Origin: Thermoplasmata archaeon
GTDB taxonomy: Archaea > Thermoplasmatota > Thermoplasmata > Lutacidiplasmatales > UBA184
Direction of reading: 5' to 3'
DNA length: 52,700 nt
Assembly: GCA_035624925.1 (NCBI GenBank)
Contig: DASPQN010000073.1
Coordinates: 1 to 52,700 of the forward strand
The notes under the pieces were generated by a model. It had not been told where the DNA came from. It did no database searches and was given only the letters and a program-made list of their open reading frames with translations. A program made the translations under genes and the position numbers. Of this stretch, positions 1 through 52,700 are shown piece after piece (within the stretch, counting starts at the first letter, position 1; each line of letters starts with the position of its first letter).

Positions 1-15
1 CGACGCGAGTCGTGC

Positions 16-45
16 CATCTTTCCCTTCGTCTGCATCTTTCCCTT
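16..45 (-). repeat. 12-nt direct repeat CATCTTTCCCTT x2, 18 nt apart. On the minus strand this gives AAGGGAAAGATG twice, in frame, as the start context of an ORF that leaves the window leftward.
   Basis: Identical 12-mers at 16-27 and 34-45. The minus strand reads ATG CAG ACG AAG GGA AAG ATG GCA CGA CTC GCG TCG. Confidence 0.3.
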
Positions 46-234
46 GCGACGGGCTTGGTCCCGTCATGGAAGATTTCCGCCGGGCGGGTGATAAGGGCGT
101 GTTCCGCGCCGCCACGCACCGGCTTGGACGGTATGCTAGACCTTAGCAATCGGCCTCGCTGCCGACAGCGGCACGGTGGCGGGGCGTGCCGAGTCGCGGG
201 CGACCTGCCCGATCGGACGCTGATACCGCTCGGC

Positions 235-1935
235 CTAGCTCGGCGGCCGATCCGTCGGCTCGGCGGTCGTCAGCCCCGGGATGCGGAACCGCGCGGTCGA
301 CGCGATGCGGATCGATGCCTCGTACCCCGCGTCCGCGTGCCTCGCTACCCCTAGCCCAGGGTCGTTGTGGAGGACGCGGGAGATCCTTCGGTCGGCATCG
401 TCCGTCCCGTCGGCGACGATGACCACGCCCGCGTGCAGCGAGTTGCCGATCCCGACGCCTCCGCCATGGTGGAACGAGACCCAGGTCGCCCCGCCCGCGA
501 CGTTCAGGAGCGCGTTCAGGACCGGCCAGTCGGCGATCGCGTCCGAGCCGTCCTTCATCGCTTCCGTCTCCCGGTACGGGCTCGCGACGCTCCCGGTATC
601 GTGGTGGTCGCGACCGATCGCGACGGGGGCGTGGACCTCCCCGTCGTGGACGAGGGCGTTGACGAGGTGGCCGAACCGCTCGCGCTCCCCGTAGCCCATG
701 TAGCAGATGCGGGCCGGCAGCCCCTGGAAGCTGACGCGCTCGCCAGCCAGCCGGATCCACCGGACGAGGTGGTCGTTCGAGGCGAACTCGGAGAGGATCG
801 CCCGGTCGATGCGGCGGATGTCGTCCCCCTCGCCGCTGAGGGCGAGCCATCGGAACGGGCCGCTACCCACCGCGAAGAGCGGGCGGATGTACTTCGGGAC
901 GTAGCCGGGGATCTCGAACGCCTCCGCGACCCCGGCGTCGCGCGCCCGGGCGCGGAAGCTGTTGCCGTAATCGAACGCCTTGGCCCCCTTCCGCTGGAGG
1001 TCGAGGAGCGCCCGCGCCTCGGTGGCGAGGGAGGTGTTGACCTTGGCCAGGTAGCCCGGGAGGTCCCTCGCCCTCTCCCGCTCGGCCTGTTCGACCGTCA
1101 TCCCCTGGGGGATGTAGCCGACGCGCAGGTCGTGCGCCGCTGTCTGGTCGCTGAGGATGTCCGGGACGATCCCCCGCCGCGCGACCTCGGGGTACACGTC
1201 CGCGGCGTTCGCGCAGAGACCGACCGAGACGGCGCGACGGGCACGTACGCTCTCCCGGACGATCCCGAGGGCCTCGTCCAGGGTGGTCGCGACCGTGTCG
1301 AGGTAGTGGTGCGCTCGGCGGCGCTCGAGGGCCCGGGGGTCGACGTCGACGACGAGCGCGACCCCGCCGAGCATCGTCACGGCCAGGGGCTGGGCACCCC
1401 CCATCTCTCCCAGCCCGCTCGTCAGCATCCACCGACCGGCGAGGTCGCCGGCCCCGAACTCGGCCCGGGCGAGCGCCGCGAGGGTCTCGTAGGTCCCTTG
1501 CAGGATCCCCTGCGAGCCGATGAAGATCCAGCTGCCGGCCGTCATCTGGCCGTACATCGTGAGCCCCCTCGCCTCGAGGTCCCAGAACACGTCGTCCGTC
1601 GCCCAGTGCGGTACGATCACCGCGTTGGAGATCAGCACGCGGGGAGCCTCTCGATGGGTCGGGAAGACCCCGACGGGCTTCCCGGACTGGATCAGCAGCG
1701 TCTCGTCGTCCCCGAGGGTCCGCAACGCGGCGACGATGCGGTCGAAGGCGTCCCAGTCCCGTGCGGCCTTCCCCCGGCCTCCGTAGACAATCAAGTGGCG
1801 GGGGTCCCGGGCGACCTCCGGGTCGAGGTTGTTCATCAGGAGGCGAAGCGCCGCCTCCTGGCCCCAGCCGCGGCACGAGAGCTCGGTCCCGCGAGGCGAC
1901 CGCACGACCCGGTCGGATTCGAGCAAGCGGGCCAT
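235..1935 (-). CDS. hutU: Urocanate hydratase (histidine utilisation)
   Basis: Track ORF 235..1959. Motifs [45 protein letters not shown] and [19 protein letters not shown] prefer the internal ATG at 1935 (MARLLESD) because a TATA-like box lies about 27 nt upstream. 1959 is the alternative. Confidence 0.9.
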
Positions 1936-1959
1936 GGTCGCCCGACCGGCGAGGAGCAT

Positions 1960-1968
1960 GTAAACTTG
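1960..1968 (-). promoter_or_regulatory. TATA-like box (minus-strand AAGTTTACA) upstream of hutU
   Basis: AT-rich island in a GC-rich background, centred about 27 nt upstream of the ATG at 1935. This fits a leaderless transcript. Confidence 0.35.
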
Positions 1969-1997
1969 GCCGGCGACGGGCCGGCACCCCTGTAGGG

Positions 1998-2153
1998 TTA
2001 GGTCGCTGGGGTCGGCTTGCGACGGGCGGCGGAGCGCGCGGGAACGCCGAAGATGACACCGCCGACGATCGCCGCGACGGCGAAGTAGATCACGCTCGTG
2101 ACGATGCTGCTCAAGGCGATCAGGCCGAACTGCTGCACGAGGAACACGAGCAC
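1998..2153 (-). CDS. Small hydrophobic ORF (about 51 aa from GTG, two predicted TM segments), not in the ORF track. It may instead be the frameshifted C-terminus of the upstream 2198..3007 gene.
   Basis: My translation: (M)[50 protein letters not shown]. Third-position GC is very high in this frame. Stop TAA at 1998-2000. Confidence 0.35.
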
Positions 2154-2197
2154 GATCCCGAGGACCGCCCCCGAGCTCGCCGCGCTGGACGCCGCGC

Positions 2198-3007
2198 TCA
2201 GGTTGTCCCTCCCCCGCCGGCGTTGGTCTCCGACGCCGGCGACGCTGGGGCTCCCGACGCTCCTTCGGGGGACCCCCCGGGCCCCGCGGGAGGAGGCGGT
2301 GGGGCCGGGCCCGGCGCCGACCCGCCCGTGGGCGGCGGTGCCCCCGGCTGCGGGGGCCGGGCGCCCCGCCGTGCGTCCCGGATCGAGCTGATCCCCCAGA
2401 AGAGCTCGGCGACCATGAGGATCAGGAGTACGATGACCGCGCCGGATTCGAGAAGGTAGGGAGCTTTCGCGAAGACGTAGAACGATTCGCTCCAGGCCGT
2501 CGAGCCGTTAGCGTTGAGCAGGCTCGCCGTGAGCTCGAACACCCCTTCGAGGGCGTCGGTGAGCGGCCCGAAGGACCAGTTGATATGGCCCGCGGCCGCG
2601 AACGGCCCGACGTTCACGTCGGCCGTCGCCACACGGGGAACGACCACCGAGGTCGCCGCCTTCGAGGTCGTAAGGACGAGTCCGAGATAGAGCACCTCGA
2701 GCGAGGCGTTGGTCACGTCGGAGGTCGACTGCTCCTCGAACGAGAAGTTCACCGAAGCCGTCTGACCCCCGTCGAGCGACAGCGCGCTCGACGGGGAGCT
2801 CGCCGAGGAGACGTCCTTCCCGTTCCAGGTCACCGTCGAGGAGAGCACCGACGAGGACGACGGAACATGGACCTGAGAGGAGGAGACAGCCGCCGGGCCG
2901 CTCGTCGTGGCGCCAGCCACGGGCCCCAGGAGGACGAACGTCGCGAGCGCCAAGGCCGGGACCACGAGCCCCCATCGCCGCCCCCTGCTGCGGGCCCACC
3001 CGACCAT
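2198..3007 (-). CDS. Secreted/type-I membrane protein with a Pro-rich cytoplasmic tail (hypothetical)
   Basis: N-terminal signal-like [23 protein letters not shown], Ser/Thr-rich ectodomain, TM segment [18 protein letters not shown], then a PPPxG-rich tail. AT-rich island at about 3034-3049 upstream. Confidence 0.55.
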
Positions 3008-3077
3008 TCGTTGCCAGTGCGCAAGAGCTTCTCCATTAAGTAATGCTCGTTCGCACAGCGGCGCCGGCCCGTGGGCG

Positions 3078-3308
3078 TTACGGGGTCCCGGGGCCCCGTC
3101 GGCGTCGGTAGGCCCCTACCGCGACCAGCGCAACACCGGCTGCGGCGAAAGCTCCGGTCTCGACGAACCCCACGAGCGGGTACGTGAACCAGGATGGGTC
3201 GAGGAGGACGAAGAGGCCGGCGGCCAACAGGAAGACCCCACCGAGGGCGACGAGGATGTTCCAGGGGACCGGTCCGAATCGACCGCCCAGGAGCAGGAAC
3301 CGGATCAT
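3078..3308 (-). CDS. Small (76 aa) two-TM membrane protein (hypothetical)
   Basis: Internal ATG of track ORF 3078..3689: MIRFLLLGGRFGPVPWNILVALGGVFLLAAGLFVLL...GAFAAAGVALVAVGAY. The longer N-terminal extension is Arg/Pro-rich junk. Confidence 0.45.
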   Translation of the reverse strand: MIRFLLLGGRFGPVPWNILVALGGVFLLAAGLFVLLDPSWFTYPLVGFVETGAFAAAGVALVAVGAYRRRRGPGTP

Positions 3309-3506
3309 CTGACGGCCAGGATGTGGGTGGACCGTCCTAATCATACCGGCGGCCCGCGGGGGGGAGGACGGTGGCTCGACCTCGGGTGGCCCTCTCGCCG
3401 ACCCCGGGGTGGATCTCGTCCCGCCGGAGGCCGGGTCCGGCCCTTCTCGTGGAACGCTCGCCCGAGGAGGAACGGTCCGGTGACTCAATCGACTTCGACG
3501 CTCAGA

Positions 3507-3917
3507 ATGATAACCCCCATCGTGTTTGGAGGAAGCAGGCCGGCGTTGGAGACGGGAACCCAACCGAGACTGGTGACTCGCACGGCCGTCGGGGCCGAGC
3601 GATGCCGGTGCGGAACGCCCATGGCGCCCGGAACCCACGTCTACGCCTTCGACCGAGTCCCTTCCGAGATCGCCTCTCTCCTCCGGCATCGATCGTTCTG
3701 CAGCGTCGTGTGCGCCCGGGCGTTCGTGCTCGAGACGCTCGAGACGTTCGAGGCGGCCTGGATCAGCACGGTGGTCGGGGATGCCGCAACGGTGGCGGCC
3801 GCCCTTCGGCTGGTCTACTTGTACACCGTGTCCCAGGTGGAGGGCCCGCCCGGCTTCCTCTCCTCGGCGCCGGCCCCCGCTCGAGGAGCGCGGGCCAGCG
3901 TAGGGGCCCGTCGCTAA
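3507..3917 (+). CDS. Hypothetical protein with a possible TRASH/MYM-like zinc motif
   Basis: C-terminal part of track ORF 2907..3917. High GC3 in this frame. Motif CRCG-x27-FCSVVCARAF resembles the Cys pattern of TRASH-type metal-binding domains. Start uncertain (ATG 3507 or 3321). Confidence 0.45.
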   Translation: MITPIVFGGSRPALETGTQPRLVTRTAVGAERCRCGTPMAPGTHVYAFDRVPSEIASLLRHRSFCSVVCARAFVLETLETFEAAWISTVVGDAATVAAALRLVYLYTVSQVEGPPGFLSSAPAPARGARASVGARR

Positions 3918-4239
3918 GCGAGGTTAGATATCTACTAACCGCATGCCCCCGGTCGGCCCCGGACCCCGGTACGGTGAGTATGGTGGGTCTCCCGGGAACC
4001 GTCCGGGGTCTCCCGGCTGGGGGTCGTGGTCGACGGATCTACGGCTCGGCTGTCGACGTGGCGGGGACCGTAAGTCACCCAGCGATGACGGGACGACCTA
4101 CGCGGGGACGCGAGGGTTTCGCCCGCCGCGCGGGAGAGGTTGCGGGCGACCGGACGGGGAGACCGTTAAGGCCCGGGCAGGGGTCCAGCCGACGGCCATG
4201 CCCGAAGACCTGCCGAATCGGGCAGAGTCTCTGACGTAT

Positions 4240-4312
4240 GCCGCCATAGCTCAGTCGGTAGAGCGGCTGATTTGTAATCAGCAGGTCGGGAGTTCGATCC
4301 TCTCTGGCGGCT
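4240..4312 (+). tRNA. tRNA-Thr, anticodon UGU, 73 nt, no encoded CCA
   Basis: Hand-folded cloverleaf: acceptor GCCGCCA/TGGCGGC, D arm GCTC-AGTCGGTA-GAGC, anticodon arm GCTGA-TTTGTAA-TCAGC, variable AGGTC, T arm GGGAG-TTCGATC-CTCTC, discriminator T. Confidence 0.9.
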
Positions 4313-4515
4313 GCCGACCCACTGGAGCCTCGCCCCGGAGCCCAAGAGTCTCGGCGGGCCACCCCCTCAGCCCGCCAGGGTTCGCGGCTGTCGATAGGGT
4401 ACCCGGGTAAGGTCCTCCCGGCCGGGGAAACCGTGCCGGCCGGGACCCGGAAGAGGCTTGCACGCCGTACGTCCGCGAACCGACCCTGAGGGCACGCGTC
4501 GGAGCGCCCGGTCCC

Positions 4516-5217
4516 CTACCCGATCATCAGTCCTTCGATCCGGAGCTGAAAACCGCGGGAGGTCTTGCTGAGGAAGTTGATGAGACCGCTATGCCGCCAC
4601 TGGAGCATGCACCGGCGGGGGAGGAACCAGTAGCGGGCCCCGATGCGGAGCTCTGACCTGGCTTCCGTGACAAGACCCTCGTAGGCTTGGGCGGAGTAGA
4701 AGCCTAGGTCCTTGAACCCCTCCGACCGGGCCCGGAGCGGGCCCGTGACGCACCAGACGAGGACGCCGGTCCTTGGATCGACCGACATCACGACTCCGCA
4801 GTGGGTGATGGGACATCCGCAAGACATCCCGAGGGGGCGGCCGATGAGCACGTCCCCTTTCCGGATGTCCAGTTCCCGCGTCAATAGGGGGTTGTGGGGA
4901 AGGATCGTCTCGCGGGGACCGGGCTCCTCGGGGAAGGTCTGGAGAACGAAGTCGTACTCTCGGCCGAGGTGGTCCTTCCAGTCGCGCGGTTCGACCGCGG
5001 CAACGAAGGCGCAGCCGTCGCAGGGCGCCGGCCCTCCGGTCGAAGGGGGCAAGGCGGGCGCGGCCGACGAGGACCGTTGAACGCACCGGGTCAGGAGCTC
5101 CGGCTTGGCCGCGGCGGCTTCGGCGAGCTCGGCGCAGGTCCGGAAACCGCAGAGCCCACAATCGAGACCGGGGAGCTCCGCGAGGAAGTTCCGTGGCACG
5201 GCCGCCGAGGCGCTCAT
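4516..5217 (-). CDS. Fe-S-motif protein. The N-terminal CGLCGFRTC cluster motif resembles the RnfB/corrinoid Fe-S protein N-terminal domain. The C-terminal domain is uncharacterised and Cys-rich.
   Basis: Internal ATG of track ORF 4516..5652 (MSASAAVPRNFLAELPGLDCGLCGFRTCAELA...). The C-terminal part contains PCDGC and GMSCGCPITHCG. The ATG overlaps the upstream stop as ATGA (5214-5217). Confidence 0.75.
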   Translation of the reverse strand: MSASAAVPRNFLAELPGLDCGLCGFRTCAELAEAAAAKPELLTRCVQRSSSAAPALPPSTGGPAPCDGCAFVAAVEPRDWKDHLGREYDFVLQTFPEEPGPRETILPHNPLLTRELDIRKGDVLIGRPLGMSCGCPITHCGVVMSVDPRTGVLVWCVTGPLRARSEGFKDLGFYSAQAYEGLVTEARSELRIGARYWFLPRRCMLQWRHSGLINFLSKTSRGFQLRIEGLMIG

Positions 5218-6413
5218 CCGCGGGCCTCCAGAGCGGAGGGAGCCGCCACGCCCACGGAGCTGATGGGTCGCAACGAGGCGAGCGCCGTCCGAAGTTCCTC
5301 GAGGAAGCGGTCGATCTCTTCCTCGGTGTTGTACCGACCGAGGGTGACCCGGACCGCCCCCCGGGCCTGGATCGGGTCGCGGCCGATCGCGAGGAGGACG
5401 TGGGACGGCGCGCTCTCCTGGTGCGAGGAGCACGCCGACCCCGTCGCGACGGCGATCCCTCGCTCGTCGAGGCGGAGCTGGAGCGTGATCGCCTCGCCCT
5501 CGAGGCCGGCGAACCCGAGGTTGACGTTCGTGGCAAGCCGTCGGGTGCGGTGCCCGTTGACGTAAGCCCCCGGAACGTCTCCGAGGACACGGTCGAAGAT
5601 CCGGTCGCGGAGCCGGGTCATCCTCGGCATCTCGCGTTCCCGCTCGGCACACGCGAGTTCCGCCGCGGCGGCGAATCCCACGATCCCCGGAACGTTCTCC
5701 GTCGAGGAACGGAGGCCGAACTCATGGCCCCCTCCGTGCTGGCAAGGTTCAAGACGGAGCGACTCCCGAACGTAGAGCGCGCCGACCCCTTTCGGCCCGT
5801 AGACCTTGTGGGCGTTCAGGGTCACGAGACCGAGAGGATCGTGCGCCACATCGACGGGCAGCTTGCCGAACGACTGGCAGGCGTCGGTGTGGAACGGCAC
5901 GCCTCTCTCGGCGCAGACCTGCGCGAGCTCCCGGACCGGCTCGATCGTCCCGATCTCGTTGTTGGCGTGCATGATGGAGACCAGCGTCGTATCCGGACGG
6001 ATCGCGGCCGCCAGCGCCTCGGGACGGACGGAACCGTGCTCGTCCACGTCGAGGTACGTGACCGCGAACCCTAGCCCCTCGAGCCACGCCGCCGAGTTCA
6101 GGACCGAGTCGTGCTCGATGCGGCTCGTGATAATGTGGCGGCCCTTCCTTCGGTTCGCGAGCGCGACCCCCTTCAGCGCGAGGTTGTTCGACTCGGTGCC
6201 GCCGGAGGTGAAGACCACCTCCTCCGGCCGGGACGCCCCGATCGACGCGGCGATCCTGGCCCGCGCGCTGTCGACCGCCTCCCGCCCCTCCCGCCCGAGC
6301 TCGTGGAGGCTCGAGGCGTTGCCGAACGACGTGCCGAAGTACGGGAGCATCTGCTCCAACACGCGCGGGTCGACCGCCGTCGAGGCGGCGTGGTCCAGAT
6401 AGATCCGGGCCAT
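5214..6413 (-). CDS. Cysteine desulfurase, class-V aminotransferase (NifS/IscS type)
   Basis: MARIYLDHAASTAVDPRVLEQMLPYF...GNASSLHELG, FTSGGTESNNLALKG, LNAHKVYGPKGVGALY (PLP lysine context), ATGSACSS (catalytic Cys loop). Confidence 0.9.
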   Translation of the reverse strand: MARIYLDHAASTAVDPRVLEQMLPYFGTSFGNASSLHELGREGREAVDSARARIAASIGASRPEEVVFTSGGTESNNLALKGVALANRRKGRHIITSRIEHDSVLNSAAWLEGLGFAVTYLDVDEHGSVRPEALAAAIRPDTTLVSIMHANNEIGTIEPVRELAQVCAERGVPFHTDACQSFGKLPVDVAHDPLGLVTLNAHKVYGPKGVGALYVRESLRLEPCQHGGGHEFGLRSSTENVPGIVGFAAAAELACAEREREMPRMTRLRDRIFDRVLGDVPGAYVNGHRTRRLATNVNLGFAGLEGEAITLQLRLDERGIAVATGSACSSHQESAPSHVLLAIGRDPIQARGAVRVTLGRYNTEEEIDRFLEELRTALASLRPISSVGVAAPSALEARG

Positions 6414-7112
6414 CTACTCCCCCCGGTAGAACGTGTCTCCCTCGAGCTGCCGGACGACGCCGAAGTGTTGCTGCCAGCCGATCTCCTTCTTGCCCACGCA
6501 GATCGTGCAGACCCCGACCGGTGGGTTCCCCCGGAGCATGAGTCGGCCGGAGAGCTCCGGGGCCAGCCTCATCCGCTGCACCAGGCGGTCGATGTTGATG
6601 CCGTGCAGGGCGTCGGTCTCGATCACGGTGGCCCGCGTCGCGGAGAGGACGTTCGCCCGGAAGACCTCGCGCTCCGCTTGAGAGACGAGGTCGATCTTCG
6701 TCACCACCGCGACGTCCGCAAGCGACAGGAGCGGCCCCATCTTCCGCGGGAGGTTCATCCCACTGGTCGCCTCGAGCACGGCGACGCCCAGGGAGTCCTC
6801 GATGTACGGCGAACAGCGCAGGCAGAGGCCGGCCGTCTCGACGAGGAGCGTGTCGGCCTTCTCCGCCGCCGCCCAGCGGACGGCGTCTCCGAGGACCATG
6901 ACGTTGCAGTGGTCCGGGCAGAGCTCCCCGGAATAGACCTTCTTGGCCGGGATCCCGAAACGGGTCCGGAACTCCTCGTCCTCGTTGGTGAACTGGACGT
7001 CGGTCTTGAGGTAGGCCAGCCTGTGCCCTGTCGCGATCAGCCGCCGCGCGACCTGTTTGAGGACCGTGGTCTTGCCGCTCGTCGGCGGGCCGGCGCAGGT
7101 GATCGCCTTCAT
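6414..7112 (-). CDS. G3E-family (HypB/UreG/CobW-like) P-loop GTPase with several Cys pairs
   Basis: Walker A GPPTSGKT, Walker B-like LLVETAG followed by LCLRCSPY, NKxD-like VVTKIDL, plus CPDHC and VCTICVG. The stop abuts the NifS start. The start overlaps the upstream stop (ATGA at 7109-7112). Confidence 0.8.
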   Translation of the reverse strand: MKAITCAGPPTSGKTTVLKQVARRLIATGHRLAYLKTDVQFTNEDEEFRTRFGIPAKKVYSGELCPDHCNVMVLGDAVRWAAAEKADTLLVETAGLCLRCSPYIEDSLGVAVLEATSGMNLPRKMGPLLSLADVAVVTKIDLVSQAEREVFRANVLSATRATVIETDALHGINIDRLVQRMRLAPELSGRLMLRGNPPVGVCTICVGKKEIGWQQHFGVVRQLEGDTFYRGE

Positions 7113-8086
7113 CGGACGGTCATCTCGGGGACCAAGGCGCTGGCGAGCCGCTGCCCTAGCGCGTCGCCGTCCAGAGGGTCGCCGGCTCGGATCTTCGCCC
7201 GATACTCGAGGATGATATCGTCGAGGCGACTCAGCGCATCGGCCACCGGTCGCTCGCGGGCGTCCTTCGGGATCAGCTTCTGCATCGCGCCGTTCCGCAT
7301 CACCACCCGAACGTCGGAGAGGAGCGCGATCCGTGGATCGTGGGTGACGAAGACGAAGATCTTGCGGTAGCGGCGGAGGAGCTCGAGGGCGCGGGTCCGG
7401 TGGATCCCCGCGTTCTCGATCTCGTCCAGAAGGATGATCGGCGAGTTCCCGATCACCACCGCGTCCGCGATAAGGAGCGCTCGGGTCTGACCGCCGGAGA
7501 GCTCGGTCATCGCGCTCTCGAGGTCGATCGCCTCGCCTGTTAGCTCGTTGGCGAACTCCACCGTCCGGCCCACCAGGGCCGCGACGTCCGCCCCCCGGCG
7601 GATCTCGGCGTGGATGCGCAGGAACTCGCGGACCGGGAGGTCGGACAGGAAGTTCGTATGCTGGGTGATGAGGGCGACCGGATTGCGGCTGGGCTCACCG
7701 ATCGCCTCCTCGGGGACCGGCGCGTCGTTGACGAGGATCCGCCGTCCGGAGGGTGTGTTCGCGTCAGCGAACCGCTCGATGTCGTTGATCAGTTCGGTCT
7801 TTCCCGACCCGGTCGGTCCCACGATGCTCGCTACCTCGCCCATGCGCAGGTCCACTCGTGCGACGCGTTCCTCCTCTCCCTGGCGTCCCCGCCCGCCGAA
7901 GATGGACAGCTTCTCGATCTCCGCGATCGGAAAGGGAGGGGCCGACCGAACCTCGGCGGCAGGACCAAGCCGGCCGGGGGTCATGCAAGGTCCGCCGGTT
8001 CGGATGTCCGTGGAGGCATGCGTACGGTCGGGCTCGACGAACTGGCGAACGTCCCCCCCGGTGGAGGTGGCAGCACGGCCATCCAT
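7109..8086 (-). CDS. Soluble ABC-type ATPase, single nucleotide-binding domain, no permease partner in the operon
   Basis: Walker A GPTGSGKT, signature ELSGGQ, Walker B IILLDEIE, H-loop VTHD. Start chosen at ATG 8086 because of the TATA-like box about 26 nt upstream. Alternatives are 7984, 8146 and the TTG at 8206. Confidence 0.8.
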   Translation of the reverse strand: MDGRAATSTGGDVRQFVEPDRTHASTDIRTGGPCMTPGRLGPAAEVRSAPPFPIAEIEKLSIFGGRGRQGEEERVARVDLRMGEVASIVGPTGSGKTELINDIERFADANTPSGRRILVNDAPVPEEAIGEPSRNPVALITQHTNFLSDLPVREFLRIHAEIRRGADVAALVGRTVEFANELTGEAIDLESAMTELSGGQTRALLIADAVVIGNSPIILLDEIENAGIHRTRALELLRRYRKIFVFVTHDPRIALLSDVRVVMRNGAMQKLIPKDARERPVADALSRLDDIILEYRAKIRAGDPLDGDALGQRLASALVPEMTVR

Positions 8087-8106
8087 GATCGTGTCCGGGG
8101 GACGAC

Positions 8107-8118
8107 GGCTATAAGTCC
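8107..8118 (-). promoter_or_regulatory. TATA-like box (minus-strand GGACTTATAGCC) for the ABC/GTPase/NifS/Fe-S operon
   Basis: The only AT-rich hexamer in this stretch, centred about 26 nt upstream of the ATG at 8086. Confidence 0.35.
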
Positions 8119-8583
8119 GGGCCACGGGTCCGCAAGTATGGTGCATTAACTTCGGCCCTCCCCGCCGGCCCGCCGGTGGGCAGGGTCGCGGTCCACGGCA
8201 GAGCAACCTTCCCCAGCAGGGGGGTTCAGGACCCTCGAGCGGGGGCTGAGTGGATCAGTGTGATAAACATGGTTACTTGAGGACCGTGACGTGATGGGCG
8301 TCGCACGTACGGCCGAGGAGAGCTCCTCGCAGGGTCCTCCGGCTCGCGTCGACCCCGGGGTCCGACTTGTGGCGACCGCTGCCGCGTCGCAGGGCCGAAC
8401 GGCGAGGGAAGGGCTCGAGGCCCGGTCTCGCCGGCCCCGCCGCCCACGCGGTCCAGCGGCCGATGGATAGGGTGTGGGAAGCAACCTCGCTACGGCGTCG
8501 GTGCATCGCCGAGGTCCGGGCCGAGTCCGGCGCGGTAAGCCGCCCCGCTCCGAGGAGAAGCCCCCCTCGGGCGTGGCTTGGGC

Positions 8584-9669
8584 CTAAGCGTGAGGCGCGA
8601 GGACGGCGGGGCGAGCCAGCGGCGGGGATCGTGCCCCGCTCCGCGGCCCGAGCGCGACGCGAGTGCCGGTGAGCGCCACGGTCTCCGGCTCGACGCACCG
8701 GTTGATGGTGACCTCGTTCGCGATGACGAGCATCTCGAGCGCCATGACGAGGTTGCAGACGATCCGCTGAGCAGCCACAGCGGTCCGGTGGTCTGGGGCA
8801 CGCCGCGCGATGAGCTGCCCCAGGAAGGTATCCTTGGGAAGCGCCTCAGCGATCCGGTTCAGTGTCGCGTTCGCCTCCACGACGGACAGCGCTGCGAACG
8901 CATCCATCGTCCGGGTGAGCACGTCCTCGAGCCGACGCACCCGGGCGACGAGCTCGCGGGTCAGGGTGTGGGGCATGCGGAGCAGGCCCGGAAGGTTCTG
9001 CTCGAGGTCGGTCCCGATCCCGTGGATCAGGTCGCCGGTGACCTCGAGCACCTTCACTACGAGCCGCGAGCCGATCTGGTAGTGATGGCTCACCACGTCG
9101 ATGTCCCTTGCGATCTGGGGGTTGTCGGAGGAGAGCAGGAGCTGTCGGGCCATGAGGAGGTACAGCTGGTCGACCTCCTCCTCGATCCCCTCGATCCGGC
9201 CGAGCGGCGCGGCCGTGTCGCCGCCCAGGGCCGCGCGGCAGATCTGGAGCTCCTCCCGCAGCATCTCGACCACACGGTGGAGGAGCGGGGGGAGCTCGTA
9301 CTTGCTCGGGTCGATGAAGTTCTGGACCTCGACGACGGCGGCGCTCTCGCCGACCACGCTCATCCCCAACAGCCGCTCGACCACGCGGCGGACCTCCTTC
9401 CGCTGGGAGTTCGTCAGGCCCCCCCGCGCGGTCACCAGGACCTGGTCCTGCCCCGTGATGTAGCTACCGACGAGGAGCCGGCCGATCAGCGTCGGCGGGG
9501 CTCCCGACGCGTCGATGCGCAGCACCTTCTGGGGCCGTCCGTTCGGGATCCCCTCCTCGAGCCGTCCACGCCCGAGGTCGTGGGGAGCGATCATGGGGGT
9601 CTTCGGAAAGGGCGGGTCGGCTGGGCGACGGCGTCGTGCCGTGCTGACCGCCGACCCGCGGGACCCCAT
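8584..9669 (-). CDS. PhoU-domain regulator paralog A, lacking most of the AbrB/SpoVT N-terminal domain
   Basis: By eye more than 50% identical to paralog B over about 280 aa (RIDASGAPPTLIGRLLVGSYITGQD..., IEEEVDQLYLLMARQLL, SHHYQIGSRLVVKVLEVTGDL, VAAQRIVCNLVMALEMLVIANEVTINR). Only DLGRGRLEEG remains of the AbrB-like region. Alternative start 9594. Confidence 0.75.
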   Translation of the reverse strand: MGSRGSAVSTARRRRPADPPFPKTPMIAPHDLGRGRLEEGIPNGRPQKVLRIDASGAPPTLIGRLLVGSYITGQDQVLVTARGGLTNSQRKEVRRVVERLLGMSVVGESAAVVEVQNFIDPSKYELPPLLHRVVEMLREELQICRAALGGDTAAPLGRIEGIEEEVDQLYLLMARQLLLSSDNPQIARDIDVVSHHYQIGSRLVVKVLEVTGDLIHGIGTDLEQNLPGLLRMPHTLTRELVARVRRLEDVLTRTMDAFAALSVVEANATLNRIAEALPKDTFLGQLIARRAPDHRTAVAAQRIVCNLVMALEMLVIANEVTINRCVEPETVALTGTRVALGPRSGARSPPLARPAVLAPHA

Positions 9670-9707
9670 GCGCTCCCCTGCTCGCTCGGCTACCTGATCC
9701 GTCCGTC

Positions 9708-10484
9708 CTACGGGGCCGAGGCGAGGTGCCCCGGGAGGGTCGTGTTCAGGTAGAGGAGCGCGGCGATGCCCGCGAGCGCCATCATCACGATGAAGGCGAT
9801 CAGGGCCGCGTTGAAGTAGATCGGCACGTGGAACCTGCCGATGACGCCAGGGGTCGGGTCCTCAGCGCCCGAGGTGCCTGCAGGGACGACCGGCTGGACG
9901 GCGCGGCTCGCCCCGAGGAACGACGGGCGGCGGCGGGCGAGGGGGGCCTTCGAAACGAAGAGGCTGCTCTCGGGGTGGGTCTGGAAGTGGTCGACGATGA
10001 GGGTCGCCGGGAACGCGAGGACCCCCGAGAGGCCGAAGGCACCGTAGAGCAGGAACGTCTCAAGGGGATCCTTCGTCATCCCGAAGCCGTAGCCCGCGTA
10101 GCCGTAGGAGATCGTGACGCCGCCGGCCACCAGCCCGAACAGGCCCGCGAACTGCAGCTTCTGGGAGGCGGCCATCGTGACGGCCAAGACCACGAGGGTG
10201 AGCCCGAAGAGCAAGTAGACGTCAGTGAAGAAGACGTTGTAGCTCGCCATGTTGGTGTTGGGGATCGCGGGGAAGGGCCAGTTGATCTCGGCCCAGACCG
10301 CGAGAACGGTGGCGATCGCCCCAACGCTCCCCAGGGGGATCGCGCCGCTGCGGAGGGCGCTCTTCACCCCGGCCGGGTCGTTCCGACGCATCGCGAACGC
10401 CACGGTGACGCCCACGTAACAGACCATCACGGCCGCCAGCAGGAGGAGCACTTCCTGGAACGCCAGGAAATCGATGAACGCCAT
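9708..10484 (-). CDS. Polytopic membrane protein, about 258 aa (possibly DUF981-type; family not verified)
   Basis: Internal ATG of track ORF 9708..11552 (MAFIDFLAFQEVLLLLAAVMVCYVGV...), at least 6 hydrophobic helices. A perfect SD-like GGAGGTG lies 7 nt upstream of the ATG. Confidence 0.7.
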   Translation of the reverse strand: MAFIDFLAFQEVLLLLAAVMVCYVGVTVAFAMRRNDPAGVKSALRSGAIPLGSVGAIATVLAVWAEINWPFPAIPNTNMASYNVFFTDVYLLFGLTLVVLAVTMAASQKLQFAGLFGLVAGGVTISYGYAGYGFGMTKDPLETFLLYGAFGLSGVLAFPATLIVDHFQTHPESSLFVSKAPLARRRPSFLGASRAVQPVVPAGTSGAEDPTPGVIGRFHVPIYFNAALIAFIVMMALAGIAALLYLNTTLPGHLASAP

Positions 10485-10681
10485 CGTCACACCTCCAGCG
10501 GCCGCCGGCCCTGCACGTCCACCGCCGGCTTCTCGGTCGCTTCGCGCCGTACCCGCGACGGTACGCGCGCTTTTCGGCGCCAGTTCGCTCGGTCGAACAC
10601 CCGGTACTCCGCTCCTAGTCGCATGGGCTTCCTCTGGGCGACCGAACGGCATACCAGGTGATGCGGGTCCGGTCCCGGCCG

Positions 10682-10699
10682 TAAGGAGAGTAAGGAGAG
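10682..10699. repeat. Tandem 9-mer TAAGGAGAG x2 in the divergent intergenic region
   Basis: Read directly: gTAAGGAGAGTAAGGAGAGa. It is a low-GC island between the membrane-protein gene and phoU paralog B. Confidence 0.5.
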
Positions 10700-10743
10700 A
10701 GGGTCGCCCAGGCCTTTCTCGCGCGACATGGTATGGACCGACG

Positions 10744-10751
10744 ATTAATGT
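10744..10751 (+). promoter_or_regulatory. TATA-like box (ATTAATGT) upstream of PhoU paralog B
   Basis: Centred about 25 nt upstream of the ATG at 10773, which fits a leaderless start. Confidence 0.4.
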
Positions 10752-10772
10752 ACTGGAGCCCATGGACTGGCG

Positions 10773-11915
10773 ATGGTGCGTCCCCGTACTGCGAAGCCCG
10801 ACCGCGAGGAGGTCGCCGGGGGCCCCGGCTTCACACGACGGGTGCAGCGGACCGGTTCCTCGTCCCTCTCGATCACCCTCCCGAAGGCGTGGACCGACTC
10901 GATGAACCTCCAGACGGGGGACACCCTGCGCTTCCGCGACCTCGGGGAGGGTCGTCTCGAGATCAGCCCCACGCGGGGCGAGGACGCGGTCGGCTCGCGC
11001 CAGCAGCTCCTCCGCGTCGATGCGAGCGAGGCGCCGCCGCGTCTTCTCGCCCGTCTCCTCATCGGAGCGTACATCACCGGTCAGGACCGGATCCTCGTGA
11101 CGTCGAGGTCGGGGCTGACGCCGGACCAGCGCACCGAGATCCGGCGCACGGTCGCGCACGTGCTCGGCATGACGGTCGTCGAGGAGGAGTCGGGGGCGAT
11201 GGAAGTGCAGAACTTCATCGACCCCGGGAAGTACCACTTCCAGCGCCTGATGGGCCAGGTCGTTCGCATCCTGCGGACCGAATTGGAGACGTGCCGGACG
11301 GTCCTCACCGGCGGGAGCGTCGCCGCGCTCGAGCTCCTCGAACCGATGGAGGACGAGGTCGACCGGTTCTACCTCCTCATGGTGCGTCAGCTCCTCCTCG
11401 CCTCCGACGACTTCCAGATCGCCCGCGACATCGGGGTGGAGAGCCACCACTACCAGATCGGGAGCCGCCTGATCGCCAAGATCCTCGAGGTCACGGGCGA
11501 CCTCGCGTCGGGCGTCGCGGGCGAGCTCGGCCAGCACCTCGACGGTCTCCACCGGATGCCGAAGTCGGCGATCTCGGACCTCGTCGCGTTGATGACCGTC
11601 GTCGACACGTTGCTCGAGCGGACGATGGACGCCTTCAGCCGTCTCTCGGTCGTGGACGCGAACGCAACCCTGGATGAGCTCGACCGGGCCCTGTCGGCCA
11701 ACCTGACGCTCGGGGACGTTCTCGCCCGGCGCGTCGCCGACCGCCGGGTAGCGGTCGCCGCCCAGCGGATCGTCTCTAACCTCGTGATGACCCTCGAAAT
11801 GCTCGTGATCATCAACGAGCTCACGATCAATCGCAGCGTGGAACCGGAGACCGTGGCCAAGACCGACTGGAAGGTCACGATGGATTCGCGCGAGGGACGG
11901 AAAGAGCCGCGCTAG
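10773..11915 (+). CDS. AbrB/SpoVT-PhoU fusion regulator (archaeal phosphate-uptake-regulator type), paralog B
   Basis: N-terminal SSSLSITLPKAWTDSMNLQTGDTLRFRDLGEGRLEI (AbrB-like swapped-hairpin motif), followed by PhoU-like helical repeats (MEDEVDRFYLLMVRQLL, IARDIGVESHHYQIGSRLIAKILEVTGDL). Confidence 0.85.
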   Translation: MVRPRTAKPDREEVAGGPGFTRRVQRTGSSSLSITLPKAWTDSMNLQTGDTLRFRDLGEGRLEISPTRGEDAVGSRQQLLRVDASEAPPRLLARLLIGAYITGQDRILVTSRSGLTPDQRTEIRRTVAHVLGMTVVEEESGAMEVQNFIDPGKYHFQRLMGQVVRILRTELETCRTVLTGGSVAALELLEPMEDEVDRFYLLMVRQLLLASDDFQIARDIGVESHHYQIGSRLIAKILEVTGDLASGVAGELGQHLDGLHRMPKSAISDLVALMTVVDTLLERTMDAFSRLSVVDANATLDELDRALSANLTLGDVLARRVADRRVAVAAQRIVSNLVMTLEMLVIINELTINRSVEPETVAKTDWKVTMDSREGRKEPR

Positions 11916-11956
11916 TGCCGCGTCTAGCTGAGTAGTTCGAGGTTCTGGGGCTCTAG

Positions 11957-12178
11957 CGCAGGTACTTTCCCGGAGGAGGGAATGACCCTCTCCCGAGGCT
12001 GCGGGTCCGCGAGCTATCGGACGAGGAAGGCCAGGCGCTCAGCCGCCTGGTGAGGCGCACGAACGAAGCGACCGTCGCCAAGCGCGCCGTGGTCGTCCTC
12101 CACTCCTACCAGGGGTTCTCTCCGCCCAAGATCGCCTCGATGATCCTCTCAACTCCGGGGCCGCGCTCGTCGGCCTAG
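11957..12178 (+). pseudogene. Remnant of an IS630/Tc1-like transposase N-terminal HTH region. It has no start codon and no DDE domain.
   Basis: My translation: ...PRLRVRELSDEEGQALSRLVRRTNEATVAKRAVVVLHSYQGFSPPKIASMILSTPG*. The pattern L-x-EE-x-x-L-x-x-LVRR...A-x-RA-x-V-x-L...G-x-S-x-x-x-IA is typical of IS630-family ORF1. The frame opens right after a TAG and the region is preceded by several stops. Confidence 0.4.
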
Positions 12179-12400
12179 GCCGGCCGCCGACCCGCTGCCG
12201 CACGACCGGTGGACCACAGTCCCTCGCCGCTACGTAGGGGTCTCCTGGACCGGCAGCACGACGGAGGCTTATCGAGCCCCTGACCGTGCCGGTCCATCGT
12301 AGCAAATACTCGGAGGCGGATACGGGGGGAGGGGCGTTCTCGGGCTGTGCCATCAGGGGCGTTCGTCGGCGCGCGCCGCCGTGCGCCGGGAGGGCAGGGG

Positions 12401-13126
12401 ATGCAACGCGAGGCTCGGCAGGGACGTCCGGAGCTGAGCCGGCTCCGAGACCCTCTGGAACAGGACTCCGAGGCGCCGTTGTTCGTCGCCACCCTGCGCC
12501 TTCGGATCCCCCCGGACCTCTGGACCGGCGGGTTCTCGGAACGGCACCGGGCCCTTCGCCTGGAGGCCCTCAACCGGACGGACCTCACCGAGGACACCTC
12601 GATCTCCGATTACTGGATCAGCGGACATCCGCCGGGGGCCTGGGCCGCGGAGATCGAGTCGTACGCGGATGTGGTCCGGGTGGAGAGCCTCGCCGAAGTC
12701 GCCGACGGCTGTCTCTACCGGGTGACCTACCGGAATCCGCCGGTGGTCTACGCGTACCGCCGGCTGAAGCTCCCGATCCAGTTCCCGCTCCGGATCCAGG
12801 GCGGATTCATCACCTGGGAGGTCGTCGGTCGGAGGGCCGAGTTCGACGAGGTCCTCCGGTTCGCGCGGAGCCGTACGAAGGAGGTGAGCGTGGTGTCGAT
12901 ACGCCGCCGACCACTGCGTAGCCACCTGCCTCTGCTGACCGAATCCCAGCACCGACTGCTTGCCCAAGCGATGGCTGCGGGGTACTTCGCGGTACCGAGG
13001 GGGATCACCCTGACCGAGCTCGCCCGGGCGCTGGGTCGGAGCAAGTCGTCGACGTCCGAGGCGATCGCGCTGATCGAGAAGAAGCTCCTCGAGAGTGCGC
13101 TGCAGCCGACGACCGCCCCCGGGTGA
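12401..13126 (+). CDS. HTH_10 (bacterio-opsin-activator-type) DNA-binding protein
   Basis: C-terminal LTESQHRLLAQAMAAGYFAVPRGITLTELARALGRSKSSTSEAIALIEKKLL. Alternative GTG start at 12347. Confidence 0.75.
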   Translation: MQREARQGRPELSRLRDPLEQDSEAPLFVATLRLRIPPDLWTGGFSERHRALRLEALNRTDLTEDTSISDYWISGHPPGAWAAEIESYADVVRVESLAEVADGCLYRVTYRNPPVVYAYRRLKLPIQFPLRIQGGFITWEVVGRRAEFDEVLRFARSRTKEVSVVSIRRRPLRSHLPLLTESQHRLLAQAMAAGYFAVPRGITLTELARALGRSKSSTSEAIALIEKKLLESALQPTTAPG

Positions 13127-13237
13127 CCGCCTGGGGCCACGAGGCGGCCGAACCGTTTCGGGGGCCCGAACCGGTTCGGGTCGTGCTCATCCGACGAGGC
13201 GACCCTGCGGTGTAGTGCCCGTTCGGGCGGAACCGCG

Positions 13238-13933
13238 ATGCCACCCAACCTGTCCCCCGTGCGCCACCGCGCCGAGTCGATCCTCGTCCACGGCTCGGAC
13301 GAGCTGGCGATCGCCGCGGTGGCGGTCGCTCTTGCGTTGAGGGCGACGGAATCGTTCGCCTGGGCGGACTGTGCCGACCCGGGCGTGCCGTCGGCGGGCG
13401 ACTCCGCCCGGTCCTGGGTCGAAGCGCGCTCGGGGCGGCCCGCGGTGGACCCTGTCGAGGAGTCGCTCCTCCGCCCCTCGAATTCGGACCGGCAGGTTCT
13501 GCGGCAGCTCGTCGCGCCTGCCCAGGGCCTTGACGAGGCCCGGCTGCTGAACCATCTCGCGCTGCCCGAGCTGTTCCAACGGCTCGCGGCTCGGGCGATC
13601 TCCTCCGACGGCCACGGGGTGGTCCTTCTCGCGAACGTCGACGCGCTGTCGGCGACCCTGCGGGCCGAGACCCTTGAAGCCGCTCGCCTCCACCAGACCC
13701 TCCACGACGAGGGCCTGACCATGATCGTGACCTCCCGAGCCCCGCCGTCGGAAGCGATGGTCCGCACCTTCGACCGCATCTTCCGCGTGGACGTCCCGAG
13801 CAACCGGTCCTGGGAAGCGGGCTCCCTGACCGAGGTGAAGAGTGCAGCGCACGAGCGCGACGGCCCGCCGGTTCCCCTGCTGACGGCCCTGGGTCGGCTG
13901 GGCCTCGACCCGGACCGGTCCGTGCCGCGGTGA
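13238..13933 (+). CDS. Hypothetical protein, possibly a RecA/KaiC-like fold with a degenerate P-loop
   Basis: High GC3. The layout ILVHGSDELAIAAV ... VVLLANVDAL ... GLTMIVTSR resembles KaiC/RadA-like strands, but GxxGxGKT is absent. Confidence 0.5.
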   Translation: MPPNLSPVRHRAESILVHGSDELAIAAVAVALALRATESFAWADCADPGVPSAGDSARSWVEARSGRPAVDPVEESLLRPSNSDRQVLRQLVAPAQGLDEARLLNHLALPELFQRLAARAISSDGHGVVLLANVDALSATLRAETLEAARLHQTLHDEGLTMIVTSRAPPSEAMVRTFDRIFRVDVPSNRSWEAGSLTEVKSAAHERDGPPVPLLTALGRLGLDPDRSVPR

Positions 13934-14071
13934 GGCGGGACGCCCGCCCTGGCGTGCCGTGCGCGCCGATCGCCGGCTGGACCGTGGCGCCTCACCGGTC
14001 GCTTGGGACCAGGGCGCCCACACCACGGTCGACGGGAGTCGGGAGTCCCGCGCGTTCGGCGCCGATCCACC

Positions 14072-14533
14072 TCAGCGATAGCCCCCGTGACCGGGGTGGT
14101 AGAGCGGCGTCGGCTTGCTGAACGCGGCGATCAAGCCTCCGGCGACGGTGAGGCCGAGACCGATCAGAAATCCCCCGCCGCTCACGATGGAAAGTGCGCC
14201 GAGCACGACCGTAGCGACCCCTCCACCCTTTCGGTGGCCTTCCGTCTCGTGAAGGAAGAACCCGACGCCCACGATGCCCAGGCCCAGCGTGGCGCCGATC
14301 CCGCCGAGCTCGACCGCATCGCTCGGTGGGACGGCGAAGCCCACCTGGAAGACGGCTCCGCCTCCGCCCAGGAGGAGCATGCCCTCGACCACGACGAACC
14401 AGCCCCCGAGCGACGCGATGAGGAACGCGAGTGTGGGAGCTTCCAACGGCGAAGCCCGCACCCGATGTCTCGGCGGCGACGGCGGTGTCGTGGCGACCCG
14501 CGGCGGAGGCGTCGGCGGAACGGTATCGGACAT
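14072..14533 (-). CDS. Gly-rich four-TM membrane protein with a Pro-rich N-terminus (hypothetical)
   Basis: Track ORF. TM-like segments LAFLIASLGGWFVVVEGMLLLGG, IGATLGLGIVGVGFFL, VATVVLGALSIVSGGGFLIGLGLTVAGGLIAAF. Confidence 0.55.
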   Translation of the reverse strand: MSDTVPPTPPPRVATTPPSPPRHRVRASPLEAPTLAFLIASLGGWFVVVEGMLLLGGGGAVFQVGFAVPPSDAVELGGIGATLGLGIVGVGFFLHETEGHRKGGGVATVVLGALSIVSGGGFLIGLGLTVAGGLIAAFSKPTPLYHPGHGGYR

Positions 14534-14732
14534 CGATTCCGCCTACCCGACGACTGACAGAGCTGTACTTCTGCCCGTTGGCCGCAAGGGCAGAGCGGCG
14601 GACCGTGTACCGGTCCCAAGCTCATCAGCCCCAGCGACGAGCCGACCTGACCTCACCGCCGGGTTCCCCCGGCGTCTCCCTGCGAGTGGGCCGTCCGTCC
14701 GCATCCGGCCCCACCGCCGGTACCGGGCGCGA

Positions 14733-16214
14733 CTATCCCACGTCGACGGCGACCGTTTGGCACTTCGTACAGCGGGGGGACCACGGGGCGTTGATGAGGC
14801 CGCAGGCCGGACACTTCCATGCGCGGGTTCTTCCCTTGGCGAGCGGCACCGTAGGTGCCGGCGGCCGAGCAGTGTCCGGCGCCGGGGGCGGGCTGTCAGG
14901 TCGGGGGGCGGGCGGGCTGACGACCTGGGGTGCGACCTGCGGGGCGGGCGGGGGAGCTCGGTCCGCCAGCGGTGCAGCCTCGGCCCGCGGCTCCGCGCGA
15001 GGGACCGGACCGGACGCCGGCGCGCGGGTCGGTGAGGGCGCGGTCAGGGGACCCTGGGTCCGGTGCAGGCCCCGAGGTCGCGTCGAGGCGAAGCGTTCCG
15101 AGGGGAGGCCAGGCCGCGACGCCGAGCGGGGCTCCCGCGCCGCAGCCGACGGACGGGTCTCACGTTGTGACTCGGCCAGCGGTCGGGGGGCTAGGCCGGC
15201 GGCGGCCCGGGCTCCGCCGGCCGACGGTGCAGGCGGAGGCGGGCGCGCCGCGGGAGCCCGGTCAGGTCGCGGGGCGGGCGGCGCCGCTGGGGCGGAAGGC
15301 TCCGCGGGCGCCGCAGGGGTGAGCGCGGGATGGACCCCACCGGCCCACGGAGCCATCTCTGAGGGCTCCGGCCGCCAACTCCCCGCGGCCGGGCCTCGTG
15401 AGCTCGTGGGCTCAGGAGCGGGTCGCTCTGGCTCGGCGATCCTCGGCGTTGGGGCCGCCGGCCTGGAGATCCCGCGGAGCCCAAGTGGGGGTGGGGGAAG
15501 GACCACGACCGGTGTCGGGCCCGACGTCCCGGGGCCCGGCGCGGCGCCGCTCCGTTGGAGCGCGGCCGCGAGCCGGTCGGCCTGGGGCAGGACGACCCGG
15601 CCGCGACCTCCACCGGGCGGCCCTGCGGGGGCGGCGGCGAAAACCCCCTCCCACTCGGTCACCGGGGGTCTCGCGGTCAGCACGCGCTTCGCGTTGCGAG
15701 GCGCCGGCGGCGTTCCGGCGGGGAGCGACCCGGTCCATTCCGGCGGCGCCGGCGCAGGGGCGGATGCCGTGGAGACGAGCAACGCCCCGGCGGCCACGCC
15801 GGCCGCGACGCCCGCGCCCAAGCCACCGTAGGCGATCACCCCGGCCGCGCTGAGGGCGACGAGGCCGTATCCCCCGCGACGAGCGTCGAGCCAGCCCCGG
15901 AACGTGAGCACCCCGACGATCGCCATGAGGAGCCCGGCGGCCACCCCGATGGCGCAGGCCGCCAGGTAGAGCTCCGGAGAGAATCCCCAGAAAGGATGGG
16001 AGGCGCATCCCGTCCCGCCGGTGGAGGAGCGGCAATGCGCGACGTCGTCCAGCGCCGGCCTCAGGTAGAAGGCCGCGAACCCCGCGGTGGCCCCGCCGCC
16101 GGCCACGCTCAGAGCGAGGGGTGCGAGCGGGTTGCGGATGGGACCGGTGCTCCCGGCTCGCCGAGCGGTCATGCGCCTCCGCTCCCGGGGCCGGCCCGGG
16201 CCGAGAGCCCCCAC
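14733..16214 (-). CDS. Membrane protein with a roughly 300-aa Pro/Ala-rich linker and a C-terminal RanBP2/NZF-type zinc finger
   Basis: N-terminal TM helices (LAACAIGVAAGLLMAIVGVLTF, GLVALSAAGVIAYGGLGAGVAAGVAAGALLV). The C-terminal WKCPACGLINAPWSPRCTKC matches W-x-C-x2-C-x3-N-x6-C-x2-C exactly. Confidence 0.6.
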   Translation of the reverse strand: MGALGPGRPRERRRMTARRAGSTGPIRNPLAPLALSVAGGGATAGFAAFYLRPALDDVAHCRSSTGGTGCASHPFWGFSPELYLAACAIGVAAGLLMAIVGVLTFRGWLDARRGGYGLVALSAAGVIAYGGLGAGVAAGVAAGALLVSTASAPAPAPPEWTGSLPAGTPPAPRNAKRVLTARPPVTEWEGVFAAAPAGPPGGGRGRVVLPQADRLAAALQRSGAAPGPGTSGPTPVVVLPPPPLGLRGISRPAAPTPRIAEPERPAPEPTSSRGPAAGSWRPEPSEMAPWAGGVHPALTPAAPAEPSAPAAPPAPRPDRAPAARPPPPAPSAGGARAAAGLAPRPLAESQRETRPSAAAREPRSASRPGLPSERFASTRPRGLHRTQGPLTAPSPTRAPASGPVPRAEPRAEAAPLADRAPPPAPQVAPQVVSPPAPRPDSPPPAPDTARPPAPTVPLAKGRTRAWKCPACGLINAPWSPRCTKCQTVAVDVG

Positions 16215-16513
16215 CCGCTACCTGAGCGTGCCGGGTCGGTCATGCCGCTCTCCCGTGGCGGGGGGCCAACAGGGGGAGGGCCTCTCCGGAAGGGAGGGAC
16301 CCTCGGCGTGACGGCCCACCGCAGCCGGTCATGAGAGTCGTCGGTAACCCTGAACCCTCTTGGGAGTTATTGACTGCTACCGGGCCTCGAGCCGGCCCGA
16401 GCGGGGCCTCAGGCGGTTCGGTTCCGTGGTTTCTCCCCTCAGACGCCCCGTGGCGCCCACCCGAGCGGCCGCTTCGTGCGGGGTCATCGAACGACGGTCG
16501 ACGTGTAGGGAAC

Positions 16514-17026
16514 TTACAGTTCCGGGGAGGCAGGCGGCGGGCCTGCGGCGCCAGCAGACCGCCGAACCCGGACGAGCCGCTCGAGAGCCACGTCGACGTG
16601 GCGCGTCGGCCGCCAGGAACGGACCACGTCCACGATCCGACCCGTCGGGTCGAGGAGGAACGTCGTGCGTCGGGCGACGCCCAGGGCGCCCAGGACGCCG
16701 AAACGCTCGCTGATCTCCCCCTGCGTGTCCGTGATCAGGTCGAACGGAAGGTCGCACTTCTCGCGGAAACGGCGCTGGGCGTCGGGTCCGTCGACGCTGA
16801 TGCCGACGACGCGGACCCCGGCGGCCTCGAACTCGGCGTGGTGGCGGGCGAACCCACGGGACTCGATCGAGCAGCCCGGACTCCCTGCCTTCGGGTAGAA
16901 GAAGAGGACCGTAGCCCGACCGAGGAGGCCTCCGGTCGTGACCACCGCGCCGGCATCGGTGGCGCCCGAGAACTCCGGGACCAGGTCGCCGGCGCGGGGC
17001 GGCCGGCGGCGTGGCGCGTCGGTCAT
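16514..17026 (-). CDS. bcp: Thiol peroxidase / peroxiredoxin, Bcp (PrxQ) type
   Basis: Internal ATG of track ORF 16514..17521. Motifs LFFYPKAGSPGCSIE, VVGISVDGPDAQRRFREKCDLPFDLITD, RTTFLLDPTGRI. The ATG overlaps the upstream stop (ATGA, 17023-17026). Confidence 0.8.
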   Translation of the reverse strand: MTDAPRRRPPRAGDLVPEFSGATDAGAVVTTGGLLGRATVLFFYPKAGSPGCSIESRGFARHHAEFEAAGVRVVGISVDGPDAQRRFREKCDLPFDLITDTQGEISERFGVLGALGVARRTTFLLDPTGRIVDVVRSWRPTRHVDVALERLVRVRRSAGAAGPPPASPEL

Positions 17027-17988
17027 CGCGGACCCCCCGCCCCCTCGGCGCGCGGTCGCGCATGTCCGCTCGCGAGCCCGAGCCGGACCTTGTCCTGGTC
17101 GTCGAGCGGAGGCGATGTCGCGAACCCGACGATCTCCGTCCAGCGCTCCGGCGCCGGAGCCGGGATGCAGGCGCTCACCACCCACGGGTGGCCTAGGACG
17201 AAGTGGAGGGCGGCCTGGGCCAGCGTGCGCTGCCGGGGCCTCGCGAGGAAACCGAGACGCGCCACCGGTTCGAACTCGGCCTCGAGCTCCCGGACCGTCC
17301 TCGGGGCGGAGGCAGGGATGGCGGAAGAGCCCGCGGCGAAACGGCTCGCGTCCAACCGACCGGCGGCGAACGGGTCGCGAACGATCCAAGAGTACGAACC
17401 GGGCTCCAGCCTTCTCGTGGAGGTCTCCCCCAGGCTCCGGTCGAGGAGCGAGAACGACCCGGAGAGGAGCCTGGGACCCGGGAGCAGCGCAGCGCGGTCG
17501 AGGTCGTCGACGGACCGGCACCGCAGGACCTCCACCTCGCCGGGCTGGGTGCCCGGGGCGCTCCCGGTGCTGCCGGAGATCTCCGCAATCTCGAGCTCGT
17601 ACACATGCCGAAGCCGCTGGGGCGCCGCCGCGTGGCCGCGCCGCGGACCGCTGTCGGCCAGCGCCGTGACGGGGCTCTGGACCGAGGGTGCGCGAGCCCC
17701 GGGCGTGGGGGCCCGCGGCGGCCGTCCGTGGGCCAAGACGACGATGTTCGGGTCACCGTCGGGGAACGCTCGGGCGAGGAGCGCCTCGCCCAGGTCGGGG
17801 TCCGGGGACTCTACAGTGTCGAACGTGGTGATGCCCGCCTCGCGCGCCCTCCGGAGGAGCGCGACCGCAGCGTTCGTGTCGGTGGGCCCGGGGCTCCGGC
17901 CCACCGTGAGCGTCAGTGCTGAGAGCTCGCACGATGCGCCCACGAACGGCCGCCGTCGTGGGATCCCCGGTGGGGCCGTGCGCTCCAT
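17023..17988 (-). CDS. Aldo/keto-reductase-like protein (divergent)
   Basis: AGITTFDTVESPDPDLGEALLARAF and TLAQAALHFVLGHPWVVSACIPA resemble the AKR N- and C-terminal signatures. Translationally coupled to bcp. Confidence 0.5.
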   Translation of the reverse strand: MERTAPPGIPRRRPFVGASCELSALTLTVGRSPGPTDTNAAVALLRRAREAGITTFDTVESPDPDLGEALLARAFPDGDPNIVVLAHGRPPRAPTPGARAPSVQSPVTALADSGPRRGHAAAPQRLRHVYELEIAEISGSTGSAPGTQPGEVEVLRCRSVDDLDRAALLPGPRLLSGSFSLLDRSLGETSTRRLEPGSYSWIVRDPFAAGRLDASRFAAGSSAIPASAPRTVRELEAEFEPVARLGFLARPRQRTLAQAALHFVLGHPWVVSACIPAPAPERWTEIVGFATSPPLDDQDKVRLGLASGHARPRAEGAGGPR

Positions 17989-18082
17989 CGCCCTACGACA
18001 CGACGGCAGGGCCCTTGAACCGTTCGACGTGCCCCCGAAGCCCGCTCGGCGGGCTTATCGCGAGGGCGCGAATGGGACCGCC

Positions 18083-19789
18083 ATGCCTCTGTCGGTCACC
18101 GTCGCGGACCGCCGTCCGATGACCGAGCGGTGGCGTCCGGACCGCCTGCGCGACCTCGTCGGCAACCCGAGGGCGGTGGCGGAGCTGGCCTCCTGGGCGG
18201 ACGCCTGGACAGGGAAGAGCCCCCCGGCGCGTCGCGCCGTGATCCTGGTCGGCCCCCCCGGCGTCGGCAAGACCAGCGCGGCGGTCGCGCTCGCCTCCGA
18301 GCGGGGGTGGACCCTCGTCGAGATGAACGCCTCGGACGCCCGGAACCAGGCGGCGATCGAACGGGTCGCGGGGCGGGCGTCGATCACCCATGCCCTCGAC
18401 GTCTCGAGCCGGCGCACCGGCCCCGCGAGGACGCTCGTCCTGCTCGATGAGGCCGACTGCCTCACCGGGGGCCGGACCAGCGAGGGGGCGCGCGTCGTAC
18501 GGGAGCCGGTCGCGCTGCGGGCCTTTCTCGAGGGGCGCTACGGTTCGGTGGAGGCGCTGAACGCCGCCTGGGGACTGGTCCCCGACGGTAAGGTGCGTCG
18601 GTTCGAGAGCTGGGCTTCCGTCCCGAAGAGCCCGGGGAACGCGGCCTGGGGCAAGCTCGCGGCCGCCCGCAAGGACCTCGGCGACTGGAGGGACGCCGGG
18701 CGCCTCGTGGAGACCGGCGACCGGGGTGGGCTCGGCGCGATCGCCCGGCTCGTGCGCGCCAGCCGCCAGCCGCTCGTGCTCACGGTGAACGACGACCGCC
18801 CCCTGACGCGCTACTCCCCGGTCTTCCGGACCTCCGCCCGGACGATCCGGTTCTGGCCGATCGACCCTCGGGACGTGACCGGTCGGCTCCGGTCGATCGC
18901 CCAGGCGGAACGGCTCGCTCTTGGGCCTGGCGTCCTGGAGGCGATCGTCGGCCGTTCGGGCGGCGACCTTCGGGCCGCGCTCAACGACCTCGACGCGATC
19001 GCTCCGCTCCCCCCGGGCGAGGGGCAGCGGGAGCTCCTCGGGATGCGCGACGTGGCGAGCGATTTCGCCGGGCTCACGGAGGAGGTCCTCAGCCGGCCCC
19101 GCTACTACCGTTCTGTCGAGGTGCACGACCGGCTCGACGCGCCCCCGGACGACCTCCTTCCGTGGGTCGAAGAGAACGTCCCGTGGTTCGCGGAGGACCC
19201 GGAGCACCGGGACGCCGGGCTCGCGGTCGTGGCGCGGGCCGAACTGTTCCTCGCGCGCGCCCGCCGCTGGAGGGCGTATGGGCTCTGGAGCTACGCCACA
19301 GAGCTGCTGACGGGCGGCGCCGGCCTGGCGGTCCGGGACCGGCCTTCCGGCGGTCGCGGGCACGCGGAGTTCCCCGCGTTCCTCGGGGAGATGGGACGCT
19401 CGCGCGCCTCCCGCGCGGTGCGCGACGCCGTCGTACGCAAGCTGGGCGCCCGGCTGCACCTCTCCCGGAGCAAGAGCCGGGCGATCGCGCTGCCGTTCGT
19501 CGAGGCGCTGTTCGCCGGGCTGGGCCGGGTCCCCAGGTCCCCGACCCGCGTCGGTCTCGCCCGGGCGATCGTCGCGGAGCTCGACCTCTCGGCGGAGGAG
19601 GTCGCGGCCCTCCTCGGCTCCGAGCCGGCGAGCGCGGCCGTTCGCGCCCTGCTCCCTCGGGGGGACGAGGACGAAGCCCCGCTCGACGACCCCTCGGCCG
19701 AGGGCGCCCCGCCGGGGGACGCCGCCCCACCGGCGGCGACGCGGAGACCGTCGGTCCAGCGCCGGCTCGGCGAGTGGGGACGGGGGTAG
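18083..19789 (+). CDS. rfcL: Replication factor C large subunit (clamp loader), with an unusual internal insertion
   Basis: WRPDRLRDLVGNPRAV, Walker A GPPGVGKTS, Walker B LVLLDEAD, GDRGG, LVLTVND, SGGDLRAALNDL, and a C-terminal PIP-like QRRLGEW. Only the 3' third of track ORF 16331..19789 is real. Start is ATG 18083 (weak CTTATC box 27 nt upstream) or ATG 18119. Confidence 0.85.
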   Translation: MPLSVTVADRRPMTERWRPDRLRDLVGNPRAVAELASWADAWTGKSPPARRAVILVGPPGVGKTSAAVALASERGWTLVEMNASDARNQAAIERVAGRASITHALDVSSRRTGPARTLVLLDEADCLTGGRTSEGARVVREPVALRAFLEGRYGSVEALNAAWGLVPDGKVRRFESWASVPKSPGNAAWGKLAAARKDLGDWRDAGRLVETGDRGGLGAIARLVRASRQPLVLTVNDDRPLTRYSPVFRTSARTIRFWPIDPRDVTGRLRSIAQAERLALGPGVLEAIVGRSGGDLRAALNDLDAIAPLPPGEGQRELLGMRDVASDFAGLTEEVLSRPRYYRSVEVHDRLDAPPDDLLPWVEENVPWFAEDPEHRDAGLAVVARAELFLARARRWRAYGLWSYATELLTGGAGLAVRDRPSGGRGHAEFPAFLGEMGRSRASRAVRDAVVRKLGARLHLSRSKSRAIALPFVEALFAGLGRVPRSPTRVGLARAIVAELDLSAEEVAALLGSEPASAAVRALLPRGDEDEAPLDDPSAEGAPPGDAAPPAATRRPSVQRRLGEWGRG

Positions 19790-19850
19790 GCGGTTCGGCA
19801 ACGCGGGCCGTCGTGTCCCGTGCCGCCCTGGCCCGGCCTCGGGCCGGGGT

Positions 19851-20699
19851 TCAGGCGGACGAACGACGCCGAACGAGCGGGCCGAGCCTGCGGAGCTGGG
19901 CGCGGACCTCGGGGTCGAGCGGAGGGTACCGCATCCGGAGGCGTGCGAGCGCCCGAAGGAGGATCTCGGCGACGACGACGTCCCGGGAGAGCGGGTGGTT
20001 CGAGGGCACGACGAACCACGGCGCGTCCTGCGTGCTCGTGCGTTCGAGGAGCGATTCGTAGGCCCGGACGTACTGCCGCCAGAGCGGGCGCTCGACCAGG
20101 TCGTGGGGGCTGAACTTCCACCGCTTCGTCGGGTCGTCGATGCGGGCCTGCAGCCGTCGGGCCTGCTCGGCGCGGTCGATGTGGAGGAAGAACTTCAGCA
20201 GGGTCGTTCCCTCGGCGGTCAGGAGCCGCTCGAAGCCGCGGATCGCCCGGAACCGCCGGCTCACCTCGTCCTCCGAGAGCTCGCCGTGGACGCGGGGTTG
20301 GAGAACGTCCTCGTAGTGGCTGCGGTTGAAGATCACGATCTCGCCGGTACGCGGGACCCGGGCATGGACCCGCCAGAGGAAGTCGTGCGCGAGCTCCTCC
20401 GGGGTCGGTGGGCCGAAGCGCGCGACGCGGACCCCCTGGGGGTTGACCCCCTCGAACACGCGGCGGATCGTCGCGTCCTTGCCCGCCGTGTCCATCCCCT
20501 GGAGCACGATCAGGATCTTTCGCCGCCGCTCGGCCCACAGCAGCCCTTGGAGCCGGTCGATCTTGGGGAGGACCCGTTCGAGGGTCGCCTTCGCTTCCTT
20601 GTCGCTGCGGGCGCCGGCGGCCCGCTCGTTGGGGTCCCAGGTGGCGAGGCGGACCGGCCTGCCGGGTCGGACCCGGAACGCCTTCCAGGGATGCGTCAC
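19851..20699 (-). CDS. ppk2: Polyphosphate kinase 2 family (polyphosphate:nucleotide phosphotransferase)
   Basis: ILIVLQGMDTAGKDATIRRVFEGVNPQGVRV, FLWRVHARVPRTGEIVIFNRSHYEDVL, KRWKFSPHDL, APWFVVPSN. Confidence 0.9.
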   Translation of the reverse strand: MTHPWKAFRVRPGRPVRLATWDPNERAAGARSDKEAKATLERVLPKIDRLQGLLWAERRRKILIVLQGMDTAGKDATIRRVFEGVNPQGVRVARFGPPTPEELAHDFLWRVHARVPRTGEIVIFNRSHYEDVLQPRVHGELSEDEVSRRFRAIRGFERLLTAEGTTLLKFFLHIDRAEQARRLQARIDDPTKRWKFSPHDLVERPLWRQYVRAYESLLERTSTQDAPWFVVPSNHPLSRDVVVAEILLRALARLRMRYPPLDPEVRAQLRRLGPLVRRRSSA

Positions 20700-20748
20700 G
20701 CCCGACCCGCTTCGGACCGTCCGACGGCGTGCCTCTCGAGCCCGCCCT

Positions 20749-21186
20749 TTAGGCGAGCCGGGACCGGACGCTCACCGCGACGTTGCCCTTCAAGGCCCCT
20801 GAGATCGGGCAGCCTTCGCTCGCCGCCTTCGCGGCCGCCTCGAACTCGGGCGCCGTCATCCCGGGGACGGCTCCGACCACGTCGAGCTCCATCGTCGTCA
20901 CCTTCCAGGCGTCGCCGACCTTGTCGAACGTCGCGGTCGCGGTCACCTGGAGGCGGCGGGGAGGCTTCTGCGCGCGGCCGAGGCCGGCGGAGAGGGCCAT
21001 CGAAAAGCACGACGCCTCAGCGGCGGCGAGCAGCTCTTCGGGGCTCGACTTGCCCCCGGGGGCCTCCGTCCGCGCCGGCCAGGAGACCTGGACCTCGCCC
21101 AGTGCCCCGCTCGTGCCCTTGACCGTGCCGTGCCCATGGGCCAGATCCCCTTCCCAGACCGCCTGCGCGCTGCGCTTCGCCGCCAT
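20749..21186 (-). CDS. osmC: OsmC-family peroxiredoxin
   Basis: SPEELLAAAEASCFSMAL and ASEGCPISGALKGN carry the two conserved OsmC cysteines. A TTTAA island lies about 29 nt upstream of the start. Confidence 0.85.
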   Translation of the reverse strand: MAAKRSAQAVWEGDLAHGHGTVKGTSGALGEVQVSWPARTEAPGGKSSPEELLAAAEASCFSMALSAGLGRAQKPPRRLQVTATATFDKVGDAWKVTTMELDVVGAVPGMTAPEFEAAAKAASEGCPISGALKGNVAVSVRSRLA

Positions 21187-21285
21187 ACGGGCCCGCCACG
21201 TTCGGGACGCGATTTAACGTTCCCCGCGACGCGCCTCTCGGGGCTCGCCTGTCAGGGTTTTCTGCTCTTCGGAGCTAGAAGTGGT

Positions 21286-21768
21286 GTGGCGCTGACGCTC
21301 GGGCGCCTGCCCCGCTACCTCGTCCTCGACCCGGTCTCGACGGTCCGCCTCGAGGTGCTCCTCGCTCGGCCATCGTGCGAGATCGACGTCGGGCTCGAGA
21401 ACCCGAGGCCGGGGCGCTCGTTCCTGCTCCTCGTCGGGCCCGTGGGCGGGCCCGTCATCCAGCGCATCCGGCTCACCGGGAAGGCGCGGCTCCTGTTCGA
21501 GCCGAGCGACGAGCGCTCGCACGTCCTGATGCTGGCGAACCCCCAGAAGGAGCCGCTCGTCCTGCGCCTCAGGGGCCGCACGGTGAGCCGTGGGCACCCC
21601 GTGCCCCCGCGGGACAACGCTAGGTCGCTCGAATCAGCGCCTGCCTCCCGCGGTCATGGCCGTCGCCCCCGCGCAAAGCTGGTCACGATCGCTTCGTCCG
21701 GCCCCCACGGGTCGGAGGACGCCGGGACGGTCGACGAGCCGGAGCGGCGAGGTCGGGCAAAGGATTGA
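21286..21768 (+). CDS. Hypothetical protein (about 160 aa from GTG)
   Basis: Part of track ORF 21130..21768. Third-position GC is very high from about 21289 to 21620 in this frame only. No recognisable motif. Start uncertain. Confidence 0.4.
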   Translation: MALTLGRLPRYLVLDPVSTVRLEVLLARPSCEIDVGLENPRPGRSFLLLVGPVGGPVIQRIRLTGKARLLFEPSDERSHVLMLANPQKEPLVLRLRGRTVSRGHPVPPRDNARSLESAPASRGHGRRPRAKLVTIASSGPHGSEDAGTVDEPERRGRAKD

Positions 21769-21808
21769 AGGGCGGTGACACTCCGCCCGTGGGGGACGTA
21801 GAGGCGGT

Positions 21809-22444
21809 ATGACCGACCTGGCGATCTACGCGGCCGTCCTGATCAGCGTCTTCGCGATCGTCGACCCGGTCGGGACGCTCCCGTTCTTCGTCGCGCTGAC
21901 GGAGGGTCTCTCCGAGGCCGACCGCGAGGTCGTCCTGCGTCGGGCGGTGATCGTCTTCGCGACCGTCCTCGTGCTGTTCGCCCTGCTCGGGCGGTTCCTG
22001 TTCGCGGCGTTCGGCTTCACCCTCGGGGCGTTCGAGATCGCGGGGGGGATCCTGCTGTTCCTGGTGGCGTTCGACATGCTCCAGGGCGAGATGACACGGA
22101 CGAAGTTCACCTCCCAGGACCAGGACGTGGCGGTCGCCCATCGCGACGAGATCGCGGTGGTCCCTCTCGGGATCCCGCTGCTCGCCGGTCCGGGGGCGAT
22201 CTCGACCGTGATGATCTACGAGGGGAGCGCGGGGACCGACCCGTGGCTCATCGTCGCGACGTTCGTCGCGATCTTCGTGACGGCCTGCGCGACGTACGTG
22301 ATCCTGCGGGTCGGCCGGCCGATCCTCGGGAAGCTGGGCCGGACCGGCGTGATGGCGATGACGCGGGTCTTGGGCCTGATCCTCGCTGCCCTCGGGGTGC
22401 AGTTCGTGCTGAACGGCGTCGCGTCCGTCCTGCCGCACCTGTAG
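21809..22444 (+). CDS. marC: MarC-family (UPF0056/NAAT) integral membrane protein
   Basis: FAIVDPVGTLPFFVALTEG, GAFEIAGGILLFLVAFDML, VPLGIPLLAGPGAISTV. Confidence 0.85.
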   Translation: MTDLAIYAAVLISVFAIVDPVGTLPFFVALTEGLSEADREVVLRRAVIVFATVLVLFALLGRFLFAAFGFTLGAFEIAGGILLFLVAFDMLQGEMTRTKFTSQDQDVAVAHRDEIAVVPLGIPLLAGPGAISTVMIYEGSAGTDPWLIVATFVAIFVTACATYVILRVGRPILGKLGRTGVMAMTRVLGLILAALGVQFVLNGVASVLPHL

Positions 22445-23078
22445 GCCGCCGAGGTACCGCAGCGCGGGCCGAGGCCTTCGCCCTGGCCGCGGCGCCGGGA
22501 CGACGGGCGAGGACGACCGCGGACGGGCTCCTCGGGTTCCGCTCGACCGCCCAGACCTTCTCGCCGGCGCGGATCGCCACCGGCAGGTCGTTCTCGGCGG
22601 GCGGGAACGCGCACTCGTAGTCGTCGGTGTAGGCGCAGTACGGGTTGAACGCCCGGTTGAAGTCGACCTCGTAGACGTCCTGCTCGTTCAGCTCGAGCGT
22701 CACGTAGCGGCCGGCTCCGTAGCTCTCGCGTCCACTGGTCGCGTCCCGGAACGGGACGAAGACCGCCGTGCCGACCCCCTCGCCGGCATGGTAGAGCCGC
22801 AGCGCCAGCACCTGGCCCTGGAGGAGGAAGGAGAGGTCGCCGAGGTAGCGCATCACCGCCTGGTTGTCGCGGTTGGTGCGCAGGTACGCCTCGGCCGGCG
22901 GGGAGACCCTCTCGAGGGTCGCGGTGACGCGGTAGCTCGGGTCCGGGGGGAAGTAGACGAGCTCGTGGAACGGCACGCGTCCGCTGACGAACGGCGACTC
23001 CGGGTGCCGGGACATGAAGTCGTTCTTCATCGCGCGCTCCGTCTCGAGCTCCTTCCGCCACGCGTCGTCCTGGACCAT
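22248..23078 (-). CDS. DUF1684-domain protein with a roughly 95-aa Arg-rich tail that overlaps marC
   Basis: YFPPDPSYRVTA, FVPFRDATSGRESYGAGRYV, VDFNRAFNPYCAYTDDYECAFPPAENDLPVAIRAGEK. The domain ends near 22550, but the frame stays open to 22248. Confidence 0.75.
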   Translation of the reverse strand: MVQDDAWRKELETERAMKNDFMSRHPESPFVSGRVPFHELVYFPPDPSYRVTATLERVSPPAEAYLRTNRDNQAVMRYLGDLSFLLQGQVLALRLYHAGEGVGTAVFVPFRDATSGRESYGAGRYVTLELNEQDVYEVDFNRAFNPYCAYTDDYECAFPPAENDLPVAIRAGEKVWAVERNPRSPSAVVLARRPGAAARAKASARAAVPRRPTGAAGRTRRRSARTAPRGQRGSGPRPASSPSRRSGPASRGSAGRPAGSRTSRRPSRRSRRTSRR

Positions 23079-23103
23079 CGGCGCGGGGGAGCTCGGGTGC
23101 CGC

Positions 23104-23703
23104 TTAACGCTTCGTGCGGAGGCCCGGCGCGCGCCCCAGCTCGAGCGCCATCAGCCCTTCGTCCACGACCTTGCCCCCGCGGCGGAAGCCCCCGGGAACC
23201 GCCCCGATCCCTCGGAAGCCGAACTCCTCGTACAGCCGTCGTGCCCCGGGGTTGTCCGCATGGACCCCCAGGCGAACGACCTTGAACCGGTCCCGGGATC
23301 GGCGTAGTGCGGCACGTAACAGCGCGTGACCGACCCCTCGGCCGCGGTAGCCATGCTCGACGAGGATGCCGAGCTCCGCGACGTGGCCGTTCTCGGCGTC
23401 GGCCGCCCTCCCCACGCGCCCCACGGTGCAGTGACCGACGACGCGTCCCCCGACCTCCGCGACGACGGCTACCGCGTCCCCGGCGAGGACCCGCCGGTAC
23501 AGCGTGGAGAACCATTCGACCTCCTCCGCGAGGGTCGGCTTCCGGGCGAGGAGCGTGATACCGTGCGGCTCCCCCGCGTCCCGCTCATCGTAGAGATGCC
23601 AGTAGCCCCGGACGAGGTCGTTGAAATCGCCCCAGCGGAGCTCCCGGGTCCGCACCGCGCCCCGTAGTCGGCCGCGGCGTCGCCGTGGGGTAGGGGCCTT
23701 CAC
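23104..23703 (-). CDS. GNAT-family N-acetyltransferase
   Basis: ELGILVEHGYRGRGVGHALLRAAL (Q/RxxGxG/A acetyl-CoA motif) and NPGARRLYEEFGF. GTG start preceded by a GAGGAGGGA SD-like element. Confidence 0.8.
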   Translation of the reverse strand: MKAPTPRRRRGRLRGAVRTRELRWGDFNDLVRGYWHLYDERDAGEPHGITLLARKPTLAEEVEWFSTLYRRVLAGDAVAVVAEVGGRVVGHCTVGRVGRAADAENGHVAELGILVEHGYRGRGVGHALLRAALRRSRDRFKVVRLGVHADNPGARRLYEEFGFRGIGAVPGGFRRGGKVVDEGLMALELGRAPGLRTKR

Positions 23704-23885
23704 GCGAGTCCCTCCTCTCGATTGGCCGTCGAGGCGTGAGGCTACATACGTCCACGCTTCCGCCGCCGCTTTCCTGCCTCACTAGGGAAGACGCGGGTGG
23801 GCTGCTCGGGACGTCGCCCCTCTCCTTCAGCTCGCCCGGGGAACGCGTCGTGGGCGCCGGACGGGGGATGACCCCTGACAGGGGT

Positions 23886-24251
23886 CTACATGTAACCGAA
23901 CTGCCGCTTCGCGAAGTCGCTCATCCGGTCCGGGCTCCATGGGGGTTCCCAGACCAGCTCGACCGTGGCGCCGTGGACGTCCGGGACCTTCTCGATCACC
24001 GTCTTGACCTCCTCGGCGAGGATCCCCGCGACCGGGCAGCCCGGGGCGGTCAGCGTCATCTTGAGCTTGACGTCGTTCCCGCTCCATTCGAAGCCGTAGA
24101 TCAGCCCGAGGTCGACGATGTTCATCGGGATCTCGGGATCGTAGACCTGCTTCAGCCCCTCGGTGATGAGCCGTTCCCTCTCGGCGTAGGCGCCACCGGC
24201 CCCGATCGGGCCGTTCGAGGGAGGCGTGGGGGCTTCGGTCGCGTCGTGCAT
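23886..24251 (-). CDS. DUF59/MIP18-family Fe-S assembly protein (SufT/PaaD-like)
   Basis: Internal ATG of track ORF 23886..25850. Motifs VYDPEIPMNIVDLGLIY, KMTLTAPGCPVAG, VELVWEPPWSPDRMS. Confidence 0.85.
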   Translation of the reverse strand: MHDATEAPTPPSNGPIGAGGAYAERERLITEGLKQVYDPEIPMNIVDLGLIYGFEWSGNDVKLKMTLTAPGCPVAGILAEEVKTVIEKVPDVHGATVELVWEPPWSPDRMSDFAKRQFGYM

Positions 24252-24275
24252 CGCCTTCCGGAGCGGACCGGGTGC

Positions 24276-24332
24276 TATAACGGTGAGGGCGCCGGGGCCG
24301 CCCCGGCCCTCTCGAGTGGGAGCGCCTTTATT
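24276..24332. promoter_or_regulatory. Divergent promoter region with two TATA-like boxes: TATAA at 24276-24280 for DUF59 and TTTATT at 24327-24332 for mptA
   Basis: Each box is centred 25-27 nt upstream of its start codon (ATG 24251 on the minus strand, GTG 24354 on the plus strand). Confidence 0.4.
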
Positions 24333-24353
24333 CGGCGCGCCGGTGGACCGGCG

Positions 24354-25271
24354 GTGACGCCCCCTACCGACATCCACGCGCTCGCGCCCGCCCGGGGCCG
24401 GATGAAGTTGAGGTCGGTCGGGGTATCCGGCATCCGTAAACCGCTCAACGTTCAGCGCGCCGGGCGAACGCACCCGCTCGCGGTCACGTTCCACGTAGCG
24501 GTCGACCTTCCCTCGAGCCGCAAAGGCTCGGACCTCTCCCGGAACGCCGAGATCCTCGCCGAGATCGTCGACGAGACGGTCACCCGCCCCGTCGAGAGCC
24601 TGGAGAACGCCTGCTCGGCGATCGCCGCGGAGCTCCTGCGGCGGCACGGCTACGCGACGGAGGCGTCCGTGGAGGCGTCGGCCGAGTACTTCCTCCGCCA
24701 GGGGGTCTCGGAGGAGAAGCGCAGCTTCGAGGACTACACGCTCGTCGCCGAGGCCCGCGCGACGCGGGGAGCCGACGGCGCGGTGACGGTCCACCGGGCG
24801 GTCGGGGCGGAAGCGGTCGGCATGACCGCTTGCCCGTGCGCGATGGAGACGTGCCGGGAGCGCCTGACCGCGGAGTTCCCCCTGCTCGCCGACCCCCGGC
24901 TCGCCGCCCTGCCGATGATCTCGCACAACCAGCGCAACCGCACCCGCCTGGTCTTCGAGCTCGCCGGGGACACCGACGTGGAGGCCGAGGAGGTGATCGC
25001 CGCGATCGAGGCAGCGCAATCGAGCCCGACGTACGCGATCCTCAAGCGGGGGGACGAGGGCCAGGTCGTGCTGAACGCCCATCGTCATCCGAAGTTCGTC
25101 GAGGACGTCCTGCGCGACCTGCTCGCGAGCCTCCCGGAACGGTTCCCGCACGTGCCGGACTCGGTGGCCGTCGTGGCGACGACCGTGAGCGAGGAGTCGA
25201 TCCACAAGTACAACGTCGAGGCGTCGCACCGGACCACGTTCGGGGAGCTCCGTCGCCCCGCCGCCCGCTAG
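24354..25271 (+). CDS. mptA: GTP cyclohydrolase MptA / FolE2 (type IB/IV)
   Basis: 3' part of track ORF 23736..25271. Motifs VGVSGIRKPL, SRKGSDLSRN, GMTACPCA, MISHNQRNR, SEESIHKYN. GTG 24354 is preferred on TATA spacing. ATG 24402 is the alternative. Confidence 0.85.
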   Translation: MTPPTDIHALAPARGRMKLRSVGVSGIRKPLNVQRAGRTHPLAVTFHVAVDLPSSRKGSDLSRNAEILAEIVDETVTRPVESLENACSAIAAELLRRHGYATEASVEASAEYFLRQGVSEEKRSFEDYTLVAEARATRGADGAVTVHRAVGAEAVGMTACPCAMETCRERLTAEFPLLADPRLAALPMISHNQRNRTRLVFELAGDTDVEAEEVIAAIEAAQSSPTYAILKRGDEGQVVLNAHRHPKFVEDVLRDLLASLPERFPHVPDSVAVVATTVSEESIHKYNVEASHRTTFGELRRPAAR

Positions 25272-25295
25272 GGCGGTACGGCCAGGGAGAGGGAC

Positions 25296-26600
25296 GTGCG
25301 CTACGCGCTGGACGCGCTCCGCCGCCGACCCGGCCGCGCGCTGCTGACCTCCCTCGGGATCGGGCTCGCGTCGGGCCTGGTCGTGCTGCTGCTCGCCCTC
25401 TCCGCGGGGGTCCAGACGAGCGCCACGACGCTGGCGTACGCCAGCGGGGTCGACCTCCTCGCGACGAGCTCCGCGGGGGGCAACGGCTCGCCCCTGAGCG
25501 GCGTGCCCCCCCCGATCCCGCACGCCCACGCCCTCACGACGGGGATCCCTCGCGCCGACCCGAACGTCGCGGCGGCCAGCCCGTGGCTGCTGAGCGACCT
25601 GGTCTTCGGGAACGCGTCGCTCTGGTCGGCCGCGAACCACAGCTCGGTCCCCGCCGGCTGGAGCTACACCGGGTCCGGCGCGGTCGGCTGGATCCCGGAC
25701 GAGCTGGGCGGGATCGAGACGCCGACCCTCTACAACGGGACCGGGTTCACGGCGGCGGGAGACCCCCACTATGCGAACGGGACGTTCCTGGGCAGTCCGA
25801 CCCACCAGATCGTGCTGGACCAGTCGCTCGCCGGGGTCCTTCGGCTCCACGTCGGGCAGTCGGTCTGGGCGAGCCCCGCCGCGCCACCGTCGGACGCCGC
25901 GCTACCCGGCTGGTACGCCAACGCGACGGAGTTCACCGTCGTCGGGATCTCCGGAGCGTTCTGGCTCGTCCCGTCGGCGGAGCTCGCGTTCGTCTACCTT
26001 TCCGAGCTTCAGCAGCTCGTCGGGGGGGCCAGCAACTCGACCGACTACGCGACGCTCGTCCTGATCCATCTGAGCGATCCGACCGACCCGGCGGCCGACC
26101 AAGCGAAGATCGCCCTCGCGTTCCCGCAATTGTCCGTCTACACCCTCGCCAACCTCCTCGGCGAGATCCAGCACGTTGTCAACGTCTACCGCACGTTCGG
26201 CGTGCTGATCGGCGCCATCGGCCTCGTCGTGGCGACCCTGTTCGCCACCACCGTGCTCCAGATGTCGGTGGACGACCGGAGCCGGGAGCTCGCCCTCCTC
26301 CGGGCGATCGGTCACCGCCGTGCCGACGTGGGGGCCGAGGTCGTGCAGGAGGGGATCCTCCTTGGTGCACTGGGCCTCGCCATCGGCCTGCCGCTCGCCT
26401 ACGTCGGGGCGGTCGGCATCAACCGGTTCCTCCTCGGGCTCGTGTCGGGGCTCCCGTCCGGGTTCTCGTTCGTCTCGTTCGACCCGCCGGTGATCGGCTC
26501 CGGGGTGGCCGCCGTCGTCGCGGTGGCGTTGGTCGCGTCGACCGTGCCGGCCGTGCGTGCCATGCAGCTTCCGGTCGCCGAGGAGCTGAGGGCCCCGTGA
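25296..26600 (+). CDS. ABC transporter permease, FtsX/MacB-like (4 TM, large extracytoplasmic loop)
   Basis: ALDALRRRPGRALLTSLGIGLASGLVV at the N-terminus and ELALLRAIGHRRADV in the C-terminal FtsX module. GTG start. Confidence 0.8.
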   Translation: MRYALDALRRRPGRALLTSLGIGLASGLVVLLLALSAGVQTSATTLAYASGVDLLATSSAGGNGSPLSGVPPPIPHAHALTTGIPRADPNVAAASPWLLSDLVFGNASLWSAANHSSVPAGWSYTGSGAVGWIPDELGGIETPTLYNGTGFTAAGDPHYANGTFLGSPTHQIVLDQSLAGVLRLHVGQSVWASPAAPPSDAALPGWYANATEFTVVGISGAFWLVPSAELAFVYLSELQQLVGGASNSTDYATLVLIHLSDPTDPAADQAKIALAFPQLSVYTLANLLGEIQHVVNVYRTFGVLIGAIGLVVATLFATTVLQMSVDDRSRELALLRAIGHRRADVGAEVVQEGILLGALGLAIGLPLAYVGAVGINRFLLGLVSGLPSGFSFVSFDPPVIGSGVAAVVAVALVASTVPAVRAMQLPVAEELRAP

Positions 26601-27844
26601 GGCGCCATCCTTCCTCCCGGGCGCTCCGGCATGCCCGCTGGCAGTCCGTCCTGGCGGTCGCGGCGATCGCCTCCGCGGTCGCGCTTCCGGTCGTCCTCGT
26701 CAGCGTCGGCGGCGGAGTGGCGGCGCACGAGCTCGCGAGCCTGGAGCAGTCCGGCTACCAGCTCGTCGTGAGCGCGGAGGGCCTCCACGGGATCGGGAAC
26801 GCCCACCAGGACGAGGCGAAGCTGCTCGCGCTGCCGAACGTCGAGGATGCGGCGCCGATCCTGAGCATCGCGGTCGACGCCTTCAACGCGAGCGGGAACG
26901 TCTCGCCGCTCCTCGCCGAAGGGGTCGTCCCCTACCCGTTCGCCGCGACGCTCGGTCCTTCGGAGGCCGGCTTGTTCCCCCTGCCGCTCCCCCTCGGCGA
27001 CCCGAACGACACGGTGCACTTCGCCCACGGGACCTACCTCGGCCCCACGACCTACGACGTCCTGCTCTCCAGCACGTACGCTTCGAAGTTCGGCGTCCGC
27101 GTCGGGAGCTCCGTCGTCCTTTCGCCCACGACCAACGCGTCGCTGGGGGTCCGCTACAACGTGACCGGCCTGTTCGGGACCCCGCTCTCCGTGGTGCAGC
27201 CCAGCGGCGCCTTCGCCGCCGTCCTCCTCCTCTCCAACCTGCAGACCCTCGCCGGGTACGCGAGCGGACCGCACGCGGTGGTGCCGGACGGAGCGGACAC
27301 CATCGAGGTCGTCGTCACCCCATCCGCGGCGGAGAACCCGGCGGCGCTCGCGCGCGTCGCGAACGAGGTCCAGGGGGCGTTCCCGGCGTACACCGTGACG
27401 ACCCTGAGCTCGGAGGCGTCCCAGCTGCGGTCCGCCGCGAGCGTCCTCACCGGCTTCTACCTCGCGCTCTCGTCCGTGGGGCTCGCGGTCGGGCTGCTCT
27501 TCCTCGCGCTCGTCCTGGTCCGCCGCGTCGAGCGCGAGCGGCGGTCGATCGGGATCCGACGGGCGATCGGCGTCCCGGCGTGGTCGGTGGCCGGGGCGAT
27601 CGTCCAGGACGGCGCGACGCTCGCCGCCGGGGGCGCCGCGGTCGGCGTGGCCGCGGGATACCTGGTCGTCCGCGGGCTCGCCACGTGGGCGAGCGCCACG
27701 GTCCAGGAGGCGGCCCAGCTCGCCATCTTCGGGCCGGTGTTCCTCCTCGAGCTCGTCGGGGCCGTCGTCGCGCTCTCGGTCGTGGCGAGCCTGGCCGCGG
27801 TCCGCTCGGCGTGGTCGATTGACCTCCTGGAGGCGCTCCGGTGA
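26597..27844 (+). CDS. Second FtsX/MacB-like ABC permease
   Basis: 3' part of track ORF 24830..27844. GTG overlaps the upstream stop (GTGA). RSIGIRRAIGVPAWSV FtsX motif and C-terminal TM helices. Confidence 0.75.
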   Translation: MRRHPSSRALRHARWQSVLAVAAIASAVALPVVLVSVGGGVAAHELASLEQSGYQLVVSAEGLHGIGNAHQDEAKLLALPNVEDAAPILSIAVDAFNASGNVSPLLAEGVVPYPFAATLGPSEAGLFPLPLPLGDPNDTVHFAHGTYLGPTTYDVLLSSTYASKFGVRVGSSVVLSPTTNASLGVRYNVTGLFGTPLSVVQPSGAFAAVLLLSNLQTLAGYASGPHAVVPDGADTIEVVVTPSAAENPAALARVANEVQGAFPAYTVTTLSSEASQLRSAASVLTGFYLALSSVGLAVGLLFLALVLVRRVERERRSIGIRRAIGVPAWSVAGAIVQDGATLAAGGAAVGVAAGYLVVRGLATWASATVQEAAQLAIFGPVFLLELVGAVVALSVVASLAAVRSAWSIDLLEALR

Positions 27845-28545
27845 GCTCCTCGGCCGCCCCTCGGGTCGAGCTCCGGAAGGTCAGCCGCACCTACGCCGCC
27901 GGCGGCGCCGAGGAGGTCCGGGCGTTGCGGGAGGTCGACCTGGACCTCCCCGCGGGGGGGTTCGTCTCGGTCGGGGGGCCGAGCGGCTGCGGGAAGACGA
28001 CACTGCTGAACCTCGTCGGGCTCCTGGACGCCCCGACGGACGGCGAGCTCCGCTGGGACGGGACGCCGGTCGGGCTGCGCAGCGACCGCGAGCGCTCCCG
28101 GCTCCGCCTCGAGATGGTCGGGTTCATCTTTCAGCGGTTCTACCTGCTCCCGACGTTGACCGCCGCCGAGAACGTGGAGCTGCCGATGCGGGCCCTGGGG
28201 GTCCCGCGCGCCGAACGGCGGGAGCGGGCCGCCGGCCTGCTCCGCGAGGTCGGCCTGGAGGAGCGCGCGCGAGCCTACCCGCACCAGCTCTCCGGTGGCG
28301 AGGAGCAGCGCGTCGCGATCGCCCGGGCCGTGGCGAACGGGCCCGGGCTCCTCCTCGCCGACGAACCGACCGGCGAGCTCGACAGCGCCAGCGCAAACGT
28401 CGTGCTCGACCTCCTCGTCCGGGTGCGGGCCGCGCGGCAGGCGACCCTGGTCCTCGTGACGCACAATCCCGAGGTGGCGGCCCGCGCCTCCCGGCACCTC
28501 ACGCTCCGCGACGGCCGCGTCGTCGCCGACCGGGCGGGGGCGTGA
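27841..28545 (+). CDS. ABC transporter ATP-binding protein (MacB/LolD-like)
   Basis: Walker A GPSGCGKTT, Q-loop FIFQRF, signature LSGGEEQR, Walker B LLLADEPT, H-loop VTHN. The start overlaps the upstream stop. Confidence 0.9.
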   Translation: MSSSAAPRVELRKVSRTYAAGGAEEVRALREVDLDLPAGGFVSVGGPSGCGKTTLLNLVGLLDAPTDGELRWDGTPVGLRSDRERSRLRLEMVGFIFQRFYLLPTLTAAENVELPMRALGVPRAERRERAAGLLREVGLEERARAYPHQLSGGEEQRVAIARAVANGPGLLLADEPTGELDSASANVVLDLLVRVRAARQATLVLVTHNPEVAARASRHLTLRDGRVVADRAGA

Positions 28546-28548
28546 GCC

Positions 28549-30324
28549 GTGGCACGGATCGCGATCCTCCTCAACGAGCGCTGCCACCCGAAGGAGTGCC
28601 AGTGGGAATGCCAGGCCTACTGCCCGCCCGTGCGGATGGGCCAGGAGTGCATCGTCGAGGGACCGCTCGGCAAGCCGGTGATCTCCGAGACGCTGTGCAT
28701 CGGCTGCGGGATCTGCGTCCACAAGTGCCCGTTCGACGCGATCAAGATCCTCAACACCCCGGAGGCCGACGAGGCGGAGATCGTCCACCGGTACGGCTAC
28801 AACGGGTTCCGGCTCTATCGCCTGCCGCTCCCGCCGGTCGCGGGGATCACCGGCCTCCTCGGCCCGAACGGGACCGGTAAGTCGACGGCGCTCCGGGTCC
28901 TCGCCGGGGTGGAGGTCCCCAACCTGGGCGACTACGGCCAGCCCGGCGACTGGTCGAAGGTCCTCGCCCGCTTCCGGGGGACCGCGCTCCACGCCCACTT
29001 CGACAAGCTCGCCCGGGGGGAGCTGCGGACGGTCGTCAAGCCCCAGTACGTCGACCGGCTCGCCGAGAACGACACGACCGTCCTCGGCTACGTCGGGGAC
29101 GGTCCGGCCGCCCGGTCCGCGGTCGAGCGGGTCGGGCTCGAGGCGAAGGCGGCCCGCCGGCTGGGCGAGCTGTCGGGAGGCGAGCTCCAGCTCACCGCGC
29201 TGGCCCGGACGCTCGCCACCGACGCGGACCTGTACCTGATCGACGAGCCGTCCAGCTATCTCGACATCGTCCACCGGCTCCAGGTCGCCCGGATCCTGCG
29301 CGAGCTCGGCTCCCGCAAGAGCGTCGTCGTCGTCGAGCACGACCTCGCGCTCCTCGACTATCTCGCGGACCAGGCGCACCTGATCTATGGGGAGGCGGCG
29401 GCGTTCGGGGTGATCACGCACCCGCTCGCGATGCGGACGGCGATCAACACCTACCTCACCGGCTACCTGAAGGACGAGAACGTGCGGTTCCGGCCCGAGC
29501 CGGTAAGGTTCGTCGCGCATCCGCCCCGGCCGGTCTCCCGGCCCAACGCGCTCGTCCGGTTCCCCGCCCTCGCGAAGGAGTTCCCGGCGTTCTCGCTCTC
29601 GACGAGCCCGGGAGAGATCGCCAAAGGGGAGACGATCGGGATCGTCGGGCCGAACGCGACCGGCAAGACGACGTTCGTCCGGATGCTGGCGGGGGCCGAG
29701 ACGCCCACCCGGGGCGCGCCTCCACCGGGGGTCAGCGTCAGCTACAAGCCGCAGTACCTCAAGGCGACCCAGGGCTGGAGCCTGCGCGAGCGCTCGACGG
29801 CGCTCGCCGGCGAGCCGGGGTTCGACGCCCGTACGTTCGAGCGCGAGCTCGTCCCGGGCCTGCACCTCGACGAGGTGCTGGACGTCGCGCTGCCGGACCT
29901 GTCCGGCGGGGAGCTCCAGCGCGCGGCGGTCGCCCTCGCGCTCGCGCGGCCGGCGACCCTCTACCTCCTGGACGAGCCGTCGGCGTACCTGGACGCCGAC
30001 GAGAGGATGGCGATGGCGCGGCTCCTCCGGCGGCAGGTCGAGCGCCAGGCGGCGAGCGCCCTCGTCGTCGACCACGACGTCTACTTCCTCGACCTCGCCT
30101 GCGACGCCCTCGTCGTCTTCCGCCACCCGGAGGCCGACCCGGCCCGCGGGGTGGGCGAGGGGCCGTTCCCGATGCGTGACGGGATGAACCGGCTGCTCCG
30201 TGAGGTCGATGTGACGTTCCGGCGGGACGCCGAGACCCTGCGGCCGCGGATCAACCGGGAAGGCTCGGCCCTCGACCGGGAGCAGCGCGAGAAGGGGGAG
30301 TACTACTACGACGTCGCCGCCTGA
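28549..30324 (+). CDS. ABCE1 / RNase L inhibitor homolog (ribosome recycling factor) with an N-terminal 2x[4Fe-4S] domain and twin NBDs
   Basis: RIAILLNERCHPKECQWECQAYCPPV, CIGCGICVHKCPFDAIKI, HRYGYNGFRLYRLP, two Walker A motifs (GPNGTGKST, GPNATGKTT) and two LSGGELQ signatures. Confidence 0.92.
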   Translation: MARIAILLNERCHPKECQWECQAYCPPVRMGQECIVEGPLGKPVISETLCIGCGICVHKCPFDAIKILNTPEADEAEIVHRYGYNGFRLYRLPLPPVAGITGLLGPNGTGKSTALRVLAGVEVPNLGDYGQPGDWSKVLARFRGTALHAHFDKLARGELRTVVKPQYVDRLAENDTTVLGYVGDGPAARSAVERVGLEAKAARRLGELSGGELQLTALARTLATDADLYLIDEPSSYLDIVHRLQVARILRELGSRKSVVVVEHDLALLDYLADQAHLIYGEAAAFGVITHPLAMRTAINTYLTGYLKDENVRFRPEPVRFVAHPPRPVSRPNALVRFPALAKEFPAFSLSTSPGEIAKGETIGIVGPNATGKTTFVRMLAGAETPTRGAPPPGVSVSYKPQYLKATQGWSLRERSTALAGEPGFDARTFERELVPGLHLDEVLDVALPDLSGGELQRAAVALALARPATLYLLDEPSAYLDADERMAMARLLRRQVERQAASALVVDHDVYFLDLACDALVVFRHPEADPARGVGEGPFPMRDGMNRLLREVDVTFRRDAETLRPRINREGSALDREQREKGEYYYDVAA

Positions 30325-30367
30325 GCCCCCGACGGCCGCCGTCGTCGACGACGACGGGCGGTTCCGC

Positions 30368-30916
30368 ATGCGCGCGAGCCTCTCGGCGGTGGTCGTCGGC
30401 GTCTACGCCGCCATGGTCCTGCTGCTCATCTTCGTGATCGGCGCCCGGAGCTCGATCGGCTTCTCCTGGGTGCTCTACCTCCTGCTCGCCGTCACCTTCC
30501 TCTTCCTCGCGCGGTACCTCTCGACGACCTACCTCCTCGACGACGCGACCCTCGTGGCGCGCACGCTCTTCGGCGCCCGTCGGGTCCCGCTGGAGGAGGT
30601 GCGCGCGATCGAGTACGCGAGCCTGCGCGACCTCGCCCCGACGGGCGGCGGGGTGTTCTCGTGGATATGGCGCGGCAAGATGTACAGCGCCGCGATCGGC
30701 GAGTTCGACCCGATCTTCACGGACGCCGCCTCCGGTCTGTTGGTCACCGCCGGCGCCTACCCGCTCTACATCTCGCCCCGCCGTCCTCAGGAGTTCGCGC
30801 GAGAGCTCTCGCGCCGGGTGCGCTCGTACACGGGAGCGCTCCAGAAGGACGTCGGGAACCCGTCGGCGCCCGAGCCACCGCGGCGGACCCCGGGACGGTG
30901 GGGGCCGGGCCCGTAG
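30368..30916 (+). CDS. Membrane protein with two N-terminal TM helices and a bacterial-PH-like domain (hypothetical)
   Basis: VVVGVYAAMVLLLIFVIG and VLYLLLAVTFLFLA, then YLLDDATLVARTLFGARRVPLEEVRAIEY. Confidence 0.6.
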   Translation: MRASLSAVVVGVYAAMVLLLIFVIGARSSIGFSWVLYLLLAVTFLFLARYLSTTYLLDDATLVARTLFGARRVPLEEVRAIEYASLRDLAPTGGGVFSWIWRGKMYSAAIGEFDPIFTDAASGLLVTAGAYPLYISPRRPQEFARELSRRVRSYTGALQKDVGNPSAPEPPRRTPGRWGPGP

Positions 30917-30953
30917 GCCCGTGGACCCGCGGCCCGGGCCGGAGGGGACGCCC

Positions 30954-33914
30954 CTACGCCTTCTTCGCGGTGAACGTGACCGCCACCGTGGCGGCGGCGC
31001 CCGCCACCTTGACCGACTTCGGTAGGCCGGCGCTGTGGAAGCCGGTCACCAGGCCGATCTTGTAGCCGTACGTCGCGTTCGGGAGGTGGAAGACGATCGC
31101 GGTCCCCGCCGCGGCCGTCAGCACCTGGCCGTGGATCGTCACCGACCAGTTCCCGCTGATGAGCCCCGTCTCGGTGAACGTCACGTTGTACGGGTAGACG
31201 TACTTCAGCGCGATCGACGTGCTCTTGAGGAGGTCGATCGTCCCGGCGATCGGCACGACGACCTTCCCCTCCTTCGCCGTGATCGTCTGGCCGACGAGCG
31301 GCTGGACGGCGTACGGGTAGTTGCCCGGCGTGAGGTTGAGGAACTTCTCCGAGGCCTTGGTCGCGCACCGGTCGACGCCCGCGACCACGACGCACCAGGA
31401 GTGCCCCTTGGGCAGGCCGTGCTCGCCGAAGCCGAGGTTGACCGTCTTGCCCTTCGCGAAGGTGAAGGCGAGCGACACGGAGTTGCCGCTCACGTTCGTC
31501 GAGCCGGTCGCCGGCAGGTTCACGACCACGCTACCGGACGGCCCCGTCAGGAGGTAGGTGTACGTCCCGTTCGGGACCTTGAACGTCACGCTCGACGTCG
31601 TGGTCGACATCACCTGGCCGCCCAGGTACGCCGTCCAGCTCTTCTTCGGCAGACCGGCGGTCACCGTGAACGTCACCTTGTAGGCGACGACGTGGAAGGC
31701 GACGCCGACCGTGGCGGCCGCCCCGCTCACGCTGAACGTCCCCGGCGGGGCCGCGTACTTGAGGTTGGCCGAGCCGACGGTGTAGCTGTAGCCGCCGTCG
31801 GCCTCGATGAACCCGATGGACGCGGTCGTCGAGGCGTTCGTCCGAACGCCGACGGTGACCGACCAGTTGGTCCCGGCCGGAAGCCCCGTCTCGGTGAACG
31901 TGACGTTGTACGTCGTGCCGAGCAGGCTGACCGTTCCCTGGTGGTCGTTCGCGACGAACACCGCCGACTTCGCGGGGTCGTAGGCGACCCCCACAGGGTC
32001 CGCGCCGACGGATACGGTCGCGGTCACGAGGTCGGTCGCCGTCGAGATCACGCTGACGGAGTTCGAGCCCGAGTTCGCGACGAACACCTCGGCGTCCGCG
32101 GAGTCGTACGCCACGGCCGCCGGTGCCGTGCCCACCGTCACGGTGGCCACGACCGCATCGGAGCTCGCGTTGAGCACGCTCACGGTGCCCGAACCGGCGT
32201 TCGCGACGAACATCTCGTCCAGCGCCGGGTCGAAGGCGATCCCCTGGGGCTCGGAGCCGACCGTGATCGTGGCGACCACGGTGTCGTTGCTGTCGTTGAC
32301 GACGGTCACGGTGCCCGCGTGGTAGTCGGTCGCGAACAGCTCGCCCTGCGCCGGGTCGTAGGCGATGCCGTAGGTGCCGACCGAGACGTTCACCGCGGTC
32401 TTCACCGCGTTGCTCGAGCCGTTGATCACCGTGAGGTTGCCCGTGGTGAGGCTGGTGACGAAGACCTCGTCCGCCGCGCCGTCGTACGCCGCCCCCCTCG
32501 GGGACGCTGCGACCGTCGCCGGAGGGTTGACGGTGTTGGTCGAGTCGGCGATCGCGCTCACCGAGGCGCTCGCCGGCCCGACGACGAAGACCTTGCCTTC
32601 GGCGGCGGCGTAGGCGAGCGCGCCGGGGCTGTAGCCCACGGAGAGGTTCGCGGTCGGCAGGAGACTGGTGCTGGAGATGACGCTCACGCTCTTCGCGTCC
32701 CCGACCCCGACGAACGCCTCGCCCTGGCCCGTATCGTACGCGACGCTGGTCGGCACGAAACCGACCCGCACCGTCGCGGTGACGGCGTTGGCGACATCAG
32801 AGACGATGCTGACGTTGTCCGCGTTGCTGTTCGCCACGAAGACCGAGGCCTTCGTTGGGTCGTAGGCGACCCCGATGGGGCCCGGCCCGACCGGGACCGC
32901 GGCGACGACCGTATCGGTCGCATCCGCGATCACGGTCAGGGTGCTCGTGTTCTCGTTCGCGACGAACACCTCGCCGTGCGCCGGGTCGTAGACGATCCCC
33001 TGGGGCTCGACCCCGACCCCGACCGTGATCGCGACCTTGTCGGTCGCGTCGGAGACGACGCTCACGCTGCTCGAGCCGAAGTTCGTCACGAACACCTCGC
33101 CCTTCCCGGGGTCGTAGGCGACCGCCCACGGGCTCGTGCCGACCTTGACGTTGGTCACGACCTTACCGGTCGTGTCGTTGACGATCGTGAGGTTCGAGGA
33201 GCCGGAGTTCGCGACGAACAGCTGGCCCTTGGCGTGGTCCCAGGCGATCCCCTCGGGACTGCTGCCGACCGGGGTCACCGCGCCCGCGGTGTTCGTCCCG
33301 TCGTTGATCGCGACCACCCCGACGCTCGTCGTGACGAACACCTCGCTCTTCGACGGGTCGTACGCCGCAGCCCTCGGGGTCGCGGGCACCGTGACCGAGG
33401 CGACGACCGTGTTCGTCACGTCGGAGAGGACGCTGACGTTCGAGGATCCGTAGTTCGTGACGAACACCTCGCCCCGGGCCGGATCGTACGCCAACCCTTG
33501 GGGATGGGTCCCGACCGGGATGGTCGCGACCACGGCGTTCGTCGCGTCGGAGATCACGCTCACGCAGTTCGAGCCGGTGTCGGCGACGAACACCTCGCCC
33601 TTGGCGGAGTCGAAGGCCGCCGCGGTCGGGTCGATCCCGTTGAGGGAAAGAACGTTCCCCGGAAGGACGGAGTCGTTGACGAGGACGAGCGTGCTGATCA
33701 CGGTCGTCGCCGGCCCGACCGTCGGGACGATGTGGACCGTCGGCGCCGCCCGCGGCGGCGCCGCCACGGGAGCGGCCGCCGCCGGGCTGGCCGCTGACCC
33801 GGCCCCGACCGCGCCGAACGCCACGAGTGACGCCCCGATCATTCCGAGGACCCCGAAGATCGCTACCGCGACCGGCGTCCAGTTCCGCGCCCCGCCGCCC
33901 TTCCCCCGCGCCAT
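30954..33914 (-). CDS. Surface protein: N-terminal signal anchor, 14 YVTN-type beta-propeller repeats, C-terminal beta-sandwich stalk modules
   Basis: Start at internal ATG 33914 (MARGKGGGARNWTPVAVAIFGVLGMIGASLVAF). 14 units of the form VPVGxxPxGxAYDxxxGExFVxNxxSxNVSVIxDxTNxVVAT. Stalk has YNVTFTETGLPAGTNWSVTV and YNVTFTETGLISGNWSVTI. Many N-x-S/T sequons. Confidence 0.85.
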   Translation of the reverse strand: MARGKGGGARNWTPVAVAIFGVLGMIGASLVAFGAVGAGSAASPAAAAPVAAPPRAAPTVHIVPTVGPATTVISTLVLVNDSVLPGNVLSLNGIDPTAAAFDSAKGEVFVADTGSNCVSVISDATNAVVATIPVGTHPQGLAYDPARGEVFVTNYGSSNVSVLSDVTNTVVASVTVPATPRAAAYDPSKSEVFVTTSVGVVAINDGTNTAGAVTPVGSSPEGIAWDHAKGQLFVANSGSSNLTIVNDTTGKVVTNVKVGTSPWAVAYDPGKGEVFVTNFGSSSVSVVSDATDKVAITVGVGVEPQGIVYDPAHGEVFVANENTSTLTVIADATDTVVAAVPVGPGPIGVAYDPTKASVFVANSNADNVSIVSDVANAVTATVRVGFVPTSVAYDTGQGEAFVGVGDAKSVSVISSTSLLPTANLSVGYSPGALAYAAAEGKVFVVGPASASVSAIADSTNTVNPPATVAASPRGAAYDGAADEVFVTSLTTGNLTVINGSSNAVKTAVNVSVGTYGIAYDPAQGELFATDYHAGTVTVVNDSNDTVVATITVGSEPQGIAFDPALDEMFVANAGSGTVSVLNASSDAVVATVTVGTAPAAVAYDSADAEVFVANSGSNSVSVISTATDLVTATVSVGADPVGVAYDPAKSAVFVANDHQGTVSLLGTTYNVTFTETGLPAGTNWSVTVGVRTNASTTASIGFIEADGGYSYTVGSANLKYAAPPGTFSVSGAAATVGVAFHVVAYKVTFTVTAGLPKKSWTAYLGGQVMSTTTSSVTFKVPNGTYTYLLTGPSGSVVVNLPATGSTNVSGNSVSLAFTFAKGKTVNLGFGEHGLPKGHSWCVVVAGVDRCATKASEKFLNLTPGNYPYAVQPLVGQTITAKEGKVVVPIAGTIDLLKSTSIALKYVYPYNVTFTETGLISGNWSVTIHGQVLTAAAGTAIVFHLPNATYGYKIGLVTGFHSAGLPKSVKVAGAAATVAVTFTAKKA

Positions 33915-34092
33915 GCTCTGATCTTCCCGGCCTGCGAGAGCCGCGGAGTAACGGCCCGCGCGACCGGGGCAAGGAACGGGGTTCCGGGTCATATCCCTTC
34001 CGAGACGGCTAGGGGACCCACGAACGGAACCCCCAGTGGCCCTGCGGGCCCGCCGACGACCCCGGTGGACCGCAGAACGCCCGCGAGGAATC

Positions 34093-37000
34093 CTAGAGCA
34101 TCACTTGGCCGCTCACGCTCACGGCCCCGGTACCGAACGCAGCGAACGCGTAGCCGTTGCCGTCGAGCTGGCTCGCCGAGACCACGTTGATCGTGTAGCC
34201 GCCACCGGAGAGCGAGACCGCCTTCGACCAGCCATGGCTGGTGTAGACCGATACGATCAGGCCGGCCGCGTTCGTCAGGACGGCGTACCAGGTACCCGCG
34301 ACGCCCGTGCAGGTCGTGCCGGCCACGTAGGTCGGCGTTCCCGTGGCGGTGCAGCCCGCCGGGGCCGCCGCGGCGGCCAGGGGCAGGGTAGAGCTTGACG
34401 TCGTGACCTTGAGCCCGAACGCCGTCGTCAACACCGCCGACGAAGGGGTCACGGCGACGGCGACCCACCATGTGCTGCCGCTCCCGCCGGACACCGTGAC
34501 GGCCGGGCCGAGGCTGACCGGGGGAGGCAGCTGGGTCTTCGAGACGAACGTCACGATCGCCGCGGTCGCCGAGCCGTTGACCTTGAGCGTCTTCGGGACC
34601 CCGACGCTCTTGTAGCCGTTCACCGCGCCGACCTTGTAGCCGTAGGTCCCGTTCGGCAGCGAGAACGCGATCACGACCGCGCCGCCGACCGACTTGTGCA
34701 TGATCCCGTGGACGGTCACGCTCCAGTTCGTCCCGTTCGGGAGGCCGGTCTCGGTGAACGTCACCGCGTACGGGTAGACGTAGCTCACCGCGACCGCCTT
34801 GGCCCCGGGCACGGTGACGTTACCGTAGAGGCCCAGGACGGTCTTGCCGACCTTCACCGTGATCGTCTGGTTCGCCAGCGGGACGATGTGGTACGGATAG
34901 GTCCCCGGCGTGAGGTTCAGGAACCGGAGGTTGGGGATGGTGGAGCACTTCTCCCAGCCGCTCAGGACGACGCACCACGGCTGGCCCTTCGGGAGCCTCG
35001 ACTCGTGGAAGCCGGCGACGAACGTCTTGTTCTTCACGAAGCCGAACGCCTCCGACGCCCCGAACGCGGTGACCTTGACGGAGCCCGCGGGCGCCGTGAC
35101 GGTCGCCTGGTACCCCTTCGGACCCGCGACGGCGTACTGGTAGGTCCCCGTCGGCTCGCGGAAGGCGATCGACCGGCCGGTCGACGACACGGCGGAGCCG
35201 TTGATCGCGGCGGTCCAGCTCTTGCCGGTCGGCAGGCCGGTCTGGGAGAAGACGACGTACGGGAGCGTCGACACGCCGACGATCGAGACCGTCCCCTCGT
35301 TCTGGTTCGCGACGAACTCCTGCGAGCTCGCCGGGTCGACCGCGACCGCGACCGGCCCTCCGCCGACCGCGATCGTCGCCGCGACCTTCGTGGTCGCATC
35401 GGAGATCACGCTGATGTTGAACGAGCCGGTGTTCGCGACGTAGACCTGGGCGTGCGTCGGGTCGTACGTCACCCCGGTCGGCTCGACGCCCACCGGGACG
35501 GACGCCCGAACGCTCTCGGTGAGGTCCGAGATGACGCTCACGTTCCCCGAGCCCGAGTTCGCGACGAACAGCTCCTTCTTCGCGGCGTCGTAGGCGATCC
35601 CGGCCGGGTGCGAGCCGACCGGCACGGTCGCGGTGACCGCATCGGAGGTGTCGGAGATCACGCTCACGGTCCCCGAGTTGAAGTTGGACACGGCCACGGT
35701 CGCCGTCCCCGGATCGTAGCCGACCCCGTACGGGTGGACCCCGACGGGCACCGTCGCGGTGACCAGGTCCGTGGTCGCGTTGATCACGCTGACGTCGTTC
35801 GACCCCGCGTTCGCGACGAACATCTGGTCGGTCGCCGCGTCGTAGGCCAGCCCGAACGGCGTCGAGGCGACGGGCACGGTCGCGACGACGTGGTAGGTCG
35901 AATCGTTGATCACGCTCACGTCACTCGCTCCGGAGTTGGCGACGAACATCTCGTCGAGGCGCGGGTCGAAGGCCACGCCGACCGGTAGGGCGCCGACGGG
36001 GATCGTCGTCAGCAGCGTGCCGCTCGCTCCGGAGATGACGCCCACGGTCCCCGCGTTGCGGTTGGTGACGAAGACCGCGCCGGAGCTCGGGTCGTAGGCC
36101 GCACCCGCCGGTGTCGCCCCGACGGGGACCGTCGTCACCGTCGTGCGCGTCTTATCGGAGATGAGGGTGACGGCGTTCGACCCCGACTCGGCGACATAGG
36201 CCACCCCCGTCGTGTTGTCGAACGCTACCCCCGACGGGCCGGTGGAGGCCGGGACCGACGCGAGGACCGAGTCGTTCGTGTCCGTGATCACGCTCACGCT
36301 GTAGCTGAGCGAGTTCGCGACGAACAGGTAGCCCTTCTTGGCATCGTAGGCGATCCCCAGCGGCCCGGTGCCGACCTGGACGGTCCCGACGACCGTGTTC
36401 GTGGCCGTCGAGATCACGCTGGTCGTGTTGGAGCCGAAGTCGGTGACGTACATCCGGCTCTTCCCGGAGTCGTAAGCCAGGGCGTACGGGTGGGCGCCGA
36501 CCGACACGGTCGCGACCACGGTGTCGCTCGCGTCCGAGATCACGCTCACGTTGCTCGAGCCGTAGTTCGCGACGTACACGTCCCCGGTCGCCGGGTCGTA
36601 GGCGACGCCGGCGGGCTCGATCCCGACGGGGACCGTGGCGACGATCGCGTTCGTCACGTTGCTGATGATGCTGACGTTGTCGGAGAGGTAGCTCGAGACG
36701 AACACCTCGCCCCGGGCGGTGTCGTAGGCGATCCCGTCCGGGCCGAACCCGACCGGGATGGAGAGGACGGTCGAATTGGAGCTGTCCGAGATGACGGAGA
36801 CGTTCCCGTTGTTCTCGTCCGCGACGAACACCTCGCCGTTCGCCGGGTCGTACGCCAGGCCGTCCGGACCGGACCCAACGGGGATGGTCGCCATCACCGT
36901 ATTGTTCACGCCGGACACGACGCTCACGTTGCCCGAAAGGTAGTCGGAGACGTAGACCGCGGTCGCCACGGGGTCGTAGACGGCGCCCGTCGGCCCGAGA

Positions 37001-37269
37001 CCGTTCCCCGCGGAGAAGTTGCCGGGGACCAGGGTGCCGTTGAAGACGACCAGCGTCGCCGCCACGGTCGACGGCGGGTTGACCGACGGCGCGCGGGCTG
37101 CGTGGGCGGGGGCCGACCCGTGGAACGTTGCCGGGCCGGCGCTGCCCGCCGAGGCGCTCCCGAGCGGGAACGTCGCGACGAGCGGCCCGACCATCGCAAG
37201 GATGCCCACGATAGCGATGACGGCGATCGTTCGTCCCAGCGCGCTCTGCGTCGGCTTCCCTGTCGTCAT
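34093..37269 (-). CDS. Paralogous surface protein: signal anchor, 14 YVTN repeats, stalk modules and an extra C-terminal domain of about 160 aa
   Basis: Start at internal ATG 37269 (MTTGKPTQSALGRTIAVIAIVGILAMVGPLVA). 14 AYD/VYD-containing repeats counted by eye. YAVTFTETGLPNGTNWSVTVHG. The upstream part of track ORF 34093..38142 is rejected. Confidence 0.85.
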   Translation of the reverse strand: MTTGKPTQSALGRTIAVIAIVGILAMVGPLVATFPLGSASAGSAGPATFHGSAPAHAARAPSVNPPSTVAATLVVFNGTLVPGNFSAGNGLGPTGAVYDPVATAVYVSDYLSGNVSVVSGVNNTVMATIPVGSGPDGLAYDPANGEVFVADENNGNVSVISDSSNSTVLSIPVGFGPDGIAYDTARGEVFVSSYLSDNVSIISNVTNAIVATVPVGIEPAGVAYDPATGDVYVANYGSSNVSVISDASDTVVATVSVGAHPYALAYDSGKSRMYVTDFGSNTTSVISTATNTVVGTVQVGTGPLGIAYDAKKGYLFVANSLSYSVSVITDTNDSVLASVPASTGPSGVAFDNTTGVAYVAESGSNAVTLISDKTRTTVTTVPVGATPAGAAYDPSSGAVFVTNRNAGTVGVISGASGTLLTTIPVGALPVGVAFDPRLDEMFVANSGASDVSVINDSTYHVVATVPVASTPFGLAYDAATDQMFVANAGSNDVSVINATTDLVTATVPVGVHPYGVGYDPGTATVAVSNFNSGTVSVISDTSDAVTATVPVGSHPAGIAYDAAKKELFVANSGSGNVSVISDLTESVRASVPVGVEPTGVTYDPTHAQVYVANTGSFNISVISDATTKVAATIAVGGGPVAVAVDPASSQEFVANQNEGTVSIVGVSTLPYVVFSQTGLPTGKSWTAAINGSAVSSTGRSIAFREPTGTYQYAVAGPKGYQATVTAPAGSVKVTAFGASEAFGFVKNKTFVAGFHESRLPKGQPWCVVLSGWEKCSTIPNLRFLNLTPGTYPYHIVPLANQTITVKVGKTVLGLYGNVTVPGAKAVAVSYVYPYAVTFTETGLPNGTNWSVTVHGIMHKSVGGAVVIAFSLPNGTYGYKVGAVNGYKSVGVPKTLKVNGSATAAIVTFVSKTQLPPPVSLGPAVTVSGGSGSTWWVAVAVTPSSAVLTTAFGLKVTTSSSTLPLAAAAAPAGCTATGTPTYVAGTTCTGVAGTWYAVLTNAAGLIVSVYTSHGWSKAVSLSGGGYTINVVSASQLDGNGYAFAAFGTGAVSVSGQVML

Positions 37270-37511
37270 CGCCCGTGTACCGGTAGCGTCCGCCCCATGC
37301 GCGGTCGGCCCCGACCCCGAGAGGCCTAGAACATGGACGGGTTTAGACCTTCCGCGGAGCCCCCGGCGGCCGACCACGACAGTCCGATGCCGGGGATGGG
37401 GGCCGCCCCAGGCGATCGCGCAGGGACCCGGCCCGTGGGGTAAGGTTTCGGACGCCGGGGGCGCGTGCTCGAGCGTCGCTGCGGGTCGCCAGCGTCCCAC
37501 CGGCCCCCCGC

Positions 37512-38987
37512 TCAGTACGTCGGCAAGCCGGGGTCGATCTTCTGGGCCCAGCCGTTGATCCCGCCCCGCAGGTTGCGGACGTTCTGGAAGCCGAGCTCGA
37601 GCAGCATCCGGACCGCGTCGGCCGACCGGGCCCCCGAGCGGCAGAAGACCACGACCGAACGCGCGTGGGTCAGCTCGTCGACCCGTTCGGGCAGTTCGGC
37701 CTTCGGGATAGGGACCGCGCCCTCCAGGTGGGAGATCTCCAGCTCGGCAGGTTCCCGAACGTCGACCAGGAGCGGCGGGTCCGGTCCCGCGAGCTCGTCG
37801 CGGAGGGCCTCGGGCGTGACCTCGGGGATCCCGTGCCCGGCGGGCGCGGTCGCGACCCCGCAGAACGCGGGGTAGTCGATCAGGCCGTGCTGGGTCGCCT
37901 TCGGTGAGCAGAGGACGCAGTCCGGGTTCTTCTCCAGACGGAGTTGGCGGAACGTCATCGAGCTCGCGTCGTAGAGGAGGAGACGACCGATCAGCGGCTC
38001 CCCGATCCCGACGAGGAGCTTGATCGCCTCGGTCGCCTGCAGCGCCCCGACGACGCCCGGGAGCACCCCCAGGACCCCGGCCTCCGCGCAGGACGGCACG
38101 AGGTCGGGCGGAGGGGGCTCGGGGTACAGACAGCGATAGCAAGGGCCCCGCCGTGCGTCAAAGACGCTGACCTGGCCCTCGAACCGGTAGATCGACCCGT
38201 AGACGTTCGGCTTGCCGAGCAGGACGGAGGCATCGTTGACGAGGTAGCGGGTCGGGAAGTTGTCGGTCCCGTCGATCACGACGTCGTAGCCTCCCAGGAT
38301 CTCGAGCGCGTTGGAGGAGTCGAGGTGCCCCTCGTGAGGGACGACGGTCGTGCCCGGGTTGAGCCGCTCCAGGCGCTCCCGTGCGGCCGCGAGCTTCGGC
38401 CGTCCGACGTCGTCCGTGCCGTAGAGGACCTGGCGCTGAAGGTTCGACAGGTCGACCGTGTCGAAGTCGACGAGGCCCAGGGTCCCGACGCCCGCGGCCG
38501 CGAGATACAGGGCCGTCGGGGCCCCCAGGCCCCCGGTCCCGACGAGGAGCACTTTCGCCCGGCGGAGCGCCCGCTGACCGCCCACCCCCACCTCGGGAAG
38601 GAGGAGATGTCGACTGTATCGGCGGAGCTCGTCCGCCGAGAACGGTGCGGCCGGCCCCGGACCGGCGCGCCCGGCGGCCGCCACGCGTCGGGGCCCGGCC
38701 TCGGCGGGGCTGCCTCCGGCGATCGCCGGGACGATCGAGACGATGTCCCCGTCCGCCACGGGGGTGGCGTCGCGCTGGAGCGCCCGCACGTCCGTGTCGT
38801 TGACGTAGATCGACACGAAGTTCCGGACCTTGCCGTCGGGGGTGAGCAGGTGGCGGCGGAGCCCGGGATAGGCCTCGGTCAGCTGGCGGACCGCCGCGCC
38901 GACGGTGTCGGCCTCGACGGCGACCTCCGGCGCGCCACCCACGAACGTTCTCAGGGGGGTCGGGACCCTCACCGTAGCCTTCGGCAC
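37512..38987 (-). CDS. In-frame fusion of a CysO/MoaD-like ubiquitin-fold sulfur carrier (92 aa, ending AIAGG), a MoeB/ThiF-type E1 adenylyltransferase and a rhodanese domain (MoeZ-like)
   Basis: GTG 38987 lies 2 nt after the JAMM stop. Ubl part: (M)PKATVRVPTPLRTFVGG...FVSIYVNDTDVR...IVSIVPAIAGG. E1 part: RYSRHLLLPEVGVGGQ, VGTGGLGAP, DFDTVDLSNLQRQ, CYRCLYP, CAEAGVLG, PDCVLC. Rhodanese part: VVVFCRSGARS. No stop follows the GG codons (38712-38717). Confidence 0.8.
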   Translation of the reverse strand: MPKATVRVPTPLRTFVGGAPEVAVEADTVGAAVRQLTEAYPGLRRHLLTPDGKVRNFVSIYVNDTDVRALQRDATPVADGDIVSIVPAIAGGSPAEAGPRRVAAAGRAGPGPAAPFSADELRRYSRHLLLPEVGVGGQRALRRAKVLLVGTGGLGAPTALYLAAAGVGTLGLVDFDTVDLSNLQRQVLYGTDDVGRPKLAAARERLERLNPGTTVVPHEGHLDSSNALEILGGYDVVIDGTDNFPTRYLVNDASVLLGKPNVYGSIYRFEGQVSVFDARRGPCYRCLYPEPPPPDLVPSCAEAGVLGVLPGVVGALQATEAIKLLVGIGEPLIGRLLLYDASSMTFRQLRLEKNPDCVLCSPKATQHGLIDYPAFCGVATAPAGHGIPEVTPEALRDELAGPDPPLLVDVREPAELEISHLEGAVPIPKAELPERVDELTHARSVVVFCRSGARSADAVRMLLELGFQNVRNLRGGINGWAQKIDPGLPTY

Positions 38988-38989
38988 CG

Positions 38990-39487
38990 TCAGTCCTCCG
39001 GCATCGCCGTCGCCCGGCCAAGCGGTCCGGGCGTGTGGGGGGCGGGCACGTCGGCCCCGAGCCGCAGCTCGCACCGGCGGAACGCGCCACCCTCCGCCGC
39101 CAGTTCGAACGCCCCCGCGTCGCAAGCGCCGGCGCGGTCGACCGAGACGACGACGTAGGTGTACCATGGCCAAGCGTGCTCGGTGTCGAACGCCGAGGGG
39201 CGCGCCGGATGGTCGGGGTGCGAGTGGTAGAAGCCGCTGACGACCTCGCCTCGCGCGGTCGCGCGCGCCTCGGCCGCCCGCAGGCCGGCCGCGGTGATCA
39301 CGAACCGGCGCCGGCGCTCGCCGTCGACCTCGTTCGGCGCCGCCTCGGTGCCGACGACCGCGCGGAGGGGTTCGTCGGCGTCGGCGGCCTTCGAGAGGAG
39401 GAACCCGCAGGCCTCGTCGGGGTAGCTGGCGCGGGCCTCGTGCTCGATCGTGGCGAGCAGCGGGCGGGGCATCGTCACGCCTCTCAC
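38990..39487 (-). CDS. mec: JAMM/MPN+ metalloprotease (Mec+-like)
   Basis: YPDEACGFLL (catalytic Glu) and GFYHSHPDHPARPSAFD (H-x-H-x7-S-x2-D). The GTG start overlaps the cysM stop (GTGA). Alternative ATG at 39472. Confidence 0.85.
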   Translation of the reverse strand: MRGVTMPRPLLATIEHEARASYPDEACGFLLSKAADADEPLRAVVGTEAAPNEVDGERRRRFVITAAGLRAAEARATARGEVVSGFYHSHPDHPARPSAFDTEHAWPWYTYVVVSVDRAGACDAGAFELAAEGGAFRRCELRLGADVPAPHTPGPLGRATAMPED

Positions 39488-40449
39488 GGGTCCGTTCCCC
39501 CCCGCGGCTCGGCGGCGTCAGGGACGATCGCGACAACGAACGCCTCGGGGTGACCGGCGGCGAGCGCCAACGCCGCCGCCACGGCGGCGCCGGCCGAGGC
39601 ACCGACCCGCAGTCCCTCCTCGCGGGCGAGGCGCTGCACCATCCGCTCGGCCTCCTCGGTCTCGATGCGGACGGTCGCGTCGATCACGCTCCCGTCGTAG
39701 GTCCCCGGTCGACGGGCGGTCGGGAGGTGCTTGAGCCCCTCAAGGCCGTGGATCGGGCCGGTCGGCTCGACCCCCACGACGGAGATCGAGGCGCGCTGCT
39801 CCTTGAGGAACCTGCCGGCCCCGGAGATCGTCCCCCCGGTACCGACGCCGGCGACGAGGTGGGTGACCCGACCGCGGGACTGCCGCCAGATCTCCGGGCC
39901 GGTGCCGGTGTAGTGGGCGAGCGGGTTCGCGGGGTTGCGGTACTGGTCGGCGAGGAAGTAGCGGCGCGGGTCGGCGGCGGCGCGGTCGCGGGCGGCCTCC
40001 TGAGCTCCGTCCGTACCGCCGGCGGGGTCGGTCAGGACGACCTCGGCCCCGAAGGCGCGGATCGCCCGGAGCCTCGCGGGGTTCGCCTGGCGAGGGACGA
40101 ACAGCAGCACGGGGAAGCCGAGCCGTGCCCCGAGCATCGCGTACGAGACGGCGGTGTTCCCGCTCGATGCGTCGACCAGGGTCCGGCCGGGACCGAGGGA
40201 ACCGTCGGCGAGGGCGGCGCGAACGATCCCAAGGGCTGCCCGGTCCTTCACCGAGCCGCTCGGGTTCATCGACTCCAGCTTCGCCCAGAGCTGGAACCGG
40301 GGTCCCGCCTCCCGCGCGACCGCGCCCAGTCGCACGAGCGGGGTCGAGCCCACGGAGAGGAGCAACGGGTCGTCCGTCGGGGAGGGGGCGAGTCGGGAGG
40401 ACCCCCCGATCGAGGGAGTCCCTAGGCGAGCTGAATCAGATGCGAACAC
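39484..40449 (-). CDS. cysM: PLP-dependent cysteine synthase (CysM/CysK family)
   Basis: GSTPLVRL, KLESMNPSGSVKDRAAL (PLP lysine), SSGNTAVSYA, GVGTGGTISG. The 5' end overlaps the upstream regulator by 28 nt, so the true start may be internal. Confidence 0.85.
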   Translation of the reverse strand: MFASDSARLGTPSIGGSSRLAPSPTDDPLLLSVGSTPLVRLGAVAREAGPRFQLWAKLESMNPSGSVKDRAALGIVRAALADGSLGPGRTLVDASSGNTAVSYAMLGARLGFPVLLFVPRQANPARLRAIRAFGAEVVLTDPAGGTDGAQEAARDRAAADPRRYFLADQYRNPANPLAHYTGTGPEIWRQSRGRVTHLVAGVGTGGTISGAGRFLKEQRASISVVGVEPTGPIHGLEGLKHLPTARRPGTYDGSVIDATVRIETEEAERMVQRLAREEGLRVGASAGAAVAAALALAAGHPEAFVVAIVPDAAEPRGGTDP

Positions 40450-41087
40450 CGCAGTCCCCCGCGACCGATCGAATCCTCGAGGTCAATGCCGACCTCTCCG
40501 AGGAGGGCCTCGGTAAGGTGCTTGTCGAAGACGTCGCAGAGGAGGAACGGGTGCGCAAGGGCGCTGTGGCGGAAGACGCAGTTCGTTCGCACGACGCGGA
40601 GCCGGCCGTCCGGGGCCCGCTCCACGTGGGAGCGGAAGCCGAGGCGGTTCAGGAGGGTGACGAGGTTCCGGGCCTTCTCCTCGGGGTCCTTCCCCGGGGC
40701 CACGTCGTGCGCGACGACCCGGGCGACCCGCTCGCCCGCTTCGGCGAGGATCGCGCTTGCATACCCCTCGCCCTCGTGGGCCAGCAGCCCGTCGACGATC
40801 GCGTCGACCATCAGGTCGTACTTCTTCGGGAACTGCTCTTGGCCCTCCGCGGTCAGCGCGTAGCGCTTGCGCGGCCGGCCCACACCCTCGCGGCGGAACG
40901 TCGGGACAACCCAGCCGCGCTCCTCCAGCCGGTCGAGGTGCCCTCGTGCCGCGCTCTCCTGGATCCCTAAGAGCCGGGCAAGGTCGCGCGCGGTCTTCGG
41001 CCCGGCCGCGAGCTCCCCGAGGACCTTCCCGCGGGTCCCCTCGAGGGGGCTGGTCTCCGTTGGCGCCGGGGAAGGAATCGACTTCAT
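40422..41087 (-). CDS. sufR: ArsR-type winged-helix regulator with a Cys-containing C-terminal domain, SufR-like
   Basis: TARDLARLLGIQESAARGHLDRLEERGWV, GVGRPRKRYALTAEGQEQFPKKY, then NCVFRHSALAHPFLLCDVF...GGLRCSHLI (3 Cys). Divergent from sufC. Start taken at ATG 41087 rather than the TTG at 41147. Confidence 0.6.
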   Translation of the reverse strand: MKSIPSPAPTETSPLEGTRGKVLGELAAGPKTARDLARLLGIQESAARGHLDRLEERGWVVPTFRREGVGRPRKRYALTAEGQEQFPKKYDLMVDAIVDGLLAHEGEGYASAILAEAGERVARVVAHDVAPGKDPEEKARNLVTLLNRLGFRSHVERAPDGRLRVVRTNCVFRHSALAHPFLLCDVFDKHLTEALLGEVGIDLEDSIGRGGLRCSHLIQLA

Positions 41088-41123
41088 CGGAGGCCGTGGT
41101 AGGGATTTACTCACCGCGCCATG

Positions 41124-41131
41124 TTTAAATA
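41124..41131. promoter_or_regulatory. TATA box TTTAAATA in the 69-nt sufR-like/sufC divergent intergenic region
   Basis: Centred about 29 nt upstream of the sufC ATG at 41157. The same octamer recurs upstream of sufB. Confidence 0.5.
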
Positions 41132-41156
41132 ACGGTATCGGCTGCAACCGGGCGTA

Positions 41157-41939
41157 ATGGTGGCCACTCCGTTAGCGACCCCGCACTCGCTCGTCGTTGA
41201 GGACCTTCATGCGGAGGTCGCCGGCAAGGAGATCCTCCGCGGCGTCAACCTTTCGCTCAAGAGCGGCGAGCTGACGGCGCTGATGGGGCCGAACGGCTCC
41301 GGCAAGAGCACGCTCGCCTACGCCCTGATGGGCCACCCGAAGTACAAGGTGACCCGGGGCCGGGCGCTCCTCGACGGCAAGGACCTATTGACGATGCCGG
41401 TCGAGCAGCGCTCGAGGGCCGGGCTCTTCCTCGGCTTCCAGTACCCGCAGGAGGTCTCCGGCCTCTCGCTCGCGAAGTTCCTCTGGACCGCTTACATGCA
41501 GCGGCACACCGCGCAGGACGCTGACACCGCCGGCTTCGACCGGGACCTGAAGACGCACCTCGGCTACCTCGAGATGAACGACAGCCTGCTCAAGCGCTCG
41601 CTGAACGAAGGGTTCAGCGGTGGGGAGAAGAAACGGGTCGAGGTGCTGCAGATGGCGACGCTGCGGCCGGTCTTCGCGATCCTCGATGAGCCGGACTCCG
41701 GCCTCGACATCGACGCGGTGAAGGCGGTCGGGGAGACCGTCGCGAAGCTCCACCGCCCCGACGCGGGGATCCTCGTCATCACCCACTACCAGCGGATCCT
41801 GAAGTACCTCCAGCCCGACCGGGTCCACGTGATGGTCGACGGGGTCGTCGCGCTCTCCGGCGGCCGCGAGCTCGCGGAGGAGCTCGAGGCGAAGGGTTAC
41901 GACTGGGTCCGCGTTGGGGCGCCCGCCCCGTCGGCGTAG
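41157..41939 (+). CDS. sufC: Fe-S cluster assembly ATPase SufC
   Basis: GPNGSGKSTLAYALMGHPKY, FLGFQYPQEV, NEGFSGGEKKR, AILDEPDSGLDIDA, ITHYQRIL. Confidence 0.92.
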   Translation: MVATPLATPHSLVVEDLHAEVAGKEILRGVNLSLKSGELTALMGPNGSGKSTLAYALMGHPKYKVTRGRALLDGKDLLTMPVEQRSRAGLFLGFQYPQEVSGLSLAKFLWTAYMQRHTAQDADTAGFDRDLKTHLGYLEMNDSLLKRSLNEGFSGGEKKRVEVLQMATLRPVFAILDEPDSGLDIDAVKAVGETVAKLHRPDAGILVITHYQRILKYLQPDRVHVMVDGVVALSGGRELAEELEAKGYDWVRVGAPAPSA

Positions 41940-41965
41940 GCCGCCGGCGCGGGAGGTCCGCGAGG

Positions 41966-43225
41966 GTGAACGTCGACCAGCTCCGGAACGACTTTCCCAT
42001 CCTCGCCCGAGAGGTCCAGGGCAAGCCGCTCGTCTACCTCGACTCCGCGGCGACCTCGCAGAAACCGAAGTCGGTCCTCCAGGCGGAGGAGGAGTTCTAC
42101 CGTTTCTCCAACGCGAACGTCCATCGCGGGGTCTACGCGCTCAGCGTCGAGGCGACCGACGCCTACGAGGCCGCCCGGGCCCGGGCCGCGAGGTTCCTAG
42201 GGGCGCGCGACCCGGACGAGGTGGTGTTCCTCCGGGGCACGACGGAGGCGATCAACCTCGTCGCGACGAGCCTGGGCCGCTCGCTCCTCCATCGCGGCGA
42301 CCGCGTCGTCGCCACGGTCATGGAGCACCACTCGAACATCGTCCCTTGGCACCTCCTGCGCGAGTACGCCGGGGTCGCGGTCGACTTCCTCGACATCGAG
42401 GACGACGGACGCCTGAAGCTCGACATGCTCGACCGGTACCTCGCGGACGGGCGCACGAAGGTCGTGACCCTCACCCATGTCTCGAACGTCCTCGGCACCG
42501 TGAACCCGGTCCGCGAGATCGCCGAGCGGGCGCACGACAAGGGGGCCCTGGTCGTCCTGGACGCCGCGCAGTCGGCGCCGCATCGCCGCCTGAACGTCGA
42601 GGAGCTGGGGGTCGACTTCGTCGCCTTCTCCGGCCACAAGATGCTCGGGCCGATGGGGATCGGGGTCCTGTGGGGCCGGCATGAGAAGCTCGAGGCCCTC
42701 CCGCCGTGCATGGGCGGTGGCGAGATGATCCGGGAGGTCCACACCGACAGGGTCAGTTACCGGGACATCCCGCTGCGGTTCGAGGCCGGGACGCCGAACG
42801 TCGGCGGAGCGGTGGCCCTCGCCGCGGCGTTCGATTACCTCGAGGCGGTCGGCTGGGACGACCTTCGCCGGCACGAGGAGCGCCTGCTCTCGAAGATGGT
42901 CCACGACGGCCGCGAACGCCTGGGAAAGGCGCTCCGCATCTTCGGCCCGTCCGACCCTCGCGAGCGGGAGGCGGTCGTCTCGTTCGCCCTCGAGGGGGTA
43001 CATCCGCACGACATCGCGAGCCTGCTCGACGCCGACGGCGTCTGCGTCCGCGCGGGCCACCACTGCGCCCAGCCGCTGATGGACCGGCTCCGGGTCCCTG
43101 CGCTCACGCGCGCCAGCCCCTACCTGTACACCACCGAGGCCGAGGTCGACCGCCTCTACGACGCGCTCGAGAAGGTCGCCCGGCTGTTCTCGGGAGCGGC
43201 GGCGCGCCCGGCGCACGCCGGCTGA
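41966..43225 (+). CDS. sufS: Cysteine desulfurase SufS (group II)
   Basis: VYLDSAATSQKP, NANVHRGVY, FSGHKMLGPMGIGVLWG (PLP lysine), RAGHHCAQPL (catalytic Cys loop). GTG start with a GGGAGGT SD-like element 9 nt upstream. Confidence 0.9.
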   Translation: MNVDQLRNDFPILAREVQGKPLVYLDSAATSQKPKSVLQAEEEFYRFSNANVHRGVYALSVEATDAYEAARARAARFLGARDPDEVVFLRGTTEAINLVATSLGRSLLHRGDRVVATVMEHHSNIVPWHLLREYAGVAVDFLDIEDDGRLKLDMLDRYLADGRTKVVTLTHVSNVLGTVNPVREIAERAHDKGALVVLDAAQSAPHRRLNVEELGVDFVAFSGHKMLGPMGIGVLWGRHEKLEALPPCMGGGEMIREVHTDRVSYRDIPLRFEAGTPNVGGAVALAAAFDYLEAVGWDDLRRHEERLLSKMVHDGRERLGKALRIFGPSDPREREAVVSFALEGVHPHDIASLLDADGVCVRAGHHCAQPLMDRLRVPALTRASPYLYTTEAEVDRLYDALEKVARLFSGAAARPAHAG

Positions 43226-43356
43226 GCGCCCCGGGTCGCCGTCGCCCGGGACCACAACTTCAGGTCGCGCCACTGTAGCCGGCGCGCCTACAGCTCCCTG
43301 GACGAGTCGGACGGTCTCCGACTGTCGAGGATTGTCGCGCCATCGGCGACCTCGAA

Positions 43357-43364
43357 TTTAAATA
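43357..43364 (+). promoter_or_regulatory. Second TTTAAATA TATA box, upstream of sufB
   Basis: Same octamer as at 41124. It lies about 35 nt upstream of the ATG at 43396, inside the 170-nt sufS-sufB gap. Confidence 0.45.
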
Positions 43365-43395
43365 CGCTCTGGTGTTGGAATTCCCCGAGGCGCGT

Positions 43396-44808
43396 ATGGC
43401 TCAGACGGCTCAGGAGATCACTCCGCTCGATTACACGCGCTACGACTTCAAGGACCCCGAGACGTACCGGGTGCGGATCCCGAAGGGGCTCTCGCGCGAC
43501 GTCGTCCGCAAGATCAGCGAGCTCAAGCACGAGCCCGCCTGGATGCTCGACTATCGCCTGAGGGCGTACGACCACTTCGTCGACCGTCCGATGCCGGACT
43601 GGGGGCCCAGCCTCTCGGACATCGACTTCGATGCCTACACGTACTACGCCGACCCTCTCGGCGACGAGAAGCCGAAGCGGAGCTGGGACGACCTGCCGGC
43701 CGACATCAAGAACACGTTCGAGCGGCTCGGGATCCCGAAGGCGGAGCGCGAGTTCTTCGGAGGGGTCGGGGCGCAGTACGACAGCGGCACGGTCTACCAC
43801 AAGATCCGCGAGGACCTCGCCGCGAAGGGCGTGATCTTCACGGACACCGACACCGCGGTCCGGGAGCATACGGAGATCGTCCGCAAGTACTTCGGCAAGA
43901 TCGTCCCGTACAACGACAACAAGTTCGCCGCGCTGAACAGCGCGGTCTGGTCCGGCGGCAGCTTCGTCTACGTCCCGCCCGGGGTCGACGCGGGGATCCC
44001 GCTCCAGGCGTACTTCCGCATCAACGCCCGGAACGTCGGGCAGTTCGAGCGGACGCTGATCATCGCCGACAAGGGCGCGAAGGTGCACTATATCGAAGGG
44101 TGCACGGCGCCCATCTACTCGACCGACTCGCTCCACGCCGCGGTCGTCGAGGTCGTGGCGGAGCCGCACGCCAAGGTCCGCTACACGACCGTGCAGAACT
44201 GGTCGAAGAACGTCTACAACCTCGTGACGAAGCGCGCGGTCGGCTACGAGGACTCGCTGGTCGAGTGGGTCGACGGGAACATGGGCTCGAAGGTGACGAT
44301 GAAGTACCCGTCGGTCTACCTCAAGGGTCGAGGGGCGCGCGCCGACATCCTCTCGGTCGCGTTCGCGAGCGAGGGCCAGGTGATCGACTCCGGCGCGAAG
44401 GCGGTGCATTCGGCCCCCGACACCTCGAGCAAGATCGTCGCGAAGTCGATCGCGATCCGCGGAGGTCAGACGAGCTACCGCGGCCTGCTCCACGTCGCCC
44501 CCGGGGCGACCGGCGTCAAGGCGGCCGTCCGTTGCGACGCGCTGCTCCCCGACGTCCTCGGGCGCTCGGACACCTACCCGTACAACGAGATCCACGAGGA
44601 GGATGCGACCATCACCCACGAGGCGGTCGTCGGCAAGATCGGGGAGGAGCAGATCTTCTACCTGATGAGCCGGGGCCTCTCGGAGTCCGACGCGATCCAC
44701 CTGATCCTCATGGGGTTCCTCGCCGAGTTCGCGAAGGAACTGCCGGTCGACTACGCCCTCGAGCTGAACCGCCTGATCCAGCTCGAGATGACCGGCGCGG
44801 TCGGCTAG
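43396..44808 (+). CDS. sufB: Fe-S cluster assembly scaffold SufB
   Basis: KHEPAWMLDYRLRAYDHF, NSAVWSGGSFVYVPPGV, ERTLIIADKGAKVHYIEGCTAP, GQTSYRGL, HEAVVGKIGEEQIFYLMSRGL. ATG 43396 is preferred over the track GTG at 43372. Confidence 0.92.
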   Translation: MAQTAQEITPLDYTRYDFKDPETYRVRIPKGLSRDVVRKISELKHEPAWMLDYRLRAYDHFVDRPMPDWGPSLSDIDFDAYTYYADPLGDEKPKRSWDDLPADIKNTFERLGIPKAEREFFGGVGAQYDSGTVYHKIREDLAAKGVIFTDTDTAVREHTEIVRKYFGKIVPYNDNKFAALNSAVWSGGSFVYVPPGVDAGIPLQAYFRINARNVGQFERTLIIADKGAKVHYIEGCTAPIYSTDSLHAAVVEVVAEPHAKVRYTTVQNWSKNVYNLVTKRAVGYEDSLVEWVDGNMGSKVTMKYPSVYLKGRGARADILSVAFASEGQVIDSGAKAVHSAPDTSSKIVAKSIAIRGGQTSYRGLLHVAPGATGVKAAVRCDALLPDVLGRSDTYPYNEIHEEDATITHEAVVGKIGEEQIFYLMSRGLSESDAIHLILMGFLAEFAKELPVDYALELNRLIQLEMTGAVG

Positions 44809-44943
44809 ACGGGTCCCCGGAGCCGCGGTCCGCCCGGGCGAGCGCGCGGAAAACGGCTCGCGCGCCGCTCGGCCGGCGTCCTACGCCTCGTCCTTCACCG
44901 AGGCCTGTGGACGGTCCGGCACCGCGACCGAACGCGCCTGGCC

Positions 44944-45282
44944 CTACGGCGTCCCGGTCCCCGGAGCCCGGGGCCTCGGAGGGGGGACCTTGGGGAGATC
45001 GGTGTGCGACTTGACGAGGTCGATCACGGCGAGGAGGACGGCGTAGGCGAGGTTCGCCGCCTCGGCGAGCTCCTGGCGGGACGCGCCGGGGCGGGGCCGG
45101 TCCAGCACGGCGCGAGCGCTCCGGAGGAGGTCCGCGGCGGTCTCCAGGCTCGCCGGGTCGTGCACCCGCGCCGGCGGGACCTGGACGAGCGCCTCCGACT
45201 CCTCGAGGTCGCGGCGCAGGGAGCGGAGGAGTTCCACCAGGACGGTCTCAGGGAGCCGCTCGGGCTCGCGGACCAGCGGCAC
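44944..45282 (-). CDS. Small helical hypothetical protein downstream of sufD
   Basis: Track ORF. Very high GC3 in frame. GTG start 45 nt after the sufD stop. Confidence 0.5.
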   Translation of the reverse strand: MPLVREPERLPETVLVELLRSLRRDLEESEALVQVPPARVHDPASLETAADLLRSARAVLDRPRPGASRQELAEAANLAYAVLLAVIDLVKSHTDLPKVPPPRPRAPGTGTP

Positions 45283-45327
45283 GAGACCGTCCCCTTCAGC
45301 CGCGGGGCGCCGGCCGACGCGTCGCCG

Positions 45328-46722
45328 TCATCGGAGCTTGGCGTCGAACCGCCATTCGGGCGCGCCTTCCGTCCCGGTGACCTGGAGCTCCGGCAGCGCC
45401 CGGGAGCCGTCGGCGGCCCAAGCGAGCTCCTCGCCGTTCCAGCGGGCCTCGAGCGCCGGATAGACGAGGTCGCGCAGGGACGTGATCGGCGCCCGGTCCA
45501 GCACGTAGGAGAGGAACCCTTCGCCGATCATCCGGATCGCATCCGCTTCGCGGATCCCCCGGGACTCGAGATAGAAGACCTGCTCCGGATCGACCGGGTG
45601 GACCGACGTCGAGTGCGTCGCCTTCACGTCGCGGCAGAGGATCTCGAGGATCGGGATCGTGTCCGACCTCGCCCCGCGCGACAGCAGCATCGCGTGCTCG
45701 GAGATGAAGCTCAGCGTCTTGGTCGCGTCCTTCTCGATGCGGACCAGCCCCCGGCTCATCCCCCGGGCGCGGTCGGTGAAGACCCCCCGGGTGATCGACT
45801 GGCCGTGGGTGTCGGTGCCCTCGTGGGTCAGATGGACCGAGCTGTCGTAGGACTGTTCGCCGGCGCCGTAGAACAGCTGCAGGTCATCGACGACCGAACC
45901 CTGGCCGACCAGCCTCGTCCGGTTGCGGGCCTTGGACCGGAACCCGCCGAGCCCCAGCCAGAGCCAGGCGAGGCGGGAGGCGCGGCCGGTCGTCGCGGCC
46001 CGCTGGTAGATCGAGACGGCCCGGGAATCCGGGGCGTGCATCGTGAGGTAGACCGCCTTGGCGTTCGCCCCGAGGTCGACGTCGACCGCCGACGCGTACA
46101 GCCGCTGGGCGCCCGACGTCGCGGGATCGCTGTAGACCTCCTCGGTGAGCAGGAGCTGAGCATTCTCCCCCGCACGAACGACGCGCCGCACGGAGAGCGC
46201 CTCGTGCGGCCTCGAGAGGACGGTGATGTCCTGCACGTGGACCGCGGCGCGAAGGCGGTCCGGCACCTCGAGAAGATAGCCCCGGTTCAGGAGAGCGACG
46301 GACAGCGCCGACAGCCGATCGCTCGGCTCCTCCGAGTCCGAGAAACGGCTCCCCGGTGCTCGAAGACGTCCCTCCTCCTCGGCCGAGAGCGTCACGACGC
46401 TGACCCCGGCATCCCGAAGGGCGGGAGGGACCGAGGCGCGGGTCCCTTGCGCGTCGTGCACGATCCGCACGGTCCCCTCGGGGGGCTTGGGAACGCCCAC
46501 CGCCGCTCCACGCGAGACGGCGTCGAGGCCCGAAAGGTCGACGTTGGTGAAGTACCCGTACCCCCGGTAGAGCGGGTTCGGCTCGATAGGGAGCTCGAGG
46601 AACCGCTCGTACGCCGCGAGGCGCCGCTCCCGGCTCGCCTCCGGCTCGCCGAGGGACCGCGAGAGGTCGGTGACGTGGGCCGGAGTGACCCATTCCGCGG
46701 GCCGGGCTATCGCCGTGGCCAT
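45328..46722 (-). CDS. sufD: Fe-S cluster assembly protein SufD (SufB/SufD family), encoded convergently to sufB
   Basis: The C-terminal half matches the SufBD beta-helix family: GTDTHGQSITRGV, ISEHAMLLSRGARSDTIPILEI, DVKATHSTSVHPVDPEQVFYLESRGI. Confidence 0.85.
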   Translation of the reverse strand: MATAIARPAEWVTPAHVTDLSRSLGEPEASRERRLAAYERFLELPIEPNPLYRGYGYFTNVDLSGLDAVSRGAAVGVPKPPEGTVRIVHDAQGTRASVPPALRDAGVSVVTLSAEEEGRLRAPGSRFSDSEEPSDRLSALSVALLNRGYLLEVPDRLRAAVHVQDITVLSRPHEALSVRRVVRAGENAQLLLTEEVYSDPATSGAQRLYASAVDVDLGANAKAVYLTMHAPDSRAVSIYQRAATTGRASRLAWLWLGLGGFRSKARNRTRLVGQGSVVDDLQLFYGAGEQSYDSSVHLTHEGTDTHGQSITRGVFTDRARGMSRGLVRIEKDATKTLSFISEHAMLLSRGARSDTIPILEILCRDVKATHSTSVHPVDPEQVFYLESRGIREADAIRMIGEGFLSYVLDRAPITSLRDLVYPALEARWNGEELAWAADGSRALPELQVTGTEGAPEWRFDAKLR

Positions 46723-46744
46723 CGGAATTACTCACCGTTGCCCA

Positions 46745-46751
46745 CTTATTA
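46745..46751 (-). promoter_or_regulatory. TATA-like box (minus-strand TAATAAG) upstream of sufD
   Basis: AT island centred about 26 nt upstream of the ATG at 46722. Confidence 0.4.
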
Positions 46752-46938
46752 GGTGAACGTCGAACCTGTCGGGCGAAACGTGCCCTCTACAACTCGGACC
46801 GGCCCCGTCCGGCGAGCCGTCGTGGAAGGTGAGATAGGGGCAGTCTCAGGTCGCGCGCCATCGTGATTTTTGTAGTATAACCTCTTAGGTTCGCCCCAGC
46901 CGTCCGGGCACGGCTATCGGAGAACCGGGGGATCTGTC

Positions 46939-49900
46939 ATGGGGCAACGGAGTCGCAATCGGATTGTGGGTGTCGCATTGGTCGCCGCGCTGATGGCGGT
47001 GAGCGGGATCGTCGCCGCCGTCCCCGGGGCGTTCGCCCAGGCAGGACTGGGCGGCGCGGCGGGACCGACACCCATCGGCACTGTGACCCTCACGCCCACG
47101 GCCCCGGGGGTCGCATGGTCGGTGTCGGAGCTGCGGGCCGCGGGTGCGGTCGCCGCGCCGTATACCGAGTCGGGGTATGGTCTGCCTCAGGCTAGGTACC
47201 AGGGCCCCGCGACCTTCGCGTCTCCCGTCGACCCGAACGGCACGGTCAACATCCTCGTGTCGCTCGCGTTCTCGAACAGTACCGAGCTCACCCAGCTCCT
47301 GGCCGCCCTCCAAAACCCTGCGTCGCCCCAGTACCACCACTATCTCACCGCCGCGCAGTTCGACGAGCGCTTCGGGGGGGCCCCCTCGGTCTACCGTTCG
47401 CTCGTCCAGTACCTGGCCTCCTTCGGCGTCACGGGCCTGACGACGCACCCGGACCGGCTGAGCGTCACCTTCGGGGCGACCTCCGCCCAGGTCCGTGCGA
47501 TCTTCGGGACGCAGCTCGGGTCGTACCTGAACGCCTCGGGGCTCCCGTACTACGCGCCCGAGTCGATGCCGCAGGTCCCGGCCCCTCTGGCGCCGTACAT
47601 CATCGACGTGGAGGGCTTGAGCAACTTCTCCGAGTACCAGAACTCGTTCGCCCCCGTCGAGATGGCGACGCCCGTCGGCGCGATCGCCGGGGACGCCGCG
47701 ACAGGCTCCTCCCCGTCCACCGTCCTTCCCGACACCCTGGCCGCCTGCGGGGCGGACCCGATCCCCCCGGGCTGCACGGGCAATCCGTTCACCCCCACGA
47801 CCGTGACCTCGGGCGGCCTGACGCTCACCTACGACCAGCCGGCGACCTTCAATCTCAACGGCAAGTCCGGGACCTGCGACACGAACACCTGCGGGGACAT
47901 GGTCCAGGCCCCGGACCTGCAGGTCACGTACAACGAGACCGGGCTGTTCCAGAAGTACGGCTACCCGGTCAACGCCACCGTCGCGGCGATCCTCTGGACC
48001 GACCCGGTGTGCACGGCGAACTCCGGGACGTGTGCGACCGACGCCCTCTACAACTACTGGTGCCACCAGCTGACGAGCGGGACCGACGCCTGGGACTTCT
48101 TCATGCCCGATGTCAGCTCGTTCTGGAACTATACCCTCCCGGTCGGCGAGCCCCTCCCGCGAGCGGTCTCGGAGGGGATCACGGGGTACACCTACGCCTA
48201 CCCGGCGGGATCCCGTGGGTTCTCCGCCTCGTGCGATGACAACGAGGCCGAGGGAGAGAACACGCTCGACGTCGATATGCTCGGGGCGATGGCCCCGGGG
48301 GCGAACGTCTTCCAGGTCTTCGGCGGGAGCTCGTCGTCGGCCGCGCTCGCGACCGTCTTCTCCGATATCCTGAGCCCGGCCACGAGCGACTTCACCGCCA
48401 CCGGCGGGTTCGATACGTCGACCAACATGCAGGACCTGATGAACGTCAGCGTGATCACGAACTCCTGGGGCGGGGTCGGGTCCCTCACTCCGACATGGCT
48501 CAGCGACCTGACGACCGCGGCCGCCCGCGGGATCACGGTCCTCGCGGCGACCGGCGACTCCGGGACCACGGTCGAGGCCCCGTCGGAGTACGCCTACAAT
48601 GTTCTCGGCATGCTGGGCGTCAGCGGGACCACCGCGGCGATCAACCCGACCACGCTGCTCCGCGGCCCCCCGCACCTCGCCTCGGCCGCGGCCCCCTACT
48701 ACGGCGTCGGCACGGGGGAGATCGGCTGGTACGAGCCTGCGGGCACGGTCGACGGTTTCACGGCGACGTACGGTGGGACGGAGGGCGTCGCCTCCTCGAC
48801 GGTGTACTACCGCGCGAGCTGGTTCAACGCCTCGGCCGACGCGAACGGCGTGGCGAACGCGGTGCGCAGCGGCAACTACCGAGCGGTCGGCGACATCGCC
48901 GGCGTCTCGAACGACACGATCATCGACCTCGACGCCGGTCCGTACTCCCTGAACTTCACGTGCTGGGTCTCCAGCGCGTGCACCAAGATCGCCCCGAACA
49001 CGACCGGGACGACCTCCGGCTCCGCTCCGACGGTCGGAGGGACGTACTTCATCGGGACGAGCATCTCCGACCAGGTCGAGGGCGGCGTCCTCGCCACGAT
49101 CGACCACGCCCTCTACACCCAACCAGGGACCGTCTGCGAAGGCTACCAGGCCTACACGGGTTCCTGCGGGGCCGTCGTTCCGCCCGAGACGGGCAACTAC
49201 CACGAGGGCTGGGTAGGCTACAACAACCCCGCCATCTACTCGATGGGCCAGATGGCCTACTCGGGCCAGCTGACCCTCCCCTCGTTCTACGACGTCACGA
49301 CGTACACGGACGCGGGAGGGCTCGCGGCGACCTATGAGGCGAAGGTCGGCTATGACCTCGCGACCGGCTGGGGCGCAATCGCGGCCTGGAACTACACGCA
49401 GAACATCCTGACGTACAACACGACGTTCACCGAGACCGGTCTCCCCGCGAGCACCTCCTGGTCCGTGACCGTGACCCCGACCGTTGGGGACGCGAACTGC
49501 ACGGTCAGCGGGAGCAGCTGCTCGAACGGCGTGACCCGGACGACGACGGGTTCCTCCCAGACGGCGCTCCCCGAGGCGTACGGTTCGTTCGCCTATACCG
49601 TGCCGGCGGTCGGGGCCTACTCGCCGTCGCCGAACGGCGGATCGTTCAGCGTCAACGGCGCGGGCAACACGATCACCATCGTGTTCAATCAGTTGCATGT
49701 CTCCCCCTCGGCAACCCCCAACCCGGAGCAGGTCGGAGGCACCACCACCGTCCACGCCGGGGCGAGTGGGGGCTCGGGGGTCTACGCGTCCTACCTGTGG
49801 TCGGGAACGGTCCCGACGGGATGCACCCTACCGGGGTCGGTCGCCTCGTGGACCTGCACGCCGAGCACCGGTGGCCAGGGCAGCTACGTGATCAACGTGA

Positions 49901-52700
49901 AGGTCAGCGACTCCCACGGGGCCTCGGCCACGGGCTCGTTCACCCTGGTCGTCAAGCAGGCGCTCAGCGCTGCGCTCTCGGCGAACCCGTCGACGACGCA
50001 GCCGGGGGTGGCCTCGACCCTCACCATCGCCCTCTCGTACGGCGTGGCGCCGTGGACCTGGACCCTCCAACAGAACGCGTCGCACGGCCTGGATCTCGCG
50101 ACCGGCACGGTCAACGGGACGTACTCGTTCCTGCCGACCGCCGCCGGGACCTACACGTTCTACCTGAACGCCACCGATTCGGTGTGGAGCACGTCCCGGG
50201 CGACGGCGACCGTGACGGTCGAGCCCGCGTTGACGGTGGCCCCGCACGCGACGCCGAACCCGACCCAGGTCGGGGCGTCGATCACGGTCTACGCCGGGGC
50301 CTCGGGTGGCGTGGCGCCCATCTCCTACGTCTGGTCCGGTCTCCCGACGGACTGCCAGGCCGTCGCCGGGAACGTGGCGTCGTTCAGCTGCACGCCGGCG
50401 GCAGGGGATGCGGGAACGTACACGGTGACCGTGAAGGCGACCGACCATGTGGGGAGCGTCGCGAGCGGGTCGTTCACGCTGAAGATCGACCCCGCCTTGA
50501 TCGCCACCCTGACGGCGAGCCGGGGGACGACGCAGGTCGGCGAAGCCTCCGTCCTCACCCTCGGGTTCTCGGGAGGGGTGGCGCCGGTCGTGTGGACCCT
50601 CACAAGGAACGGCTCGTCGGCGAACCTGTCGGGCGTGGTCGCGGACACGTACACGTTCACGCCGTCCGCTGCCGGGACGTACACGTTCTACCTGAACGCA
50701 ACGGACGCGGTCGGGAGCGTTTCCGACGCCCGCGTCACGGTCACCGTGGAACCGGCGCTGGTCGCGACGCTGTCAGCCACACCGAGCACGACGCAGGTCG
50801 GAGGCAGCTCGACACTGACGATCACGCTGGCGAATGGGGTGCCCCCCTACACTTGGACCCTATACAATGGGAAGACCGAGGTCGACTCGGGGACGTCGGC
50901 GAGCGCGACGTACATGTTCACCCCGTCCGCAGCCGGGACGTACACGTTCTACCTGAATGCGACGGACGCAGTGGGGAGCGTCTCGGATGCACGGGTCACC
51001 GTCACGGTGGAACCAGCGCTGGTTGCGACGCTGTCAGCGGCGCCGAGCATCACGCAAGTCGGAGGGAGCTCGACACTGACGATCACGCTGGCGAGCGGCG
51101 TGTCGCCGTACGCCTGGACGCTGTTCAGGGGTAATGTCGAGGTTGACTCCGGAACGAGCGCGAGTGCGACGTACACGTTCACGCCGTCGGCGGCGGGGAC
51201 GTACACGTTCTATCTGAACGCGACGGACGCGGTCGGGAGTGTTTCCGATGCGCGGGTCACGGTCACGGTGGAACCAGCGCTGGTCGCGACGCTGTCGGCG
51301 GCGCCGAGCACGACGCAGGTCGGGGGCAGCTCCACGCTGACGATCACACTGACGAGCGGCGTGCCGCCGTACGCCTGGACATTGTACAATGGGAAGACAG
51401 AGGTCGACTCGGGGACGTCGGCGAGTGCGACGTACACGTTCACGCCGTCCGCAGCCGGGACGTACACGTTCTACCTGAACGCAACGGACGCGGTCGGGAG
51501 CGTTTCCGACGCCCGGGTCACGGTCACGGTGGAACCGGCGCTGGTCGCGACGCTGTCAGCCACCCCGAGCACGACGCAGGTCGGGGGCAGCTCGACACTG
51601 ACGATCACGCTGACGAATGGGGTACCCCCCTACGCCTGGACCCTCTACAATGGGAAGACGGAGGTCGACTCGGGGACGTCGGCGGATGCGACGTACACCT
51701 TCAGCCCGTCCGCGGCCGGGACCTACACATTCTACCTGAATGCGACGGACGCGGTGGGGAGTGTTTCCGACGCCCGGGTCACGGTCACGGTGGAACCAGC
51801 GCTGGTCGCGACGCTGTCGGCGGCGCCGAGCATGACCCAGGTCGGGGGCAGCTCCACGCTGACGATCACGTTGACGAACGGTGTGCCTCCGTACGCTTGG
51901 ACCCTCTACAACGGGAAGACGGAGGTCGACTCGGGTACGAGCGCAAGTGCGACGTACACCTTCAGCCCGTCCGCAGCCGGGACCTACACATTCTACCTGA
52001 ATGCGACGGACGCGGTGGGGAGTGTTTCCGACGCCCGCGTCACGGTCACGGTGGAGCCGGCGCTGGTCGCGACGCTGTCAGCGGCGCCGAGCACGACACA
52101 GGTCGGGGGCAGCTCGACACTGACGATCACGCTGGCGAGCGGCGTGCCGCCGTACGCCTGGACGCTGTTCAGGGGTAATGTCGAGGTTGACTCCGGAACG
52201 AGCGCGAGCGCGACGTACACCTTCACCCCGTCCGCGGCCGGGGCGTACACGTTCTACCTGAATGCGACGGACGCGGTGGGGAGTGTTTCCGACGCCCGCG
52301 TCACGGTCACGGTGGAACCAGCGCTGGTCGCGACGCTGTCGGCGGCGCCGAGCACCACACAGGTCGGGGGCAGCTCGACGCTGACGATCACTCTGACGAA
52401 TGGGGTGCCCGCCTACGCCTGGACATTGTACAATGGGAAGACCGAGGTCGACTCGGGGACGAGCGCTAGTGCGACGTACACGTTCACGCCGTCGGCGGCT
52501 GGGACCTACACATTCTACCTGAACGCGACGGACGCGGTGGGGAGCGTCTCGGACGCGCGGGTCACCGTCACAGTGGAACCGGCGCTGGTCGCGACGCTGT
52601 CGGCGGCGCCGAGCATGACGCAGGTCGGGGGCAGCTCCACGCTGACGATCACGCTGACGAACGGCGTGCCGCCGTACGCCTGGACCCTCTACAACGGGAA
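46939..52700 (+). CDS. Very large secreted S53 (sedolisin/kumamolisin-like) serine peptidase with prodomain, catalytic domain, an FTETGLP stalk module and at least 12 Ig/PKD-like repeats. Partial: it continues past the window end.
   Basis: Not in the ORF track because there is no stop in the window. I translated it by hand and saw no stops. Signal peptide: MGQRSRNRIVGVALVAALMAVSGIVAAVPGAFA. Pro-kumamolisin-like prodomain: PASPQYHHYLTAAQFDERFGGAPSVYRSLVQYLASFGVT. Catalytic domain: GENTLDVDMLGAMAPGANV (E-x3-D), ITNSWGG, GITVLAATGDSG, GGTYFIGTSIS. A GGGGGAT SD-like element lies 7 nt upstream and an AT-rich TAGTATAA at 46873-46880. Confidence 0.85.
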   Translation, partial: MGQRSRNRIVGVALVAALMAVSGIVAAVPGAFAQAGLGGAAGPTPIGTVTLTPTAPGVAWSVSELRAAGAVAAPYTESGYGLPQARYQGPATFASPVDPNGTVNILVSLAFSNSTELTQLLAALQNPASPQYHHYLTAAQFDERFGGAPSVYRSLVQYLASFGVTGLTTHPDRLSVTFGATSAQVRAIFGTQLGSYLNASGLPYYAPESMPQVPAPLAPYIIDVEGLSNFSEYQNSFAPVEMATPVGAIAGDAATGSSPSTVLPDTLAACGADPIPPGCTGNPFTPTTVTSGGLTLTYDQPATFNLNGKSGTCDTNTCGDMVQAPDLQVTYNETGLFQKYGYPVNATVAAILWTDPVCTANSGTCATDALYNYWCHQLTSGTDAWDFFMPDVSSFWNYTLPVGEPLPRAVSEGITGYTYAYPAGSRGFSASCDDNEAEGENTLDVDMLGAMAPGANVFQVFGGSSSSAALATVFSDILSPATSDFTATGGFDTSTNMQDLMNVSVITNSWGGVGSLTPTWLSDLTTAAARGITVLAATGDSGTTVEAPSEYAYNVLGMLGVSGTTAAINPTTLLRGPPHLASAAAPYYGVGTGEIGWYEPAGTVDGFTATYGGTEGVASSTVYYRASWFNASADANGVANAVRSGNYRAVGDIAGVSNDTIIDLDAGPYSLNFTCWVSSACTKIAPNTTGTTSGSAPTVGGTYFIGTSISDQVEGGVLATIDHALYTQPGTVCEGYQAYTGSCGAVVPPETGNYHEGWVGYNNPAIYSMGQMAYSGQLTLPSFYDVTTYTDAGGLAATYEAKVGYDLATGWGAIAAWNYTQNILTYNTTFTETGLPASTSWSVTVTPTVGDANCTVSGSSCSNGVTRTTTGSSQTALPEAYGSFAYTVPAVGAYSPSPNGGSFSVNGAGNTITIVFNQLHVSPSATPNPEQVGGTTTVHAGASGGSGVYASYLWSGTVPTGCTLPGSVASWTCTPSTGGQGSYVINVKVSDSHGASATGSFTLVVKQALSAALSANPSTTQPGVASTLTIALSYGVAPWTWTLQQNASHGLDLATGTVNGTYSFLPTAAGTYTFYLNATDSVWSTSRATATVTVEPALTVAPHATPNPTQVGASITVYAGASGGVAPISYVWSGLPTDCQAVAGNVASFSCTPAAGDAGTYTVTVKATDHVGSVASGSFTLKIDPALIATLTASRGTTQVGEASVLTLGFSGGVAPVVWTLTRNGSSANLSGVVADTYTFTPSAAGTYTFYLNATDAVGSVSDARVTVTVEPALVATLSATPSTTQVGGSSTLTITLANGVPPYTWTLYNGKTEVDSGTSASATYMFTPSAAGTYTFYLNATDAVGSVSDARVTVTVEPALVATLSAAPSITQVGGSSTLTITLASGVSPYAWTLFRGNVEVDSGTSASATYTFTPSAAGTYTFYLNATDAVGSVSDARVTVTVEPALVATLSAAPSTTQVGGSSTLTITLTSGVPPYAWTLYNGKTEVDSGTSASATYTFTPSAAGTYTFYLNATDAVGSVSDARVTVTVEPALVATLSATPSTTQVGGSSTLTITLTNGVPPYAWTLYNGKTEVDSGTSADATYTFSPSAAGTYTFYLNATDAVGSVSDARVTVTVEPALVATLSAAPSMTQVGGSSTLTITLTNGVPPYAWTLYNGKTEVDSGTSASATYTFSPSAAGTYTFYLNATDAVGSVSDARVTVTVEPALVATLSAAPSTTQVGGSSTLTITLASGVPPYAWTLFRGNVEVDSGTSASATYTFTPSAAGAYTFYLNATDAVGSVSDARVTVTVEPALVATLSAAPSTTQVGGSSTLTITLTNGVPAYAWTLYNGKTEVDSGTSASATYTFTPSAAGTYTFYLNATDAVGSVSDARVTVTVEPALVATLSAAPSMTQVGGSSTLTITLTNGVPPYAWTLYNG
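49700..52700 (+). repeat. Tandem coding repeats of 261 nt (87 aa; two early units are about 89 aa). They are near-identical from 50485 to the window end.
   Basis: The motif GTGGAACC(A/G)GCGCTGGT recurs at 50746, 51007, 51268, 51529, 51790, 52051, 52312 and 52573, exactly 261 nt apart. The protein unit is VEPALVATLSAxPSxTQVGGSSTLTITLxxGVPPYAWTLYNGKTEVDSGTSASATYTFTPSAAGTYTFYLNATDAVGSVSDARVTVT. Confidence 0.9.

Follow-up and report, generated by a model that had tools for sequence, protein, structure and literature searches.

Positions 4516-7984 (possibly to 8086) of the window, a 52,700-nucleotide stretch of a Thermoplasmata archaeon contig (DASPQN010000073.1), carry four minus-strand genes. 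They represent a conserved module of three proteins (an ABC ATPase, a G3E GTPase and a COG2000-type Fe-S protein) in the form that also includes NifS. This is a real, widely transferred and uncharacterised gene module, and the genes conserved around it suggest a link to sulfur insertion and cysteine metabolism. Tentatively, we favour the view that it is a nucleotide-driven machine for mobilising and delivering sulfur or a metal-sulfur species.

The ORF list and junction sequence place ATGA overlaps at 5217-5214 (Fe-S protein/NifS) and 7112-7109 (GTPase/ABC ATPase), and the TAG stop of the GTPase directly abuts the ATG of NifS (6414/6413). An earlier sequence-only reading had taken the four genes for one tightly coupled operon, and the junctions bear this out; the motifs that it cited for the ABC ATPase, the GTPase and the Fe-S protein are likewise all found in the translations (Table 1). 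Its upper limit, 8118, is no start codon and is corrected here. The open frame of the ABC ATPase extends to 8206 (TTG), with in-frame ATGs at 8145, 8086 and 7984, and the start at 7984 fits the homologues (256-286 aa) in length and N-terminus.

Table 1. Features of the operon and its upstream end, in window coordinates
Feature	Position	Strand	Basis or remark
Soluble single-NBD ABC ATPase, 291 aa	7109..7984	-	PF00005, 52.7 bits; alternative starts 8086, 8145
ABC ATPase Walker A, GPTGSGKT	7796-7819	-	motif search
ABC ATPase Q-loop, ITQH	7658-7669	-	motif search
ABC ATPase signature, LSGGQ	7487-7501	-	motif search
ABC ATPase Walker B, ILLDEIE	7415-7435	-	motif search
ABC ATPase H-loop, VTHDP	7334-7348	-	motif search
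G3E-superfamily GTPase, 232 aa	6414..7112	-	PF02492, 48 bits vs cut-off 20.7
GTPase P-loop, GPPTSGKT	7068-7091	-	motif search
GTPase CPDH(C)	6906-6920	-	motif search
GTPase ExxG with CxxC, ETAGLCLRCSPY	6804-6839	-	motif search
GTPase TKID	6690-6701	-	motif search
GTPase C-terminal CTIC	6498-6509	-	motif search
GTPase invariant C-terminus, YxGE	6417-6428	-	
Class I (NifS/IscS-type) cysteine desulfurase, 399 aa	5214..6413	-	PF00266, 259.5 bits
NifS PLP-lysine motif, HKVYGPKG	5787-5810	-	
NifS active-site loop, GSACSS	5424-5441	-	
COG2000-type Fe-S protein, 233 aa	4516..5217	-	N-terminal [4Fe-4S] domain, variable linker, C-terminal all-β domain
PF04060 [4Fe-4S] domain, residues 15-46	5080..5175	-	34.3 bits vs cut-off 23
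Linker CxxC (CDGC, residues 66-69)	5011..5022	-	alignment A1 consensus CxxCxxA
C-terminal domain, residues 78-233	4519..4986	-	AlphaFold2 pLDDT 94.1, pTM 0.87
C135-P-x-x-H139 (CPxxH), universally invariant	within 4795-4824	-	alignment A2
C203-M-x4-H209 (CMxxxxH), universally invariant	within 4585-4617	-	alignment A2
Possible archaeal TATA box, TTATAG	8109..8114	-	about 25 nt upstream of ATG 8086; sequence reading, speculative

Of 66 related (close-branch) loci, which come from over 15 phyla of bacteria and archaea, 63 keep the gene order ABC ATPase, G3E GTPase, (NifS), Fe-S protein, and all 51 loci of a more divergent, methanogen-type branch retain the three-gene core in that order; the loci are not phylogenetically independent. 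Because the order is so kept, the arrangement is far beyond chance, and cooccurrence of the trio is obligate; it is also found at 30-45% identity in ANME-1 and Methanoregula MAGs plus one further genome. Invariant are the catalytic motifs of both NTPases (those of the ABC ATPase in both branches), the Cys/His site and two CxxC pairs of the GTPase, the [4Fe-4S] ligands, and CPxxH with CMxxxxH. The families thus occur together very widely outside the window, as the idea of a dedicated system had presupposed. NifS, however, lies between the GTPase and the Fe-S gene in 47 of the 66 close-branch loci; it is missing from the other 19 and from all 51 methanogen-type loci and is therefore dispensable to the module.

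The combination had not been recognised as a named pathway. In part this stands: the three-gene core is already in print, without an assigned role. Chadwick et al. 2025 (PMC12068725, Fig 2B) show that genes for coenzyme M (CoM) biosynthesis in six methanogen orders are colocalised with those for three proteins, labelled as an ATPase, a "Ni2+ binding" GTPase and an Fe-S protein with a COG2000 domain, and state that the putative role of the trio is still unknown. These are the same three families in the same order as in the window, and their COG2000 proteins are homologous to ours across the entire C-terminal domain. Our methanogen-type loci, in which ABC, cobW and PF04060 genes are followed directly by MMP16, cysteate synthase and ComDE, agree with that description. 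The branch found in the window is separate from it, spread horizontally among non-methanogens, with NifS and, in bacteria, usually an Rrf2 gene, with extra cysteines in the Fe-S protein (the linker CxxC, C133, C140 and C156), and with no CoM genes nearby.

The GTPase is a G3E member of an uncharacterised clade with a HypB/UreG-type Cys/His site. It shares the P-loop, ExxG and TKxD with HypB and UreG, its best solved relatives, and its CPDH aligns with the CPH nickel site of UreG; HypB likewise has a G3-loop Cys (PMC11672702). With PF02492 over its cut-off and CPDH, ETAGLCLRCSPY and CTIC present, the proposed G3E identity and HypB-like placement of cysteines both hold. The protein nevertheless falls under the cut-offs of every characterised G3E subfamily tested (HypB TIGR00073, 49.6 bits against 121.2; UreG, 34.6 against 204.2; MeaB, 21 against 240), so it lies, as had been supposed, outside those with a known client, and no CobW_C domain was found in it. 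It differs from HypB and UreG further in its extra CxxC pairs (C97/C100 and C202/C205) and YxGE C-terminus, and in always accompanying an ABC ATPase and a COG2000 protein, with no hydrogenase or urease context. C65, H68, C97, C100, C202 and C205 are invariant in both branches, with cysteines that follow switch I or fall inside switch II, where the dimer interface is expected. Nbp35/Cfd1 and ApbC/Mrp are also SIMIBI-class NTPases with CxxC cysteines at a dimer interface, and MobB-FeS-domain fusions (PRK14494; weak matches) join PF04060 to a small P-loop GTPase; these belong to the MinD/Mrp or MobB families, not to G3E.

The ABC ATPase has intact catalytic motifs and a conserved helical tail of ~60 aa C-terminal to the NBD. 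It is soluble and, as first described, has no membrane partner: the operon encodes none, and in related loci none is conserved next to the module. Among the NCBIfam matches listed, all are generic and far under their cut-offs. The desulfurase, called NifS-type at the outset, is class I by its PF00266 and NF002806 matches (IscS subfamily; 320.4, over the cut-off of 304) and scores 469.8 against TIGR03402 (NifS), under the cut-off of 530.75. Its presence argues that the output of the module is an activated sulfur species or cluster, not bulk cysteine.

Homologues of the Fe-S protein number 2275; the 120 best-scoring ones listed, from both bacteria and archaea, show 53-84% identity. The family is compact: its 151 representatives at 50% identity are nearly all ~200-290 aa, the exceptions being fragments and three long weak matches. 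The predicted cluster ligands C20, C23, C28 and C45 (CGLCGFRTC...C45, CX2CX4CX16C) are invariant in alignment A1, and PDB sequence matches are limited to the cluster domains at the N-termini of RnfB and the CFeSP large subunit. Confined to the close branch, and present in most of its sequences, is the CxxC of the linker, a region modelled as disordered (pLDDT <50); it is a candidate persulfide or metal acceptor. In the C-terminal domain, CPxxH and CMxxxxH both lie in inter-strand loops, and C133, C140 and C156 are conserved in the close branch only. At E≤0.001, Foldseek matched this domain to no PDB entry (TM <0.3); as modelled, its fold appears to match no solved structure. The expected cluster motif and Cys-rich C-terminal domain (SCGCPITHCG) are thus present, and the protein was not found to be a subunit of a known enzyme.

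That leaves the question of what the module serves. The sequence-only reading saw no client enzyme near the operon, and no metalloenzyme client is conserved near the module in ~150 loci either. Its proposal of a specialised metallocluster for a client metalloenzyme is not borne out, given the dispensable NifS and neighbours that are sulfur related. Directly upstream of the close-branch module, in loci of over 10 phyla, lies an Rrf2 regulator that has no Cys residues and matches CymR best among specific families (80 bits, under the cut-off); archaeal versions of the module, the window included, are without this regulator. Downstream on the same strand in this branch are PALP/CBS/CysK (7), cystathionine γ-lyase-like (3), sulfate-binding protein (2), APS kinase (1) and PAPS reductase (1) genes. 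The neighbours that recur in bacteria are CymR-like Rrf2, homologues of cystathionine β-synthase and γ-lyase, CysK and genes of sulfate assimilation. Of 59 methanogen-type loci, 21 have CoM genes (MMP16, over the TIGR03287 cut-off, cysteate synthase, ComDE) immediately downstream and 11 have LarE-family proteins downstream; MoeB/ThiF E1, SsuA-like, TauE and ComA genes also recur. In Methanothrix, a DUF59/SufT-like gene is followed after a 2-nt gap by the COG2000 gene and then LarE. Sulfur-gene neighbours are seen in only about a fifth to a half of loci, no acceptor gene was found conserved beside the close-branch module, and COG1900, MMP16 and LarE genes are all missing from the window.

In the reading that we favour, the module would mobilise sulfur, either as labile sulfide bound to a metal or as a small metal-sulfur centre, for transfer to sulfur-inserting enzymes. 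NifS would take sulfur off cysteine as a persulfide (free sulfide or a housekeeping desulfurase would supply loci that lack it), and the sulfur would move to COG2000 cysteines, in the linker CxxC or C133/C135. CPDH and GLCxRC may form a site at the interface of a G3E dimer that carries the metal (Fe or Ni), and GTP hydrolysis would free this metal into the putative 2Cys/2His site of the C-terminal domain (C135, H139, C203, H209). Two electrons from the [4Fe-4S] domain would reduce S0 to sulfide, and ATP-dependent dimerisation of the ABC ATPase would drive a conformational change closing the centre or releasing it towards the acceptor. Every biochemical step here, the identity of the metal and the acceptor are ones that we infer. 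Against delivery, we know of no characterised G3E GTPase in sulfur or Fe-S trafficking and of no precedent for joint action of ABC ATPases with G3E GTPases. Coregulation with sulfur metabolism would also fit a general Fe-S assembly role or an enzymatic role for COG2000.

An enzymatic role is possible, if unlikely. COG2000 would then be a small sulfur redox enzyme, interconverting for instance sulfite, persulfide, polysulfide and sulfide, with a metal centre installed by the GTPase and ABC ATPase and a [4Fe-4S] domain wiring it to ferredoxin. HypB serves hydrogenase, and UreG urease, as metal-installing GTPases, and it is to these nickel-insertion chaperones that our GTPase is nearest, with the metal site kept. 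The C-terminal domain is fused to an electron-input domain and, in the phyla sampled, shares 71-95% identity with that of the window's protein, as expected of an active site, and cysteate synthase, ComA, TauE/SafE, PAPS reductase and sulfate-binding protein are sulfite-using or -making neighbours. However, a 155-residue β domain without a recognisable cofactor pocket is small for multielectron sulfur chemistry, neither a substrate-related transporter nor a second subunit is conserved, and sulfite chemistry leaves the NifS, LarE, ThiF, MMP16 and CBS/CGL neighbours unaccounted for.

We are more doubtful of a general Fe-S biogenesis system parallel to SUF, with COG2000 as scaffold, NifS as sulfur donor, the GTPase as iron donor or cluster carrier, the ABC ATPase as a SufC/HscA-like release motor and Rrf2 as an IscR-like regulator. 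Rrf2 followed by a class I desulfurase and a small conserved Cys/His protein does resemble ISC operons (iscR-iscS-iscU-fdx) and CymR regulons, as do the electron-donating Fe-S domain and the tie to cysteine-supply genes, and SUF (SufBC2D with SufS/SufE) likewise combines a soluble ABC ATPase that has no membrane partner with a β-rich Cys/His protein and a desulfurase. COG2000 conservation is scaffold-like, the SufT-like gene of Methanothrix would fit, and reduced genomes (e.g., Micrarchaeota, Omnitrophota) have the module. Yet the ABC ATPase does not resemble SufC (of its 122 NCBIfam matches, the best 25 include no SufC model), the desulfurase is not SufS, the putative scaffold lacks the SufB/D core domain, and a GTPase is added. 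Compared with ISC, the module lacks an IscU/NifU_N domain and has two NTPases in place of the HscAB chaperones, and Rrf2, without the cluster-ligand cysteines of IscR, is nearer CymR. Moreover, a complete SUF system (SufC, SufS, SufB, SufD), with a DUF59 protein also encoded, lies at 41.1-46.7 kb of the window, separate from the operon as had been noted; the module is rare and patchy (~457 of 185,579 species genomes), and its methanogen-type version tracks CoM/LarE genes, not Fe-S enzymes generally.

It is improbable that the module is a low-potential electron pump like the nitrogenase Fe protein, passing electrons from a cluster in the G3E dimer (C65/C97/C100) through COG2000 to reductive sulfurtransferases (MMP16, L-ASST). 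G3E proteins and NifH are both of the SIMIBI class, and the interface cysteines of the GTPase would suit such a cluster; to our knowledge, however, no G3E protein carries a redox cluster. The [4Fe-4S] domain is one that in CFeSP is reductively activated, and the aldehyde-to-thiol conversion by MMP16 needs two electrons (PMC12068725), but MMP16 has a ferredoxin domain of its own, and a pump leaves NifS and the invariant 2Cys/2His without a role. Ordinary delivery of nickel or another metal to a hydrogenase, urease or CODH-type enzyme elsewhere in the genome, or metal homeostasis, is scarcely credible: HypB and UreG are the best family matches of the GTPase, labelled "Ni2+ binding" in PMC12068725, but it scores far under both cut-offs, conserved genes near the ~150 loci include none for hydrogenase, urease or CODH and no hyp or ure gene, and its obligate partners are not known in nickel pathways.

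Returning to sulfur delivery, MMP16, the CoM synthase, and sulfurtransferases of the LarE family would be the likely acceptors in methanogen-type organisms. The MA1822 NIL-ferredoxin and the MA1715 sulfide-trafficking protein, thought to bring electrons or sulfide to COG1900 enzymes (PMC12068725), are similarly accessory proteins linked genomically to aldehyde-to-thiol sulfurtransferases (L-ASST, MMP16); they have no NTPase partner, and no sequence or fold similarity to the module was found. In this Thermoplasmata-like archaeon, candidate acceptors are enzymes of cysteine/homocysteine synthesis, enzymes of thio-cofactor synthesis or cluster-dependent sulfurtransferases. Since sulfur-insertion and cysteine genes neighbour it in many anaerobes, the module, if the delivery reading is true, may be a missing sulfur-delivery machine.

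The ABC ATPase, G3E GTPase and COG2000-type Fe-S protein encoded by the window operon form an obligate three-protein unit that extends far beyond methanogens. The sequence-only reading had made its case depend on whether its gene families occur together elsewhere, and for these three the order ABC, G3E, Fe-S does recur across genomes. In the close branch, the NifS/Rrf2-type relatives that include the window, the ABC and G3E genes lie upstream of, and are co-oriented with, the Fe-S gene in 63 of the 66 loci with enough upstream sequence; in 47 of the 66, NifS is inserted between G3E and Fe-S. A metagenome scan seeded with divergent sequences gave 80 loci of the methanogen-type branch, and ABC and G3E genes were present in all 51 that had upstream room, with no NifS within 4 kb in any of these 51. 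The divergent homologues (28-44% identity) come from ANME-1, Methanoregula, Methanothrix, Bacteroidota MAGs and one further genome of ~6 Mb; all of these loci except that of Methanothrix carry the ABC, cobW and Fe-S trio and lack NifS. NCBIfam holds no model specific to any of the three proteins.

Relatives were found in 457 of 185,579 species (one genome per species), nearly all of them as MAGs whose samples came from peat, fen, soil, sediment and digesters. They include Archaea (Thermoplasmata, Micrarchaeota, Nitrosopumilales and Methanocella) and Bacteria (Planctomycetota, Omnitrophota, Chloroflexota, Verrucomicrobiota, Acidobacteriota, Actinomycetota, Eremiobacterota, Chlamydiota, Bdellovibrionota and Myxococcota). 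The GTPase tree is discordant with taxonomy, its archaeal sequences forming one clade nested among bacteria, and the presence of NifS is patchy within its clades. The module fits a horizontally mobile unit with repeated loss or gain of NifS. A plasmid-borne module was rejected, since a tblastn search of 72,556 plasmids with the C-terminal domain of the Fe-S protein gave no match. There are rare exceptions to the arrangement: the COG2000 gene stands without an adjacent ABC/G3E pair on an Eremiobacterota chromosome (L064, OY969579.1) and in a Micrarchaeota locus (L060). Upstream of the former only a fragmentary NifS match is left, so the module may have decayed or been rearranged there.

Within the window, where G+C is ~70%, the operon is real and was accurately described by the sequence-only reading. 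All the motifs it had named were located in the four proteins, and reading of the junctions confirmed the ATGA overlaps at 5217-5214 and 7112-7109 and the abutting TAG/ATG at 6414/6413. Only one point needs correcting: the ABC gene had been given 8118 as its 5′ limit, where there is no start codon. Among the in-frame ATGs, that at 7984 gives a 291-aa protein and fits the homologues (256-286 aa, starting just before the conserved 'I..L.I.GG'); a TTATAG box lies ~25 nt upstream of the ATG at 8086.

Positions of features in the window and in two compared loci
Feature	Position	Strand	Remark
Four ORFs of the module	4516-8206	minus	ORF calls
In-frame ATGs of the ABC gene	8145, 8086, 7984	minus	sequence reading
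tRNA-Thr	4240-4312	plus	converges on operon end
Regulator-like protein	8584-9669	minus	
Membrane-protein gene	~9708-10500	minus	flanked by the regulator-like pair
Regulator-like protein	10773-11915	plus	
FolE2 ORF	23694-25271		long upstream extension
DUF59/FeS_assembly_P (SufT-like)	23901-24185	minus	opposite the FolE2 extension
MacB/FtsX-type permease	25272-26600	plus	
ABCE1 (RLI, Fe-S domain)	28546-30324	plus	
Large predicted secreted proteins	30954-38157	minus	
Large predicted secreted proteins	46876-52700	plus	
Complete SUF set	41133-46731		
SufC	41133-41939	plus	SUF set
SufS-type desulfurase	within 41690-43225	plus	SUF set
SufB	43279-44808	plus	SUF set
Unannotated 127-aa ORF	44944-45327	minus	beside SUF genes
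SufD-like	45328-46731	minus	SUF set
Two tandem Rrf2 paralogues	L045:4158-5179		Chloroflexota; also L048, L063, L074, L085
ANME-1 trio	L090:1973-3581		GCA_014859735.1

Several other genes of the window deserve mention. The two regulator-like proteins are paralogues of ~360-380 aa, one with an AbrB/MazE-type N-terminal domain and the other without a Pfam match; the pair may resemble archaeal AbrB-PhoU phosphate-uptake regulators. Their arrangement around the membrane-protein gene is not conserved beside the module in its closest relatives, L001 and L008. An HTH_10 regulator is also encoded; like ABCE1 it indicates an archaeon, and the window's closest relatives are Thermoplasmata. There are also three very large predicted secreted proteins, two of them NHL/β-propeller proteins (1048 and 1354 aa) and the third a pro-kumamolisin/PKD/Ig-repeat protein of >1941 aa that runs past the window end. 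Given the DUF59 gene on the opposite strand, the real FolE2 start is probably near 24370.

Known G3E GTPases belong to the UreG, HypB, MeaB and COG0523 subfamilies (PMC11672702). The window GTPase is a member of the superfamily (PF02492, 48.0 bits against a threshold of 20.7), with GPPTSGKT (Walker A), ETAG (ExxG) and TKID motifs, and its sequence places it in a clade outside all four. It scored below the cut-offs for HypB (49.6 bits against 121.2 for TIGR00073; 35.3 against 385 for PRK10463), UreG (34.6 against 204.2 for TIGR00101, with urease genes absent nearby) and MeaB/ArgK (21.1 against 240.75 for TIGR00750, in a match confined to the P-loop region). COG0523/CobW was rejected as well: the protein has only 232 aa, carries CPDH and CxxC in place of CxCC, and has no CobW_C match in Pfam, and an NCBIfam match to 'CobW-related selenoprotein' covers the P-loop region only. 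Among solved structures, UreG and HypB are closest to the GTPase, whose CPDH aligns with the CPH nickel site of UreG. Both C65-P-D-H68 and ETAGLC97xxC100, which correspond to the HypB criterion of a CH motif plus a G3-loop Cys, are invariant in both branches. Also invariant are the P-loop, LCPDH, E[TS]AGLCxRCxPY, TKxD, a C-terminal CT[IL]C...H and a final YxGE. Both branches share a predicted HypB/UreG-type interface metal site, together with two CxxC pairs.

The ABC ATPase (PF00005, 52.7 bits against a cut-off of 25) has an intact and conserved Walker A, Q-loop, LSGGQ, Walker B with catalytic Glu, and H-loop. Its D-loop is atypical (IENAGI, not SALD), and the NBD is extended by a conserved, ~60-residue helical tail. 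The NCBIfam matches, of which the best 25 of 122 were considered, are generic and all far under their cut-offs. A SufC identity was rejected, as no SufC model is among those best 25; the window's true SufC, SufB and SufD are 34 kb from the module, so that the ATPase has no SufB/SufD adjacency. Nor does it appear to be part of a transporter: the operon encodes no permease, and the examined loci do not have one conserved next to the trio. The window's MacB/FtsX-type permease and ABCE1 neither adjoin this orphan ATPase nor are conserved with it.

The desulfurase is of class I (IscS/NifS; PF00266, 259.5 bits), scoring 320.4 against 304 for the IscS subfamily model NF002806 and under the NifS equivalog cut-off (469.8 against 530.75), and it has the PLP lysine, HK(202-203), and the active-site loop GSAC328SS. 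Dnd/Ssp phosphorothioation or anti-phage defence was considered and rejected. PADLOC matched the desulfurase only generically (DndA/SspA), gave the ABC ATPase weak matches to the unrelated ATPase models mad3, mad8 and AriA only, and had no match for the GTPase or the Fe-S protein, with no Dnd/Ssp component among the module's other three proteins. Since NifS consumes cysteine, its presence speaks against bulk cysteine as the output and for an activated sulfur species or a cluster.

The Fe-S protein is made up of three parts. Its N-terminal PF04060 domain (34.3 bits against a threshold of 23) has an invariant CX2CX4CX16C motif (C20/C23/C28/C45), and in the PDB this domain has sequence relatives only in the [4Fe-4S] domains of the CFeSP large subunit and of RnfB; we predict a [4Fe-4S] domain for electron input. 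A variable, disordered linker follows, usually with a CxxC. The 155-residue C-terminal domain has no match in Pfam or NCBIfam. It is modeled with high confidence as all-β (pLDDT 94.1, pTM 0.87, from a 42-sequence alignment), and a Foldseek search of the PDB with this model gave no match at E≤0.001, the best TM being <0.3; the full-length model also found nothing significant in the PDB. When we say that the domain has no solved homologue, this refers to the PDB. IscU, SufU, SufE, TusA, MOSC, NifX, Rieske, cupredoxin and PUA folds were each rejected, having no structural match there. The only residues of this domain invariant in all branches are C135-P-x-x-H139, C203-M-x4-H209 and a few Gly and Pro. 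C135, H139, C203 and H209 may form a 2Cys/2His site, on the assumption that they converge in space. Both motifs lie in inter-strand loops, and that of C135 is the lowest-confidence part of the model, as might be expected of a metal-binding loop modeled without metal. A cupredoxin-like C-x3-H-x4-M reading was rejected because the Met is not conserved, and a Cys-Gly-Cys motif like that of ACS or nitrile hydratase is confined to the close branch.

There are 2275 homologues of the Fe-S protein, the best 120 sharing 53-84% identity and coming from both bacteria and archaea. Exhaustive HMMER searching with the C-terminal domain gave 151 cluster representatives at 50% identity, which are ~200-290 aa long, fragments and three long weak matches aside. 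With so few representatives of such uniform size, the family is compact and apparently of a single architecture.

What surrounds the module differs between the two branches. In the close branch, a 133-aa Rrf2 regulator is encoded directly upstream, on the same strand, in loci from >10 bacterial phyla; it is absent from the archaeal loci, the window included. This protein has no Cys, carries the motif FDGALAPTESVSxYFYESTPIEKEK, and scores better against CymR (80 bits), its best specific NCBIfam match, than against IscR (63 bits), both under cut-off. In Chloroflexi, a gap of ~600 bp holds a second Rrf2 paralogue and not a new conserved gene; the two stand in tandem upstream of ABC, and it is the second that has diverged more and is without the YFYESTPIEKEK motif. 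Downstream, the two nearest same-strand genes (126 six-frame ORFs, from loci neither dereplicated nor phylogenetically independent) include PALP (7), Cys_Met_Meta_PP (3), CBS (3), sulfate-binding SBP (2), APS kinase (1), PAPS reductase (1), redoxin/AhpC (3), QueF (3) and XdhC (2). The PALP proteins score as cystathionine β-synthase/CysK types and the Cys/Met proteins as cystathionine γ-lyase/synthase types. No recurrent metalloenzyme was found among these 126 ORFs. The sequence-only reading had seen no client enzyme nearby, and neighbor clustering in the two locus sets, along with the Pfam counts, likewise revealed no metalloenzyme recurring beside the module.

In the methanogen-type branch, coenzyme M genes lie directly downstream in 21 of the 59 loci with downstream room (again six-frame ORFs in nonindependent loci): MMP16 (TIGR03287, 512-530 bits against a cut-off of 364), cysteate synthase (TIGR03844) and the sulfopyruvate decarboxylase ComDE (TIGR03845/03846), the latter two also above cut-off. 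In 11 of the 59, a convergent gene encodes a LarE-family ATP-dependent sulfurtransferase (TIGR00268, above cut-off). Genes for an XRE regulator, an SsuA-like binding protein, a MoeB/ThiF E1, a radical-SAM protein, TauE/SafE and ComA also recur nearby. The case for a fourth conserved gene ahead of ABC (a 180-aa ORF in 22 loci) was rejected, this ORF being apparently an alternate-frame artifact of an opposite-strand SsuA-like gene.

In one subgroup of these loci (L153, L156-L158, L162, L168-L170, L174-L177), the LarE-family PP-loop gene lies ~36-1320 bp downstream of COG2000 on the opposite strand and is followed by a radical-SAM gene, with MoeB/ThiF, SsuA-like and TauE/SafE genes upstream. LarA, LarB and LarC were not seen in this subgroup, and so this LarE homologue may act in some other thiolation. 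The Methanothrix locus has a DUF59/SufT-like gene, a 2-nt gap, the COG2000 gene and then LarE; this MAG (L098) thus has directly upstream of COG2000 a kind of gene that the window encodes elsewhere. The ANME-1 trio lies inside a dense sulfur island, with genes for a PALP enzyme, CysRS, NifU_N/IscU, NifS, Thi4 and an HMA P-type ATPase upstream and MMP16-like, NadA and ferredoxin genes downstream.

Chadwick et al. (2025, PMC12068725) identified MMP16 as the primary CoM synthase of Methanosarcina acetivorans and noted the trio colocalized with CoM genes, leaving open both its role and the sulfur donors for COG1900 enzymes. This was the only paper mentioning the trio that our literature search found. 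From its description and the CoM context of the homologues, we infer that the window Fe-S protein belongs to COG2000, since the methanogen-type loci reproduce the published arrangement exactly. The window operon shares with the published trio the ATPase, the HypB-like GTPase and the PF04060 Fe-S protein; it differs in lacking the colocalized CoM genes. A tblastn search found COG1900/MMP16 and LarE homologues neither in the window nor at any of the close-branch loci, and none of the window's main ORFs was identified by Pfam as cysteate synthase, ComDE or ComA. The organism is probably not a methanogen.

Depending on lineage, then, the trio keeps company with sulfur-insertion enzymes (MMP16, LarE, E1), with a cysteine desulfurase, or with cysteine-supply genes under a CymR-like regulator. 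The sequence-only reading proposed a dedicated metallocluster maturation system. That is compatible with the evidence; it is neither demonstrated nor the best fit, and the emphasis moves to sulfur insertion and cysteine metabolism. The reading that covers all the contexts is a nucleotide-driven machine for mobilizing and delivering sulfur or metal-sulfur units, with its steps inferred by analogy with IscS/IscU/Fdx, SufSE/SufBC2D, and HypB or UreG. One can envision that it would supply the sulfur atom as labile metal-bound sulfide or a cluster, for coenzyme M, homocysteine/cysteine and thiocarboxylate cofactors in anaerobes. It might then be the functional counterpart, in organisms living on sulfide, of desulfurase/IscU or SufBCD, and its NifS/Rrf2 version would have spread horizontally through both prokaryotic domains. 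We offer only tentatively, and would not call probable, the full proposal that the trio is a new nucleotide-driven sulfur-mobilization machine built on a domain without a solved homologue and a fifth G3E clade.

Of the alternatives, the likeliest is that COG2000 acts as a small enzyme of sulfur redox chemistry in its own right, with the two NTPases maturing it. Next comes an alternative general Fe-S assembly line. Against this, the module is rare, and the same window has complete SufCSBD genes and DUF59, so that a housekeeping Fe-S system is present in addition to the module. An electron pump resembling the Fe protein ranks third. Ordinary nickel delivery is the least likely: gene context gives it no support, and neither hyp nor [NiFe]-hydrogenase genes were found in the window or among the conserved neighbors of ~150 loci.

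Whichever of these applies, the system is an uncharacterized one, in which known superfamilies are combined in an unprecedented arrangement with a domain that has no solved relative. The trio bears directly on which donor supplies sulfur to thiol-forming enzymes in sulfide-dependent anaerobes, such as MMP16, the homocysteine synthase L-ASST and cluster-dependent LarE-type sulfurtransferases, and what had been a remark in a figure legend is now a testable hypothesis. If sulfur mobilization is indeed its function, the trio would add a new kind of machinery for trafficking sulfur or metal-sulfur units, and G3E GTPases and soluble ABC ATPases would each gain a first nonclassical role.
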